Of a stretch of DNA of 55,386 bases, positions 1 to 55,386 are shown one piece after another (within the stretch, counting starts at the first letter, position 1; each line of letters opens with the position of its first letter). Both the position numbers and the translations under genes were made by a program. The stretch is taken from the NCBI GenBank assembly GCA_027486335.1, contig JAIXPK010000178.1:1-55386 (forward strand), written 5' to 3'. The stretch comes from Verrucomicrobiaceae bacterium. GTDB taxonomy: Bacteria; Verrucomicrobiota; Verrucomicrobiia; Verrucomicrobiales; V1-33. The notes below the pieces were generated by a model. That model worked only from the letters and a program-made list of their open reading frames with translations. It made no database searches and was not told where the DNA came from.

Positions 1-2
1 AC

Positions 3-215
3 GAAGCCGAGAACCGACGGCGGGAGAAGCGGCTGAAAAAGGAACAGGAAACGGCGCGCAAGGCCGGGCGCACGGTGACGCCGCTGCGCCAGGCGCTCCG
101 GCGCTGCACGCAGCGCACGATGAAGTTCGTGCGCTGGCTGCGGGCATTTCTGTTCCGCGACGCGCCCTGGACGGCCGTCCTCGACGCCCTGCGCAGGGTC
201 TACCGCACACCGTAG
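3..215 (+). CDS. 3' end of an unidentified CDS (partial, runs off the left edge)
   Basis: Frame 3 is open from the window edge to TAG at 213-215, with G/C-ending codons (...EKRLKKEQETARKAGRTVTPLRQALRRCTQRTMKFVRWLRAFLFRDAPWTAVLDALRRVYRTP*). It is absent from the ORF track only because it has no start in the window. No family recognised. Confidence 0.4.
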   Translation, partial: EAENRRREKRLKKEQETARKAGRTVTPLRQALRRCTQRTMKFVRWLRAFLFRDAPWTAVLDALRRVYRTP

Positions 216-235
216 CCGAAATCACGGACACCGTT

Positions 236-272
236 GAAGAGGGGACAAGAAGACAGACCTCTTCGGAGGGGG
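236..272 (+). repeat. Copy 1 of a ~30-nt interspersed repeat (core GGACAAGAAGACAGACCTCTTCGG-GGGGG)
   Basis: GAAGAGG (236-242) can pair with CCTCTTC (258-264) around the conserved loop GGACAAGAAGACAGA. Near-identical cores occur at 1271-1300 and 1403-1435. Confidence 0.6.
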
Positions 273-290
273 CTCCGCAGTTTGCGGATA

Positions 291-323
291 AAAAAACGGC
301 ACCACCGGGAGACCGGTGGTGCC
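291..323 (-). terminator. Rho-independent terminator downstream of the CHRD/PEP-CTERM gene
   Basis: Perfect 11-bp stem GGCACCACCGG / CCGGTGGTGCC (298-308 / 313-323) with a 4-nt loop. A7 precedes it on the + strand, giving a U-tract on the - strand. It lies 42 nt past the stop of the 365-946 gene. Confidence 0.65.
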
Positions 324-364
324 TTGAGATGGGTGTGCCGGGCAGGAGATCCCGGCTTGGAGGA

Positions 365-946
365 TCAGACGGTGGCGGTGCGGCGGCGGCGCATCAGGAC
401 GGCTCCACCGACGAGGCCGAGAGCGGCGGTGCCGGGCTCAGGCACCACAGCGAGGAAGCCGCGGATTTCCCCGCCTGGGAAGGCAGAGCTATGGATGTTC
501 ACGTAGGCTTTGCCGGCATCGAGGGCAGCAATTTGAGCATTCAAGGCAGTGGCGACGGTGCCACCGTTGTTGGTGATGAAAGCCGCGTTGTAGCTGCTGG
601 CGAGGGTCATATCGAAGGTCTGGCTGTAGGTGCCGCTGGTGACGCCCGATGGGAAGCCGAGGAAGGTAGGGGTCATGGTCATGACGCCCGCGGTGCCAGC
701 GCCAGCAACGGAGGTAGGCCCGTGAATGTGAGCAGCGGAGACATTTCCGATCAGACCGCTGAAGGTGATGTCCACCTTCATGGTGACCAGGTCCAGGTCC
801 AGCGTTACGATGGCGGAACCGGTGCCTGGGGAGGCATTGGGCGGGGCTTCTGCCGGACCGGAGAGGTCGGCATAGTACATGACTGTATGCGCCTGGGCGA
901 GAGGAGCCAAGACGAGCATCGCTAAGCTAAAGAAGATTTTTTTCAT
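365..946 (-). CDS. CHRD-domain secreted protein with C-terminal PEP-CTERM sorting signal
   Basis: Signal peptide MKKIFFSLAMLVLAPLAQA. CHRD-like motifs (SAAHIHGPTS..., YVNIHSSAFPGGEIRGFL). C-terminus is VPEPGTAALGLVGGAVLMRRRR, i.e. PEP motif, TM helix and Arg cluster. Confidence 0.85.
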   Translation of the reverse strand: MKKIFFSLAMLVLAPLAQAHTVMYYADLSGPAEAPPNASPGTGSAIVTLDLDLVTMKVDITFSGLIGNVSAAHIHGPTSVAGAGTAGVMTMTPTFLGFPSGVTSGTYSQTFDMTLASSYNAAFITNNGGTVATALNAQIAALDAGKAYVNIHSSAFPGGEIRGFLAVVPEPGTAALGLVGGAVLMRRRRTATV

Positions 947-1270
947 GGTGTGGAGGGTGGTTTAAGGTATGCCAATAGCAGGACAGCAGCGTTCAAGTAT
1001 GCTTCTGAAACCCACCTAGCGCGGCAATCTTAACGGTAAGTCGTTGAACTGCAAATACATCTTTGCGGGCGACGCGCGCGGTGCGGTTGAGAGGGGAAGC
1101 GGTGCGGTATGGCTGGCCTCCCCGGTTCATGTCATTGCATCCATAAGGGAAGTTGAGAGTTGATGGTGAGGAGGTTCATTTCCGTGTGGTGACAGAAAGA
1201 GCGATAAGGGGGGCTGGCAGAGGAATGGGTGGGTGGGGAATGGTTCTGGTGGGTTGTGGGGTGCTGGGTG

Positions 1271-1300
1271 AGGACAAGAAGACAGACCACTTCGCGGGGG
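1271..1300 (+). repeat. Copy 2 of the interspersed repeat (degenerate stem)
   Basis: AGGACAAGAAGACAGACCACTTCGCGGGGG. The loop sequence is conserved but the flanking stem is mostly lost. Confidence 0.55.
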
Positions 1301-1402
1301 ACGGGGGAGAGTCTTGACTGGTCGTCTCGACCGGACGCGGGGGCGGGGCGTTTTGTCGGGTGGAAGGGTCCGGACAGGCAGAGGGTGGATCGGGACAAAT
1401 CC

Positions 1403-1435
1403 GAGAGGACAAGAAGACAGACCTCTTTGGGGGGG
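1403..1435 (+). repeat. Copy 3 of the interspersed repeat
   Basis: GAGAGG (1403-1408) pairs with CCTCTT (1422-1427) around the loop ACAAGAAGACAGA, followed by a G-run. It lies about 50 nt upstream of the pyrE start. Confidence 0.6.
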
Positions 1436-1486
1436 AGTGAAATTGCGGTGGCGGAGGTGGCGGTGGGGGAGTATGCGCGGCGGGCT

Positions 1487-2056
1487 ATGACTACCGCCCG
1501 CCTGCAATTACTGGAAATTCTCCGTCGGAAATCCGTGATGTACGGGGATTTCACGCTGGCGTCGGGGAAGCGGAGTGATTTTTACTGTGATGCGCGGCTG
1601 ACGACGTTGGATCCGCGGGGAGCGCTGGCGCTGGGTGAGGTTGGGTGGGAGATGGTGGTGGCGGAGTCGGCGAAGCTTGGGGTGGTGCCGGTGGCGATCG
1701 GGGGATTGACGATGGGAGCGGATCCTGTGGCGCTGGCGATCGGGATGGGTGCGGCGCGGGCGGGGGCGGAGCTTCAGGTGTTTTCGATCCGGAAGCAGGC
1801 GAAGGCGCACGGGCGGGGGCGGTTGATCGAGGGGAACTTCAAGGCTGGGGATTGTGTGGTGATTGTGGACGACACGGTGACGACTGGGGGATCGACGCTG
1901 GAGGCGATTGAGAAGGTGCGTGCGGAGGGCGGGGCGGTGGCGTTTGTGATTGTGCTGGTGGACCGCGGGGAAGGCGGGCGGGAGGCGATTGAGGCGGCGG
2001 GGGTGCCGGTGTGTGCGGTGTTCACGCGGGCGGAGATTGACGGGGCTGGGTCGTGA
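1487..2056 (+). CDS. pyrE: Orotate phosphoribosyltransferase
   Basis: Internal ATG at 1487 of ORF 1229-2056. N-terminus ...YGDFTLASGKRSDFYCD... and PRPP-binding motif VVIVDDTVTTGGST. The upstream part of the ORF is G-rich non-coding sequence containing the repeats. Confidence 0.9.
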   Translation: MTTARLQLLEILRRKSVMYGDFTLASGKRSDFYCDARLTTLDPRGALALGEVGWEMVVAESAKLGVVPVAIGGLTMGADPVALAIGMGAARAGAELQVFSIRKQAKAHGRGRLIEGNFKAGDCVVIVDDTVTTGGSTLEAIEKVRAEGGAVAFVIVLVDRGEGGREAIEAAGVPVCAVFTRAEIDGAGS

Positions 2057-2105
2057 GGGGCTGGAGCCGAGGGGATGAGTGAAAGACCGAGCCAATTGAA
2101 ATCAA

Positions 2106-2597
2106 ATGCGACGCTACCTACTGTTTCTGACCCTGCCGCTGTTTCTGGCGGATTATGCTAGCAAGGAGTGGTGTGTGCGGCGGTTTGCGGCGCCGAGTGA
2201 GGAGGGGCACGATGGGATTGTGGTGGTGGAGGGGTACTTCAACCTTGTGCGGGTGCACAACACGGGGATTGCGTTCGGGATGGCGAACGGGGGAGCGCAA
2301 TCGAACTGGATTTTCGGCGGGGTGGCGATTGCGGCGCTAGGGTTGATCGGGTGGTTGTGGCGGACGAATGCGTTTCCGACGAAACTGAGTCAGGTGGCGG
2401 TGGCGCTGCTGCTGTCGGGGATTTTCGGGAACCTGCTAGACCGGTTCATGAGGGGGTATGTGGTCGATTTTCTCGACGTGCACATTCAGGGGAATCACTG
2501 GCCGGCGTTCAACGTGGCGGACAGTGCGATCTGTGTGGCGGCGGGGATGCTGTTTCTGTCGGCGTTTCAGAAGGATCCGGCGGCGGCGGCGAAGTGA
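2106..2597 (+). CDS. lspA: Lipoprotein signal peptidase (signal peptidase II)
   Basis: Four TM segments and the LspA signature motifs VHNTGIAFG, FGNLLDRF, YVVDFLD and FNVADSAI. Confidence 0.9.
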   Translation: MRRYLLFLTLPLFLADYASKEWCVRRFAAPSEEGHDGIVVVEGYFNLVRVHNTGIAFGMANGGAQSNWIFGGVAIAALGLIGWLWRTNAFPTKLSQVAVALLLSGIFGNLLDRFMRGYVVDFLDVHIQGNHWPAFNVADSAICVAAGMLFLSAFQKDPAAAAK

Positions 2598-2612
2598 GTT
2601 AGGACGGCGGGG

Positions 2613-4040
2613 TCAGTGGGTGGAGAATTTGGCGGCGAGGGCGTCGGCGAAGCGCGGGGAGGTGGCGTCGATGAGGGTGACGGTGGCACCGTGGCGGGAG
2701 AGGCGGATGGCGCGGTGGGGTTCTGACAGGGAGAACTGGTCCGGGGAGACGTCGAATTCCTGCTGCCATGGGATGCTGTAGCGCTGCATGAGGATGCGGC
2801 GGAGGGCGGCGAAGAATTCGGTGGCGTCGTTATCGGAGGCCCAGACGGAGCGCCAGAGGACGTGATCGCCGGCGGTATCGCCGGGGTAGATTTGATAGCG
2901 GTCGCCGCGCCAGCCTTCGGAGGCGGTGGTGGAGAAGTCGACGTCGGCCCATGGGCGGAGGAGGAAGTAGGAGGCGAGTTCTCCGGCGACGTTGGAGAAG
3001 AAGGGGGCTTTGCCTTCGACGGGGGCTGGGTCGAGAGGGACCTCGGCGGGTTGGAAGGGAGGATTCGCCATGTAGAGCGAGTCCGGGTGGAGGATTTCGG
3101 CGGTGCTGCGGGGGAGTCGGGAGTAGGCGGCGTTGACGGCGGCGAGGCCGCCGGAGGCGTGGAGGGACTGGACGAAGAGATTGCCCTGGTCTTCGGTCCA
3201 CTTCCATGATTCGCCCATGAACTGGGGGGCGTTGTAGGTGGGCGGGGGAGGAGGCGGGGCCTGGCCCTTGTCGAAGTTAGAGTTGAGCTGGTCGGAGATG
3301 CTGAAGCGGACGCGGGTGAAGTTTGCGTCGCCGTTGATGAGGGCGAGGGCGGCGCGAGCGGCGTCGTCATTGTCGGTGACGTCCCATGATTTGCTAACGG
3401 CTGGGAAGTTCTGGGAGATGAGGACGGGGAGGAGGGCACCGGCGAATTGTTCGCGGCTGTCGGCGCGGAGGAGGGAGGCGTCCTTCTGGTGGTAGAATTT
3501 GCCGGTTTCGGCGTCGTAGAAGCCGAAGGGTTTCATGGCGGCGAGACTGGCGGAGGCTTCGCGGAAGTCGAAGGCATCGGGGACGAAGCCCATGGCGCGC
3601 CATGCGCGGACGCGGTCGGCGGCGGCTTTTTCGGGGATGGCGGCGCGGCGGTGATCGGTGAGGCGTTTGAGGATATCGTCCGGGGAGGCGGGGACCCATT
3701 CCGGGGATTTGGAGAAGGCGAGTTCGCGCATCGAGGCGATGCGGGAGGCGACGGTGGCTGGGTCTGGCGGTGGTTTAGCGGCTTCGAGGGCGGCGGCGAG
3801 TTTTTCGCGGAGTTCGCGATTTTCGCGGTCGAGGTCAGCGACCTTGGCTTCGAGGCCCGCGGCTTGGCGCTGGATGAGGGCGTGGGCTTCGACGGTGACG
3901 GCGGAGGAGGAGCCGTCGGCGGAGGCTGGGGAAGCGGAAGGATTGCGGCGGAGCGCGGAGATTTCGTAGCGTGACCAGCACCAGATGCCGGTGACGGCGG
4001 CGAGGGAGACGAGGGAGGACAGGAGAGCGCCTGGATGCAT
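2613..4040 (-). CDS. Membrane-anchored coiled-coil protein, function unknown
   Basis: N-terminal TM anchor (LLSSLVSLAAVTGIWCW), a coiled-coil stretch (LEAKVADLDRENRELREKLAAALEAA), then a ~330-aa globular domain. C-ending codon usage typical of real minus-strand genes here. Last gene of the minus-strand operon. Confidence 0.7.
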   Translation of the reverse strand: MHPGALLSSLVSLAAVTGIWCWSRYEISALRRNPSASPASADGSSSAVTVEAHALIQRQAAGLEAKVADLDRENRELREKLAAALEAAKPPPDPATVASRIASMRELAFSKSPEWVPASPDDILKRLTDHRRAAIPEKAAADRVRAWRAMGFVPDAFDFREASASLAAMKPFGFYDAETGKFYHQKDASLLRADSREQFAGALLPVLISQNFPAVSKSWDVTDNDDAARAALALINGDANFTRVRFSISDQLNSNFDKGQAPPPPPPTYNAPQFMGESWKWTEDQGNLFVQSLHASGGLAAVNAAYSRLPRSTAEILHPDSLYMANPPFQPAEVPLDPAPVEGKAPFFSNVAGELASYFLLRPWADVDFSTTASEGWRGDRYQIYPGDTAGDHVLWRSVWASDNDATEFFAALRRILMQRYSIPWQQEFDVSPDQFSLSEPHRAIRLSRHGATVTLIDATSPRFADALAAKFSTH

Positions 4041-4054
4041 GCTGGGAGGGGGAA

Positions 4055-4819
4055 TCAGGTCCGAGGTTTAACGGGGACTGGAGGGAGCGGGAGCGGGTCG
4101 GCCGGGATTGGTTTGGGGGCGGGTTTGGGAGTGGGTTTGGGAGTGGGCGCGGGGGTGACCGGGGCGGTGGGAGGAGGGGAATCGGCGGGTTTGCGCTGGG
4201 GGAGGAACGAGCGGCCGGGAGGTTTTGGCTGGGCGGGTTTGGCGTCCGGTTTGGAGGTGGAGGCGTGGAGGGAAGGGGCGGCTCCTTTGCCCATGGGGGT
4301 ACCGGGGTCGAATTCGTCCTGAGCCTGCTCGACCGGGCGGACGGGTTTGACGTTTTTGGTATCGGCGACGGGTTTAGCGTCGGGGTTGTCCGGGTCGTAG
4401 TTGAAGGCGACGAAGCGCTTGGCGAAGCGGGGGTCTTTGAGTGCGCCTGGGTAGAAGAGACGGCGGATGATCTGGCCTTTGGCGTTGAAGAGACGTTCTT
4501 CGATGATCTGGTCGGTGGTGGCGTCGTAGCCGTAGACCATGGAGCCGAGGACGTTTTTGCGGCCGTCGTAGATGACGCCGTTGCGGAGGCGGCCTTTGGT
4601 GTCGGTTTCGAATTCGCGGACGAAGGAGAGGATGCTGTTTTCGGAGTAGGTTTTTTCTTTGATGCGGGTGCCGGTGCCGTCTTTGATGGATTCGGTGCGG
4701 GTGCCGTCGCGGTGGTAGTGGATGCGGCTGAAGGCGTCGATGCGCTTGTCTTCGGCGGGTGCGATGCGCGTGGACGCGGCGAGAGCGAGCACGGGCAGGA
4801 GGAAGAGCAGGCGGTTCAT
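4055..4819 (-). CDS. Secreted repeat protein with Pro/Lys-rich C-terminal tail, function unknown
   Basis: Start ATG at 4817-4819 (MNRLLFLLPVLALAASTRIAPA signal peptide). The rest of ORF 4055-5998 is read-through of the upstream gene region. Short beta-hairpin-like repeats (DGT-R-E, YDG-KN) and the tail PTPKPTPKPAPKPIP. Confidence 0.7.
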   Translation of the reverse strand: MNRLLFLLPVLALAASTRIAPAEDKRIDAFSRIHYHRDGTRTESIKDGTGTRIKEKTYSENSILSFVREFETDTKGRLRNGVIYDGRKNVLGSMVYGYDATTDQIIEERLFNAKGQIIRRLFYPGALKDPRFAKRFVAFNYDPDNPDAKPVADTKNVKPVRPVEQAQDEFDPGTPMGKGAAPSLHASTSKPDAKPAQPKPPGRSFLPQRKPADSPPPTAPVTPAPTPKPTPKPAPKPIPADPLPLPPVPVKPRT

Positions 4820-4850
4820 GGGGACGGGCGGGAGGGAGAGGGGAGGGTAA

Positions 4851-6050
4851 TCACGAAGCTGCGGGAATGCGAGCGCGGGAAAAGGTGCGGCGCGGCGGGA
4901 CGCCGCGGGTGGCGGCTTCGGAGTAGAGGTTTTCGAGGATGGCGGTCTGGCGGGCGCGTTCGAATTTCTGTTCGGCGTGGAGACGGGCGGTGGCGGCCAT
5001 TTGTTGATAGGCTGCGGGGTTGCTGGTGAGGAGGAGGGCGGCTTCGGCGAGGGCGAGGTGGTCGCGTTCGGGTGCGAGGAAGCCGCTGAGGGAATGTTCG
5101 ACGGCTTCGGGGATGCCGCCGTGATGTGTGGCGAGGATGGGGAGACCGCTGGCCATGGCTTCGAGCATGGAGTTAGGGACGCCCTCGCGGTTGCCGTCGG
5201 CGGGGGTTTCGCTAGGGTGGAAGAAGAGGTGTGCGGATTCGGTGAGACGGCGGAGTTCGGGCCCGTCGAGGAAGCCTGGGAAGGAGACGCGGTCGGCGAT
5301 GCCGAGGGAGGCGGCTTCGCGCGCGAGCTCGGCGCGCATGGGGCCGTCGCCGGCGAGGGTAAGGCGGGCGGCGGGGAGTTTTGAGGCGAGGGCGGCGAAG
5401 GCGCGGAGGGAAGTGAGGAGGCCTTTTTTGGGGACGAGGCGGCAGGTTTGGAGGAAGTGCCATGCGCCGTCGGCGGGGATGGGGCGAGGGGAGAAGGGCC
5501 AGTCGTCGAGGGGGATGCCGGTGCGCTGGAGGCGGAGTTTGTCGGGTGGGCAGCCTGCGGCTTGGAGGTTGTCGAGGAGGGCTTGAGAGCGAGCGAAGAC
5601 GAGGGAGGCGCGGTCGAAGACCGAGGCGAGGGCGCGCTGGTGGGCGGGGTTCTGCATGTCGACGCCGGCGTCAGCGCCGTGGAAGGAGACGACGACGGGG
5701 CGAGGGCAGGCGCGGAGGAACGGGCGGAGGAGGACGGCGATGTGGCCGAAGAAGATGTGGACGACGGAGGCTTCGGTGCGGAAGACGGCGTCGAGGAGGA
5801 GACGGACGCGGGTTGGGGGGATGGCGAGGGGTTCGCGACGGACGTGTTTCCACCACCAGCGGCGGAGGTTTTTGTGAGGGAGGGGCGGGAGGACGGTGAG
5901 GCGTTTGGGGTTGAAAGGGAAGCGGGCTTCTTCGGTGCGTTTCTGGGTGATGACGGCGGGTTGCCAGAGGTTGAGGGACACGATCTGGCGATGGACATGC
6001 TGCATGTCCGCTTTGAGAAAATCCTGACAGTAACAAGCCACGACCGGCAT
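4851..6050 (-). CDS. Glycosyltransferase, GT4 (GT-B, glycos_transf_1) family
   Basis: Start ATG at 6048-6050 (MPVVACYCQDF...). C-terminal GT4 signature ...FFHPSETPADGNREGVPNSMLEAMASGLPILATHHGGIPEAV... (EX7E-type). Confidence 0.85.
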   Translation of the reverse strand: MPVVACYCQDFLKADMQHVHRQIVSLNLWQPAVITQKRTEEARFPFNPKRLTVLPPLPHKNLRRWWWKHVRREPLAIPPTRVRLLLDAVFRTEASVVHIFFGHIAVLLRPFLRACPRPVVVSFHGADAGVDMQNPAHQRALASVFDRASLVFARSQALLDNLQAAGCPPDKLRLQRTGIPLDDWPFSPRPIPADGAWHFLQTCRLVPKKGLLTSLRAFAALASKLPAARLTLAGDGPMRAELAREAASLGIADRVSFPGFLDGPELRRLTESAHLFFHPSETPADGNREGVPNSMLEAMASGLPILATHHGGIPEAVEHSLSGFLAPERDHLALAEAALLLTSNPAAYQQMAATARLHAEQKFERARQTAILENLYSEAATRGVPPRRTFSRARIPAAS

Positions 6051-6112
6051 GGTGGTTGATACGTGGCGGGTTGGCGGCTGCAAGGCCTGGGGGTGGGAAA
6101 AGCCGTGCGGGG

Positions 6113-9100
6113 TCAGGGGAGCGGCGGGGGCGGATTGCTGGAGGTGGAGGGAGCGGGTGCTGGGGTGGGGGTGTGGTGGTGCCAGAGACCGCCGGCGGAG
6201 AATTGGGACCATGCCCAGCGGGCCATGCGGAGGAGAGTGAGGGCGAGCCAGAGGGACCATGCGAGCATGAGGCCGCGGTAGACCCAGATGGAGACGGAGA
6301 TGACGGAGGGGCGAGGGAGTTCGAGGCCGCCGCGGGCTTGGAACCAATGGAGCGTGGTGCCGTAGGAGCCTTTGCCGAGGAGGAACATGGAGGGGCTGCC
6401 GAGGAGGCCGGTGTAGAGGACCATGGCGATGACGGCGATGACTGGTATGACGCCGAGGGCGAGGAGGGATTGGGAGAAATTGAAGCCGGGGCGGCCGGGG
6501 CGGAGGCCGGAGGGGGAGCCGCGCCATGCGAGCCAGAAGAACCATGCGATGAGACCGCCGCCGGCGATGAGGGGGACCTGGGTGAGGCCGGTGAGGAGGA
6601 GGATCCATTGGCGGCGGGAGAAGGGGGAGAAGGGGAGCCCGCCGAGGACGGAGCCGAAGACGATGGCGGCGACGAGGACGGCCCAGAAGCGGACGGCTGG
6701 GCCGATGAGCGGGCCGTGGACCCAGAGGATCCAGCGGTCCTCGGGGAGGACGATGCGCTGGGTGATGTTGGAGCTTTCGACGGGGAGGGCGACGCGGCCT
6801 GCGGGGACGGAGGATTGCAGGGGAGCGGAGGAGTGCCATTCGAGGCGGATGAATTGGTCGCCAGGGCTTACGGGGATGATGACGGTGTCGCCGTCACGGC
6901 GGACGGGGATGTCGATGGGCTGATTGGAGTGGACGAGGGAAGTGACGTCAGCGCCGGGTTCGAGGGTGATGGGAAAGTCGCGGCCGACGCTGGCTTCGAC
7001 GATGAGCACGAGGGAGGAGGTACGGCGCTGCGAGCCGACGGTGGTTGTGTGGGTGACGCTGTGGACGGTGGTGGTTTCGCCGGTGACGGGTTCCGGGCGG
7101 GAGATGGCGAGGTTGACGGATTCGCCGGGCCACGGGTTCCATGAGGGGATGAGGTCGGGGGAGTTTGAGGAGAAGACTGGGGCGAGCCCGTCGATGGTGA
7201 CATTCCAGACGGGGGAGGTTTCGAGGAACCAGCGTTCGACCCAGAGCCCGCCTTTTTCTGCGGAGAGGGTCAGGGAGGGTTGGACGGGGAGTTCGCTTTC
7301 CCATGTGAATTCCTTGTCGGCGGCTCCGAGGCGGATTTCGATGCGGCCGTTGATTGGGGTGATGCCCTGGGTGAGGACCCGTTCGCCGGGGAGGAGGGGA
7401 AGTTGGAAGGCGACGGCTTTGCCTTCGCCGGAGAGCCTGAGGACGCGGGTGCGGGCCTGCCAGACGAGGCCGAGTTCGAGGTGGCGTTCGACGGCGGCGA
7501 CGGCGTTGAAGTCGCGGCGGTCGTAGGCGGCTTCGGTGCCTGCGGCGGCCTGCTGGCGGGTGAAGAAGACCTGGGCTTCGGGGATGCCGCCGGGTTTGAG
7601 GCCGGTGATGTTCCAGCCTGGGGCGTCGATTTCTGCGAGACGGGGTTTGAGCAGGAACGTCCACTGCCATTCGGTGCCTGCGGGGAGGAGCCCGCGGAGG
7701 ACGAGTTGGTGGACGCCTGCGGGGAGGGCGATCCAGAGGAAGCCGTCGCGACGGGCGAGGGCGGCGGCGGGTTCACCGTTGACGGAGACGGAGAGGGGTG
7801 ACCACGCGGGCAATTGGCCGGGGAGGGGGACGGCGCAGTCGGCGGCGGTGTGGATGGTGGCCTCGATGGTGAGGGCGCGGTCCTCGAGTTTGAGTTTGAC
7901 GAGGGGGATTTCGGCTGCGCCGGGGAAGGCGTCGGGGGTTTTGAGGAGTTGCTTGCGGAGGTCGTCGAGGAGAGTGGGCGCGGGAGCTGGGGGAGTAGGA
8001 GCGTCGGGCGGGGCGTCCTGAGCGTTGGAGAGGGAAGGGGCGAAGAGGAAGAGACAGGAGAGGAGGGCGATGGTGGCGGTGGTGGAGGGAGAGGGGAGGG
8101 AATCCGGAGGGGTAGTGGTAGAGGAACGGCGCGGGCGGAGGAGGCACCATGCGAGGGCGAGGAGGAGGAGGATTCTGACGAGCGTGAGGATGCGCTGGGG
8201 GAGGACGGGGAGGAGAAGAAGACGGACCTCTTGGGTGGGGGTGACCGGGCCGCGCCAGCCGAAGGAGACGCGACGCCAGTCCCACTTGGGGATGGCTGGG
8301 CCGGTCTGGATTTTGGCTTTGCTGTCGTAGGCCATGTTGGATTTGGCGGCGAACTGCTGCTGGGGGGCGCGCCCGGATTCTGTGGATTCGTCTCCGCTGT
8401 TGGCGCTGAAACTGACGGTGTATTCGACGGGGGCGCTGGGAGGGAAGAAGGGGACGGGGTTGATGGATTCGACTTGGGGGTGGAGCATGCCGGTGATCTG
8501 GCGGCTGAGGAACGGAACGGTGATGATGGCGAAGGCGAGGGCGGCGGCGAGGGCGAGGGTCGAGAGGATGGAGGCGGCGCGGCCTTTGGGGACGACGAGG
8601 CGGAGGGCGGCGACGGTGACGAGGATGCCCCATGTCCAGCGCGGGGCGTTGGGTTCCTTCCAGAGGAGGACGAGGGCGACGACGGCGAGGACGGCGGTTT
8701 TCCAGTTGTGGAGGCGATGGACGGCGAGGCCGAGGATGAGGACCATGAAGACGTCGAGGAGGGACCATGAGGTGAGCCAGTCGCCCTGGGACCATTCGGG
8801 GCCGAAGGCGGCGATGAGACGCCAGCCGGGAGGGAGGTGGAGGTTGACGTCAAGGCTTTCGGCGTTGGCCTGCCAGCCGGTGGCGTTGAGGGAACCCGAG
8901 AAGGCGGAGCGGCCGGTGGCGGTTAGATTGAGGTTGCGGCGGCGGACTTCGACGCCTTCGGTTTTATTGGTCGGGTGGCGGGTGATGAGCTGGCCTTCGC
9001 CGTCGATTTTGACGGAACCGAGTTGCTGGCCTGGGGAGGCGTCGAGACGCCATGTATTCTGGCCGGAGCCGGAGAGCCGGTCGCGCCATGTGAGGCCGCG

Positions 9101-10189
9101 GCCGTCTTCGTCGAGCCAGAGTTCGCGATCGAATTTGAGGCCTGGGGGGCGTTGGGCTCCCATGCCGCGCATTTTTTCGTCGATGGAGAAGGGGGATTGG
9201 GATTCCCAGAGGTAGAGAGGGAGACGGCGCCAGCGTTCGGGCATGGTGGTCTGGGCGACGTCGATGGCGGTGATGTTGCGGAGTTCGACGACGCGGAGGG
9301 CTGGGTCGGCCTGGAAGGCGATGAGTTCCTGCGGGGCGAGGGGGGTGCGGCCGGTGGAGTAGGCGAAGGAGTCGGCGGTGGAGGTGCGGAAGGCGTCGAT
9401 GGCGATCTGCCATTTGCCGGGACGGAGCTGGGCGCGGAGTTTGCCGTCGTTGTCGAGGGCGCAGGGGAGCGGGGAGGAGATGGATGAGGGGAGCCAGCCG
9501 TCGGGGAGGGCGAAGCCGAGGATTTCCTCGCGGCTTTTGCCGGAGACGGTGAGTTCGATTTCGGTGCGCAGCCACATGGGGATGCCGTCTTCGATGACGC
9601 GGTAGACCTTGAGGGAGAGGAGGTCGCGATCGGCGGCGGCGGCGCGGGAGCGTTTGAGCCAGAGAGTGCCGTCGGGTTCCCAGTCGGGGGCGTCGACGGG
9701 TTTGCCGTCGGTGGTGAGGCGGAGGATGCCGATTTCGGGTGGGAGGGCGAGTTTTTCGGGGATTTCGGGCCAGCGGAAGGTGCCGGCGACGGAGTGGAGG
9801 CCGGGCTGGAGGTGGATGGCGGGCTGGGAATTGCGGGAGACGACGGGGACGGGAGCGCCGCCGACGGTGACATCGTGGGGCCATGCGTCGGCGTGGCCTG
9901 GGAGGGTGAACCATGCGGCGTCGAAGACGCGGACGTTGAGGGAGAAGCGACCGGCGGCAGGGGAGGCGTCGAGGTCGAGGGTGGAGGGCCAGACGGGTCG
10001 GCGGGCGGTGGCGTCGCTGGCGTCCGGGGGGCTATGGTGGTTGGGAGCGTCGCGGAGGACCCATGGGATCCAAGGGGTGAGCGGTGCGGGAATGGCGGGG
10101 TCCGGGGCGGCGTGGGCGGGAGGGACGGAGGCGGCTAGGGGTAGGAGCCATGCGGCGAGCCAGCGGAGGAACGGCCGGGAGGTGATCAT
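6113..10189 (-). CDS. Giant (1358 aa) two-module envelope membrane protein, function unknown
   Basis: Signal peptide (LAAWLLPLAASVPPAHA). A ~450-aa predicted periplasmic region, a TM cluster, a linker, a second signal-like segment (IALLSCLFLFAPSLSNA), a second ~430-aa region, then a C-terminal cluster of about 6 TM helices. One uninterrupted frame with consistent C-ending codon usage. Confidence 0.8.
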   Translation of the reverse strand: MITSRPFLRWLAAWLLPLAASVPPAHAAPDPAIPAPLTPWIPWVLRDAPNHHSPPDASDATARRPVWPSTLDLDASPAAGRFSLNVRVFDAAWFTLPGHADAWPHDVTVGGAPVPVVSRNSQPAIHLQPGLHSVAGTFRWPEIPEKLALPPEIGILRLTTDGKPVDAPDWEPDGTLWLKRSRAAAADRDLLSLKVYRVIEDGIPMWLRTEIELTVSGKSREEILGFALPDGWLPSSISSPLPCALDNDGKLRAQLRPGKWQIAIDAFRTSTADSFAYSTGRTPLAPQELIAFQADPALRVVELRNITAIDVAQTTMPERWRRLPLYLWESQSPFSIDEKMRGMGAQRPPGLKFDRELWLDEDGRGLTWRDRLSGSGQNTWRLDASPGQQLGSVKIDGEGQLITRHPTNKTEGVEVRRRNLNLTATGRSAFSGSLNATGWQANAESLDVNLHLPPGWRLIAAFGPEWSQGDWLTSWSLLDVFMVLILGLAVHRLHNWKTAVLAVVALVLLWKEPNAPRWTWGILVTVAALRLVVPKGRAASILSTLALAAALAFAIITVPFLSRQITGMLHPQVESINPVPFFPPSAPVEYTVSFSANSGDESTESGRAPQQQFAAKSNMAYDSKAKIQTGPAIPKWDWRRVSFGWRGPVTPTQEVRLLLLPVLPQRILTLVRILLLLALAWCLLRPRRSSTTTPPDSLPSPSTTATIALLSCLFLFAPSLSNAQDAPPDAPTPPAPAPTLLDDLRKQLLKTPDAFPGAAEIPLVKLKLEDRALTIEATIHTAADCAVPLPGQLPAWSPLSVSVNGEPAAALARRDGFLWIALPAGVHQLVLRGLLPAGTEWQWTFLLKPRLAEIDAPGWNITGLKPGGIPEAQVFFTRQQAAAGTEAAYDRRDFNAVAAVERHLELGLVWQARTRVLRLSGEGKAVAFQLPLLPGERVLTQGITPINGRIEIRLGAADKEFTWESELPVQPSLTLSAEKGGLWVERWFLETSPVWNVTIDGLAPVFSSNSPDLIPSWNPWPGESVNLAISRPEPVTGETTTVHSVTHTTTVGSQRRTSSLVLIVEASVGRDFPITLEPGADVTSLVHSNQPIDIPVRRDGDTVIIPVSPGDQFIRLEWHSSAPLQSSVPAGRVALPVESSNITQRIVLPEDRWILWVHGPLIGPAVRFWAVLVAAIVFGSVLGGLPFSPFSRRQWILLLTGLTQVPLIAGGGLIAWFFWLAWRGSPSGLRPGRPGFNFSQSLLALGVIPVIAVIAMVLYTGLLGSPSMFLLGKGSYGTTLHWFQARGGLELPRPSVISVSIWVYRGLMLAWSLWLALTLLRMARWAWSQFSAGGLWHHHTPTPAPAPSTSSNPPPPLP

Positions 10190-10255
10190 GTGAGGAGCCT
10201 GCCAGTGGAAGCGGGGCGGCGCCAGAACATTCCGGGGAAACCGGGGAGAGAGCGG

Positions 10256-11146
10256 TCAGCGGACGGCGGCTGAGGATTTGATGAAGATGCTGGTGTCGTA
10301 GCGGGGTTTCCACTGGGCCGGGGGATCTGGCGGGGACCATTTCCAGAGGACGCGGGAGGCGCTGCCGTTTTTGGCGAGGACGGCGATCTGGAGGGACGGT
10401 GAGGAGATTCCCGGGAGCCCGGCGGGGGAAATGACGATGGGGTTGGGGCCCTTCTGGAGGCCGCCGGTGATGACGCGGCCGCCGGAGTCGTTTTCGATGG
10501 ATTCGACGTGCATGCCTGCGTTGATGGAGATGGAGACGCGGCAGCCGTTGGCGATGACGGAGATACCGGCGACCTGGTACGGTTCGCGGCAGGGTTTGGG
10601 GATTGTGGGGTATGTGCCGGAGAGGGCGAACTGAGGTGCCTTGAGCCAATCGCGGCCGCCGCTGCGGAGGGATTGGCGGCTTGATTCGTCTTTGCCGAGG
10701 TTGACGAACTGGAGCCAGTCGAATTTCCAGCCGTCGGATTCGCGGAGGAAGCGGAGGACGACGGGGTTTTCGGCGGTGGAGCCGCCATCGAGGCCGAAGT
10801 CGACCTTACCGAAGTAGACGAGGCGGGCGGTTTCTCCGTGCTCTGCGGCGTCGAGGCAGGTGAGGCCGGTGAGGGCGGGTGCCTGGACGATGCCTTTGAA
10901 GACGGCGCGGGGCCATGGCTGGCCGAGGGAGACGACCTCGTTGCGGAGGCAGAGCTGGCGGTAGCGGGAGGTGTAGCGGGAGAAGGCGGCGAGGTCGCCT
11001 CGTTTCATGGCTTCGGCCCAGCCGATGTAGGCGCGTTCAAGCGTACCGCGGAGGACGGCGTCGACGCCGGCGGCCCGGCCGAAGGACGGCAGGAGGACGG
11101 CGGGAAGAGCGGCCATGAAGCGGCGACGCGGGAGAGGGACGGCCAT
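10256..11146 (-). CDS. Tat-signal exported protein, function unknown
   Basis: The N-terminus MAVPLPRRRFMAALPAVLLPSFGRAAG has a twin-arginine motif. Two-domain protein, 66 nt upstream of the giant gene on the same strand. Confidence 0.75.
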   Translation of the reverse strand: MAVPLPRRRFMAALPAVLLPSFGRAAGVDAVLRGTLERAYIGWAEAMKRGDLAAFSRYTSRYRQLCLRNEVVSLGQPWPRAVFKGIVQAPALTGLTCLDAAEHGETARLVYFGKVDFGLDGGSTAENPVVLRFLRESDGWKFDWLQFVNLGKDESSRQSLRSGGRDWLKAPQFALSGTYPTIPKPCREPYQVAGISVIANGCRVSISINAGMHVESIENDSGGRVITGGLQKGPNPIVISPAGLPGISSPSLQIAVLAKNGSASRVLWKWSPPDPPAQWKPRYDTSIFIKSSAAVR

Positions 11147-11203
11147 TACTGGATTGTATGGGGTGGCTCGGAGGAGAGTGCCAGGCGGAAATTCGAGTTG
11201 GGG

Positions 11204-11884
11204 TCAGCGGGTGGAGAGGTGGTGCCATGCACCGAGTCCGGCGGCCTTGGCTTTGCGTTCGAGGGAGCGGAGATGCTGGTGCTGCTGGCGTTCCGAGGGA
11301 CCGTGCGGGTGATCTGCGCCGGTCGTGTGGATTCTGGCGAGGCCGGCGGAGACGAGGGCTTCGGCGAGGTCGGTGGGCTGGCCCTCGGCGGTGGGGAGGC
11401 TGACGTGGGCGTAGAAGCGGTGGCTGTCGAAGACGCGTTCCCAGCGGGTGAAGATGGTGAATGGAGTGCTGCGGAGGTGGTCCGAGGTGAAGGCGCGGGC
11501 TACCTGACCGGCGCTGATGACGGCGTCGTTGCCGATGCCGCCAAAGTAGCGTGCCTGGTCTGCGATGCGATCGGGGCCGGCCGAGCGCTGAATGGTTTCC
11601 GGGCAGTCGGCGAAATAAAGTCTGAAAATGCGTTCATTTCCGGCAGCAGAGACCTTGAAGCTGTCACCGTCGTTGGTGCTGCTGGGGAGAAGGCGGCAGT
11701 TTTCGAGGCAGTGCCAGCCGGGGCTGGCGGGTGGTGGTGACGGTGTGGAGGGGGATGATGAGAGCGAGAGAGAGGGTAGGGGAATGGCCTGCTGGAGTTG
11801 GACGACGGCGAAGGCTGCAACGGTCAGAGGGAGCAGCCAGCGGGCGGGGGAGGCGGATGGGGCCTGGGGAGGGCGGGCCTTCAT
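11204..11884 (-). CDS. Thermonuclease (staphylococcal nuclease, SNase)-like protein with N-terminal anchor
   Basis: SNase-pattern segments DGDSFKV, RLYFADCPE, FYAHVSL...DLAEALVSAGLARI and a C-terminal ...AKAAGLGAW. Start placed at ATG 11882-11884 (MKARPP...); an upstream start at 11920 is possible. Confidence 0.7.
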   Translation of the reverse strand: MKARPPQAPSASPARWLLPLTVAAFAVVQLQQAIPLPSLSLSSSPSTPSPPPASPGWHCLENCRLLPSSTNDGDSFKVSAAGNERIFRLYFADCPETIQRSAGPDRIADQARYFGGIGNDAVISAGQVARAFTSDHLRSTPFTIFTRWERVFDSHRFYAHVSLPTAEGQPTDLAEALVSAGLARIHTTGADHPHGPSERQQHQHLRSLERKAKAAGLGAWHHLSTR

Positions 11885-12027
11885 GAGTGGAGGACTAACA
11901 GCATTTGGCGGGAGCGGCAAGATGGGAAATTGGGCTAAGTCGGGAACTGATGAATGAACGCAATAAAATTGCTTTACAGAACGAGGTACCCCACGTATGA
12001 GTGGTGAAACTTTGCCGTACCTCCACC

Positions 12028-12816
12028 ATGAAGCCTTTCAACTTCGCTCCAATAGCCGCAGCGGTCCTCGCAGGAGTCAGTTCAGTCCAGTCCGCTGTCG
12101 TCTATGACAGCCTGGGGAATTTTTCTCTGTTGTATCCAGCGCTGAGTTCCTCGCAGAATCCGACCGGGACTGGTGGCAACCAGTACCTCGGCGGTGCGCT
12201 GAATCTTGCGAATTTTACGCCGGGAGAGGCGTTGGAGTCGATCAACCTGCGGATGATCAACCAATCGGGCGTTCCGATTGTGTCTACGCCGGTGCGGTTG
12301 AATGTGTGGCTGTGGAATTCGGTTCCGCTGACACTCGGTGGCTTGGCATTCGCTGATCAAGTGGGCAGTCCGGGTGCGCCGACGGCGGTGTTCAATCTGG
12401 GGAACATGAGCTTGAATACGAATTCGAGTACGCCAGTGGCGGTGACCTTTCCGACTCCGGTGGTGTTGAATCCGACAGTGGGGAACGTGGTGGGGATTAC
12501 GTTGAACTATGAGGTTTTTGAGGGTGGTGTCTGGGTGAGCAAGGCGAATGTGAACAGTGGGGTGTTGGGTGGTGGTTCCCAAGCTGCGCCGCTGATTGGA
12601 TCGAACCCATTGGGCAGTTCCCCGAATTTTGCGTTCTTCCGGAGTGTGAATACTCCGACTGATACGACCGGAAACTTTTCTACGAGCAGCAGTCGGAACA
12701 TTGGTGTGAATTCTGGTTTGCCGATCATGCTGGTGACTGTTCCGGAACCGGGTACGACGACGCTTGCGATCGGCGCGGCGGCGTTGGTTTTGACGATCCG
12801 TCGCCGGAACGCTTGA
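12028..12816 (+). CDS. PEP-CTERM sorting-domain secreted protein
   Basis: Signal peptide MKPFNFAPIAAAVLAGVSSVQSA (ATG 12028, inside the GTG-started ORF 12001). C-terminus VPEPGTTTLAIGAAALVLTIRRRNA. Confidence 0.85.
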   Translation: MKPFNFAPIAAAVLAGVSSVQSAVVYDSLGNFSLLYPALSSSQNPTGTGGNQYLGGALNLANFTPGEALESINLRMINQSGVPIVSTPVRLNVWLWNSVPLTLGGLAFADQVGSPGAPTAVFNLGNMSLNTNSSTPVAVTFPTPVVLNPTVGNVVGITLNYEVFEGGVWVSKANVNSGVLGGGSQAAPLIGSNPLGSSPNFAFFRSVNTPTDTTGNFSTSSSRNIGVNSGLPIMLVTVPEPGTTTLAIGAAALVLTIRRRNA

Positions 12817-12945
12817 GCTGAAATCTGTTGGAACAGAGAAGGCAGCCACGCTGGCAGATTGGAAACTAAAAGCCATTGGTCCGAGAACTGCTTCAGCATT
12901 CTGATCTTGGTGCGGTAGTAAACAAACAATCCACTCTCAAAAAAT

Positions 12946-13671
12946 ATGAAGCTCATGCAGTTCGGCTCTGCCATAATGTTGGTTGTTGCTGGTTCGCTCC
13001 AAGCGCAAGAAGTTGCTCCGAAGCCCTCGTCTTTGGGTGAGTTGACGCGTCAGCAGGCCGCGAAGTTCAAGGGCATTAGCCCTGAGCAGGCGAAGCGGAT
13101 GTTTGAGGAGGCGATCAAAGCGGTCTCGGCTGGCTCTGATGTTGCTGCTGCTGGTATTGTGGCTGGCGCAATTGAGGCCAATCCTGATCGGATTGCTGAG
13201 ATTGTTGAGTCGGCGACACGGCTTCAGCCGATGTTTGCGCCGGTGGCGGTGGCTACGGCGGTGGGATCCCATCCTGATCAGGCGACGAAGGTAGTGGTGG
13301 CGGCCCGCGCAGGGGTGCGTCAGTCGCCAGTGGGTCAGGTGGAGGCACCGAAGGCCGGGAGTGAGGCGAAAGCGGTGGTGGCTGGGTCTGAGAAGGTGAA
13401 GGTTACGATGGCGAGTTTGAATGCGTCGATTGTGGCGGCATCGAAGGTGGCGAGCAGCAAAGGCGAGGTGAGTCGTTGGTTGTGGGGCGTTCCGGGACGG
13501 CCGAGTGCGGTGGTTCGTCCGATTGACGCGCTCAATCTGGTGGCCGCTGGGATTCATGCGGTTGAAGGGGAAGAAGGTGGTGGAGCACCGATTGATCCGG
13601 GTGGTGGTGGTGAGGAGGGAGGCGGTCAACCCACAGACCCATCCGAAAGCAATAATACTCCGCCTCCCTGA
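12946..13671 (+). CDS. Secreted Ala-rich protein, function unknown
   Basis: Signal peptide MKLMQFGSAIMLVVAGSLQAQ, an Ala/Val-rich helical body and a Gly/Glu/Pro-rich tail. Coherent coding codon pattern. Confidence 0.65.
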   Translation: MKLMQFGSAIMLVVAGSLQAQEVAPKPSSLGELTRQQAAKFKGISPEQAKRMFEEAIKAVSAGSDVAAAGIVAGAIEANPDRIAEIVESATRLQPMFAPVAVATAVGSHPDQATKVVVAARAGVRQSPVGQVEAPKAGSEAKAVVAGSEKVKVTMASLNASIVAASKVASSKGEVSRWLWGVPGRPSAVVRPIDALNLVAAGIHAVEGEEGGGAPIDPGGGGEEGGGQPTDPSESNNTPPP

Positions 13672-13697
13672 GGAGTCGGTCTAGTAGATTTTTGAGA

Positions 13698-13736
13698 AGG
13701 CGGGTCAGATGAATTTCTGGCCCGCCTTTGTTTTTG
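13698..13736 (+). terminator. Rho-independent terminator after the 12946-13671 gene
   Basis: Stem AGGCGGGTCAG / CTGGCCCGCCT (13698-13708 / 13717-13727, one G-U pair) followed by TTGTTTTT. Confidence 0.5.
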
Positions 13737-14052
13737 GATTTTTGGAGGCTGGATGGTTTGGAGTTGAATTGAGGTGGGAGCGCTTGCGGCCAACGGGCTT
13801 GAAATGGGGGGAGACTGAGGATCTGGGGTATTGATGCAATGATATTTTTTATAAATGTTCTTGCGGCGGGACGGAAATATCGGTAAATGTTAATGAAGTG
13901 ATCCTCGGAATTTCCGGGGTATTTTTTCGGACAAAATGAAGATCTCTCGAAGTATAGCGAACGCGCCCGGGTTGAGCTGGACGTCCATGCGGCCACGCGA
14001 CCGGTTTTTTGATGAGAAGTACCGCATGCTTGGGCATGGCGGGCCGGATCGG

Positions 14053-15654
14053 ATGCGGCTGGGCAATGGAGCGGTTCTGCAGACCTTGACGTGTTCGGTG
14101 CTTGGGATGTCATTGATGGGAATGGGATCGATCATGGCGGACGGGCAACCGACTGCGGGCAGCGGGGACGTCAATGGTGGACAGCCATTGGAGCCTGTGG
14201 TGGATGGTGTCCCGGGGCTCCTTGCTGCTCCGAAGGATGGTGCAGCGGTCCCTGCGGTCCCAGCGGTCCCAGCGGTCCCAGCGGTTTCGGTGCCGTTTGA
14301 TGCCGGTGCGATGACGGGATCGGAGGTGGCGTTGCCGAAGGTGAATCCGCCGGAATTGCCGACGGGAACGGGAGCGGAGGCTGGGCCCAGCGGGGACGGA
14401 TTGGTGCCATTGGATTCGGCGGCCATGGATGCCTCGGGGTCTGGAACTGCGGCGCTGACGCCGGCGGGTAGTGCGGCGGAGGGAGTGGCGGCTGAGGCTG
14501 GCGACGCAGGGCTGGACGGTGCGCGTGAAGTCAGTCGGGAGATGCTGGATGATGTTCAGGACCGCGCGAATGGGCGGCCGTGGACCTTCAATGTGACGAG
14601 CGGGGTGATGTACGATGATAACATTCAGTTCCAGCAAGCGGGGGGGGATCAAATCTCTGACATCATTCTGAATGGCGGGTTTAATTCCAGCTATGCGATG
14701 CGGTCCGGGAGCATCGTGGAGTCCTTGAACGGGGTGCTAGGCGGCAGCTACATGAAGTATCTGGAGAACGGGGAATTCAGCGGATGGAACGGCAATGCTG
14801 GGCTGGCGAGCACGATTCGGTATGGTGATTTTGCGGGTTCGGTGAATGTCACGGCGGCCCAGGTGAATGGGGCGAACCGGTTGGTGGGTGGGTTTTCGGT
14901 GAACCGGAACTACCTTGCCTCGGTGACGGGGAGTTACGATGTCAGCGAGAAGACCCGATTGACGTCGAGCTTCAATCTGAACGTGATGGATTTCGTTCAG
15001 CAATCGTACCAGGCCCAGCAGTTCAATGGGAACAGCACGATGAGTGCGAGTTTCGGGGCGAATTACGCGGTGACGGCGAAGACGCGGCTGGGTGCGAACT
15101 ACATGTGGACGGAGGCGAAGCAGGAGGCATTTTCGAGTTGGGGATTCAGTTCGATCAACGCGACGGCTGAGTGGCAAGCGACGGCGAAGACGGGCTTTAC
15201 GGGGAGTCTCGGGCGTCAGGTGAGTTCGCTTGACGGGGTGGAGACGGGGGACGGCCCGGGATGGATTGGGTCGCTAAATGGCAGTTGGCAGGCATCGGAT
15301 CGGATGGCATTGACGTTAGGCTTTACGAGGTCGGCTGCGGCGGCAGCGGTTGGCGGGAATGGGTCGATGAACTTCAACACGATCAACTTCGGGCTGTCGC
15401 GAACGGTGACGGATCGTTTGACGGGCTCGCTGCAGGTGAGTTACCGGAAGGATGATTATCAGGATTTGGATGGAGGGGATGAGTTTCAGGGGCGGGAGGC
15501 GACTTATTGGAACATTGGGTCGGCGATTACGTGGCGAATCTCGACCCGCGCGATGCTTGGGGCGACCTATGATTTTCAGGATAACTCCTCGACGTTTGGT
15601 CAATGGAATTTCAGTGCGAACCGGATCGGGGTGAATTTCTCGTATGCTTTTTGA
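14053..15654 (+). CDS. Outer-membrane beta-barrel protein, putatively PEP-CTERM/EPS-system associated
   Basis: Signal peptide MRLGNGAVLQTLTCSVLGMSLMGMGSIMA (start 14053; 13936 or 14026 also possible). A ~190-aa low-complexity N-terminal region, then alternating-hydrophobicity strands ending in the OMP-type terminus ...GVNFSYAF. Confidence 0.75.
   Translation: MRLGNGAVLQTLTCSVLGMSLMGMGSIMADGQPTAGSGDVNGGQPLEPVVDGVPGLLAAPKDGAAVPAVPAVPAVPAVSVPFDAGAMTGSEVALPKVNPPELPTGTGAEAGPSGDGLVPLDSAAMDASGSGTAALTPAGSAAEGVAAEAGDAGLDGAREVSREMLDDVQDRANGRPWTFNVTSGVMYDDNIQFQQAGGDQISDIILNGGFNSSYAMRSGSIVESLNGVLGGSYMKYLENGEFSGWNGNAGLASTIRYGDFAGSVNVTAAQVNGANRLVGGFSVNRNYLASVTGSYDVSEKTRLTSSFNLNVMDFVQQSYQAQQFNGNSTMSASFGANYAVTAKTRLGANYMWTEAKQEAFSSWGFSSINATAEWQATAKTGFTGSLGRQVSSLDGVETGDGPGWIGSLNGSWQASDRMALTLGFTRSAAAAAVGGNGSMNFNTINFGLSRTVTDRLTGSLQVSYRKDDYQDLDGGDEFQGREATYWNIGSAITWRISTRAMLGATYDFQDNSSTFGQWNFSANRIGVNFSYAF
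14245..14289 (+). repeat. In-frame 9-bp tandem repeat (GCGGTCCCA x ~4.5) encoding (AVP)n
   Basis: The units gcggtccct, gcggtccca, gcggtccca, gcggtccca and gcggtttcg follow each other directly, inside the disordered N-terminal region of the OMP. Confidence 0.8.
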
Positions 15655-15776
15655 AGCAGATGGCTGACTTGGCATGCATGCTGCTTCTGAATGGATTGGT
15701 TGAGGGCAGAAGCGGGGCTGCGACCGTGGGCCTTGTGAAAACTCTCTAACCCGAAATCGGCGCGCACATTTTCTCT

Positions 15777-15805
15777 TTGACTTTGCAAAAGTCCGAGGCA
15801 TAAGT
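15777..15805 (+). promoter_or_regulatory. Putative sigma70-type promoter of the 15860 PEP-CTERM gene
   Basis: TTGACT (15777-15782), a 16-nt spacer, then CATAAG/ATAAGT (15799-15805), in an AT-rich spacer about 55 nt upstream of the ATG. Promoter rules for this lineage are not established, so confidence is low. Confidence 0.3.
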
Positions 15806-15859
15806 CGGCCAGTGTTGACTAAAAAACAAAAATTGTCCCCAAACCCAACCCAAAAACAC

Positions 15860-16534
15860 ATGAAAACCAAACTAGCCATCTTGGCGCTGGCAGCTACTTC
15901 GGTGGCCGCTAACGCTGCCTACATCTTCTCGTCGCCGACGCCAGAAACTTCGTCCACGACTCAGCCGACCGTTTCTCGGGTCTACGGAGTCGAGTTCACG
16001 CTGAACTCTCCAGCATTCCTCGATACTTTCGCGGTGTATGACTACCTCGGCGACGGTTGGACCGCTGGCGATGCCAAGCAGATCTCGCTGTATTCGCTCT
16101 CGGGCGCGACGTACACCCGGATTCAAAACACGACTCTCACGACGAGCACGGGCTTGGCCACGCTGACTGACTTCGTCGGCGTTCAAGACTTCAAGGTCGC
16201 GAGCTTCGGTGGATCGGTCTCGTTGGCTGCCGGTACGTACTTCATCGGCATGTCCGAAATCCGGTCCGGTGCGAACTTCCACGGGTACACGTCCCCAGAA
16301 GGCACCCTTACGGAGCCTACGATCCCGATGTTGGACTCTTATCGGATTGCCCAATTGGGTGCGACGTCTGGTGTTGCCACGGTTCCAAATCCAACCTTCG
16401 CTGCCAGCACCGTGCGTGATTCCGGCAATGTCTTCGTGATCCCGTCGTTGGTGAACGTTCCAGAAGCTGGTTCGTCCGTGATGGCCTTGGCACTTGGTGC
16501 GATGGTCCTGCGTTTCCGCAGCCGCCGCGCCTGA
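15860..16534 (+). CDS. PEP-CTERM sorting-domain secreted protein (probable abundant exosortase substrate)
   Basis: Signal peptide MKTKLAILALAATSVAANA (ATG 15860). C-terminus VPEAGSSVMALALGAMVLRFRSRRA. Codon usage (TTC, TAC, AAC, GAC, GGC, ACC, GCC) differs from neighbouring plus-strand genes. Confidence 0.85.
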   Translation: MKTKLAILALAATSVAANAAYIFSSPTPETSSTTQPTVSRVYGVEFTLNSPAFLDTFAVYDYLGDGWTAGDAKQISLYSLSGATYTRIQNTTLTTSTGLATLTDFVGVQDFKVASFGGSVSLAAGTYFIGMSEIRSGANFHGYTSPEGTLTEPTIPMLDSYRIAQLGATSGVATVPNPTFAASTVRDSGNVFVIPSLVNVPEAGSSVMALALGAMVLRFRSRRA

Positions 16535-16590
16535 GTTTGTCAAAGGTCTTGATTTCAGGATTGACTGAAGTCAGGCAGACTCCCATACAA

Positions 16591-16627
16591 GCACCTGCCG
16601 GACCTCCGGCAGGTGCTCTTTTTTTTG
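16591..16627 (+). terminator. Strong rho-independent terminator between the PEP-CTERM gene and the exosortase
   Basis: Perfect 11-bp stem GCACCTGCCGG / CCGGCAGGTGC (16591-16601 / 16606-16616), loop ACCT, then TCTTTTTTTT. The T-tract ends 2 nt before the ATG at 16629. Confidence 0.75.
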
Positions 16628-16628
16628 A

Positions 16629-18296
16629 ATGAAACCGAATTCATCAATGGGTTGGAAGGCTGCGATTCCACAGTCGTGGGGGACTCGTGTCCTGCTTGTG
16701 GTGGCGGTCGTGGGATTACTTCCATTGCTTGGGGATCTTGCGATGCGATTGTGGGCGAACGAGCCGTACCGGTTTTTTCCATTGGCGTGGGTGTGTGGCT
16801 TGGTGGTGTGGATGGTGCGTTATGGGGCTGAGCTACCGGCGGTGAAGTATCCGAAGGCATTGGTGGGGGTGCTCTTTGGGTTTGCGGCGTTGTTTTTTGC
16901 GTTTGCGGCGTTGCGGTGGTCTCCATGGGCAGGAGGTGTTGGGCTGCTGGCATTCATGGGGGCGGCATCGGTGATTCGCGGGGGGTGGAGAGCCTTGAGG
17001 ACGCTATGGCCCCCGTTGTTATTGATTGCGATTTCGCTGCCACTGCCGCTTGGGGTGGACACGATTTTCATGCTGGAGCTGAAGAAGGTGGCGGTGACGG
17101 TATCGAGCAGCCTGCTTGATTTGATGGGGATTGTGCATGTGAGATCGGGGACGGTGCTGGAGCTACCGGCGACGCAGTTGCTGGTGGAGGATGCGTGTTC
17201 GGGGATTCAGTCGTTCATGGCGGTGGCTGCGTTTGCGGCGTTGATTTTTGTGCTGGAGAAGCGGCCGTGGTGGCATTGGCTGCTGCTGTCGGTGTTTGCG
17301 TCGATGGTGGTGATTGCGGCGAATGTTCTGCGGATCACGATGGGGACGTTTTGTCTGGTCCACTTCAACTGGGATCTGCTGAGCGGGACACCGCACCTTG
17401 CGTTTGGGGCGGTGATTTTTGTGGTGGAGCTGCTGCTGGTGTTGAGTTTTGATCGATTTCTGGCGTTTTTCGAGATTGGGGTGCAGCACAGTGCGAGTGG
17501 AGCGGTGATGGGGTTTCAGAGGCGAGGAGAGGAGAGGGCGGTGGCGGCACCTGTGGTGGTGGGTGGCGAGGGGGTGCTGCCGTTGGCGGGCAAGCGGACG
17601 TTCCTGCTGGTGGCGTGTCTTGCGGTTTTCGGGCTGGCGCTGGGGGCGCGCGGGGTGGTTCATTTTGCGCAGCGAGCGCCTGAGGAGTCGACGGTGAGTT
17701 ACGGGCCGGCGGATTATCCGGAGCTGAAGTTTGAGCTTCCGAAGGTGGTGGGGGGATGGACGCAGGGGGAGAGTGTGCCTGCGGAGCGATCGCTTGAGAC
17801 GATCGGGTTGAGGACGAAGATCTGGATGTTTACGAGTGGGGATCTGAGTGTGTTGATGTCGATTGACTATCCGTTTGACCATTTTCACGATCTTCTGAAC
17901 TGCTACACGACGGCTGGGTGGGCGACGAACATTGCGTCGCCGGTGTCGGCGCTGACGCCTGAGAGGCCGCCGATTGCGTATCTGAATCTGGCGCGGCGCG
18001 GGTTTGACCGGACGGAGGTCTGGTATGCGAACTGTTACGGGAACGGCGAGTGGGCGGGGAAATCCGCGGCGCAGTCCGGGGAGGCGAGGAACGTGTCGTT
18101 CTGGGACCGCGTGCTGCGGAAGACGAAAGTGGAGGCGGAGGAGGGCATTGGGCAGTTGCAGTTCCGGGTGCAACTGTGCTGGACGGGGCTGGCTCCTCTG
18201 CTTGACGCGGATCGAACATCGATTCAGCAGTTGTTCGAGGAGGCTTCGGCGCGTCTGGCGGAGCAGGTGAAAACCCAGTTGAACGAAGCGAAATGA
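16629..18296 (+). CDS. Exosortase (PEP-CTERM transpeptidase) with an EpsI-like C-terminal periplasmic domain
   Basis: Polytopic N-terminal half with the exosortase catalytic pattern: Cys in LLVEDACSGIQS, Arg in ANVLRITMG and a downstream His in GTPHLAFG. An extra ~250 aa follows a further TM segment, as in EpsI partner proteins. Subfamily (Xrt letter) not assignable by eye. Confidence 0.85.
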   Translation: MKPNSSMGWKAAIPQSWGTRVLLVVAVVGLLPLLGDLAMRLWANEPYRFFPLAWVCGLVVWMVRYGAELPAVKYPKALVGVLFGFAALFFAFAALRWSPWAGGVGLLAFMGAASVIRGGWRALRTLWPPLLLIAISLPLPLGVDTIFMLELKKVAVTVSSSLLDLMGIVHVRSGTVLELPATQLLVEDACSGIQSFMAVAAFAALIFVLEKRPWWHWLLLSVFASMVVIAANVLRITMGTFCLVHFNWDLLSGTPHLAFGAVIFVVELLLVLSFDRFLAFFEIGVQHSASGAVMGFQRRGEERAVAAPVVVGGEGVLPLAGKRTFLLVACLAVFGLALGARGVVHFAQRAPEESTVSYGPADYPELKFELPKVVGGWTQGESVPAERSLETIGLRTKIWMFTSGDLSVLMSIDYPFDHFHDLLNCYTTAGWATNIASPVSALTPERPPIAYLNLARRGFDRTEVWYANCYGNGEWAGKSAAQSGEARNVSFWDRVLRKTKVEAEEGIGQLQFRVQLCWTGLAPLLDADRTSIQQLFEEASARLAEQVKTQLNEAK

Positions 18297-19774
18297 GCGT
18301 AAAGAAATCGATGTCGGGGTGGTGGGAGTCGCGCCATATTCCGTGGCTGCTTTGGGGCATACCGGCGCTGCTGAGTCTGCTGATGTTTCTGGCGCTGTAT
18401 ATTTACCGGACGGAGTGGAATCCGCTGACGGTGCATGATCGGTATGCGGCGGTGAAGAAGACGGCGATGGCGCAGGGGGACTACCGGACTGCGCGGATTG
18501 CGTGCGAGCGTGCGCTGGAGATCACGCGGGCGGACGCTTATTTCAAAGCACGGTATCCTGAGCACTTGTTTGATCTGGCGATTTGTCTGATCAATCTGGG
18601 TCGGCCGCTGGATGCGCGGCACCTGATCAATACGGTGGCGCCGTTCGACACGGCGGAGTCAGCGTATTCGTATCCGCCTGCGCACCTTTATATGGCGAAG
18701 TTGAAGTGGCTGGAGACGAAGGAGAGGACGCCCGAGCTGATTGCGCAGGTGGAGCGGCATCTGCTGCGGGCGGCGACGGATGAACCGGACATGGCTGAGG
18801 CGCACCAGATGCTTGGGGAGTTGTATCTGAGCCGGAAGGACTGGGAGAAGGCGAAGCGGCATCTGCTGAAGGCTGCGGATCAGCGGGGTGATGCGTATCT
18901 GCTGCTGGCGCTGGTGAGTCAGGGGACGAACGATCCGGAGGGGATGAGACAGTGGAACGGGCGGGCACAACAGTACTACCAGCAGCGGCTTGGGGCGGCA
19001 CCGAAGGAGGACACGAGGATGCGGATGGGGTTGGCGAGGACGTATCTGCTGGCGGAGGAGTACGAAAAAGCAGCGGACACGTTTCTGGTCGGGTACAAGC
19101 GGAGCGGGGATCCTGTCTATACCGGGGCTATCGGGGCGGTGTATGGGAACTGGGTAGAGGCGCTGAAGAGGAAGAAAGCGCCTGCTGGAGAGGTGCTGAA
19201 GAGGATCAGTCAGGGGCTGACCTTTGACAACCGGAACGAGATTCTGCTGATGGAGCTGGTGCGGTTGTCGAAGCAGAGCGGGGAGGCAGGCGAGGAGGCG
19301 TCGAAGGCTGTGCAGAGCATGCTGGCGGCTGGGTCGTCGAATGGGATGCTGCATTTTGTGCTTGGGGTGGCATCGCTTGAGAAGAACGATGAAGCTGGCG
19401 CGGCGGCGCAGTTTGATCTAGCGTTCAAGGAGTCACCGGAGCTGCCGCAGATTGCGAACAACTTTGCGATGGCGCTGGCGTTCGGGGCGGAGCCGGATCT
19501 GAAGCGGGCGATGACGGTGATCGAGCAACTACTGGTGAGGTATCCGAACCTGCCTGCGGCGCTGGACACGCGTGGGCGGATTCATCTGAAGCTGGGTGAT
19601 TTTTCAGCGGCGGTGGTGGACCTGAACGCGGCGCTGCCGCAACTGCCTGGGTATGAGAGAAGCATTCACACGGCGCTGGCGGAGGCATATGACGGGCTGA
19701 AGCTTTCTGAGCTGGCGAAGCAGCACCGGGAGCTTGCGAAGCCGCAGACGCCAGGGGCGGCGGTGGTGCCGTGA
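18293..19774 (+). CDS. Membrane-anchored TPR-repeat protein (PEP-CTERM system-associated type)
   Basis: ATGA overlap with the exosortase stop. N-terminal TM (WLLWGIPALLSLLMFLALYIY), then repeated TPR-like helical pairs (...AEAHQMLGELYLSRKDWEKAKRHLLKA...). Confidence 0.8.
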   Translation: MSVKKSMSGWWESRHIPWLLWGIPALLSLLMFLALYIYRTEWNPLTVHDRYAAVKKTAMAQGDYRTARIACERALEITRADAYFKARYPEHLFDLAICLINLGRPLDARHLINTVAPFDTAESAYSYPPAHLYMAKLKWLETKERTPELIAQVERHLLRAATDEPDMAEAHQMLGELYLSRKDWEKAKRHLLKAADQRGDAYLLLALVSQGTNDPEGMRQWNGRAQQYYQQRLGAAPKEDTRMRMGLARTYLLAEEYEKAADTFLVGYKRSGDPVYTGAIGAVYGNWVEALKRKKAPAGEVLKRISQGLTFDNRNEILLMELVRLSKQSGEAGEEASKAVQSMLAAGSSNGMLHFVLGVASLEKNDEAGAAAQFDLAFKESPELPQIANNFAMALAFGAEPDLKRAMTVIEQLLVRYPNLPAALDTRGRIHLKLGDFSAAVVDLNAALPQLPGYERSIHTALAEAYDGLKLSELAKQHRELAKPQTPGAAVVP

Positions 19775-19926
19775 GGAATTGAGAGATGAGGTGGGGAGCG
19801 GTGGGATGGGGGATGAGGACGGGGCCGGAAGGAAGGTGCTGGGAGTGAGGGGCCTTGGCGGTGGCGTGTCTGGTTTGCCCAATTTCTGCTTTCCTTTTTG
19901 GCACATTGAATTAACGGAGCGGGAGT

Positions 19927-20517
19927 ATGGATTTTCGAAACTGGTTCTTGGCTGTTGGTTTACTGACGGTGATTGGCGCTGGATCTATTGCCGCGCAGGA
20001 GGGAGTGGGGACGGAGCCTGCGGTGCGAGCGGTGGAGGAGTATCGGATGAGCCCAGGGGATGTGGTTGCGGTGCAGGTTTTTGAGGAGCCGGAGCTTGAG
20101 GTGGGGAAGGTACGGCTTTCTGAGAACGGGAAGGCGACATTGCCGCTGATTGGGGAGGTGGCGTTGTCCGGGCTTGGGGTGAAGGCGGCTGCGGGGGTGA
20201 TTGAGGCGGCGTACCGGAAGGGGTATCTGGTTAAGCCAGCGGTGACGGTGACGGTGCTGGAGAAGAAGCGCGAGCGTTTCAATCTGATTGGGCAGGTGGC
20301 GAAGCCGAATGCCTATTATTTTCCTGAGTCGGGTACTCTGACGCTGCTGGATGCGATTGGGCTTGCGGGAGGGTTCACGCGGATGGCGAATCAGAAGGTA
20401 ATCGTCACGCGGAGTTCTGGTGCGGTGGTGAAGATTGACGCGTCGAACCGGAATGAGGCGCTGAAGTTCCGGCTGCTGCCTGGGGATACGGTGGACTGCC
20501 GGGAGCGTGGTTTTTGA
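19927..20517 (+). CDS. Polysaccharide export protein (Wza/EpsE-like, Poly_export + SLBB)
   Basis: Signal peptide, then YRMSPGDVVAVQVFEEPEL...ENGKATLPLIGEVALSGL...A...IE.AY and ...FNLIGQVAKPNAYYFPESGTLTLLDAIGLAGG. Confidence 0.85.
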   Translation: MDFRNWFLAVGLLTVIGAGSIAAQEGVGTEPAVRAVEEYRMSPGDVVAVQVFEEPELEVGKVRLSENGKATLPLIGEVALSGLGVKAAAGVIEAAYRKGYLVKPAVTVTVLEKKRERFNLIGQVAKPNAYYFPESGTLTLLDAIGLAGGFTRMANQKVIVTRSSGAVVKIDASNRNEALKFRLLPGDTVDCRERGF

Positions 20518-20579
20518 GGTTTGAAGAGGAACTGTCCGTGAGGATTGAAATTTACGTCTGCGCTACATTGTGACTGCCT

Positions 20580-22691
20580 ATGTTTGACAAGAACCGACTC
20601 AGCCTACTGCTCTTCCGATTCTGGTGGATCATTCTATTGAGTGTGATTGTAGCGATGCTAGGGTCGTTTGCGTGGGCACAGCGGCAGCTGCCGGTGTACA
20701 CGACAAAGGCGGTGGTGGAGGTGGCGCAGCAGGAAGAGCGGATTGTGAATGTTCAGTCTGTGAAGTCGGAGAATCCCGGTGGGATGGATTACATTCTGAC
20801 GGTGGCAGAGTCGTTGAAGGCTGACGCGGTGCTGCTGGGAGCGGCGAAGAATTCTGATCTTTACGAGGAACTGAGGCGAACTGGGATGGCGGATGCGGCG
20901 ATTGTGAAGCTGCTGGCGACGAAGGTTGTGACGATCTGGAGGAAGGGGACGAGGCTGATTGATGTGGTGGCGACGGACGTTGATCCTGCGCGTGCGGCGA
21001 AGCTTTCGAATTCTGTGGTGGAGCAGTATCTGGCGCTGGCGACGTTGAATCGGAGCACGATCAGCGGTGAGGCGACTGAATACCTGAAGGAGCAGGCGAA
21101 GCGGATTGACGAGGAGCTGGCGACGGCGCACAAGGAAGTGGCGGAGTTCCGGGTGAAGCACAAGAATCTGCCTCTTGACGAGAAGGCGGGCACATCGGTT
21201 GAGCGTGCGACGGAGTTGGGGACGAGGCTGCTGGATGCGAAGTCTCTGCAGGCGAGTCTTGTGGCGGACCTTGAGCGAGCGCGGGCGATTCCGCCGGATG
21301 ATTATGATGCGATGCTCAAGATTTCGTCATTGGCGGCGATTCCGGCGGTGGCGACGGCGAGGGGGGTGCTGGATACGCGGGTGGAGGAGTTTGAGATTTT
21401 GAAGCGGCGGTATCTGGAGCTGCATCCGAAGTACATCCGTGCGAAGGAGAACATTGAGTTGGCTCAGGGGGCGTTGCGCCGATTGCTTGGGGATGCATCG
21501 CCACTGCTGGAGGAGCGGGCGGGGCAGGCTGCCGCGATGGTGAAGAATCTGGAGGCCACGGTGGCGGCGATGAGCCAGGATAGTTCGAGCCTGAATGCGA
21601 TTCTGGTGCCTTATCAGGAACTCAAGCAGAAAGTGGAGACGCTGCAGAAGCGGTATGATGAGATCACGGGGCGGATTGCGGACATTGGCATGAAGGAGAA
21701 GCGGGCCGACCGGGTGCCGGTGTATCTTTCTGCGGCAGCGATGGTGCCGTCTGTGCCGGACCGTGTGAGTACGCCTGCGCTGCTGCTACGTTCTGCGATT
21801 GGTGGGATTCTGCTTGGGCTTGGGATTATCTTTCTGATTGACCGGCTGGATCAGACCTATCAATCGGTTGAGCATGTGGAGGCGGACATGGGAGTTCCTG
21901 TGCTGTCGACGATTCCTGATGACTCACTGGAGAAGCGTCGGCTGGGGGGATTGCCGCTGGTATCTGACCGGCAGAGTATTCAGGCGGAGGCGTTCCGGAC
22001 CTTGCGGGCGACGTTGAGCCTGCTGGGGAGCGAGGAGGCGAGGCGGGTTTTTCTGATTACATCGGCGGTACCTGGAGAAGGAAAGAGCCGGACGTCCGGG
22101 AATCTGGCGGTGGCGTTTGCGCAGCGAGGGTTGAAGACTTTGCTGATTGATGCTGACCTACGGCGTCCGGCGCAGCAGAATCTGTTTGGCAGTGAGTTGC
22201 GACTGTCGCCGGAGGCGGTGGAGATGAATGCGGGAGCTGACGGCAGCGCGAAGGCCGGGAGGATGATTGGGCTGTCAGACCTGTTGAGCGGGAATGTTTC
22301 GATGGAGCTGGCGACGCTGGGCACATCGGTGGACAATCTGAAGATTATTCTTGCCGGGGGGCGGTCGCCGCAGCCTGCTGACTTGCTGGCGCAGACGCGA
22401 TTCACCGAGATGCTCGAGCGTGCGAAGGGGCTGTATGACCGGATCATCATTGACACCCCGCCGGTGAATTCGGTGGCGGACGCCCTGGTGATGGCTCCGC
22501 ATGCGAATGCGGTTTGTCTCGTGGTGCATTCCGGGAGTACGAGTCGGCGATCGGTGCAGCGAGCCATTGAGAGTCTGAAGAGGGCGAAGGGGAATACGGT
22601 GGGGATTATTCTGAACCGGCAGAGGGGTGGGGTGTACGGGTATTACTACAATTACCGGTATGATCCGTACGTGAAGGGATCGAAGGCCTGA
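20580..22691 (+). CDS. Polysaccharide co-polymerase / BY-tyrosine kinase (Wzc/GumC-like)
   Basis: N-terminal TM, Wzz-like coiled-coil periplasmic region and a second TM. Then P-loop SAVPGEGKSRTSGN, Walker B RIIIDTPPV and a Tyr-rich tail GGVYGYYYNYRYDPY. Confidence 0.9.
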   Translation: MFDKNRLSLLLFRFWWIILLSVIVAMLGSFAWAQRQLPVYTTKAVVEVAQQEERIVNVQSVKSENPGGMDYILTVAESLKADAVLLGAAKNSDLYEELRRTGMADAAIVKLLATKVVTIWRKGTRLIDVVATDVDPARAAKLSNSVVEQYLALATLNRSTISGEATEYLKEQAKRIDEELATAHKEVAEFRVKHKNLPLDEKAGTSVERATELGTRLLDAKSLQASLVADLERARAIPPDDYDAMLKISSLAAIPAVATARGVLDTRVEEFEILKRRYLELHPKYIRAKENIELAQGALRRLLGDASPLLEERAGQAAAMVKNLEATVAAMSQDSSSLNAILVPYQELKQKVETLQKRYDEITGRIADIGMKEKRADRVPVYLSAAAMVPSVPDRVSTPALLLRSAIGGILLGLGIIFLIDRLDQTYQSVEHVEADMGVPVLSTIPDDSLEKRRLGGLPLVSDRQSIQAEAFRTLRATLSLLGSEEARRVFLITSAVPGEGKSRTSGNLAVAFAQRGLKTLLIDADLRRPAQQNLFGSELRLSPEAVEMNAGADGSAKAGRMIGLSDLLSGNVSMELATLGTSVDNLKIILAGGRSPQPADLLAQTRFTEMLERAKGLYDRIIIDTPPVNSVADALVMAPHANAVCLVVHSGSTSRRSVQRAIESLKRAKGNTVGIILNRQRGGVYGYYYNYRYDPYVKGSKA

Positions 22692-22901
22692 GTGCGGGCC
22701 GACGGGGATGGCTGGAGTGGGTGGTGGGGGGTGATGAGGGGCTGGGCGTGAATATTGAGAGGAGGTGCAAATTCAGGTGGCGATTGTCACGGAAAGTGCC
22801 TACAATCAAGGAGTGGCTCTGATTCGCGTGAATGATCGGCGGAGCTTATCAACCGATGTCAATCAACTGGATTATACTCCTTGGATTCCACTTCTAAGCC
22901 A

Positions 22902-24305
22902 ATGAGGCCGACAGCCATAGATCTTCAAGCTGAAGGGGTTGATCGAGCTGTGATTCCCGAGGCTTTTGTGAAGAGCGGGATGAGGAGCGATGGATTCCGG
23001 GCATTTTTGCTGGTGGTGGCGGACTGTGTATTTGCGTTGGCTATTTTTCATACGGCGGCGGATCTGTGGGTATCGACGCGGATGGTGCCGTTGCTTGTGG
23101 TGGTGCCGGTGGTGATAACAATGTTGTGTTCGGGGCTTGCGGGAGCGTACCGGCAGCGGGAGGATTTTCTATCGCTGCGGTTTGCGGTGGAGCATTTTCT
23201 GGGGCAAGCGGCGGCGGCGTTCATTTCGACTGCTGTGGTGAGCCTGCTGCTGACGTATGGGTCGCCGTCGCAGCCGAGCCGGGGGTTGATGCTGACGTGG
23301 CCGTTTCTGTATTTTGTTCCGTCGCTGATCTTCCGCCGGGCGGTGGCTGGCCGGGAGCGGCGGATGCGCGGCACGCCGGTGATTGCGGTGATTGGGAACG
23401 AGGATGATCTTGGGCGGTTGCGTGCGGAGCTGCACCAGCAGGACTGGCACGGGCGGTCGCGTTGTTTTGGTCCGGACTGTTTTCTGAGTCCTGAGTCGGC
23501 GGCGGAGGCGATTGGGCCGCATGGTGGGAGGCTCTCAGCTGTGGTGCTGGGGCCGGGGCTGACGAGGCTGACGAGTGCGCACTTCACGGCGCTGATGGGG
23601 ACACATCTGGGGTGGGCTCCGGTGTACACGTGGGAGGGATTTTTTGAGAATCACCTGAAGAAAGTGAGTCTGGATTCATTGACGGCGGACTGGATATTTC
23701 AGGGTAGTTTCCGGATGGGTTCGCAATCGGTGCATCAGACGATGAAGCGCGCATTTGATCTTGTGTCGGTGCTGGTGCTTGGGGTGGTGACGCTGCCGCT
23801 GATGCTGGTGATTGCTGTTTTTGTGCGGTGCAGTTCGCCTGGGCCGGTATTGTTTTTCCAGCATCGGCGGGGGAGGTACGGGAGGACATTCAACCTTGTG
23901 AAATTCCGGACGATGACGATGGGGAATCAAGGGGGTACGACGGAGAGTAACGACAAGAGGATCATCAAGGGCGGGGCGTTTCTGAGGAAGTACCGGCTCG
24001 ATGAGTTGCCGCAGTTGTGGAATATTCTGACGGGAGACATGAGTCTGATTGGGCCGAGACCGGAGTGGATCCGATGTGCGGACGAGTATTCGGAGCTGAT
24101 TCCGTTTTATGATTTGCGGCATCTGGTGAGGCCTGGGCTGACAGGGTGGGCGCAGGTGAACTATCCGTATGGGCAGGATGTGAATGATGCGCGGGCGAAG
24201 CTTTCGTATGATTTGTTTTACATTCGGAATTGTTCTTTGATTCTGGATTTTGTGACGGTGGTGAAGACTGGGTATGTGATGTTGTTCGGGCGCGGGGGAC
24301 GGTGA
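22902..24305 (+). CDS. Priming undecaprenyl-phosphate sugar-phosphate transferase (WbaP/EpsB-type)
   Basis: N-terminal TM bundle plus a C-terminal bacterial sugar transferase domain (KRAFDLVSVLVLG..., FNLVKFRTM, DELPQLWNILTGDMSLIGPRPE, GLTGWAQV). ATG 22902 preferred over TTG 22881. Confidence 0.9.
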   Translation: MRPTAIDLQAEGVDRAVIPEAFVKSGMRSDGFRAFLLVVADCVFALAIFHTAADLWVSTRMVPLLVVVPVVITMLCSGLAGAYRQREDFLSLRFAVEHFLGQAAAAFISTAVVSLLLTYGSPSQPSRGLMLTWPFLYFVPSLIFRRAVAGRERRMRGTPVIAVIGNEDDLGRLRAELHQQDWHGRSRCFGPDCFLSPESAAEAIGPHGGRLSAVVLGPGLTRLTSAHFTALMGTHLGWAPVYTWEGFFENHLKKVSLDSLTADWIFQGSFRMGSQSVHQTMKRAFDLVSVLVLGVVTLPLMLVIAVFVRCSSPGPVLFFQHRRGRYGRTFNLVKFRTMTMGNQGGTTESNDKRIIKGGAFLRKYRLDELPQLWNILTGDMSLIGPRPEWIRCADEYSELIPFYDLRHLVRPGLTGWAQVNYPYGQDVNDARAKLSYDLFYIRNCSLILDFVTVVKTGYVMLFGRGGR

Positions 24306-24816
24306 GATTGGCGGGTGTGGCCTTGACGCAGGGAAGCGGGTTGGGAGGTGATCGCGAGAGAGTCGGTGATGCGGTGAAGACTTCCTTGTTTTCTGGAGGT
24401 TATGGATGCGGCAGGGGTTAAATCTGGTTCACAATCCGGCAAACTAAACGATAGGAAGAGGGTTCCACTTGTGTGCGGGAGGGGATGGGAATACTAAGGG
24501 TGGAGGTTGAGTGTTGTGATGAGAAGCGCGACCCGATTTCGACATGCGTGACCAAAACTACCAATGAAGAATGGTTTAGGAGTATGACTGATGGCGCTGA
24601 TGGAACCGGCATCATGGGGGCGGTGTTTTCTGAGGGGGGCTGGTATGGTGGTGTGTTGGTGGGGGCGGGAGGATTGATGAATGGATGGCGGGTTGGTTTG
24701 GCGCGAATCCTGCGACTGGCTTGTTTTCAGGACGGTCAGGGATGGGCACGGTCTGCGGCTCCTGCGTTCACTGGATGGCCGGTTTGGGTTTCTGGAATTC
24801 ATTTTATTGTGTAGAC

Positions 24817-26301
24817 ATGCGGACGGGTTCTCACAGCAGCATACTGAAGGCGACAGCGTGGACGGGATCGTCGCAGGTGGCGGTTCTTGTGATGGGATTG
24901 ATGCGGAGCAAGCTGACGGCTGTGCTGCTGGGTCCTGGGGGTGTGGGGCTGACGGGGACGTATCTGACGATTGCTGGGTTCATTGGGGGGATTGCGGAGC
25001 TGGGGATTCCGCCGAGCGGGGTGCGTGCGGTGGCGGAGGCATGTGCGACGGGTGATGAGGGGAAGGTGCGGCGGATGGCAGCGGCGCTGAGGGCGGCGAT
25101 GCTGGCGACTGGGGTGGTGGGGATGGTGGTGGCGCTGGTGCTGGCGTATCCGGTGTCTGTGATGACTTTTGGGAGCGGGGAGCGATGGGTGGACCTTGCG
25201 CTGCTTTCGGTGACGGTGCTGCTGGCGAATTATGCGTCCGGGCAGCGGGCGTTTCTGCAGGGGATGCAGCGGGTGAGGGAGGTGGCGCAGTGTCAGGTGG
25301 TGAGCACGTTTGCGGGGCTGATGGTGGGAGGCGTGTTGCTGTGGGTGTTCGGGGAGCGGGGGATTGTGGCGGCGCTGGTGGCGAATGGGGTGGCGGCGGT
25401 GGTGGTGTTCGGGCGGGAGACGAGGCGAGGAGGAGGGAGTGTGGAGGAAGGGGCCTCATGGCGTGAAGCGCTGAGGGACTCGAAGGGATTGCTGGCGCTG
25501 GGGGCGGCGTTTTTGTTTCAGAATCTGGTGCTTGGGGTGGGAGGGTACTGGTCGCGGGTACTGATCATGGGGCATGGTGGGCTTGATGCGCTGGGTTTGT
25601 ACACGGCGGCGTGGACATTGTCTGGGTATGCGGTGCAGGTGATTCTGGCGGCGATGGGGTCGGATTTTTACCCGCGGCTGACGGCTGTGGCTGGGGAGTC
25701 TGAGGCGATGAACCGGCTGGTGAACGAGCAGATTGAGATGGGGGTGCTACTGGCGACGCCTGCGTTGTGCGGGATGCTGACGCTGGCACCGTTGGTGCTT
25801 GGATTGGTTTTTTCGCGGGATTTTTCCGGGGCGGTGCCGCTGGTGCAGCTGATGTCGTTCGGGGCATCGTTCCGGGTGGTGGCGTGGCCGATTGGTTATA
25901 TCATGCTGGCGCGGAGCCGGAAGGGGATGTTCATGGCGTCGGAGGCGTTCGGGGCGGTATGCGGGCTGGTGCTGCTGGCGGCGGGACTGGGGTGGTGGGG
26001 ATTGAACGGTGCTGGGGTGGCGGCCGCGGTGTCGGCGTTTCTGTTCGGGGTTTTTGTATGGGGATGCGCGCGAGTGGTGACGTCGTTCCGGTTCAGTCGA
26101 CGGAGTCTTCTGATTGTGATTGGTCACTGGTTGCTGCTGGGGGTGGGTTATGGGGTGACGCGGGTGGTTTCCGGGGTGCCGGGGATGGTGGCAGGGGTGG
26201 CGCTGACGACGGCTGCGGTGGCTGGGTCTCTTTACGGGTTGAACCGGATGGTTGGATTCAACGCATGGCGCGCCCTGACGGGGAGGTGGCGCCGCAGCTG
26301 A
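24817..26301 (+). CDS. MOP-superfamily polysaccharide flippase (Wzx-like) 1
   Basis: ATG 24817 inside ORF 24685. About 12-14 TM helices with the N-terminal pattern ...AVLVMGLMRSKLTAVLLGPGGVGL... typical of PST/Wzx translocases. Confidence 0.8.
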   Translation: MRTGSHSSILKATAWTGSSQVAVLVMGLMRSKLTAVLLGPGGVGLTGTYLTIAGFIGGIAELGIPPSGVRAVAEACATGDEGKVRRMAAALRAAMLATGVVGMVVALVLAYPVSVMTFGSGERWVDLALLSVTVLLANYASGQRAFLQGMQRVREVAQCQVVSTFAGLMVGGVLLWVFGERGIVAALVANGVAAVVVFGRETRRGGGSVEEGASWREALRDSKGLLALGAAFLFQNLVLGVGGYWSRVLIMGHGGLDALGLYTAAWTLSGYAVQVILAAMGSDFYPRLTAVAGESEAMNRLVNEQIEMGVLLATPALCGMLTLAPLVLGLVFSRDFSGAVPLVQLMSFGASFRVVAWPIGYIMLARSRKGMFMASEAFGAVCGLVLLAAGLGWWGLNGAGVAAAVSAFLFGVFVWGCARVVTSFRFSRRSLLIVIGHWLLLGVGYGVTRVVSGVPGMVAGVALTTAAVAGSLYGLNRMVGFNAWRALTGRWRRS

Positions 26302-26312
26302 AACATGTCGCT

Positions 26313-27395
26313 ATGAAAGCATCATCAGATCGAACATTAGAGGCTGGAAGCGTCGCGGATGCCGCTGGTGAAGTGCCGGTGCGTGCCGGTGGCGAGCGGC
26401 GCGTGGCGATAGCGGGGGAGCCGGGGGAGCCGGGGGAGTTGCGGGCGACGGTGGCGGTCTGCACATACAACGGTGCGGATCGATTGCCGCGGGTGCTGGC
26501 GGCGCTGGAGCGGCAGACGTTTCCGATGGAGAGCTGGGAGGTGGTGGTGGTGGACAATGCGAGCACTGACGAAACGGTGAGGGTGGTGGAGGGATGGCTG
26601 GGGCGGAGCGCTTGTCGGATGAGCGGGCGGGTGGTGACGGAAGTAAACCAGGGGTTGTCGTTTGCGCGGGAGCGTGCGGCGCGGGAGGCGAGGGGGGAAC
26701 TGGTCTGTTTTCTGGATGACGACAATATTCCGTCGCCCGATTGGCTGGAGGTGGCGGTGGGTGCGTTTGCCCGGCGGTCCGAAGCGGGGGTGATCGGGGG
26801 GAAGGTGGAGGCGTGCTGGGAGGCGGAGCCGACGCCGCTGGCGGAGGCGGTGGCGGAGTTTGCGCTGGCGATCGTAGATCTGGGGCCGGAGCCCCGGCTG
26901 GTGGAAGGTCCCGGTTCGGGGATAGTGGGTGCGGGGATGTGCGTGCGACGGGAGTTGTTGTTGAGGATATTTGATGCGTTCCGCTTTCGGGAGCGGATTT
27001 CGGACCGGCGGGGGGACGATCTGATCAGTGGTGGGGATCTGGCGGTTTCGGTGGCGGCGCGGATGCTGGGGATGGAGTGCTGGTATGAACCGGGGATGAG
27101 GATGGAGCACGTTCTGCCGCCGTCGCGGATGGCGAAGCCGTATTTGCTGCGGCTGTTTTCGGGGATTGGGCGTGGGCAGGCGGCGCTGAGGCGGCTGCAT
27201 GACTGGCGGGCGAGGTCGCCGCTGGCGTGGCTGATCGGGCTGAAGGATTTGATGCGGTGGTTGGCGGGGGATTTGAGAGGGCCCGATGAAGCGAAGGGAG
27301 GGGAGACGGCGGATTTGGCGCGGGATCTGCATGAGTTGCGGCAGGCGCAGACGCTGGGGAGGGCGACGCAGGCGTTGAGGTGGCCGCTGAACTGA
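26313..27395 (+). CDS. Glycosyltransferase family 2 (paralogue A)
   Basis: ATG 26313 inside ORF 25767. VAVCTYNGADRLPRVLAALERQT, VVVVDNASTDET, FLDDDN (DXD). Roughly half-identical by eye to the 33519 gene along its full length. Confidence 0.85.
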   Translation: MKASSDRTLEAGSVADAAGEVPVRAGGERRVAIAGEPGEPGELRATVAVCTYNGADRLPRVLAALERQTFPMESWEVVVVDNASTDETVRVVEGWLGRSACRMSGRVVTEVNQGLSFARERAAREARGELVCFLDDDNIPSPDWLEVAVGAFARRSEAGVIGGKVEACWEAEPTPLAEAVAEFALAIVDLGPEPRLVEGPGSGIVGAGMCVRRELLLRIFDAFRFRERISDRRGDDLISGGDLAVSVAARMLGMECWYEPGMRMEHVLPPSRMAKPYLLRLFSGIGRGQAALRRLHDWRARSPLAWLIGLKDLMRWLAGDLRGPDEAKGGETADLARDLHELRQAQTLGRATQALRWPLN

Positions 27396-27733
27396 ATGGT
27401 GAGGGCGATGTAGAACGGGGAGCGAGATCGGTGTTTCTGTATGAACCTGTGATGAATGTGAGGAAGGTATGCGGTGTTGACGGGGCGCGATTTTGGCGAC
27501 GAGGCGGCATTGCGGGCCGTGGAGAGGCCGTTGTTTTGGGTGTCGCGCAAGTGTCAGAGCAAGAGACTGTTGGGATGGCAGCAGGCCTACGTGGAAAAGT
27601 GTCGCGATCCGAAAGTATTAGCTTGAATTCATTTTTCCGGAAGGTAGGTAACTGCGTTCGCAGAATTCCGAACAAGGGCTGGTCTCAGGAAAGCCTGAGG
27701 CGGCCGGAAGTATCGCCATTCCAGACAATTGTG

Positions 27734-28213
27734 ATGAACCGAATACCCTCGATCGAAGCTGAAGCGGGGGACGATTGTGCGGTGGCGGGAGTGGCTGAGT
27801 ATTTTGGGGGGCTGGCGTCTGCGATCGGGTTGCCAAGGACGGTGGGGAGGATTTACGGGGTGCTTTTTCTGTCGCGGGAGGCGATGACGTTCAACGAGGT
27901 TGTGAAGGCGGCGGGGATCAGCAAGGCGTCGGCTTCGACTGGGTTGAGGATTCTGACGCGATTGCGGGCGGTGCATCCGGTATCCCGCGGAGGGGAGAGG
28001 CGGCCGAGGTTTGAGGCGGAGACGAGTGCGCGGCGGCTGGTGAGGGGGGTGCTTGCGGGGACAATGCTGCCGCAGCTTGAGGCAGGGGAGCCATTGCTGG
28101 CGCGGGTGGCTGATGAGGATCCTTTTGTTTCGCGCCGGATTGAGCGGCTGCGGTCGTGGCATCGTGGAGCGCGGGAGTTGCTGCCGATGATCGGGCGGTA
28201 TGGGACGGTTTAA
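27734..28213 (+). CDS. Winged-helix transcriptional regulator (GbsR/MarR-like)
   Basis: ATG 27734 inside ORF 27380. Contains GLPRTVGRIYGVLFLSREAMTFNEVVKAAGISKASASTGLRILTRLRAV (helix-turn-helix plus wing). Preceded by a 338-nt non-coding leader. Confidence 0.7.
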   Translation: MNRIPSIEAEAGDDCAVAGVAEYFGGLASAIGLPRTVGRIYGVLFLSREAMTFNEVVKAAGISKASASTGLRILTRLRAVHPVSRGGERRPRFEAETSARRLVRGVLAGTMLPQLEAGEPLLARVADEDPFVSRRIERLRSWHRGARELLPMIGRYGTV

Positions 28214-28293
28214 ACGAGAATTGCGTGGAATCCGACACGCCGGGACATGGATGGGAGATGATTGGTGGCTTTCCTGAAAAGGAACTGGCCACG

Positions 28294-28305
28294 GGCGGTA
28301 GCGTG
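28294..28305 (+). promoter_or_regulatory. ops-like element (exact GGCGGTAGCGTG) in the leader of the distal EPS block
   Basis: 12/12 identity to the E. coli ops sequence (consensus GGCGGTAGnnTG), on the non-template strand for downstream transcription. It lies 30 nt upstream of the ATG at 28335 in an intergenic leader. Function here is unproven. Confidence 0.4.
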
Positions 28306-28334
28306 ATTTGGAACCGGGGAGGCGGGTGCGGGTG

Positions 28335-28949
28335 ATGATGGTGCGCGTGGTGGCGGTGCTGCTCCGGGTGGCGGCGGTGGTGCTGCTGCTGGTGGCGTTG
28401 CGAGGGCCGCTGTTGCGGGGTGCGGCGCGGTGGTGGATTGTGGATGAGGCGGTGGTGGCGGGGGATGCGATTGTGGTACTTGGGGGAGGAGAGGAGTATC
28501 GGCCATTTGCGGCGGCGCGGTTGTGGAAGGCGGGGATGGCACCAGTGATTCTTGTGCCTGATGTGCGGCTGCATCCGACGGAAGCGCTGGGGTTGCGGCC
28601 GGGGACGACGGAGGTGATTCTTGGGGTATTGAAGGCGGAGGGGGTGCCTGAGGGGGTGGTGGTGAGGATAGGGAAGGGGGTGACGAGCACTAGGGAGGAG
28701 GCATTGGCGGTGAGGGAGTGGGTGGAGGGTGCGGGGAAGGTGGGGCCGCGGTTGCTGATTCCTACGGATCCGTTTCCGACGAGGAGGACGAACTGGCTGT
28801 TTGAGAAGACGATTCCGGGGTGTGAGGCGACGGTGGTGCGGACGGATCCGCGGGATCTTGAGGTGGAGCGGTGGTGGACGAGCGAGGCGGGGCTGATTTC
28901 GTTTCAGAATGAAGTAGTGAAGTATGTGCTGTACCGGGTGAAGTACTGA
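28335..28949 (+). CDS. YdcF/ElyC-family (DUF218) protein
   Basis: N-terminal TM (VRVVAVLLRVAAVVLLLVAL), then DAIVVLGGGEEYRP...AARLWKAGMAPVILV...TSTREEALAVREW. ATG 28335 has GGAGG 12 nt upstream. Confidence 0.75.
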   Translation: MMVRVVAVLLRVAAVVLLLVALRGPLLRGAARWWIVDEAVVAGDAIVVLGGGEEYRPFAAARLWKAGMAPVILVPDVRLHPTEALGLRPGTTEVILGVLKAEGVPEGVVVRIGKGVTSTREEALAVREWVEGAGKVGPRLLIPTDPFPTRRTNWLFEKTIPGCEATVVRTDPRDLEVERWWTSEAGLISFQNEVVKYVLYRVKY

Positions 28950-28998
28950 GGGGAGAGGTGGAAGCCGCGACCCAAGCAAGTAAACAAATAAACGTCTC

Positions 28999-30381
28999 GT
29001 GAGTGATACCAATTCCAAGCGTGTAAAAATTCTGTTGATCCATGGTGCGGGGGCATTTCCGCGGAATATCGGGGATGACGCGCAGGCGTACTCTGCAGCG
29101 GACCGGTTGCGGCGGCTGATACCTGGGTTGGAGGTACGGCCTGCGCGGATGTATGAAGAGGATGATGGGGCGTTGTGGCCGGGTGTGGAACTGGTGGCGT
29201 CGCCGCGGTTGTATGTGGTGGCGTCGTCGTGGCTGACGGTGAAGGCGGCTGGGATTCTGAGAGGGATGGGACTTGGGCGGGTGGGGGCGATGCTGTTTCA
29301 CCTGAGTCTGGTGACGCGGGTGGTGAGGCTTCTGGTGGCTGGGTGGTGCTGGCGGCGGTTTGGGGTGGCGCCGCTGATGGATGCGCGCGGGCGGGATGCG
29401 GTGAAGGAGATGGGCGGGGTGGATGCGGTGTATTGTTCCGGTGGAGGCAATCTGAATGACATCTGGCTGCGGAGCGAGCTGGTGCCGAGGGCGGTGAGTT
29501 ACCGGCTGGCGCATGTGATGGGGAAACCGTGTGTGGTGTCCGGGCAGGGGGTGGGGCCGCTGAAGAGCCGTGCGGGGAAGATGGTGCTGGGGTGGGGTGT
29601 GAAGCATGTGGCGTTTTTTGCGTGTCGAGATCTTGAGGAATCGGCGGAGCATTTGCGGGCGATAGGAGTGCCGGAGGAAAAGGTGGCGTCGCTGGGGGAC
29701 GATGCGTTTGATCTGGCGGTGGTGCCTGTTGAGGCGGCGGAGGCGATCCTTGAGGCGGAGGGGGTGCCGTTATCCGGGAAGCCGATCGTGGTGGTGCATG
29801 TGCGTTTCACGAATTTTGTGAGTGACATTGGCGGCAAGGGAAGTCCGTTCACGGCTGAGTTGTGCGACGAGCTGATCGAGCGGACGGGGTGTCACATTGT
29901 GTTTATTCCGATCACGAATTGTGCGCGGCGTGCGGGAGACCGGGACATCGGGGATGCGTTTGATGTGTATGCGGGGATGAAGCATCGGGAGAGCGTGTCG
30001 TTTTTGATTCGGCGACCGTACACGCCGCCTGAGATGAAGGCTGTGGTGGCGCGGTCGAAGGCACTAGTGGCGTACAGTTATCATGCGTGGGTGTTTGCGC
30101 TGACTTCTGGCGTGCCGGCGTTCGGGTTGTTTCACGGGGAGTATTTCCGGGGCAAGTCTTCGGGGTTGTTTGCGTGGTACCGGAAGCTTGACTGGGTGTG
30201 GGATGTGGAATTGTCGCGGCCTGCGGATGTGGCGGTGCGGATTGGTGCCGAGATGGCGGCTGGGGATGCTGATGGAAGCTTGAGAAGGATTACGGAGGAA
30301 CTGGCGCGCAATGTGAGTGTACCTGGGGAGAAGTTGGCGGGGATGCTGGGGGGAATGTTAAAGCCTGAGCGGCTGCGGTAG
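28999..30381 (+). CDS. Polysaccharide pyruvyl transferase family protein
   Basis: GTG start. KILLIHGAGAFPRNIGDDAQ, CSGGGNLNDIW and SYHAWVFALTSGVPAFGL resemble CsaB/WcaK-type pyruvyl transferases. Confidence 0.8.
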   Translation: MSDTNSKRVKILLIHGAGAFPRNIGDDAQAYSAADRLRRLIPGLEVRPARMYEEDDGALWPGVELVASPRLYVVASSWLTVKAAGILRGMGLGRVGAMLFHLSLVTRVVRLLVAGWCWRRFGVAPLMDARGRDAVKEMGGVDAVYCSGGGNLNDIWLRSELVPRAVSYRLAHVMGKPCVVSGQGVGPLKSRAGKMVLGWGVKHVAFFACRDLEESAEHLRAIGVPEEKVASLGDDAFDLAVVPVEAAEAILEAEGVPLSGKPIVVVHVRFTNFVSDIGGKGSPFTAELCDELIERTGCHIVFIPITNCARRAGDRDIGDAFDVYAGMKHRESVSFLIRRPYTPPEMKAVVARSKALVAYSYHAWVFALTSGVPAFGLFHGEYFRGKSSGLFAWYRKLDWVWDVELSRPADVAVRIGAEMAAGDADGSLRRITEELARNVSVPGEKLAGMLGGMLKPERLR

Positions 30382-30449
30382 GGGTGGGGGCTGGATCAGG
30401 AGGCAAAGGCAGAAGACAGGCATTGAGAAAAGCACATGAGCAACGCAAA

Positions 30450-31889
30450 ATGAGAGAAAGCATCGCAGAAACGGTTTTGTCGGGAGGCTACTGCATCGGG
30501 TGTGGGGCGTGTGCGTCGGTGAAGGACCCGTTGTACGCGGTGGATTTGAACCCGTACGGGATGTATGAGGCGCGGGTTCGGACGGACGGTGAAGGTGATG
30601 AGCGAGGAGCAGGAAAGGTGTGTCCATTTTCCGATCAGTCCTTGAACGAGGATGAGCTTGCGGAGAGATCACTTGGCGACGCTGGGAAGTCTCATCCGGC
30701 GCTGGGGCGCTATGCGAGTACGTATGCCGGGCACGTCGCGGAAGGGGGATACCGGAAGCGCGGGAGTTCAGGTGGGGGCGTGAGTTGGCTTCTGGTGGAG
30801 TTGTTGAATGCTGGAATCGTGGATGGGGTGATTCACGTGAAGGCGAACACGTCAGGGGTCGAGGGTGAACCATTGTTTGCGTACGGGATTTCGCGGACGC
30901 CAGAAGAGGTGGCGGCTGGTGCAAAGTCGCGGTATTATCCTGTCGAGATTTCGAGGGTGATTGATGAGGTGCGGCGAGCACCGGGACGGTTTGCGTTCGT
31001 GGGCGTTCCGTGTTTCGTGAAGGCGGTTCGTCTGCTTTGCGAGCAGGATGCCGAGCTGAAGGGGAAGTTTGCGATACTGGTGGGGATTGTCTGCGGGCAC
31101 TTGAAGTCGTCGCGCTACGCTGACATGTTTTCGTGGCAGCTGGGGATTGCACCGGGGAGGCTGCGAGGGATTGATTTCCGTGTGAAGACACCTGGGTTTC
31201 AGGCGAGTTCATATTCGATTCAAGCGAGCGGGACGGTTGACGATGAGGTGGTGGTGGTGAGGGCGCCGGCGCACGTGTTATTTGGATATGACTGGGGGGA
31301 AGGGTTCTTCAAATACAAGGCGTGTGATTTCTGTGATGATGTGTTTGCGGAGACGGCGGATGTGACGTTCGGGGATGCGTGGCTTGAAGGGTATGATGAG
31401 GATTGGAGAGGGGCGAATGTGGTGGTGGTGAGGAATGGGAAGGTGGACGAGTTGATGAAGAGGGGTATTGGGTCTGGAGCACTAGCGATGCAGCCGATTT
31501 CCGAGGAGCTGTGTGCGCAATCGCAGGCAGCGGGATTGAGGCACCGACGGGGAGGGCTTGCCTATCGGCTGGCGCTGGCTGATCGAGACGGGGATTGGCG
31601 GCCGAAGAAACGGCAAGTTGCGACGTCGGGAGATTTGACGCGGCAGGAAAGGAAGAAGTTCGAGTTACGCCGGGAGATGGCTGAGAGAAGCCATGAGGCG
31701 TTCCGGATGGCGGTGGACGGGGCGGATTTCCGGATTTTCACGAAGGCGATGGGGCCGATCATTGCGCGGTATCGCAAGTCGTTGCTGCCGACGTTTGAGG
31801 AGCGAGCGTCGAGAATGCTGCGGCGGGTATTCGGGAGGTTGAAAGGGAGAATGGTTGGAGGAGCGGGGAAGGTGGCGGGAGGGCAGTGA
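30450..31889 (+). CDS. Coenzyme F420 hydrogenase/dehydrogenase beta-subunit (FrhB)-like Fe-S flavoprotein
   Basis: ATG 30450. Cys cluster CIGCGACASV...CPF, then GSSGGGVSWLL, FVGVPCFVKAVRLL and CDFCDD. A helical basic C-terminal extension. Confidence 0.8.
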   Translation: MRESIAETVLSGGYCIGCGACASVKDPLYAVDLNPYGMYEARVRTDGEGDERGAGKVCPFSDQSLNEDELAERSLGDAGKSHPALGRYASTYAGHVAEGGYRKRGSSGGGVSWLLVELLNAGIVDGVIHVKANTSGVEGEPLFAYGISRTPEEVAAGAKSRYYPVEISRVIDEVRRAPGRFAFVGVPCFVKAVRLLCEQDAELKGKFAILVGIVCGHLKSSRYADMFSWQLGIAPGRLRGIDFRVKTPGFQASSYSIQASGTVDDEVVVVRAPAHVLFGYDWGEGFFKYKACDFCDDVFAETADVTFGDAWLEGYDEDWRGANVVVVRNGKVDELMKRGIGSGALAMQPISEELCAQSQAAGLRHRRGGLAYRLALADRDGDWRPKKRQVATSGDLTRQERKKFELRREMAERSHEAFRMAVDGADFRIFTKAMGPIIARYRKSLLPTFEERASRMLRRVFGRLKGRMVGGAGKVAGGQ

Positions 31890-31953
31890 GAGGGGGCCTT
31901 TGGGTGTTTTTGGTAGGAATGAACCGGGTAACCGCAAGGATTGGGGAGACAGG

Positions 31954-33501
31954 ATGCTGCGTAAGATTGCATTGAATTCCGCGGGTCAGTATCTGGCGAT
32001 CGCGGTGGGGATGGCGGTGACGTTTTTTCTGACGCCTTTTCTGGTGGAGCGGCTTGGGCGAGAGTCGATGGGGTTGCAGACGCTGGCGTCGCAGGCGTTG
32101 TCATTCATCGGGTTGTTTACGGGTGCGATGGGGTTGAGTTACACGCGAGCGGCGACGGTTTGTTATGCGAAGGGGGAGTATGAGGAGATGAATCTGGTGA
32201 TTGGGGCTGGGTTCTGGCTGAGTGTGGTGACTGGGGTGTTGTTTCTGGGGGGGGCCGGGGTGATGGCGCTGTATCCTGAGGCATTGTTCGGGATCCGGGG
32301 AGGGCTGGTGACTGATGCGAGCTGGGTGATTGTGATATCGGGGCTGACGTCGGCGCTGCTGACGATGACTGGGCCGTGGTGTGCGCCGCTGCAACTGGCG
32401 CAGAGTGCGTACTGGCAGAGTCTGGGGAACATAGTGGCGACGGTGGTGGCGGCGGTGGTGGTGGTGGTGGGATTCCGGATGGGGGAGCCGGGGGTAGTGT
32501 TCTGGGTGGCGGTGACGAATGGGGTGAGGGTGGTGGTGGTGTTTCTGATGCAGATACCGGCGGCGCGGCGGGTGGTGCCGCAGTTCCGGATTGTGCTGAG
32601 TCTGGAGAGTATCGTGGCGCGGTCGCGATCGCTGATGCGGCTGGGGGTGTGGAGTTTTCTGGGTGGGTTGGGGTATTTGTTTTATTATGCGACGGATTCG
32701 ATGCTGATTTCGAATCTAGACGAGCTGGGGCCGGAGAAGATTCTGGAGTACAACATCGGGCAGCGATGGGATCCGATCATTCGGATGCTGGCGGCGGGGT
32801 TTGCGGGGTCGCTGACACCTGCGTTGACGGGTATGGTGGCGCGTGGGGAGGGGGAGCGGCTGAAGGGGGCGCTGGTGGCGTCGACGCGGTATGCGGTGGC
32901 GGGAGGGCTGTTGCCGTGTGTGCTGCTGCTGGTGCTGGCGGAGCCGTTCATCACGGCGTGGGTGGGTGCTGGGTTTGCGGCGAGCAGTGTGCCGGTGCTG
33001 CGGATTATTCTGGTGGGGACGGCGGTGTCGCTGCCGACGATGATCGGGTATGAGACGCTGGTGGCGCTGGGGAAGATCGGGGAGGCGGTGATTTCGACGC
33101 TGGTGGGTGGTATCTGCAATGTGGTGCTGGCGGTGGTGTTTGTGAAGTATTTCGGTTGGGGACTGGAGGGGATTGCGCTGGCGTGTGTGCTGACGATGGG
33201 GTTGAGGAATCTGATATACACGCCGCTGCTGCTGATCCGGCATTCCGGGGTGGGAGCGGGGCGTTATTATTTGGACGGGGTGCTGAGGCCGATGGCGGGG
33301 GCGGCGGTGTTTGCGCTGGTGCTGGTGGTGGTGCGGCGTGTGGCGGCGCCTGAGACGCTGGCCGGGGTGATGGGGTGTTTTGCGGTGGGGGCGGTGCTTT
33401 ATGTTCCGGTGGTGTGGTTCATTACTTTCCGAGCTGAGGATAAAGCGCTTGCCTTGAGGATGTGGACCAGGACAACTGAGCGGTGGCGGCGGCCCGCCTG
33501 A
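31954..33501 (+). CDS. MOP-superfamily oligosaccharide flippase (Wzx-like) 2
   Basis: ATG 31954 (MLRKIALNSAGQYLAIAVGMAVTFFLTPFLVERLG...). About 14 TM helices. Not a close paralogue of flippase 1. Confidence 0.8.
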   Translation: MLRKIALNSAGQYLAIAVGMAVTFFLTPFLVERLGRESMGLQTLASQALSFIGLFTGAMGLSYTRAATVCYAKGEYEEMNLVIGAGFWLSVVTGVLFLGGAGVMALYPEALFGIRGGLVTDASWVIVISGLTSALLTMTGPWCAPLQLAQSAYWQSLGNIVATVVAAVVVVVGFRMGEPGVVFWVAVTNGVRVVVVFLMQIPAARRVVPQFRIVLSLESIVARSRSLMRLGVWSFLGGLGYLFYYATDSMLISNLDELGPEKILEYNIGQRWDPIIRMLAAGFAGSLTPALTGMVARGEGERLKGALVASTRYAVAGGLLPCVLLLVLAEPFITAWVGAGFAASSVPVLRIILVGTAVSLPTMIGYETLVALGKIGEAVISTLVGGICNVVLAVVFVKYFGWGLEGIALACVLTMGLRNLIYTPLLLIRHSGVGAGRYYLDGVLRPMAGAAVFALVLVVVRRVAAPETLAGVMGCFAVGAVLYVPVVWFITFRAEDKALALRMWTRTTERWRRPA

Positions 33502-33518
33502 ATGAATTAAAAGACACC

Positions 33519-34481
33519 ATGGAACTGACGGTTCATCCACTTGAAGCGACGGTCGCGATCTGCACGTACAACGGCCGAGCGCGGATCGGGGACGTGATCA
33601 GGGCGTTGGCGAGGCAGACCCTGCCGAAGGGTTCGTGGGAACTGGTGGTGATTGACAATGCGAGCAAGGATGACACGCACGAGGTGGTGCGGGGTTTACT
33701 GGAGATGCTGCTGCCGGGGAACGGGAGGGTGGTGCTGGAGATGCGAGCGGGGTTGGCCTATGCACGGGCGCGCGCGGCTGCGGAGGCGCGGGGTCCGCTG
33801 CTGCTGTTTCTGGATGATGATACGGTGCCGGCGGAGGACTGGGTTGAGTGTGCGGTCCGGGTGTTCGCGGAGATCCCTGCGGCCGGGGTTGTCGGGGGCA
33901 AGGTGAGGCCGCGGTGGGAGGTGAGTCCGACGCCGCTGGCGGAGGCGGTGGCACCGTTTGCGCTGGCGATCTGCGATCGAGGGGATGAGCGGGTGCGGGT
34001 GGTGGAGGAAGGCGGGGGCGTGGTGGGGGCGGGGATGTGTGTGCGGACGGGGTTGCTGCGGGAGATTTACGCGGATCCGGCGGCACCGGCGCAGGTGACG
34101 GGACGGACGGGGTCGAATCTGATGAGCGGGGAGGATCTGGCGATTTCGGCGGTGGCTCGGCTGCGTGGTTGGGAGTGCTGGTACGAGCCGTCGATGGAGA
34201 TTGAGCACATGCTTCCGGAGTCGCGGATGAAGGTCGAGTATCTGATGCGGCTGTACGAGGGGATTGGGAGGGGCCAGGCGGCGACGCGGAAGGTGTATGA
34301 CTGGAAGGCACGGACGGTGCTGTCGTGGGCGATTGGGCTGAAGGATCTGGTGCGTTGGATTGGTGGGCGATTGAGCGGGCCCCGGCGAGGGGTAGATGAG
34401 GTGGGGAAGGAGTTGCATGAATTGAGTCAGCGGCAAAGGCTGGGGCGGGGGCTGCAGGCCTTGCGGTGGCCGAGGGGATGA
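33519..34481 (+). CDS. Glycosyltransferase family 2 (paralogue B)
   Basis: ATG 33519. VAICTYNGRARIGDVIRALARQT, VVIDNASKDDT, FLDDDT. Shares the unusual C-terminal region GIGRGQAA...DW.AR..L.W.IGLKDL.RW with the 26313 gene. Confidence 0.85.
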   Translation: MELTVHPLEATVAICTYNGRARIGDVIRALARQTLPKGSWELVVIDNASKDDTHEVVRGLLEMLLPGNGRVVLEMRAGLAYARARAAAEARGPLLLFLDDDTVPAEDWVECAVRVFAEIPAAGVVGGKVRPRWEVSPTPLAEAVAPFALAICDRGDERVRVVEEGGGVVGAGMCVRTGLLREIYADPAAPAQVTGRTGSNLMSGEDLAISAVARLRGWECWYEPSMEIEHMLPESRMKVEYLMRLYEGIGRGQAATRKVYDWKARTVLSWAIGLKDLVRWIGGRLSGPRRGVDEVGKELHELSQRQRLGRGLQALRWPRG

Positions 34482-34509
34482 GATTCGAGAAACGGGGAAC
34501 GATGAACGG

Positions 34510-35427
34510 ATGATGACGGGGATACTGTCGAGGGTGCGGTCGCTGGGGGCGACGTTGAAGCGTGAGAGCCGTCATGGGTGGGGGTATGCCGGGGCGTGGT
34601 TTTTCCGGAGGTTTTATTATCGGTATGTGCGGCCGCGGGTGGTGACGGTGGAGGAGGCGGGGAGTGGGGATTTCGAGAGGGGGCTGACGGTGCTGGTGCC
34701 GGCGGCGGAGAAGGATGCGGATTTGCTGGTGTTGTGTCTTGGGAGTGTCCGCGAGCATCTTGCGGGGCAGAGGCATGAGGTTTGGGTGGTGGCACCGGAG
34801 TCTGAATTGCTGAGGGCGGTGTGCGCGGAGGCGGGGGTGCGGTATGTGCTGGAGGATGAGGTGCTGCCGGTGCGGGCGCGGGAATTGCGGACGCGAGGAT
34901 GGGTTGTACAGCAGCTGATCAAGCTGAACGCGTGGCGGCATGTGCCGACGGAAGATTATCTGGTGCTGGATGCGGACACGGTGTTTCTGAGGAAGCAGGT
35001 GTTTTTCCGCCGCGGTAGGACGGTGCTGAGGTATGCGGATCAGTATGAGTTGCTGTATGAGCGGTCGCTGACGATGATTCTGGGGGATCGGCCGCGGTTT
35101 CCGGTGTCGTTTGTGACGCACCACATGGTGATGAGCCGTGGGATTGTGGAAGCGCTGCTGAAGCAGATTGGGGAGCGGTTGGGAGCGGAGTGGTGGGATG
35201 GGCTGGTGCGGGTGATTGATGCGAATTCGATCAGTCCGATATCGTTTTCCGAGTTTGATCTGTACGGTAACTATGTGATGAACGATCCTGAGCTGCGGGG
35301 GCGGCATGTGCTGGAGTACTGGCATGGGGTGGATGCGCCGAACCGGGTGCCTGAGGAGGTGCTTGGAGCTGGGGAGGGGAGGCTGGCGGGGCGGAATTCG
35401 GTGTCGTTCCATCGGCATACGCAGTAG
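34510..35427 (+). CDS. Putative nucleotide-diphospho-sugar transferase-fold protein (family not confidently named)
   Basis: LTVLVPAAEKDADLL, a DXD-like LVLDADTVFL, and FSEFDLYGNY. Good coding codon pattern and embedded among glycosyltransferases. Confidence 0.55.
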   Translation: MMTGILSRVRSLGATLKRESRHGWGYAGAWFFRRFYYRYVRPRVVTVEEAGSGDFERGLTVLVPAAEKDADLLVLCLGSVREHLAGQRHEVWVVAPESELLRAVCAEAGVRYVLEDEVLPVRARELRTRGWVVQQLIKLNAWRHVPTEDYLVLDADTVFLRKQVFFRRGRTVLRYADQYELLYERSLTMILGDRPRFPVSFVTHHMVMSRGIVEALLKQIGERLGAEWWDGLVRVIDANSISPISFSEFDLYGNYVMNDPELRGRHVLEYWHGVDAPNRVPEEVLGAGEGRLAGRNSVSFHRHTQ

Positions 35428-35498
35428 GGGCTGGGACGATGAGGTGGTTGTGGCGGTCAATTGCTGAGAGGCATCTTTGAGTTGAATTGAAGCGAGCT

Positions 35499-36659
35499 AT
35501 GAAATCAGTGAATGCAGGCGGTCGGCATCTGGCCTTTCAGTGGGTGAGTCCGTATGAACCTGGGGACAGCCGCGGGGGATGGAAGTCGATGCAGTATTAT
35601 CTGCTGCGGGCTTTGGAGGAGGCGCGGGGGCCGTCGCGGCGGCTGGCTCCGGTGGAGGTGCCTGAGGAGGCTGGTGCGAAGTGGGTGAGCCGGGTGTGGA
35701 AGAAGCTAGGGATACCGCGGTCGTATGCGTATTATTCGCCGACGCGGTTGAAGCGGTATGCGGGGACGGTGGAGCCGTTTCTGGCGGAGTTGCCTGGGGT
35801 TCCGGTGGTATTTTTCGGGGCGCTGCCGTTTGTGGCGTGCCGGCCTGCGGCGCCGTATTACATGTACACGGACGGGTGTTTTGCGATTCACTACTGGGAG
35901 TACAACAAGGATCATTCGCACCGGAGGGCGGACATTGAGCGGATCTGCCGGGAGGAGGCGGAGTTTATGGCGGGGAGTGCGGGGGTGTGGTGCTCGTCGC
36001 AATGGCTGGCGGAGCGGTTGACGCGGGAGTATGGGTTACCGGCTGGGCTGGCGCGTTTTGTGGGGACGGGGCCGGGGAATGTGCCTGCGGCTGGGGTGGG
36101 GAGTGTGGCGGGTGGTCGCGGGAAGACGGTGGTGATGATCGCGGCGGATTTTGAGCGGAAGGGCGGGAGGCTGGCGGTGGCGGCGGTGGCGGAGGCGAAC
36201 CGGAGAGGGGCGGGATTGACGTTGCGGATCATTGGGGAGAAGCCTCCTGAGGGGGTGATGGGGGAAGGATTTGTGGAGTGGTGCGGGTGGTTGGATTTGC
36301 GGCAGGTGGAGGACCGGGTGAAGTTTGCGGAGGTTTTGTCGGAGGCTGGGCTGCATCTGCTGCTGAGCCGGAATGATTTGTCGCCGCTGGCGATCCCTGA
36401 GGCGTCGACGTACGGGGTGCCGACGCTGGCGACGGACGTGGGAGCGATTGGGGAGATGATTCGGCATGGGGAGACCGGGTGGGTGGTGCCGCGGGAAGCG
36501 GATGCGGTGGTGGTGGGGGGTTTGCTGGCGGAGATTTTCGGGGATGAGGGGCGATTGGGAGCGGCTGGTGCGGCGGCGCGGGAGCTGCAGGAGAGGGTAT
36601 GGAACTGGCGGTCGGTGGCGGCGCGGTGTTTTGAGGGAGTGGCGTCAGGGGTGCGGTGA
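35499..36659 (+). CDS. Glycosyltransferase, GT4/GT-B family
   Basis: ATG 35499. C-terminal half ...LLLSRNDLSPLAIPEASTYGVPTLATDVGAIGEMIRHGETGWVV... (glycos_transf_1 pattern). Confidence 0.8.
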   Translation: MKSVNAGGRHLAFQWVSPYEPGDSRGGWKSMQYYLLRALEEARGPSRRLAPVEVPEEAGAKWVSRVWKKLGIPRSYAYYSPTRLKRYAGTVEPFLAELPGVPVVFFGALPFVACRPAAPYYMYTDGCFAIHYWEYNKDHSHRRADIERICREEAEFMAGSAGVWCSSQWLAERLTREYGLPAGLARFVGTGPGNVPAAGVGSVAGGRGKTVVMIAADFERKGGRLAVAAVAEANRRGAGLTLRIIGEKPPEGVMGEGFVEWCGWLDLRQVEDRVKFAEVLSEAGLHLLLSRNDLSPLAIPEASTYGVPTLATDVGAIGEMIRHGETGWVVPREADAVVVGGLLAEIFGDEGRLGAAGAAARELQERVWNWRSVAARCFEGVASGVR

Positions 36660-36688
36660 AATTGAGCGAAGCAGACGAATTGAGAGAC

Positions 36689-37723
36689 ATGAAGACACAT
36701 CCGAGTATAGCGGTGGCGATTCCGACGCGTAATCAGTCGAACCTGTTGAGGGACGCGCTGGATTCTGTGTTTCGGCAGACGGTTCCGGTGGTGGACGTGG
36801 TGGTGTGCGATGATGCGGGGACGGACGATTGCGGGGCGGTGGTGGAGGCGTACCGCCGGGAGTTGCCGGCGGAGCAGGCGGGGGTGCTGAGGTATGTGAG
36901 GAATGAGGCGTGCCTGGGGATTGGGGGGAATTTTGACCGAGGGGTGAGGGAGGCGGCTGGGGAGTATGTGATCAAGCTGGACTCAGACGACATTTTGGAG
37001 CCGCGGTTTGCGGAGGTGCTGGGGGGCGCGCTGGAGGGGAACGAGCGCGCGGGATGGGCGCATGGGAATGTGATGAACATCCGTGAGGACCGGACGCCGC
37101 TGGCGCTGGCGCACACGAGGAAGCGGTCCGGGTATTACGGGGGAGGGGAGGCGTTGAGGGCGTATCTGCGGCACAATGATACCTGTCACTGTGTGATGAT
37201 CCGGAAGCGGGCGTATCTGGAGGTGGGAGGGTACCGGCCGGAGATGACGACGGCTGAGGATTGGCTGTTGTGGCTGGAGATGCTGATGCGGGGGTGGGGT
37301 TATTGTTTTGTGGAAGAGGTGGTGGCGCAGATGAGGAAGTATGATGACCGGTGGGATCTGATGACGCGGCGGCGGCAGCGGTTTGTGGCGTCGATGGAGT
37401 ATATGGAGGGGCATCTGGGGAGGCTGCTGGGTGAGGTGGTGCTGCCGGAGGGGTGTACGGGGGAGGAAGTGATGGCGGGGTTCCGGGCGACGGCGGCGAA
37501 GTTGTGCCGGGCGTCGGCGATGGATGAAGGGGATGGGGCGACGAGGCGGCTGTTGTTTGCGACGGCGGTGCGGTATGTGCCGACGGCGGGGAATCGAGTG
37601 GCGGCGGCTGTACTGGGGCCGTTGCCGCGCGGGGTGACGGTGAGGATGGCGGCGCTGGGGGGGATGCCGCGGGTACTGGCGCGGCGGGTGCTGACAACAT
37701 TGAAGGGAGGGAGGCGTTCGTGA
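36689..37723 (+). CDS. Glycosyltransferase family 2
   Basis: ATG 36689 (an alternative GTG 36656 overlaps the previous stop). IAVAIPTRNQSNLLRDALDSVFRQT, VVVCDDAGTDD, KLDSDD. Confidence 0.85.
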   Translation: MKTHPSIAVAIPTRNQSNLLRDALDSVFRQTVPVVDVVVCDDAGTDDCGAVVEAYRRELPAEQAGVLRYVRNEACLGIGGNFDRGVREAAGEYVIKLDSDDILEPRFAEVLGGALEGNERAGWAHGNVMNIREDRTPLALAHTRKRSGYYGGGEALRAYLRHNDTCHCVMIRKRAYLEVGGYRPEMTTAEDWLLWLEMLMRGWGYCFVEEVVAQMRKYDDRWDLMTRRRQRFVASMEYMEGHLGRLLGEVVLPEGCTGEEVMAGFRATAAKLCRASAMDEGDGATRRLLFATAVRYVPTAGNRVAAAVLGPLPRGVTVRMAALGGMPRVLARRVLTTLKGGRRS

Positions 37724-37737
37724 GTGTTGAGCGAGGC

Positions 37738-38871
37738 ATGGGGGTCCTGCATGTGGCCCTTGATCCGGTGACTGGGCCGTGGAGCGTGATGCGGGAACTG
37801 GCGCTGGCGCAGGAGAGGAGCGGGAGGTATGGGAAGGTGGCGATGGGGGTGGTGGCGTCGAGCGAGTGGGGTGAGGCGTACCGGGAGGAAGCGCGGGGGT
37901 TGCCGGTGCGGGTGTTTGTGGCGGGGACTGGGGATGGGATTGGGACGGTGAAGTTTCTGAGGCAGCGGTGGCGGCGGCCGCCGATTGGGGAGTGGATTGA
38001 GGAGATGAGGGCTGGTGGGGTGGATCGGGTGGTGTGTCATTTTCACAATGCGTGGATGTCCGGGGTATTTCTGCCGCTGCCGGAGGTGGCCGGGGTGGCG
38101 GTGCGGGTGGTGGTGACGGTGCATGGGGTGAATGAGGCGTTTGAGGGGAAGCCGGTGAGGCGGATGCTGCACCGGTGGATGGCTGGGAGGCTGGTGCGTT
38201 ACGGGGCGCGATTGACGTCTGTGGATGCTGGGAATCTGGAGCGAGCGGAGCGGGTGCTGGGGTTGCCTGGGGAGCGGTTTACGGTGATTGCGAACGGGGT
38301 GGCGCCTGGAGGGAAGGGGTCGAGGTGGAGCGGGGAGGGGGAGCTGGTGCTGGGGCATCTGGGATCGATGACGGAGCAGAAGGGATGGCGGATGGCTGCG
38401 GAGGCGGTGCAGCGGGTGGCGGCGACGGGGCGGCGGGTGCGGTTGCTGATGGCTGGGGAGGGACCGGATGACGAGGAGGCGCGTGTGGTGGCGGCGGGGT
38501 CCGGGGGGGTAGTTGAGTTTCTGGGGCGAGTGGGGAGGCCGAGGGAGGAGTTTCTGCCGAGGATTCACGGGTTGGTGGTGATGTCGCGGCATGAGGGATT
38601 GCCGATGTCGATGATTGAGACGATGGCGCAGGGGACGCCGGTGGTGGCGACGGCTGTTGGGGGGATACCTGATGCGCTGGCGGGCGGGCGGGCGGGGGTG
38701 CTGGTGGAGCGGACGGTGGAGGCGCTGGCGGAGGTGCTGGAGCGTTGGTATGACGAGCCTGGGGAGTGGCGCGGGCTGGCGGAGGGAGCGGGGAGCGTTT
38801 TTGCGGAACGGTTTGCGATTTCGCGGATTGTGTCGGATTACGACGGAGTTTACGCAGGGGCATTCTTATGA
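37738..38871 (+). CDS. Glycosyltransferase, GT4/GT-B family
   Basis: MGVLHVALDPVTGPWSV... (a GTG at 37720 overlapping the previous stop is an alternative start). ...VVMSRHEGLPMSMIETMAQGTPVVATAVGGIPDAL... Confidence 0.85.
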   Translation: MGVLHVALDPVTGPWSVMRELALAQERSGRYGKVAMGVVASSEWGEAYREEARGLPVRVFVAGTGDGIGTVKFLRQRWRRPPIGEWIEEMRAGGVDRVVCHFHNAWMSGVFLPLPEVAGVAVRVVVTVHGVNEAFEGKPVRRMLHRWMAGRLVRYGARLTSVDAGNLERAERVLGLPGERFTVIANGVAPGGKGSRWSGEGELVLGHLGSMTEQKGWRMAAEAVQRVAATGRRVRLLMAGEGPDDEEARVVAAGSGGVVEFLGRVGRPREEFLPRIHGLVVMSRHEGLPMSMIETMAQGTPVVATAVGGIPDALAGGRAGVLVERTVEALAEVLERWYDEPGEWRGLAEGAGSVFAERFAISRIVSDYDGVYAGAFL

Positions 38872-39731
38872 CAGGAGACCGGATCAGCATACTCATTCCG
38901 ACGCGCAATCGTCCGGGGATACTGCGTCGAACGCTGGACGAGCTGCTGGGGCGGGGGTTCGGGGGGTATCCGCTGCTGGTTTACGACGATGCGTCGGACG
39001 AGCCTGAAGCGATTGCGGCGGTGGTGGCGGTGTGGCCAGGGGGGCGCGTGGTGCACGGGAAGAAGCGCGGCGGGCAGGCGACGGGGCGGAATAGCCTGTT
39101 GAGGGCGGCGGCGACTGATTTTGCGCTGATGCTGGATGACGATAGCTGGCCTGAGGACCGGGGGTTATTCGAGGCGGCGGCGGATGAGATGAGCGGGGCG
39201 GGGATCGGGGTGGGGACGTTTCAGTATCGATCGCTGGCGGACGGGAAGCTGTCGATACCTGAGGGGGAGGGGAGGGGACGAGTGATGAGTTTTCTGGGTG
39301 GAGCGAGCCTTTTTGATGTGAAGCAGGTGCTGGGGGTGGGAGGGTTTCTGGAGCCGCTGGTGTATGGTTATGAGGAACCGGAGCTGAGTCTGCGGCTGTG
39401 GCTGAACGGGGTGCGGATCGAGCAGTTTCCGGCGGTGGTGGTGGCGCACAATCATTTTGAGACGCCGGATGAGAAGCGAGACTACCGGGAGTATGATTAT
39501 TATTATGCGCGGAACAGCATCCTGATGTCGGCGATGAATTTTCCGCTGGTGCTGGGGTTGCCGCACGGGATTTTCCGGTCGGTGCGGCGGTCTTTGTACC
39601 GGCGGCGGAACACGTGGGCGAAGGTGAGAGGGACTGTGGCTGGGGTGGTGGATACGTTTCGGATGGGTGCGATGCGTAAGCCGTGCGGGATTGCGAAAGC
39701 GTGGGAATGGATTAAGGGGAGGCCGTCATGA
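38868..39731 (+). CDS. Glycosyltransferase family 2
   Basis: ATGA overlap with the previous gene. ISILIPTRNRPGILRRTLDELL, LLVYDDASDE, LMLDDDS. Confidence 0.8.
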   Translation: MTGDRISILIPTRNRPGILRRTLDELLGRGFGGYPLLVYDDASDEPEAIAAVVAVWPGGRVVHGKKRGGQATGRNSLLRAAATDFALMLDDDSWPEDRGLFEAAADEMSGAGIGVGTFQYRSLADGKLSIPEGEGRGRVMSFLGGASLFDVKQVLGVGGFLEPLVYGYEEPELSLRLWLNGVRIEQFPAVVVAHNHFETPDEKRDYREYDYYYARNSILMSAMNFPLVLGLPHGIFRSVRRSLYRRRNTWAKVRGTVAGVVDTFRMGAMRKPCGIAKAWEWIKGRPS

Positions 39732-41362
39732 ATGCGATTGAACCTGCGGGAGCTGACCCGGATGATTTTGAAGGCCGTGCGATTGTGATTCCGAAGAAGC
39801 GGATGAAGGATCGGCTGAAGGATCAGCGTGAGGCTGAGGGTGTGGACCGGGGGTATCTTGATAGTTTCTGGGATATGAACGCTCCTGGGTACGAGTGGGT
39901 GCTGCTGCTGTTCGGGATGGTCTGTTGTGCTATGCTGCACCTGACGCCGGTGCTGCAGTCATCGATGGCGGTGCCGCTGACGGGGGCGATGGCGTTTTTG
40001 TGTTATTTGTCGCCGCTGTCGGCCTTTTTCTTTCTGGGATGCAATCAGTTTCTGCCGTACATGGACGGGGCGGCGCTGAATCCGGCGCAGATTGGGAGTA
40101 TGGTGTGGCTGCCGGCGGCGCTGGTGAGGTATCGCAAGGTGGATCTGAAGGGTTTCCGGCATTTTGTATGGATGGTGCCCTGGCTGGGCTGGCATTCGCT
40201 GATGATGGGTGAGAATCTGCTGGCTTATGACAGTGAGTATCTGAAGGCATTTGCCTATGCGGTGATCGGGCTGCAGATGGCGAACGAGGCGAAAGGGAGG
40301 TATTTATTGTGCATTGTGGGCTTGGTGTGCGGCACGCTGATGGTGGGGTTTGCGTACTGGGGATTGAATCTGGGATTGCCGGTGCAGGTGAATGACTGGG
40401 GGCAGGACCGTGAAGGGTTTCAGCGGATGGGGAGTGTGCGTGCGGATGCGGTGATGGTGTGGCCTGCGCTGCTGATTGGTTTTGCGGGGATTCTGGGGAT
40501 TGCGGGGAGTTTCGGGACGAGTTTTGCGAGGCGGATGCCGCCGTGGTGGCTGGTGCCTGCGGTGCTGGCGGCGGGGTTTGTGACGCTTCCGCCGCTGGCG
40601 GCGACGATGACGCACGGGGCATTTGCCGGGCTTGGGATTATTGTGGTGGTGTTTCTGGCGGCGATGTATTCGCCGGTTAGGAACAAAGGGGTGGACAATT
40701 CGGCGTTTCGGTCGCGGATGAATGCGCTGATCCTGCTGCTGGCGGTGGGGGCGGTGGTGATGTATGCGGTGGATGCATTCGGGATGCGGTCACGGGCGGA
40801 GGCGTTGTCGAATCATTTCGAACACCAGTCTGGCGAGATGGGGGCGGCGGCGTCGAGGACGGACGTGTGGAACGATGCGATCGATACGATCATGCGTTAC
40901 CCGCTGACCGGCTATAAATTTGTGGGCGGAAAGGAGAACATTACGAGTCACTATGCGGCGGATGGGTTTTATCTGGCGCACAGTGTGTTTCTGGATTACG
41001 GGAGGTATGGGGGAATTCCGGGGCTGGTGTTTGTGACAATGTTTCTGTTTGCTCCGGCATGGAAGTTGTGGCGACATCCGAACCGGATGCAATTCACGGC
41101 ATTTTTCATGGTGTTTGTGGCGGTGTTCACGTTTTGGATGGTGCTGTCGTTTCAGTTTTACAAGACGGTGTGGTCGTTCTGGGCGCTGATGATGGTGGCG
41201 AGCGACATGCCGTCGGAGAAGAAAGTGACGCTTGGTGACGCGGAGGCGGAAGCGGAGGCGGAGGCCAAAGCCAAAGCGAAGGCGGAAGCTGAGGCGAAAG
41301 CGAAAGCTGAGGCTGAGGGGAAGGGGAAAGAGGGTGAACTGCGGGGCCTTGCGGCTGTCTGA
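39728..41362 (+). CDS. O-antigen polymerase/ligase-family (Wzy-like) membrane protein with charged repeat tail
   Basis: ATGA overlap with the previous gene. At least 10 TM helices and a Wzy_C-like loop FYLAHSVFLDYGRYGGIPGLVFV. C-terminal (AE)n(AK)n tract. Confidence 0.8.
   Translation: MNAIEPAGADPDDFEGRAIVIPKKRMKDRLKDQREAEGVDRGYLDSFWDMNAPGYEWVLLLFGMVCCAMLHLTPVLQSSMAVPLTGAMAFLCYLSPLSAFFFLGCNQFLPYMDGAALNPAQIGSMVWLPAALVRYRKVDLKGFRHFVWMVPWLGWHSLMMGENLLAYDSEYLKAFAYAVIGLQMANEAKGRYLLCIVGLVCGTLMVGFAYWGLNLGLPVQVNDWGQDREGFQRMGSVRADAVMVWPALLIGFAGILGIAGSFGTSFARRMPPWWLVPAVLAAGFVTLPPLAATMTHGAFAGLGIIVVVFLAAMYSPVRNKGVDNSAFRSRMNALILLLAVGAVVMYAVDAFGMRSRAEALSNHFEHQSGEMGAAASRTDVWNDAIDTIMRYPLTGYKFVGGKENITSHYAADGFYLAHSVFLDYGRYGGIPGLVFVTMFLFAPAWKLWRHPNRMQFTAFFMVFVAVFTFWMVLSFQFYKTVWSFWALMMVASDMPSEKKVTLGDAEAEAEAEAKAKAKAEAEAKAKAEAEGKGKEGELRGLAAV
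41240..41338 (+). repeat. In-frame GCN-GAR / GCN-AAR dicodon repeat encoding AEAEAEAEAKAKAKAEAEAKAKAEAEGKGKEGE
   Basis: Read directly: gcggaggcggaagcggaggcggaggccaaagccaaagcgaaggcggaagctgaggcgaaagcgaaagctgaggctgaggggaaggggaaagagggtgaa. Confidence 0.85.
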
Positions 41363-41368
41363 CTGATC

Positions 41369-42607
41369 ATGTGGTGGGTATTTCAGATTGGGGCGCGGGA
41401 GCACTATGCGGTGCCGCGTGCGCTTGCGAAGGTTGGATTGCTAGGGGGTGTGGTGACGGATTTCTGGGTGCCATCGGGGAGCCGGACGGAGAAGTTTTAC
41501 CGGTCGCAGCGGATGCGGGACCGGTATCATCCGGAGTTGAGCGGGGCTGGGGTGCAGGCGTTCAATCTGCGGATGGGAGCGTTTGAGGCTGGGTTGCGGT
41601 TGCGGCGGCCTGGAGGGATGCGGGCGGTGATGGCGCGGAACGAGCGGTTTCAGCGATTGGCGGTGAAGCGGCTGAGGCGGTTGCCGGACGGGGGTGAGGT
41701 GACGGTGTTTTCGTACAGTTATGCGGCGCGTGAGATATTCCGGTATGCGCGGACGAGGGGATGGCAGACGGTGCTTGGGCAGATTGATCCCGGGCCTGAG
41801 GAGGAGCGGATTGTGCGTGAGGAGTGGGAGAGGGAGTCGCGGTTGAAGGCTGAGTGGGAGCCGGCGCCGGAGCGGTACTGGAAGTTGTGGCGGGAGGAGG
41901 TGGCGTTGTCGGACCATGTGCTGGTGAATTCGGAGTGGTCGAGGGAGTGTCTGGGCAAGGACGGGGTGCCTGGGGAGAAGCTGCATGTGCTGCCGCTGGT
42001 GTTCAGTCGTGATGAGGGTTCTGGAGGAGAGGGGAGCGGGGTGCTGGTGGATGCGGCGGGCAGTCGGATTGGGGATGGAGGTGGGGATGGTAAGCGGTTG
42101 AGGCTGTTGTTTCTGGGGCAGATCAATTTGAGGAAGGGGGTGGCGAGGCTGCTGGAGGCGATGAGGCTGCTGAGGGATGAGCCTGTGGAATTGATTCTGG
42201 CGGGGCCGAGTGCGATTGATCCGTCAGCATGGGCTGATCTGCCGGCGGTGAAGTGGGTGGGGGCGGTACCGCGGAGCCGGGTGGCGGAGTATTACCGGGA
42301 TGCGGATTTGTTCATCCTGCCGACGTTGTCTGACGGGTATGCTCTGACGCAGCTGGAGGCGATGTCGCACGGGTTGCCGGTGCTGGCGTCGCGTTACTGC
42401 GGGGAGGCGGTGCTGGCTGGGGAGAATGGATTCATTATTGAGGAGGTGTCTGCGGAGGGGATAGCGGCGGCGATACGGGCGGCGCGTGGGCAATTGCCGC
42501 TGCGAGGGGTGAGGGCCCCGGATTTCACGCTGGAGGATCTGGGGAGGGAGTTGCGGGTATTGCAGCGGGGTCGCCGGGCGGGTGTGGGAGCAGGCGTACG
42601 GGGTTGA
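41369..42607 (+). CDS. Glycosyltransferase, GT4/GT-B family
   Basis: ...LFILPTLSDGYALTQLEAMSHGLPVLASRYCGEAVLAGENGFII... The atypical N-terminal half begins MWWVFQIGAREHYAVPRAL. Confidence 0.8.
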   Translation: MWWVFQIGAREHYAVPRALAKVGLLGGVVTDFWVPSGSRTEKFYRSQRMRDRYHPELSGAGVQAFNLRMGAFEAGLRLRRPGGMRAVMARNERFQRLAVKRLRRLPDGGEVTVFSYSYAAREIFRYARTRGWQTVLGQIDPGPEEERIVREEWERESRLKAEWEPAPERYWKLWREEVALSDHVLVNSEWSRECLGKDGVPGEKLHVLPLVFSRDEGSGGEGSGVLVDAAGSRIGDGGGDGKRLRLLFLGQINLRKGVARLLEAMRLLRDEPVELILAGPSAIDPSAWADLPAVKWVGAVPRSRVAEYYRDADLFILPTLSDGYALTQLEAMSHGLPVLASRYCGEAVLAGENGFIIEEVSAEGIAAAIRAARGQLPLRGVRAPDFTLEDLGRELRVLQRGRRAGVGAGVRG

Positions 42608-42662
42608 GGAGGAGGCGGTGATGGCGCGAGTGATGAGAGAGCAACATGAGAAGAGAACCAGC

Positions 42663-43892
42663 ATGAAGGTGGCATTGATATTCAGTTCGTATGGTCCGTA
42701 TCATCTGGCTCGGCTGGCGGGATGCCGCGGGCGGTGCGAGGTGGTGGGGATTGGTGGCGGGGGGAACTGCAAGGAGTATGCGTGGGATCATGATGAGCCG
42801 GAGGGGGCTGGGTTGAGGGTAGTGAATCCAGGAGGGCCGGTTGGAGGGCTGGGGAGGGTGGAGTTCCGGGATCGATTGCGGCGGGAGCTGGAGGGAGCTG
42901 GGGTGGATGTGGTGGCGGTGCCTGGGTGGGCGGACCGGCTGGCGCTGGAGGCGATGCGGTGGGCCCTTGAGCGCGGGAAGCCGGTGGTGATGATGTCGGA
43001 GACGTCTGGACTGGACCGGCCGTCGGGAGGGTGGAAGGGATGGGTGCGGCGGCGGCTGGTTGGGTTGAGCGGAGCGGCGCTGGTTGGAGGGAGTCCGCAT
43101 CGGGAGTTTATGATCGGACAGGGGATGAGGAGGGATGCGGTGTTTCTGGGGTATGACGCGGTGGGCAATGGTTATTACGAGGAGGAGAGTGCGCAGTGGC
43201 GGGCGCGGGATGGCGAGCGGCAGCGGTATTTTCTGGCGTCCAACCGATTCATTGAGAAGAAGAACCTGTTCAGGCTGCTGGATGCGCAGGCTGGGTATGC
43301 CTCCGGGATGGGGGATGGGGAGGCTGGGGGCGGGTGGCCGCTGGTGCTGCTGGGGGATGGGGAGTTGAAGGGGGAGCTGGTGGCGCATGCTGAGCGTCTT
43401 GGGTTGAGGGTGGTGCCGGGGGCGCCATGGGAGGGGGAGGTGAGTGACGCTGGGGCGCGGACGGTGTATTTTCCGGGGTTTCGGCAGATTGGGGAGCTGC
43501 CGCGGTTTTATGCGCATGCGGGAGCGTTTGTGCATGCGAGCACGAAGGAGCAGTGGGGTTTGGTGGTGAATGAGGCGATGGCGTGCGGAGTGCCGGTGGT
43601 GGTGTCGGAGCGGTGCGGGTGTGCGCCGGATCTGGTAGTGAACGGGGAGACGGGGTATGCCTTTAACCCGCTGGATGCGGAGGCTCTGAAGGGCTTGCTA
43701 GGGAAGATGGCGGGGATGCCGGAGGAAGCGCGGGTGGCGATGGGTGCGGCGGGGCGGAGACGGATTGCGGAGTGGGGTCCGGAGCGGTTCGGGGAGGGAT
43801 TGGCGGGGGCGGCGGAGAAGGCGCTGGCGGTGGGGGCGAAACGAGCAGGCGTGCTGGATCGTGCGCTGCTGAACCTGCTGTGCTGCCGGTGA
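42663..43892 (+). CDS. Glycosyltransferase, GT4/GT-B family
   Basis: ATG 42663 (MKVALIFSSYGPYHLARL...). ...FVHASTKEQWGLVVNEAMACGVPVVVSERCGCAPDLVVNGETGYAF... Confidence 0.8.
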   Translation: MKVALIFSSYGPYHLARLAGCRGRCEVVGIGGGGNCKEYAWDHDEPEGAGLRVVNPGGPVGGLGRVEFRDRLRRELEGAGVDVVAVPGWADRLALEAMRWALERGKPVVMMSETSGLDRPSGGWKGWVRRRLVGLSGAALVGGSPHREFMIGQGMRRDAVFLGYDAVGNGYYEEESAQWRARDGERQRYFLASNRFIEKKNLFRLLDAQAGYASGMGDGEAGGGWPLVLLGDGELKGELVAHAERLGLRVVPGAPWEGEVSDAGARTVYFPGFRQIGELPRFYAHAGAFVHASTKEQWGLVVNEAMACGVPVVVSERCGCAPDLVVNGETGYAFNPLDAEALKGLLGKMAGMPEEARVAMGAAGRRRIAEWGPERFGEGLAGAAEKALAVGAKRAGVLDRALLNLLCCR

Positions 43893-45085
43893 AGATAGGG
43901 CTGGTGACATCGTCGGTGACGCGGCAGGGGGGTGGGATTTTCTTTGCACTGCGGAGTCTTGGGAAGGCATTGGGAGAGCAGGGTGGGGTGGAGGTAGAGG
44001 TGCATGGGGTGGCGGATGGGGGGTGGGCGGAGGATGGGGAGAGCTGGAAGCCGTTGCGGTGTGAGGCGCATGCCGGGAGGGGGCCTGCGGGGCTGGCGTG
44101 GGCTCCGGGGATGGGAGGGGCGCTGCTGGCGGGGGGGTATGACCTTCTGCATACGCACGGGATCTGGCAGTGGCCGTCGGCTGCGGTGTCGCGGTGGCAC
44201 CGACGGGCGGATGGTCCGTATGTGGTTTCGCCGCACGGGATGCTGGATCCGTGGGCGGTGAGGCAGTCACGGTGGAAGAAGCGGCTGGTATCGGTTTGTT
44301 ATGAGAGTGCGCATTTGAGGGAGGCTGGGTGTCTGCATGCGTTGTGCGAGGCGGAGGCGGAGGCGATTCGAGCGTATGGATTGAGGCAGCCGATCGCGGT
44401 GATTCCGAACGGGGTGGATCTTCCGGAAGGGGAGGTGGAGGTGAGAGGCGAGGAGCGGCTGATGCTGTTCATGGGGCGATTGCATCCGAAGAAGGGGTTG
44501 CCGAATGCGTTGCGGGCGTGGGCGGCGAGGCGCGGGGAAGCGAAGAGGGGAGGGTGGCGGATGGTGGTGGCTGGGTGGGATCAGGGCGGGCATGAGGCGG
44601 AGTTGAAGCGGCTGGCGACGGAGAGCGGATTGGTTTGGGCGGATATGGCGGCGGCGGAGCTGGTGAGGGGAGGCGTGATGCCGGAGGCGGAGGTGGTGTT
44701 TGCGGGGCCGGCGTTCGGGGAGGTGAAGGATGCGCTGCTGCGGCGGGTGTCGGCATTTGTGCTGCCGAGTTTCAGCGAGGGGTTGCCGATGTCGGTGCTG
44801 GAGGCCTGGGCTTACCGGCTGCCGGTGGTGATGACGGAGCACTGCAATCTGCCGGAAGGGTTTGCGGCGGGAGCGGCGGTGAGGACGGGGACGGGGGTTG
44901 AAGAGATTGCGGCCGGGTTCGGGGAGGTTTTCGGGTGGGGTGGAGAAAGTCTCAGCCTGATGGGAGAGAGGGGCCGGGCGCTGGTGGAGCGATCGTTCAC
45001 GTGGGGTGCGTGTGCGGCGCAGATGGCTGAGGTGTACCGGTGGGTGCTGGGGGCGGGGGGGAAGCCCGCGTGTGTGACTAACTGA
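43889..45085 (+). CDS. Glycosyltransferase, GT4/GT-B family
   Basis: GTGA overlap start (VKIGLVTSSVTRQGGG...). ...FVLPSFSEGLPMSVLEAWAYRLPVVMTEHCNLPEGF... Confidence 0.8.
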   Translation: MKIGLVTSSVTRQGGGIFFALRSLGKALGEQGGVEVEVHGVADGGWAEDGESWKPLRCEAHAGRGPAGLAWAPGMGGALLAGGYDLLHTHGIWQWPSAAVSRWHRRADGPYVVSPHGMLDPWAVRQSRWKKRLVSVCYESAHLREAGCLHALCEAEAEAIRAYGLRQPIAVIPNGVDLPEGEVEVRGEERLMLFMGRLHPKKGLPNALRAWAARRGEAKRGGWRMVVAGWDQGGHEAELKRLATESGLVWADMAAAELVRGGVMPEAEVVFAGPAFGEVKDALLRRVSAFVLPSFSEGLPMSVLEAWAYRLPVVMTEHCNLPEGFAAGAAVRTGTGVEEIAAGFGEVFGWGGESLSLMGERGRALVERSFTWGACAAQMAEVYRWVLGAGGKPACVTN

Positions 45086-45101
45086 AACGAAGCAATAACT
45101 T

Positions 45102-46307
45102 ATGGAAGGCAACCGTTCTCTGTTGATCCGCATGTTGAGGTATGTGCCGGACCGGCTGGCGCGGGTGACGGATTCGACGCGGTTCATTCCTGAGATCGAC
45201 GGGTTGCGGTTTGTGGCGATCATGTCGGTGGTGTGGTATCACCTGCTTGGGGTGATCAGTGTGAGGAAGCTGGGGAGCTGGGAGCCTGCGGCGTTTGACG
45301 GGATTCCGGTATTCAGCACGCTGACGAGCGGCCATTTCGGGGTGCCGCTTTTTTTTGTGATCAGCGGATTCATTCTGGCGGTGCCGTTTGCGTATCAGCA
45401 TCTGAAGGAAGCGCCGGCGAAGCCGCTGAAGCAGTATTATCTGAGGAGGCTGTCGCGACTGGGGCCGCCATATGTGGTGTGGCTGTGCATTCTGTTTGCG
45501 GCGCAGGTGCTGCGTGGTCAGGCGCCGCTGTCTGACTGGCCGCACCTTGCGGCGAGTCTCGGGTATGTGCACAACATGGTGTATGGAGTTGGCAGCACGA
45601 TCATGTCCGGGGCGTGGTCGCTGGAGGTGGAGGTGCAGTTTTACTGTATTGCACCGTTGCTGTGCAAAGTGTATCTGATGAAGGGACGGGTGGTGCGGCG
45701 CGCGGTGCAGTTTGCGGCGATACTGGCGGCGGGCTGGGCGATTGAGGAATGGATGCCGCAGACGGAGGAGCGGTGGAACGGGAATGCGTGGCAGATGTCG
45801 GTGCTGAATTACTTCGGGTATTTCATGGCAGGTCTGCTGCTGGCGGATCTGCATGTGAGCCGTGAGAAGCGTGAGGATGGGTTGGCGGTGAGGTTGGGCT
45901 GGGATGCTGCTGCGGTGGCGGCATGGGCGTGGGCGTGGACGCACGTGAAAGGGGGGAGTGGGTATCAGATTCTGCTGCCGGTGGCGGTGCTGGTGGCGTA
46001 TCTTGGGTCGATGCGGGGGTTGGTGTTCAGCACGATCTTCCGGAACAAGCTGATCTATACGATCGGGGGAACGTGTTATACGATTTATCTGTGGCATCAG
46101 CCTGTGCTGATGGCGTGGGGGCGCTACGGGCTGCCGCGGTTCTGGCGTGAGGAGTGGTCGCTGGGGGCGAATGTGGCGCTGCAGGCGGTGCTGGCGACGC
46201 TGCTGGTGCTGCCGGTGTGTGCGGTGCTGTTTGTGTTTCTGGAGAAGCCGTTCATGAAGCCGAGGTGGTGGGTGAGGAGTGGTGGCGAGGGGAGGGAGGG
46301 GCGGTGA
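45102..46307 (+). CDS. Acyltransferase family 3 membrane protein (polysaccharide O-acyl/acetyltransferase)
   Basis: IPEIDGLRFVAIMSVVWYHL and FGVPLFFVISGFIL, with about 10 TM helices. Confidence 0.85.
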   Translation: MEGNRSLLIRMLRYVPDRLARVTDSTRFIPEIDGLRFVAIMSVVWYHLLGVISVRKLGSWEPAAFDGIPVFSTLTSGHFGVPLFFVISGFILAVPFAYQHLKEAPAKPLKQYYLRRLSRLGPPYVVWLCILFAAQVLRGQAPLSDWPHLAASLGYVHNMVYGVGSTIMSGAWSLEVEVQFYCIAPLLCKVYLMKGRVVRRAVQFAAILAAGWAIEEWMPQTEERWNGNAWQMSVLNYFGYFMAGLLLADLHVSREKREDGLAVRLGWDAAAVAAWAWAWTHVKGGSGYQILLPVAVLVAYLGSMRGLVFSTIFRNKLIYTIGGTCYTIYLWHQPVLMAWGRYGLPRFWREEWSLGANVALQAVLATLLVLPVCAVLFVFLEKPFMKPRWWVRSGGEGREGR

Positions 46308-46368
46308 GTTTCGGGGAGATGCGCAGCGCGGGTGCGATGCGGTCTGGGGTCCTAACAATAAAGATGCC

Positions 46369-46917
46369 GTGATTGACCTTTCCCAATTCAGGAACGATGG
46401 GTTTTCGCGTGGGGAGCCTGCGTGGAAGGAAGCGGTGTGGTGGGTGGTGCGGGCGGTGTTTTTCGCGCATGCGGTGCCGGTGCCTTCTGCGATCAAGGTC
46501 GTGCTGCTGAGGTTCTTCGGGGCGAAGGTGGGGAGGGGGGTGGTGATCCGGTCGCGGGTGAACATTACGTTTCCGTGGCGGTTTGAGTGCGGGGATGATG
46601 TGTGGATAGGGGATGAGGTGCTGATTCTGAGTCTGGACCGGGTGAAGCTAGGGTCGAGTGTGTGTGTGTCGCAGCGGGCGTTTTTGTGTACGGGGTCGCA
46701 TGATTTCGGGAAGGTGGGGTTTGATCTGATCACGAGGCCGATTGTGGTGGGTGACAGTTGCTGGATCGGGGCGCAGGCGTTTGTGGCTCCTGGGGTGACG
46801 TTTGGAGCGGGGAGTCGGTGTGGAGCGGGGGCGGTGGTGACGCGGGATGTGGGGGCAGGTGAGAGTGTGAATGGTGTGCCGGCGCGGCCGGGTGCTGTGA
46901 AGCGAGCGGAGAGCTGA
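46369..46917 (+). CDS. Hexapeptide-repeat acetyltransferase, WcaF-like
   Basis: From GTG 46369 the product resembles the WcaF pattern (IDLSQF...WKEAVWWVV...LLRFFGAKVGRGVVIRSRVNITFPWRFECGDDVWIGDEV...CTGSHDF). No in-frame ATG is available; ORF-track start 46279 is the alternative. Confidence 0.8.
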   Translation: MIDLSQFRNDGFSRGEPAWKEAVWWVVRAVFFAHAVPVPSAIKVVLLRFFGAKVGRGVVIRSRVNITFPWRFECGDDVWIGDEVLILSLDRVKLGSSVCVSQRAFLCTGSHDFGKVGFDLITRPIVVGDSCWIGAQAFVAPGVTFGAGSRCGAGAVVTRDVGAGESVNGVPARPGAVKRAES

Positions 46918-46929
46918 ACGACTGAGACT

Positions 46930-48153
46930 GTGCATATTGTATTTGCGAATCAGTATTATCCTCCGGATGTGGCCCCGACTGGGGTGATGCTGGAGGCGGT
47001 GGCGACGGAGCTGGTGCGGCGCGGGCATACGGTGACGGTGCTGGCGGCGACTGGGGGGTATGGAGGTTCCGGGGATGCGGTGGAGACGTTAGGGGGAGAG
47101 AAGGGGGTGCGGGTGAGGCGGATGAAGGCGTTGTCGTTCGGGCGGGCATCGAAGCTGGCGAAGCTCCTGGATTATGCGTCGTATTATGTGGCGATGGTGC
47201 CGAGGCTGCTGATGGTGGGGCCGCGTCCGGATGTGATGGTGGCGCTGACGACGCCGCCGTTTTTGTCTGTGCTGGTGCGGGTGGCGAGCCGGCTGCGGGG
47301 AGCGCGGCATGCGCACTGGGTGATGGATGTTTATCCTGACGTGATGCTGGGGCACGGGATGATCCGTGAGGGTGGGTTGATGCATCGGTTGCTGGGAGTG
47401 GTGGCGCGGTTCGGGTTTGGGGGGAGGCGGAGTGTGGCGGTGCTTGGGCTGGGGCCGGATATGGCGGAGAAGCTAGCGGCGTATTGCGGGGCGGGGAGGA
47501 AGGCTGAATGGGTAGCGTTGTGGGAGACGGCGGGCCGGAAGGCTGGGGAAGGGGAGACGGAGGCGTTGCGGAAGGCGCGGGGATGGGGGGAAGGGGAGAC
47601 GGTGTTTCTGTATTCCGGGAACATGGGGTTAGGGCATTGTTTCGGGGATGTGATTGCGGCGGGGCGGCGATTGAGCGGCGAGGGGGTGCGACTGGCGTTT
47701 TTCGGTAGAGGCGGGCGGCGGCGGGAGGTTGAGATGGCGGTGAAGGAGGGGGACTGGGGTGTGGCGGTGCCTGTGATGGGGGATTATGTGGCGCAGGAGG
47801 AATTGCCGGCGCATCTGGCGAGCGGGGATGTGCATCTGGCGTCGCTGGATCCGCGATGGGATGGGACGATGGTTCCGAGCAAGCTGCAGGGGATTTTCTT
47901 TTCGGGAAGGCCGGTGCTGTTTACGGGGTCGGCGACGAGCAGTATTGGCCGCTGGATCCTGGAGAGTGGGGCTGGGTGGGTGTGTGCGCCCGGGGATGAG
48001 GAGGCGCATGTGGCGGCGATGCGGGAGGCGCGGGATCCGGGGGTGCGGGCGCGGATGGGAGCGGCGGCGCGGGCGTATGCGGAGCGGCATTTCAACCGGG
48101 CGATCAATGTGCCGCGGGTGGCGGAAATTCTGACGGGCGGGGTTGAGAGATGA
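46930..48153 (+). CDS. Glycosyltransferase, GT4 family (WcaI-like)
   Basis: GTG start. The N-terminus HIVFANQYYPPDVAPTGVMLEAVATELVRRGHTVTVL is typical of WcaI-type enzymes. Confidence 0.8.
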   Translation: MHIVFANQYYPPDVAPTGVMLEAVATELVRRGHTVTVLAATGGYGGSGDAVETLGGEKGVRVRRMKALSFGRASKLAKLLDYASYYVAMVPRLLMVGPRPDVMVALTTPPFLSVLVRVASRLRGARHAHWVMDVYPDVMLGHGMIREGGLMHRLLGVVARFGFGGRRSVAVLGLGPDMAEKLAAYCGAGRKAEWVALWETAGRKAGEGETEALRKARGWGEGETVFLYSGNMGLGHCFGDVIAAGRRLSGEGVRLAFFGRGGRRREVEMAVKEGDWGVAVPVMGDYVAQEELPAHLASGDVHLASLDPRWDGTMVPSKLQGIFFSGRPVLFTGSATSSIGRWILESGAGWVCAPGDEEAHVAAMREARDPGVRARMGAAARAYAERHFNRAINVPRVAEILTGGVER

Positions 48154-48208
48154 GGCGGGATGGAGGAGAGAGGGGAGAGAAGCGAGAGAACTCAATACGA
48201 CAAAAGCG

Positions 48209-49018
48209 ATGGCAACGGCACTGATTGGACATAGTGGGTTTGTGGGCGGCAATCTGCGGCGGCAGCATGCCTTTGATGCGCATTACCGGTCGACGGATAT
48301 TGGGGAGATGGCGGGTCGAGCGTATGATCTGGTGGTGTGTGCGGGGGTGCAGGCGGTGAAGTGGCGTGCGAATCGGGAGCCGGAGTGGGATCGGGAGGGG
48401 ATTGAGCGATTGAAGGCGGTGCTGGGGACGGTGGAGGCTGGGAGGTTTGTGCTGATCTCTACGGTGGATGTGTATCCTGCGCCGGTGCGGGGGACGGAGG
48501 ATGAGGTGCCGGCACCGGTGGAGGCGTACGGGCGGCACCGGCTGGAGCTGGAGGGGTGGGTGGCGGAGCGGTTTGAGGATCACAGCATTGTGAGATTGCC
48601 GGGGTTGTTCGGGGACGGATTGAAGAAGAATGTGATTTATGATTTTCTGCATGAGCGTGCGGACATGATTGCGGGGATGCATCCGCGGGGGAGTTTTCAG
48701 TATTACTACCTAGACCGATTGTGGGCGGATCTGGAGCGTGCGAGGGAGTCGGGGATACGGTTATTGAATGTGGCGACGGCTCCATTGGAGACGCGGGAGA
48801 TTGCGGAGAGGTGTTTTCCGGGTGTGGAGCTGAAGGAATCTGCGGCGGTGGCTGGGAGTTATGATTTCCGGTCGCGGCACGCGGCGGAGTGGGGTGGACG
48901 TGACGGGTATCTGTACAGCAGGGAGCAGTGTCTTGAGGATCTGGGGCGGTGGCTGGAGCGGTGGCGGGGTGCGGATGCGGTGAGGAGAGAGCAACTTTCG
49001 CCAGCGCCTGGGGCATGA
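48209..49018 (+). CDS. NAD(P)-dependent epimerase/reductase-like (atypical SDR) protein
   Basis: ATG 48209. Rossmann start ALIGHSGFVGGN. The active-site-like AYGRHRLELE has Arg where the SDR YxxxK Lys is expected. Confidence 0.7.
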   Translation: MATALIGHSGFVGGNLRRQHAFDAHYRSTDIGEMAGRAYDLVVCAGVQAVKWRANREPEWDREGIERLKAVLGTVEAGRFVLISTVDVYPAPVRGTEDEVPAPVEAYGRHRLELEGWVAERFEDHSIVRLPGLFGDGLKKNVIYDFLHERADMIAGMHPRGSFQYYYLDRLWADLERARESGIRLLNVATAPLETREIAERCFPGVELKESAAVAGSYDFRSRHAAEWGGRDGYLYSREQCLEDLGRWLERWRGADAVRREQLSPAPGA

Positions 49019-49854
49019 ATCTGAGTGTTTCGCAGATCGCGTGGCAGCCGGGGGAGGATGGGGAGGCGCATGGATTGCTGAGAGGGATGGGGATTGGAGT
49101 GCTGGAGGCGGCACCGACGCGGCATTTTCCGTATGGGCTGGATGTGGTTAGTGAGGAGGAGTTGATAGGGCTGCGGCGGGGTGCGGAGGGAGCGGGGATG
49201 AGGTTCGGGGCGATGCAGGCGCTGTTGTTTTCGAAGGCGCGTGAGGAGGGTCAGCCGACGCGGACGGGGCATTTGTCGGTGTTCGGGACGGAGGCTGTGC
49301 GGGGTGAACTGGTGGCGTATCTGAAGCGTGTGATTGATGCGGCGGCGGTGCTGGGAGCGGGGCCTCTGGTGTTTGGGTCGCCGGGGAACCGGCGGCGCGG
49401 AGGATTGGATGAGGAGGCGGCGCGGGAGATGGCGGTGCCGGTGTTCCGGGAGCTGGGTGAGTATGCGGCGGGGCGCGGGTGTGTGGTGGCGTTGGAGGCG
49501 AATCCTGTGGATTACGGGTGTGACTGGCTGACGGGGATTGAGGCGGTGGGTGAGTTTGTGGCGGTGGTGGATTGTCCGGGGGTGCGGGTGCACTGGGACT
49601 GCGGGTGTGTGCGGTTGAATGGGGAGGATGCGCTGGGATTGCTGGAGCGGATGGCACCGGTGCTGGCGCACTATCATGTGAGTGTGCCGTTTCTGAAAGA
49701 GCCTGGAGAGGATGGATTTCCGCACCGGGAATGTGCGGGGTTGCTGCGGGCGGCGGGTTATGAAGGGCTGGTGAGTCTGGAGATGGGGCGGAGTGCGCGG
49801 GGATTGGACGGGCTGCGGGAGAGTGCGGCGAAACTGCTGGAGTGGTACGCATGA
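49015..49854 (+). CDS. Sugar phosphate isomerase/epimerase (xylose isomerase-like TIM barrel)
   Basis: ATGA overlap with the previous gene. LVFGSPGNRRRG, VALEANP and HYHVS segments resemble AP-endonuclease-2/xylose-isomerase-like barrels. Confidence 0.7.
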   Translation: MNLSVSQIAWQPGEDGEAHGLLRGMGIGVLEAAPTRHFPYGLDVVSEEELIGLRRGAEGAGMRFGAMQALLFSKAREEGQPTRTGHLSVFGTEAVRGELVAYLKRVIDAAAVLGAGPLVFGSPGNRRRGGLDEEAAREMAVPVFRELGEYAAGRGCVVALEANPVDYGCDWLTGIEAVGEFVAVVDCPGVRVHWDCGCVRLNGEDALGLLERMAPVLAHYHVSVPFLKEPGEDGFPHRECAGLLRAAGYEGLVSLEMGRSARGLDGLRESAAKLLEWYA

Positions 49855-50981
49855 GTGCGGGGGCGACCGAGTGCGATGCGCTGGTGATCGGGGGCGGCTT
49901 TTTCGGCTGCATGACGGCGGCGCAGCTGCGGCGGTACTATCCGAAGGTGGTGCTGTGCGAGATGAGCGGGTCGCTGCTGGGGAGGGCATCCTATCACAAT
50001 CAGGCGCGGGTGCACAACGGGTATCACTATCCGCGGAGCCTGCTGACGGCGCTGCGGTCGCACGTGAATTTTCCGATGTTTGTGGAGGCGTTCCGGAGCG
50101 CGGTGGTGGATGATTTCGAGAAGCTTTATGCGGTGCCGCGGCAGCTTTCGAAGGTGAGTGCGGCGCAGTTTGCGGCGTTTATCCGTCGCGTGGGGGCTCC
50201 GATCAGGGTGTGCAGCGGGCCGTTGCGGAAGCTGTTTGATGCGACGCTGATCGAGCAGGTGTTCACGGTGGAGGAGTATGCGTTTGATGCGGTGGAGCTG
50301 GCGCGGATCTCTGCGGTGATGCTGGAGGAGGCGGGGGTGGAGGTGCGATTGGGGTGCGAGGTGAGGGCGTTGGAGCGGCGTGGAGAGGACGGGTTTGATG
50401 CGGTGGTGGGGGCTGAGGGTGCGGGGTTGCGGGCGGGGCGGGTATTCAACTGTGCGTATTCGAGAGTGAATCACAATCTGCGGCTGGCGGGGCTGGCTCC
50501 GACGCGATTGCGGCATGAGATTGCGGAAATGTGTCTGATGGTGCCGCCGCCTGAGCTGGAGAAGGTGGGGGTGACGGTGATGTGCGGGCCGTTTTTTTCG
50601 TGCATGCCGTTTCCGGCGCGAGGGTTGCACACGCTGAGTCATGTGCGGTACACGCCGCACACGTGGTGGCTGGACGAGGATGACGGGGCACCGGATCCGT
50701 ATGCGGTGATGGGGCGAGCCGGGCTGGAGACGGCGTGGCCGTTCATGGTGCGGGATTCGCAGCGGTATCTGCCGTGTCTGCGGGGGGCGGAGTACCGGGA
50801 CAGTCTGTGGGAGGTGAAGACGGTGCTGCCGCAGCATGAAGGAGACGACGGGCGGCCGATATTGTTTCAGCGGGCGAAGGAAACGCCCCGGTGGATCAGT
50901 ATCATGGGTGGCAAGATCGACAATATTTTCGACTGTCAGATGGAGCTTGACCGTGAACTTTCCGAATCGCCATGTCCCTGA
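49851..50981 (+). CDS. FAD-dependent oxidoreductase (DAO/GlpD-like)
   Basis: ATGA overlap with the previous gene. Dinucleotide motif DALVIGGGFFG, then GRASYHNQARVHNGYHYP. Confidence 0.75.
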   Translation: MSAGATECDALVIGGGFFGCMTAAQLRRYYPKVVLCEMSGSLLGRASYHNQARVHNGYHYPRSLLTALRSHVNFPMFVEAFRSAVVDDFEKLYAVPRQLSKVSAAQFAAFIRRVGAPIRVCSGPLRKLFDATLIEQVFTVEEYAFDAVELARISAVMLEEAGVEVRLGCEVRALERRGEDGFDAVVGAEGAGLRAGRVFNCAYSRVNHNLRLAGLAPTRLRHEIAEMCLMVPPPELEKVGVTVMCGPFFSCMPFPARGLHTLSHVRYTPHTWWLDEDDGAPDPYAVMGRAGLETAWPFMVRDSQRYLPCLRGAEYRDSLWEVKTVLPQHEGDDGRPILFQRAKETPRWISIMGGKIDNIFDCQMELDRELSESPCP

Positions 50982-51883
50982 ATAACCGATTTGTATCCGT
51001 GGTGCTGCCGGTGCACGATGCCGGGCCGGTGCCACCGAGGCTTGCGGAGCTGCACGCGCTGCTGGATGCGCAGTGTGCGAACTACGAGATTGTGCTGGTG
51101 GACGACGGGTGCAGTCCGCCGCTGGAGAAGTTGCTGGCGATCGAGCTGCGGACGCTGCGGTGTTTGAGGATTCTGACGCTGTCGTGCGCGTTCGGCGGGG
51201 AGGCGGCGATCCGGGCGGGGCTGCAGAGTGCGATTGGGGATGTGGTGGTGGTCATGGAGTTGTCGCTGGATCCGGTGGGGGTGATCCCGGAGATGCTGGG
51301 GCTGACGGAGAAGGGGCACGGGGTGGTGATCGGGGTGCCGGAGTCGCGGTTTGACGAGTATCCGCTAAGGCGGTTGTTTTCGCGGGTGTTTCACGGGTTG
51401 AACCGTGTGTTTACGGGGACGGAGATGTATCCTGGGTCGTCGTGGTTCCGGGCGATGTCGCGGTCGGCGCTGAATGCGCTGGTGGTGTCGCAGTTTGACA
51501 GTCTGCCGTTCCGGCATGCGACGGTGAGCATCGGGTTCAATCCGGTGGTGCTGAAGTACCGGAGAGCCCCTGTGTCGGGGCGGGCGCCGAGGCCGTCGTT
51601 TTTCAAGGATGTGAGGCAGGGACTGGATGTGCTGTTTACGGAGAGCAGTGCGCCGCTGACGGTGATGACGCTGGCGGGGTGTCTTGGAGCGCTGGTGAGC
51701 GTGCTGTTTCTGCTGCCGCTGTGGTTTCTGCTGTTTGTATTTCTGACGGTGTTCGGGCAGTATGTGCACCGGAAGCTGGCGAGGTTTCAGTCTAGGCCTG
51801 CGTATATTGTGATGAACGAGGCGAGCAGTGCGGTGGAGGTGCGGGATGCGGGGAGAAGGAACATTGTGAGTGAATCTGTATGA
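50972..51883 (+). CDS. Glycosyltransferase family 2 with C-terminal TM helices (polyprenyl-phosphate glycosyltransferase-like)
   Basis: 10-nt overlap with the previous gene. VSVVLPVHDAG and IVLVDDG. C-terminal hydrophobic pair LTVMTLAGCLGALVSVLFLLPLWFLLFVFLTVFG, as in GtrB/ArnC/DPM1-type enzymes. Confidence 0.8.
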   Translation: MSLNNRFVSVVLPVHDAGPVPPRLAELHALLDAQCANYEIVLVDDGCSPPLEKLLAIELRTLRCLRILTLSCAFGGEAAIRAGLQSAIGDVVVVMELSLDPVGVIPEMLGLTEKGHGVVIGVPESRFDEYPLRRLFSRVFHGLNRVFTGTEMYPGSSWFRAMSRSALNALVVSQFDSLPFRHATVSIGFNPVVLKYRRAPVSGRAPRPSFFKDVRQGLDVLFTESSAPLTVMTLAGCLGALVSVLFLLPLWFLLFVFLTVFGQYVHRKLARFQSRPAYIVMNEASSAVEVRDAGRRNIVSESV

Positions 51884-52677
51884 GTGAGGATCCGACAGCA
51901 GGATGGGAGGTGCCGGCGTTCCGCACGGAAGTCCTCAGGGAGAAGCGGTCGCGTTATGCGGCGGCTGTGTTTGTGATCAACGAGGGGGAGCGGGTGCGGA
52001 CGCAGTTGGGGAAGATGGTGGCATTGAGCGGGGAGATTGACCTTTTGGTGGCGGATGGAGGGAGCACGGACGGGTCGCTTGACGCGCCTTTTCCTGCGTC
52101 GTGCGGGGTGAGGGCGGTGCTGACGAAGACGGGGCCTGGTAAGCTGAGTGCGCAGATGCGGATGGCGATGGCGTGGGCGATGCGCGAGGGGTATGAGGGG
52201 CTGGTGGTGATTGACGGGAACAACAAGGATGATTCGTCGGCGATTCCGGCGTTCATGCGGGCGCTGGACGAGGGTTATGACCATGTCCAAGGGAGCCGGT
52301 ACGTGCCGGGTGGGAGGGCGATCAACACGCCCTTTTCGAGGCACTGGGGGGTGAAGCTGCTCCATGCGCCGATGATCAGTCTGGCGGCGGGGTCGAGGTG
52401 CACGGACACGACGAACGGATTCCGGGCGTACAGCCGGAAGTTTCTGCTGGATCCGCGGGTGCAGCCGTTCCGGGAGGTGTTTGCGACGTATGAGCTGCAT
52501 TATTATCTGGCGATCCGGGCGTCGCGGCTGGGATTCCGGACGTGCGAGCTGCCGGTGACGCGGGAGTATCCTGCGGACGGGAAGGTGCCGACGAAGATCT
52601 CGGGCTGGCGCGGGAATGTGAACATCCTGAAGTTGCTAGGAAAGGCGTGTCTGGGGAAATACAATCCTCCGGGGTGA
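51880..52677 (+). CDS. Glycosyltransferase family 2 (DPM1-like, soluble)
   Basis: ATGA overlap with the previous gene. AAVFVINEGERV, LLVADGGSTDGS, VVIDGNNKDD. Confidence 0.8.
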   Translation: MSEDPTAGWEVPAFRTEVLREKRSRYAAAVFVINEGERVRTQLGKMVALSGEIDLLVADGGSTDGSLDAPFPASCGVRAVLTKTGPGKLSAQMRMAMAWAMREGYEGLVVIDGNNKDDSSAIPAFMRALDEGYDHVQGSRYVPGGRAINTPFSRHWGVKLLHAPMISLAAGSRCTDTTNGFRAYSRKFLLDPRVQPFREVFATYELHYYLAIRASRLGFRTCELPVTREYPADGKVPTKISGWRGNVNILKLLGKACLGKYNPPG

Positions 52678-52868
52678 TGGGGTTGCGGAGATGTTTCAAG
52701 TGTTTCCTGAAGGCAGAAGCCGATGGACTTCTGACGTTTGTCAGATGAAGATCACGCTGAAATGTGACTGGTGCGGTCCGGTGCTGCACGGCGCGTTGCG
52801 ACTGGAGGAGATGCTATTGGGAGACCAGTGTGGATTTTTCAGTTCAAGACACTACACCTAGAAACGAT

Positions 52869-53954
52869 ATGTTCAAATCACTGCAAGCAGGACGGGCGAT
52901 CGCGGCAATTCTTGTGATGCTCTGTCATGTCGGAGGTGCGATAGCCTCTGAGAAGTACTTTGGGATCAGCGGGTTCCGGACAGCCTTTGGATACGGGTCT
53001 GGCGGGGTGGAGTTTTTCTTCGTCCTGAGCGGATTCATCATTTACTACGCGCATCGGAACGACCTTTCGAAGCCTGGAAAGATCAAGTCGTACGTGTTGA
53101 AGCGAACGGTGCGAGTGTATCCGATTTATTGGATTGTGTTTTTAGTGGCGTATGGTGGGGCGTGTTTGAGTCCGGCGACCCGGGAGCAGGCTCTGCTGGA
53201 TCCGGTTACGTTCGTCAAGTCCCTGTTACTGGTTCCGCAGAATCCGGAGGTGGTTGGCGGGAGCGGTGCGCCTGTGCTTGGGGTGGCGTGGACGCTGCAG
53301 TACGAGATGATGTTTTACGCTGCCTTCGGGTTGGCGATCATCAGCCGCATTGCTGGGGTGGGGCTGATCTGTTGTTTTGTGGTGGCGAAGATTGTGAGCG
53401 CGACAAGCGGCGGGCTGGTGTTTCCGTGGTCGTTCGTGCTGAGCGATTATATCTATCTGTTTATATTCGGCATTGTGGTGGCGTGTGTGGTGCTGAGGCG
53501 TGAGATCGGGATGCGAGCGGGATCGGTTTTTCTTTATGCAGGTGTTGCTGGCTGTGTTGTGCATGCTGTCAGTACGATGGTGGATCGACCGATGAGCAAA
53601 GGACTCGAGGTGCCGTTTCTGGGGTTATCGAGTGCGGCGGTGGTGCTGGGAATGGTGGTTTACGAGAAGCACGGGCGTGCGGTGCTGGCGCATCGGTTTT
53701 TTCAGTTGTTTGGAGATGCGTCGTATTCGCTGTATCTGATCCATTTTCCGGTGATCACGATCTTGTGCAAGGTGTCGATGCGGGCTGGATTGAAGGGGAT
53801 GGGATTTGGCGGGGCGATGATTGCCTTTGTGGTGATGGTGGTGTGCTGCATGGTTGCCGGTGTGGTGCTGCACAAGGCGGTGGAGAAGCCGATTACCGGG
53901 TATTTGAGGCGTCTGACTCGGCCTGCGGGCAGCGACAGGCGAGTGAGCGAGTGA
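52869..53954 (+). CDS. Acyltransferase family 3 membrane protein
   Basis: ATG 52869 (MFKSLQAGRAIAAILVMLCHV...). GGVEFFFVLSGFII, with about 10 TM helices. Visibly more A/T and more C-ending codons than upstream plus-strand genes. Confidence 0.85.
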   Translation: MFKSLQAGRAIAAILVMLCHVGGAIASEKYFGISGFRTAFGYGSGGVEFFFVLSGFIIYYAHRNDLSKPGKIKSYVLKRTVRVYPIYWIVFLVAYGGACLSPATREQALLDPVTFVKSLLLVPQNPEVVGGSGAPVLGVAWTLQYEMMFYAAFGLAIISRIAGVGLICCFVVAKIVSATSGGLVFPWSFVLSDYIYLFIFGIVVACVVLRREIGMRAGSVFLYAGVAGCVVHAVSTMVDRPMSKGLEVPFLGLSSAAVVLGMVVYEKHGRAVLAHRFFQLFGDASYSLYLIHFPVITILCKVSMRAGLKGMGFGGAMIAFVVMVVCCMVAGVVLHKAVEKPITGYLRRLTRPAGSDRRVSE

Positions 53955-54018
53955 GCGATGACGGGCGGGGAATGGCCCGAGGGTGCCCGGGAATGAGGGC
54001 GGAGGGGCTGGCAGAAAG

Positions 54019-54714
54019 TTATTCTGTCAGGACGAGGAGGGAGTAGCCACCCATGAGTCTGGCGGCCCATTTTTTGGAGAACGCGGAGATGATACGGCGC
54101 GGGACGTTTGCGATGGAGCGCTTGAGGCTTGGGTGGAGGCTGGAGAGGGCCAATCCGCCATCTGTGAGGAAGGAGTCGATGATTTTGTGGCCTGTACCGG
54201 AGAGGCTTGCGAGCGCTGATTCTGCGGTGAAGTACTGGATGTGGCCGACGCTTTCGCGTGCACTGATGACGGAGCCTCGGATGACGGAGGAAGCGTGGAT
54301 GTCGAGGGGGATGTGGTAGATCTTGTATTTTGCCTTGGTCTGGCAGCCTTTGAGGAAGCCGAGGTAGTCCGGGACGTGTTCGATGACGTCCATGATGAGG
54401 AGGAGGTCGAAGAATTCGTCTTTCTGGAGGAGGTCTTCGTTATGGAAGTGGAGGCGATCTGATTCTTTCTGGCGGGCGCGATCGATGGCTGGGCCGGCGA
54501 TGTCGTAGCCGCTGAACTGGAGGTCCCCTTGGAGAGTGTTGCTGAGGTCGGCGAGGATGGCGCCGACGCCGCATCCGATTTCTGCTACTGACTTGAACTT
54601 GATGGGTTGCCGCTGAAGCATGAGGCGGATCTGGGCGGCTTTCCAAGGGGCATCTTCCTCGTGCCAGCTTGGATTTTGGTCCATGTACTCACCATCGGTG
54701 TAGATATTGCCCAT
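54019..54714 (-). CDS. Class I SAM-dependent methyltransferase
   Basis: Motif I VAEIGCGVGA, then FSGYDI and DLLLIMDVIEHV. Confidence 0.85.
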   Translation of the reverse strand: MGNIYTDGEYMDQNPSWHEEDAPWKAAQIRLMLQRQPIKFKSVAEIGCGVGAILADLSNTLQGDLQFSGYDIAGPAIDRARQKESDRLHFHNEDLLQKDEFFDLLLIMDVIEHVPDYLGFLKGCQTKAKYKIYHIPLDIHASSVIRGSVISARESVGHIQYFTAESALASLSGTGHKIIDSFLTDGGLALSSLHPSLKRSIANVPRRIISAFSKKWAARLMGGYSLLVLTE

Positions 54715-54985
54715 AAGTTTTTCCAGTTCGCGGGTAGGTTCGGGAATCGCTGGAATCTAGGAGAAGCGGAAGGGCGCTTCAAGGATTAGTTGCAGATTAT
54801 CGATGCACTGTGTTTAAGTTTTGACGGTCAACAGGTTGCAAGGATGCGGGATCGTGGCGGCGACGGCGTGAGTGTGGGTTGAGGAGGGCGGCGGATGAGG
54901 GGGGCTACGGAGACGGAGAATGGAGCGTGATGGGGCGGGAAGGGGTGTGAATTTACTGCTGCAAGGCGCAGCGCTTGATGAGGAG

Positions 54986-55016
54986 ACCACCGGCTGAGAG
55001 GCTGGTGGTTTTTTTG
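54986..55016 (+). terminator. Orphan plus-strand rho-independent terminator
   Basis: 10-bp stem ACCACCGGCT / GGCTGGTGGT (two G-U pairs), GAGA loop, then T7 (55010-55016). No annotated plus-strand gene ends upstream of it. Confidence 0.55.
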
Positions 55017-55041
55017 TGGTATGGCGGGTGGGGTGGGCATG

Positions 55042-55073
55042 AAAAAGCCGGCAGCTGCGGGGCAGCTGCCGGC
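55042..55073 (-). terminator. Rho-independent terminator of xylA
   Basis: Perfect 12-bp stem GCCGGCAGCTGC / GCAGCTGCCGGC (55047-55058 / 55062-55073). A5 precedes it on the + strand, giving a U-tract on the - strand. It lies 32 nt past the xylA stop. Confidence 0.65.
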
Positions 55074-55104
55074 GTGGGTAAGTGGGATGAGGGGAGGTGC
55101 TAGG

Positions 55105-55386
55105 TCAGGCGATGAAGTCGTTGAGGATGTTTTCGATCATTTCCTGGCGGCCGCTGGCGACCATGGGTTGTTGTTTGAGGCCGAGGACGTGGGCTTCGAG
55201 TTCGTCGAAGTTGGTTTTGCGTTTATCGATTTTTTTGCCGATGCCGGAGTCGAAGGAGCTGTAGCGAGCTTTGACGAAGTCTTCGATGGCGCCGCTTTCG
55301 AGGAGGCGGTGGGCGATTTTGAGGCCGCGAGCGAAGGCGTCCATGCCGCCGATGTGGGCGTGGAAGAGGTCTTCTGGTTCGAAGCT
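55105..55386 (-). CDS. xylA: Xylose isomerase, C-terminal fragment (runs off the right edge)
   Basis: SFEPEDLFHAHIGGMDAFARGLKIAHRLLESGAIEDFVKARYSSFDSGIGKKI...SGRQEMIENILNDFIA matches the conserved XylA C-terminus. Confidence 0.85.
   Translation of the reverse strand, partial: SFEPEDLFHAHIGGMDAFARGLKIAHRLLESGAIEDFVKARYSSFDSGIGKKIDKRKTNFDELEAHVLGLKQQPMVASGRQEMIENILNDFIA

Follow-up and report, generated by a model that had tools for sequence, protein, structure and literature searches.

A JUMPstart-like element, made up of a hairpin followed by an exact ops 12-mer, was found in the leader of a polysaccharide gene block within the 55,386-nucleotide stretch of verrucomicrobial DNA analysed here (the window). 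We consider it probable that RNA polymerase pauses at this element and is joined there by a specialised NusG paralogue. The features annotated in the leader and its surroundings are as follows.

27734-28213, + strand: gene of a GbsR/MJ223-type winged-helix regulator of 159 aa (profile comparison with PDB 1KU9)
28223-28240, strand not applicable: palindrome GCGTG-N8-CACGC, which may serve the regulator as an operator or as a promoter-associated site
28261-28305, + strand: alignment to the JUMPstart model of Rfam (RF01707) over positions 7-38 of its 38, 24.9 bits, E 0.002 in a 351-nt search
28265-28292, + strand: JUMPstart-like hairpin with outer stem GTGGCT/GGCCAC (2-nt bulge on the 3' side), inner stem TTCCT/AGGAA and loop GAAA
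28294-28305, + strand: ops-type 12-mer GGCGGTAGCGTG, with a predicted pause at T11 (28304) taken over from E. coli (PMC11001881)
28335-53954, + strand: glycan-specific block of 23 genes, from DUF218 to acyltransferase, about 25.6 kb (ORFs and Pfam)

The exact ops 12-mer had been reported in a first-pass annotation and was confirmed in the window sequence, where it agrees with the 12-nt consensus GGCGGTAGnnTG throughout and represents the single match to GGCGGTAGNNTG on either strand. It is located 29 nt 5' of the first start codon, on the strand shared by the regulator gene and the 23 downstream genes, which is the predicted non-template strand in the leader that precedes this long operon. The leader measures 121 nt, as annotated before, between the regulator stop codon (TAA, 28211-28213) and the ATG at 28335.

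A single nucleotide separates the hairpin from the 12-mer, and the hairpin gave a minimum free energy of -17.6 kcal/mol when folded as RNA (z -2.19) and of -9.5 kcal/mol when folded as DNA (z -3.34). The bases preceding the 12-mer, previously said to resemble the 3' end of JUMPstart, were found to align to the 3' half of JUMPstart in the Rfam model, in an alignment that covers both the stem and the ops sequence with the CCA-NN-ops spacing known from enterobacteria. The score lies below the gathering score of 35, and the whole window searched against Rfam at gathering thresholds gave no JUMPstart match. The arrangement of a stem-loop 3' arm (..CCA), two bases and ops holds in 57 PVC elements, and both the window element and those of the PVC loci are positioned upstream of polysaccharide gene clusters. 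We know of no settled role for the JUMPstart hairpin. An ECF-sigma promoter (GGAAC-N16-CGT) across 28281-28304 was also considered and was rejected because GGAAC sits within the variable inner stem and changes to GGGAC or GGGAT in three related leaders (L141, L142 and L002). A sigma-70 consensus scan of 27300-28450 returned no promoter site, and no transcription start was identified.

The 23 co-directional polysaccharide genes described earlier were recovered by both ORF calling and Pfam, with 4-nt overlaps in several cases. They encode a DUF218 protein, a pyruvyl transferase, a flippase-like protein, many GT2/GT4 glycosyltransferases, Wzy, acyltransferases and epimerase-like proteins. In the clade relatives the genes after the leader are different (of the ABC-transporter type in L142-145), while they retain both the regulator and the exosortase/export genes on the 5' side; by gene content, the element heads the predicted glycan-specific half of an exosortase-type exopolysaccharide locus. 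Terminator-like sites within the 25.6-kb block were at shuffle background (14 versus 10.8 and 10 versus 5.9) and provide no argument either way. Extension of the window through identical proteins gave only short contigs, with nothing new past the window ends.

The element was found to be conserved in orthologous leaders with one variable position. The leaders of four clade loci (L001, L002, L141 and L142), found without motif anchoring through the DUF218 gene or the regulator, all carry GGCGGCAGC, so that position 6 is C in four of the five clade leaders and T in the window. Three further loci (L005, L018 and L019), likewise recovered by anchoring on the downstream DUF218 gene or the regulator and not on the motif, contain the exact 12-mer; their DUF218 proteins are 37-42% identical to that of the window, and the strand is C-rich, not G-rich. 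Orthologous and analogous sites read GGCGG-Y-AGC-n-T-G with positions 1-5 and 7-9 invariant. There was no sign that T6 is kept under selection, as the sites beside verrucomicrobial paralogue genes carry T in seven cases, C in eight and A in one. In E. coli, T at position 6 is required for RfaH recruitment and C is not accepted (PMC11001881). The conserved entity is therefore not the exact enterobacterial sequence put forward earlier, and given C6 in the four nearest orthologous leaders, it is in part fortuitous that the window, as one member of a Y6 family, agrees exactly with the 12-mer of E. coli.

On a wider scale, dozens of genomes from Verrucomicrobiota and Kiritimatiellota carry GRCCA-NN-GGCGGYAGCnTG behind a covarying hairpin, on the sense strand and ahead of genes for sugar nucleotides or polysaccharides. 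This placement is non-random, and together with the conservation in orthologous leaders it goes against two of the three outcomes that the first-pass annotation had named as refuting. The first genes 3' of the element belong most often to the GDP-mannose dehydratase/epimerase family (27 of 75 proteins), followed by UDP-galactopyranose mutase (11) and DegT (5), with nucleotidyl transferases, UDP-glucose dehydrogenase and exosortase among the others. A scan of 185,579 species genomes with GRCCANNGGCGGTAGCGTG returned 119 stretches, about 42 from PVC and about 20 from Enterobacterales, and the remaining ones look like chance matches within genes.

The hairpin itself shows signs of selection. Strict hairpin geometry was found in 37 of the 57 PVC elements, compared with 0.75 expected after shuffling, and covariation is perfect at the R of GRCC (T:A in 27, C:G in 10) across 31 distinct inner arms. 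The PVC hairpins have a mean folding z-score of -1.59 and use G.U pairs on the sense strand. These tests are alignment-free, and they replace a covariance model (R1) built on an ungapped, 3'-anchored alignment, which was set aside as an alignment artefact, since the resulting alignment A5 paired only 48% of cells and slid controls scored as well. The R1 search had added four elements (L182, L200, L016 and L014) to the collection.

Genes for NusG paralogues were found next to the element in many of these genomes. Among the motif-anchored loci, 17 have an RfaH-like NGN+KOW gene on the same strand whose end lies 59-176 nt 5' of ops and which is always preceded by a homologue of the regulator. When the paralogues themselves were used as anchors, CCR-NN-GGCGGYAGC was observed 88-162 nt downstream in 15 of about 30 high-scoring ones. 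Sites with C6 are linked to paralogue genes as well (L149, L152, L153, L167, L188 and L193). Ops-like sites were also seen to follow NusG-paralogue genes in Nitrospirota-like and other genomes.

The linked paralogues contain both expected domains, with PF02357 on all listed matches and an RfaH/NusG alignment spanning NGN and KOW, and their profile found E. coli RfaH as the top entry in the PDB (57.8 bits). The RfaH model TIGR01955 gave 81.9 bits for the paralogue of L116 and 79.5 bits for that of L043, both under the equivalog cutoff of 144.5. We take the ops-contacting residues of E. coli RfaH to be K10, H20, R23, Q24 and R73. In alignment A2, the Verrucomicrobiales-type paralogues keep H20 only (with Q at position 10 and H or Q at 73) and the Opitutales-type paralogues keep K10 and R73 without H20; R23 and Q24 are kept in neither type. 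An AlphaFold2 model of one linked paralogue (P0026) reached a pLDDT of 60-87 in the NGN domain and, at low confidence, 27-45 in the C-terminal domain, which was predicted as mixed strand and helix. The RfaH-type reading proposed at first thus stands with respect to the conserved sense-strand leader element, the JUMPstart architecture and the paralogue linkage within Verrucomicrobiota, while the linked paralogues are not bona fide RfaH.

The clade of the window is organised differently. A paralogue gene heads the locus in the 17 motif-anchored relatives and in later ones, not in the window or its clade. No NGN/KOW gene occurs within the 55-kb window, and in seven clade loci (the window, L001 and L141-145) the regulator gene is followed by the element with no paralogue gene in between; in L002 the element has no adjoining regulator gene. 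A codon-biased scan of genome representatives for LFPGYxxAxF, of limited sensitivity, gave 60 matches, none of them from QQNF01 or JAIXVE01, and the same pattern run with equally limited sensitivity on metagenomes gave none with a clade-type regulator among the at least 120 matches listed. As no paralogue was found in the window or the clade, the reader would have to act in trans, and we predict a trans-acting NusG paralogue in the genome of the window. About twelve elements lack a regulator or paralogue gene nearby, and one MAG (CAMAUV01) contains a full module (L193) and, apart from it, a minimal element that belongs to a DUF218 locus (L014), which fits factors acting in trans. Our literature search found no paper that pairs NusG paralogues with Verrucomicrobia and found RfaH and Verrucomicrobia together only in passing, and we found no report of an ops/NusG-paralogue mechanism in this phylum.

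The regulator is the most constant protein neighbour of the hairpin-ops element, with homologues 5' of it on the same strand in 26 distinct loci. Its family profile matches PDB 1KU9 (MJ223) over residues 15-165, the full length, with an E-value of 2.5e-26. Pfam gave weak MarR_2/HTH matches (E 0.004; MarR_2 17.6 bits against a cutoff of 27), and the NCBIfam CudC/GbsR-like match of 41 bits compares with a CudC cutoff of 218, so that the protein is best placed in the broad GbsR/MJ223 family and in no curated subfamily. The gene, formerly described as MarR-like, belongs to the MarR superfamily and, given its recurrence as a conserved partner, is not an incidental neighbour. Between the regulator and the hairpin, the palindrome at 28223-28240 is present as a single copy in the window and, with 0.65 copies expected by chance, is not significant alone. 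Its GCGTG/CACGC arms were found at the same place in L001, L141, L142 and, with an N3 spacer, L018, despite differing flanks. A different palindrome, GTTCA-N8-TGAAC, lies 100-133 nt 5' of ops in 18 of 56 elements of other Verrucomicrobiales, and conserved palindromes of this kind also precede the regulator genes of L018, L019 and L330. This recurrence makes the window palindrome a candidate operator for the regulator. In L330, which holds a distant relative of the regulator (P0017), the order is paralogue, palindrome, regulator and sugar genes, and no ops-like 12-mer was found in the locus.

The constancy of this neighbour raises the possibility that the hairpin and GGCGGYAGC are the target of the regulator itself, as a DNA operator or as an RNA or single-stranded DNA ligand, through which it would control the glycan operon of this clade without a NusG paralogue. 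The regulator accompanies more loci than the paralogue does (26 against 17), it is the only one of the two in the clade of the window, and its stop codon lies at a nearly constant distance of 81-88 nt from ops in five two-part loci. The 12-mer is not palindromic, however, whereas MarR/GbsR-type dimers bind inverted repeats, and separate conserved palindromes lie upstream. The elements without a regulator gene nearby, and the enterobacterial JUMPstart, which shows the same hairpin-to-ops spacing without such a regulator, argue further against this explanation, which we consider unlikely.

An explanation of similarly low probability dispenses with a factor altogether. Here the RNA hairpin and a consensus pause would set transcription-translation timing or mRNA stability, and the clade would have no paralogue reader, for example through loss. 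Such a role is consistent with the covarying, G.U-containing hairpin, with the listing of JUMPstart in Rfam as a cis-regulatory RNA, with the lack of any paralogue match for the clade in the codon-biased scans and with the free variation between T and C at position 6, the base read by RfaH. The ops sequence is, moreover, an exemplar consensus pause for diverse polymerases (PMC7593976; PMC11001881). Against it, positions 1-5 and 7-9 are invariant without a pairing partner across families with scrambled flanks, as would be expected if the surface of a protein or of the polymerase recognised them and RNA structure were not the sole determinant. In other members of the phylum, moreover, NusG paralogue genes are closely linked to the element, C6 variants included.

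There remains the chance occurrence of a G-rich 12-mer without function on a strongly skewed strand. GC skew along the + strand ranges from +0.23 to +0.48, and this strand carries three 11/12 near-matches, all inside genes, of which the one at 10957-10968 was known and those at 19857 and 23413 are additional. By dinucleotide shuffling, 0.21 chance occurrences of the degenerate consensus are predicted for the window, with at least one in 20 of 100 shuffles; the exact 12-mer is expected 0.01 times and appeared in one of 100, so that the original estimate of about 0.007 copies, a few-fold more on the G-rich strand, was about right. While the chance level in one window is not decisive alone, conservation in orthologous and non-orthologous leaders is. 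Motif and hairpin persist both in the orthologous leaders and in distant genomes whose skew is the opposite one, and they are associated with polysaccharide operons and NusG paralogue genes. The chance reading, to which we give next to no weight, is already refuted, and the comparative evidence identifies the window ops as the 3' end of a JUMPstart-like element.

In the preferred reading, that of a pause and loading site, RNA polymerase would start at a site 3' of the regulator gene and 5' of the hairpin, where the regulator may exert control through the palindrome, and would pause at T11 of ops. The exposed non-template strand would then fold into the small ops hairpin. The RNA hairpin 5' of it has its stem end 12 nt from the predicted pause position and may lengthen the pause. 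At this point a specialised NusG paralogue of the RfaH-like kind, presumably encoded elsewhere in the genome, would be loaded and would keep the polymerase resistant to pausing and Rho-type termination over the approximately 25.6 kb that follow. A wider proposal, which we put forward tentatively and at less than even confidence, is that the hairpin with ops, the cis-linked RfaH-like paralogue and the GbsR/MJ223-type regulator with its palindromic operator form an ancient two-factor control module of polysaccharide operons across Verrucomicrobiota and Kiritimatiellota, in which initiation is the target of one factor and elongation that of the other. The enterobacterial RfaH/JUMPstart system would then be a stripped-down or horizontally exchanged branch, the free T or C at loop position 6 would mean that the readers recognise the non-template hairpin differently from RfaH, and the clade of the window would be a natural case of a site served purely in trans or by a different reader.

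RfaH and ops are the standard example of an elongation factor that is loaded at a specific sequence, which in E. coli allows very long polysaccharide operons to be transcribed to their ends. Little is known of how the many NusG paralogues outside Proteobacteria locate their operons. RfaH has been regarded as essentially proteobacterial, with about 95% of RfaH matches in Proteobacteria (PMC7593976). Our annotation shows that polysaccharide operons of a further superphylum begin with this DNA word, equally spaced from a hairpin, and that the word is genetically tied to a dedicated winged-helix regulator as well as to a family of paralogues comprising thousands of sequence clusters. It thereby provides concrete candidate recruitment sites for non-proteobacterial NusG paralogues, a natural experiment (T versus C at position 6) on the loop base that defines RfaH specificity, and covariation evidence for selection on the JUMPstart hairpin itself. 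The element also marks the border between conserved export genes and variable glycan genes in verrucomicrobial exopolysaccharide loci, which aids the annotation and engineering of bacteria abundant in soil, freshwater, marine and gut habitats.

Among known systems, the closest is the enterobacterial ops/JUMPstart-RfaH system (E. coli and Salmonella; rfb, waa, cps, hly and tra; RF01707). Both have the 12-mer, identical in the window, in leaders of long polysaccharide operons and on the sense (predicted non-template) strand, with a stem-loop 3' arm (..CCA) ending two bases before ops, and the element-linked NGN+KOW paralogues of the relatives score best against RfaH models. The hosts differ (Verrucomicrobiota/Kiritimatiellota), position 6 is Y instead of an obligatory T, and the hairpin is longer and two-tiered. 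In the relatives the paralogue is usually encoded directly 5' of the site, whereas rfaH is unlinked; the window holds no paralogue gene, and the linked paralogues share about 23% of their residues with RfaH of E. coli and do not reach the TIGR01955 cutoff. The verrucomicrobial module further includes the regulator gene and its upstream palindrome.

The UpxY/UpxZ system of Bacteroides is similar in that a polysaccharide locus begins with the gene of the NusG paralogue by which it is presumably controlled, together with a second small regulatory gene, in an arrangement repeated at loci across the phylum. The partner in our loci, however, is a winged-helix DNA-binding protein located before the paralogue, whereas UpxZ comes after it, and the cis site is ops-like. 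The UpxY model (NF033644) gave 77.6 bits for the paralogue of L116 and 49.7 bits for that of L043, against a subfamily cutoff of 100. PrfaH of IncX plasmids (PMC11880322) is likewise an RfaH-type paralogue encoded beside its own ops-like site, but it is proteobacterial and plasmid-borne, controls conjugation genes, has its site 3' of the prfaH promoter and not after the gene, and is not known to have a GbsR-type partner.

LoaP of Firmicutes and Actinobacteria is another specialised NusG paralogue found beside long biosynthetic operons, with a leader hairpin involved in its recruitment. It differs in that its known recognition site is an RNA hairpin and not an ops DNA sequence, and its model scored a linked paralogue at 55.6 bits against a cutoff of 125. 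Finally, the element may be compared with hairpin-stabilised pauses of the his type. Pausing at the E. coli ops is described as hairpin-independent and pre-translocated (PMC11001881), and most PVC elements have a spacing of 14-15 nt, different from that of his-type pauses. Any role of the hairpin in pausing would be a proposed one. In his-type pauses the RNA stem ends about 11-12 nt 5' of the paused 3' end, a distance that is matched in the window by the stem end at 28292 and the predicted pause at 28304.

The 12-mer GGCGGTAGCGTG was found at 28294-28305 on the + strand, where the first-pass annotation had placed an ops element, and it is the sole match in the window to the degenerate consensus GGCGGTAGNNTG. 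Dinucleotide shuffles give 0.21 expected matches per window for this consensus and 0.01 for the exact 12-mer. ORF and Pfam analyses bear out the setting described there, namely a regulator gene followed by a 121-nt leader and 23 co-directional genes with 4-nt overlaps:

10957-10968, 19857-19868 and 23413-23424 (+), 11/12 near-matches to the ops 12-mer, all inside genes
13936-27395, exosortase-type export set, upstream of the regulator and leader
16629-18296 (+), EpsH exosortase gene
27734-28213 (+), regulator gene, at whose end the 121-nt leader begins
28223-28240, GCGTG palindrome
28265-28292 (+), two-tiered hairpin, from folding of the leader
28294-28305 (+), ops 12-mer
28335-53954 (+), 23 co-directional ORFs, several with 4-nt overlaps

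The 23 ORFs were found to be polysaccharide genes with Pfam matches to DUF218, pyruvyl transferase, FrhB-like, flippase-like, GT2/GT4 glycosyltransferase, Wzy, acyltransferase and other families. The export set consists of a beta-barrel porin, the EpsH exosortase, a TPR protein, Wza, Wzz/kinase, an initiating sugar transferase, a flippase and GT2. The gene at 365-946 (- strand), 15 kb from the EpsH gene, encodes a CHRD-domain protein that carries a PEP-CTERM sorting tail and is likely a substrate of this sorting system. In a run of - strand ORFs at 2613-11146, one ORF has a DUF8575 match in relatives and the 1,358-aa ORF at 6113-10189 (-) has no Pfam match. NGN and KOW domains are absent from all ORFs of the window.

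G is extraordinarily frequent on the + strand of the window: in each 2-kb bin the GC skew lies between +0.23 and +0.48, far beyond ordinary replication skew. At third codon positions, genes on the + strand have 64% G and 11% C and those on the - strand 70% C and 12% G, so the bias belongs to the DNA strand and not to the direction of transcription; the skew is 0.42 in the related locus L001. Besides the near-match at 10957-10968 that had been pointed out earlier, two more are present, where 0.67 matches with at most one mismatch are expected per window. The covariance model detected no hairpin-plus-ops at any of these three sites, which most likely arose from the G-richness of the strand. Given such a strand and three intragenic near-matches, one window alone is insufficient to decide.

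The bases preceding the 12-mer had been likened to JUMPstart, the hairpin and ops heading enterobacterial polysaccharide operons, and when the leader was scanned against Rfam at high sensitivity, this family (RF01707) indeed aligned at 28261-28305, covering both the UGGU...GCCA stem and GGGCGGUAGCGUG. At 24.9 bits (E 0.002 in a small search) the match is under the gathering score of 35, and no Rfam family was found at gathering thresholds across the whole window. The hairpin at 28265-28292 folds with -17.6 kcal/mol as RNA (z -2.19) and -9.5 kcal/mol as DNA (z -3.34). As in the enterobacterial element, the first G of ops comes two bases after the end of the stem.

Loci related to the window, which is verrucomicrobial, were retrieved via the downstream DUF218 protein, independently of the motif. 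Locus L001 (81% DUF218 identity) has a nearly identical leader with the 12-mer GGCGGCAGCGTG, and L002 (76%) carries GGCCAAGGGCGGCAGCATT in a 400-nt leader that is otherwise different. Three loci of 37-42% identity (L005, L018 and L019) have the exact 12-mer GGCGGTAGCGTG on a C-rich strand, 81-88 nt past the stop codon of a regulator homologue. Regulator-anchored retrieval recovered the window's own clade (regulator identity 64-97%), where the gene order is that of the window, from exosortase through sugar transferase to regulator, leader and variable glycan genes. The clade leaders retain the hairpin and GGCCAnGGGCGGCAGC in diverged flanks. Conservation in orthologous leaders, the check proposed in the first-pass annotation, was thus observed in L001, L002 and the clade leaders, and the element recurs in the more distant L005, L018 and L019; the retention of hairpin and 12-mer in diverged leaders argues that the element is under selection. 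The exact E. coli identity claimed for the 12-mer holds in the window, L005, L018 and L019 but not in four of the five clade leaders, where position 6 is C; the window carries one allele of a GGCGG-Y-AGC-n-T-G family.

When 185,579 species, each represented by a single genome, were scanned for GRCCANNGGCGGTAGCGTG, at least 119 stretches matched; by our arithmetic, chance alone would give about 140 matches to 17 specified bases across ~1.2e12 positions. Sorted by record label and sequence context, about 42 among the matches listed belong to Kiritimatiellota (Pontiella) or Verrucomicrobiota (Verrucomicrobiales, Akkermansiaceae, Luteolibacter, Haloferula, Prosthecobacter, Opitutales, Puniceicoccaceae, Lentimonas and Thalassobacterium) and about 20 to Enterobacterales, while the remaining listed matches are scattered, mostly within what look like genes in high-GC organisms. 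Typical verrucomicrobial elements were also seen on contigs labelled Comamonadaceae (L112) and Bifidobacteriaceae (L016), and an enterobacterial-type element on one labelled Chryseobacterium (L088); mis-binning or contamination in public MAGs/assemblies is the probable cause.

In the PVC matches, ops invariably lies behind an outer stem ending GRCC(A), a 3'-side bulge of 2-3 nt and a sequence-variable inner stem (31 different inner arms). One strict geometry is fitted by 37 of the 57 distinct PVC elements, where shuffling of the upstream 41 nt (300 trials) gave 0.75 expected and a maximum of 3. At the R of GRCC, covariation with the paired base is perfect (T:A 27, C:G 10), and the mean folding z-score of the 57 elements is -1.59. 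The outer stem often contains a U.G pair, which assigns the structure to the sense strand. A covariance-model alignment derived from an ungapped alignment was set aside for its poor quality. The first proteins downstream (75 scanned) are encoded by nucleotide-sugar/polysaccharide genes, with 27 of the GDP-mannose dehydratase/epimerase family, 11 UDP-galactopyranose mutases and 5 DegT, together with nucleotidyl transferases, UDP-glucose dehydrogenase and exosortase. One Verrucomicrobiales contig (L074) has two complete hairpin-plus-ops elements 1.3 kb apart (938-1001 and 2234-2297, both - strand). Tandem repeats were observed directly past ops in L018 (TCGTCCT x7, 775-835) and upstream of it in L063 (ATAATTC x8) and L074 (GTTCTTC / CAAGAAC runs).

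When the ORFs of the retrieved loci were searched with E. coli RfaH and NusG, an NGN + KOW protein of ~180 aa was found in 17 PVC loci. Its gene shares the strand of ops, ends 59-176 nt before it and is preceded in all 17 by a homologue of the window's regulator. At E <= 1e-8 the family comprises 4,783 sequence clusters, with PF02357 on every match listed, under database names such as 'transcriptional antiterminator RfaH' (JGI) and NusG family protein of Verrucomicrobiota (NCBI). Its best curated model is RfaH TIGR01955 (81.9 vs cutoff 144.5), followed by UpxY (77.6 vs cutoff 100), NusG (60.5) and LoaP (55.6), and none of these four cutoffs was reached. The paralogue shares 23-25% identity with E. 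coli RfaH and NusG and partly retains the E. coli ops-contact residues; a profile search of solved structures ranked E. coli RfaH first with a NusG entry narrowly behind, and the AlphaFold2 model is confident for the NGN domain alone. In an ops-independent retrieval with a codon-level pattern for the paralogue motif LFPGYxxAxF, CCR-NN-GGCGGYAGC was found 88-162 nt downstream of 15 of ~30 high-scoring genes. Position 6 at paralogue-adjacent sites is T in 7, C in 8 and A in 1, with positions 1-5, 8 and 9 invariant among those passing the pattern. Beyond PVC, an ops-like GGCGGYAGCYTG, often after GGAAY, lies 74-205 nt downstream of NusG-paralogue genes in a Nitrospiraceae MAG (L163, ~2290) and metagenome loci (L300, L258, L255, L244, L233), which suggests ops-type sites beside paralogue genes in further phyla.

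Three arrangements were observed. The first (regulator, paralogue, palindrome, hairpin-ops, sugar genes) occurs in 17 motif-anchored loci and later ones; the second (regulator, sometimes palindrome, hairpin-ops, genes) in the window, L001, L005, L018, L019, L040, L105, L127 and L141-145; and the third (hairpin-ops with neither gene nearby) in about a dozen loci, e.g. L063, L076, L086, L129 and the two copies of L074. The MAG CAMAUV01 has the first arrangement on one contig (L193) and, on another (L014), a minimal intergenic element of TTGGTC/GACCAA and GGCGGCAGCTTT in a DUF218-containing locus. The second and third fit trans-acting factors, as RfaH is in E. coli. For the window's own clade, no paralogue was found by codon-level scans (among the matches listed) or on identical-protein contigs.

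The predicted reader of ops is the NusG paralogue. In E. coli, polymerase pauses at the eleventh base of ops and the non-template strand forms a hairpin with bases 5-6 in its loop (PMC11001881). By analogy, polymerase would pause at 28304, the non-template strand would fold into a small ops hairpin with loop bases 5-6, and the specialised paralogue would be loaded at the paused polymerase. From the end of the RNA hairpin to the predicted pause there are 12 nt in the window, against 14-15 nt in most PVC elements; since this is near the spacing of hairpin-stabilised pauses, the conserved hairpin may lengthen the loading window. E. coli RfaH requires T at position 6 of ops (PMC11001881). The T/C variation at this base even beside paralogue genes, together with the differing contact residues, points to a verrucomicrobial reader that is RfaH-like in role and not in detailed specificity.

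Alternatively, the element could be a target of the winged-helix regulator, whose homologues lie upstream of it in the first two arrangements; we consider this unlikely, as candidate operators were found elsewhere in the leaders. The regulator is a MarR-like winged-helix protein of the GbsR/MJ223 branch (family profile vs PDB 1KU9, E 2.5e-26), with weak matches at most to curated families. Of 56 PVC elements, 18 (L037, L053, L057, L116, L139, L149, L152, L157, L167, L173, L194, L055, L069, L076 and others) have an exact palindrome GTTCA-N8-TGAAC, often TTGTTCATTTTnnATTGAACAAA, with its centre 100-133 nt upstream of ops, and some of these have no regulator gene nearby. The palindrome also precedes regulator genes (L018:40-62, L019:9123-9145, L330:5852-5869) and likely serves the GbsR-type regulator as operator or promoter. 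The clade regulators, about 35% identical to those of other loci, instead go with GCGTG-N7/8-CACGC between regulator stop and hairpin (window, L001, L141 and L142; L018 with a shorter spacer), a putative operator at the operon promoter. At L330:5277-7573, with a more distant regulator relative (43% identity), the order is reversed (NusG paralogue, palindrome, regulator, epimerase genes) and no recognisable ops 12-mer was seen.

A factor-independent pause or RNA element in the window's clade is equally improbable in our estimate; the lack of a paralogue among the matches listed for this clade speaks for it, and the position of the same element beside paralogue genes elsewhere against it. A chance occurrence, for all the G-rich strand, is practically negligible given the conserved leaders.

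Matches to the RfaH model have been reported in 23 phyla, about 95% of them in Proteobacteria (PMC7593976), and no literature on NusG paralogues, RfaH or JUMPstart in Verrucomicrobia was found in open-access text, the JUMPstart query being loose. Relative to the literature found, the following are new: the presence and deep conservation of hairpin and ops in the PVC superphylum, the linkage of element and paralogue gene in cis, an obligatory partner of GbsR type that has a palindrome of its own, and Y at position 6 of ops. By analogy, the proteins linked to the PVC element resemble RfaH/UpxY, yet they fall under every curated family cutoff, and the element itself resembles the enterobacterial JUMPstart/ops in all but the quantitative Rfam cutoff.
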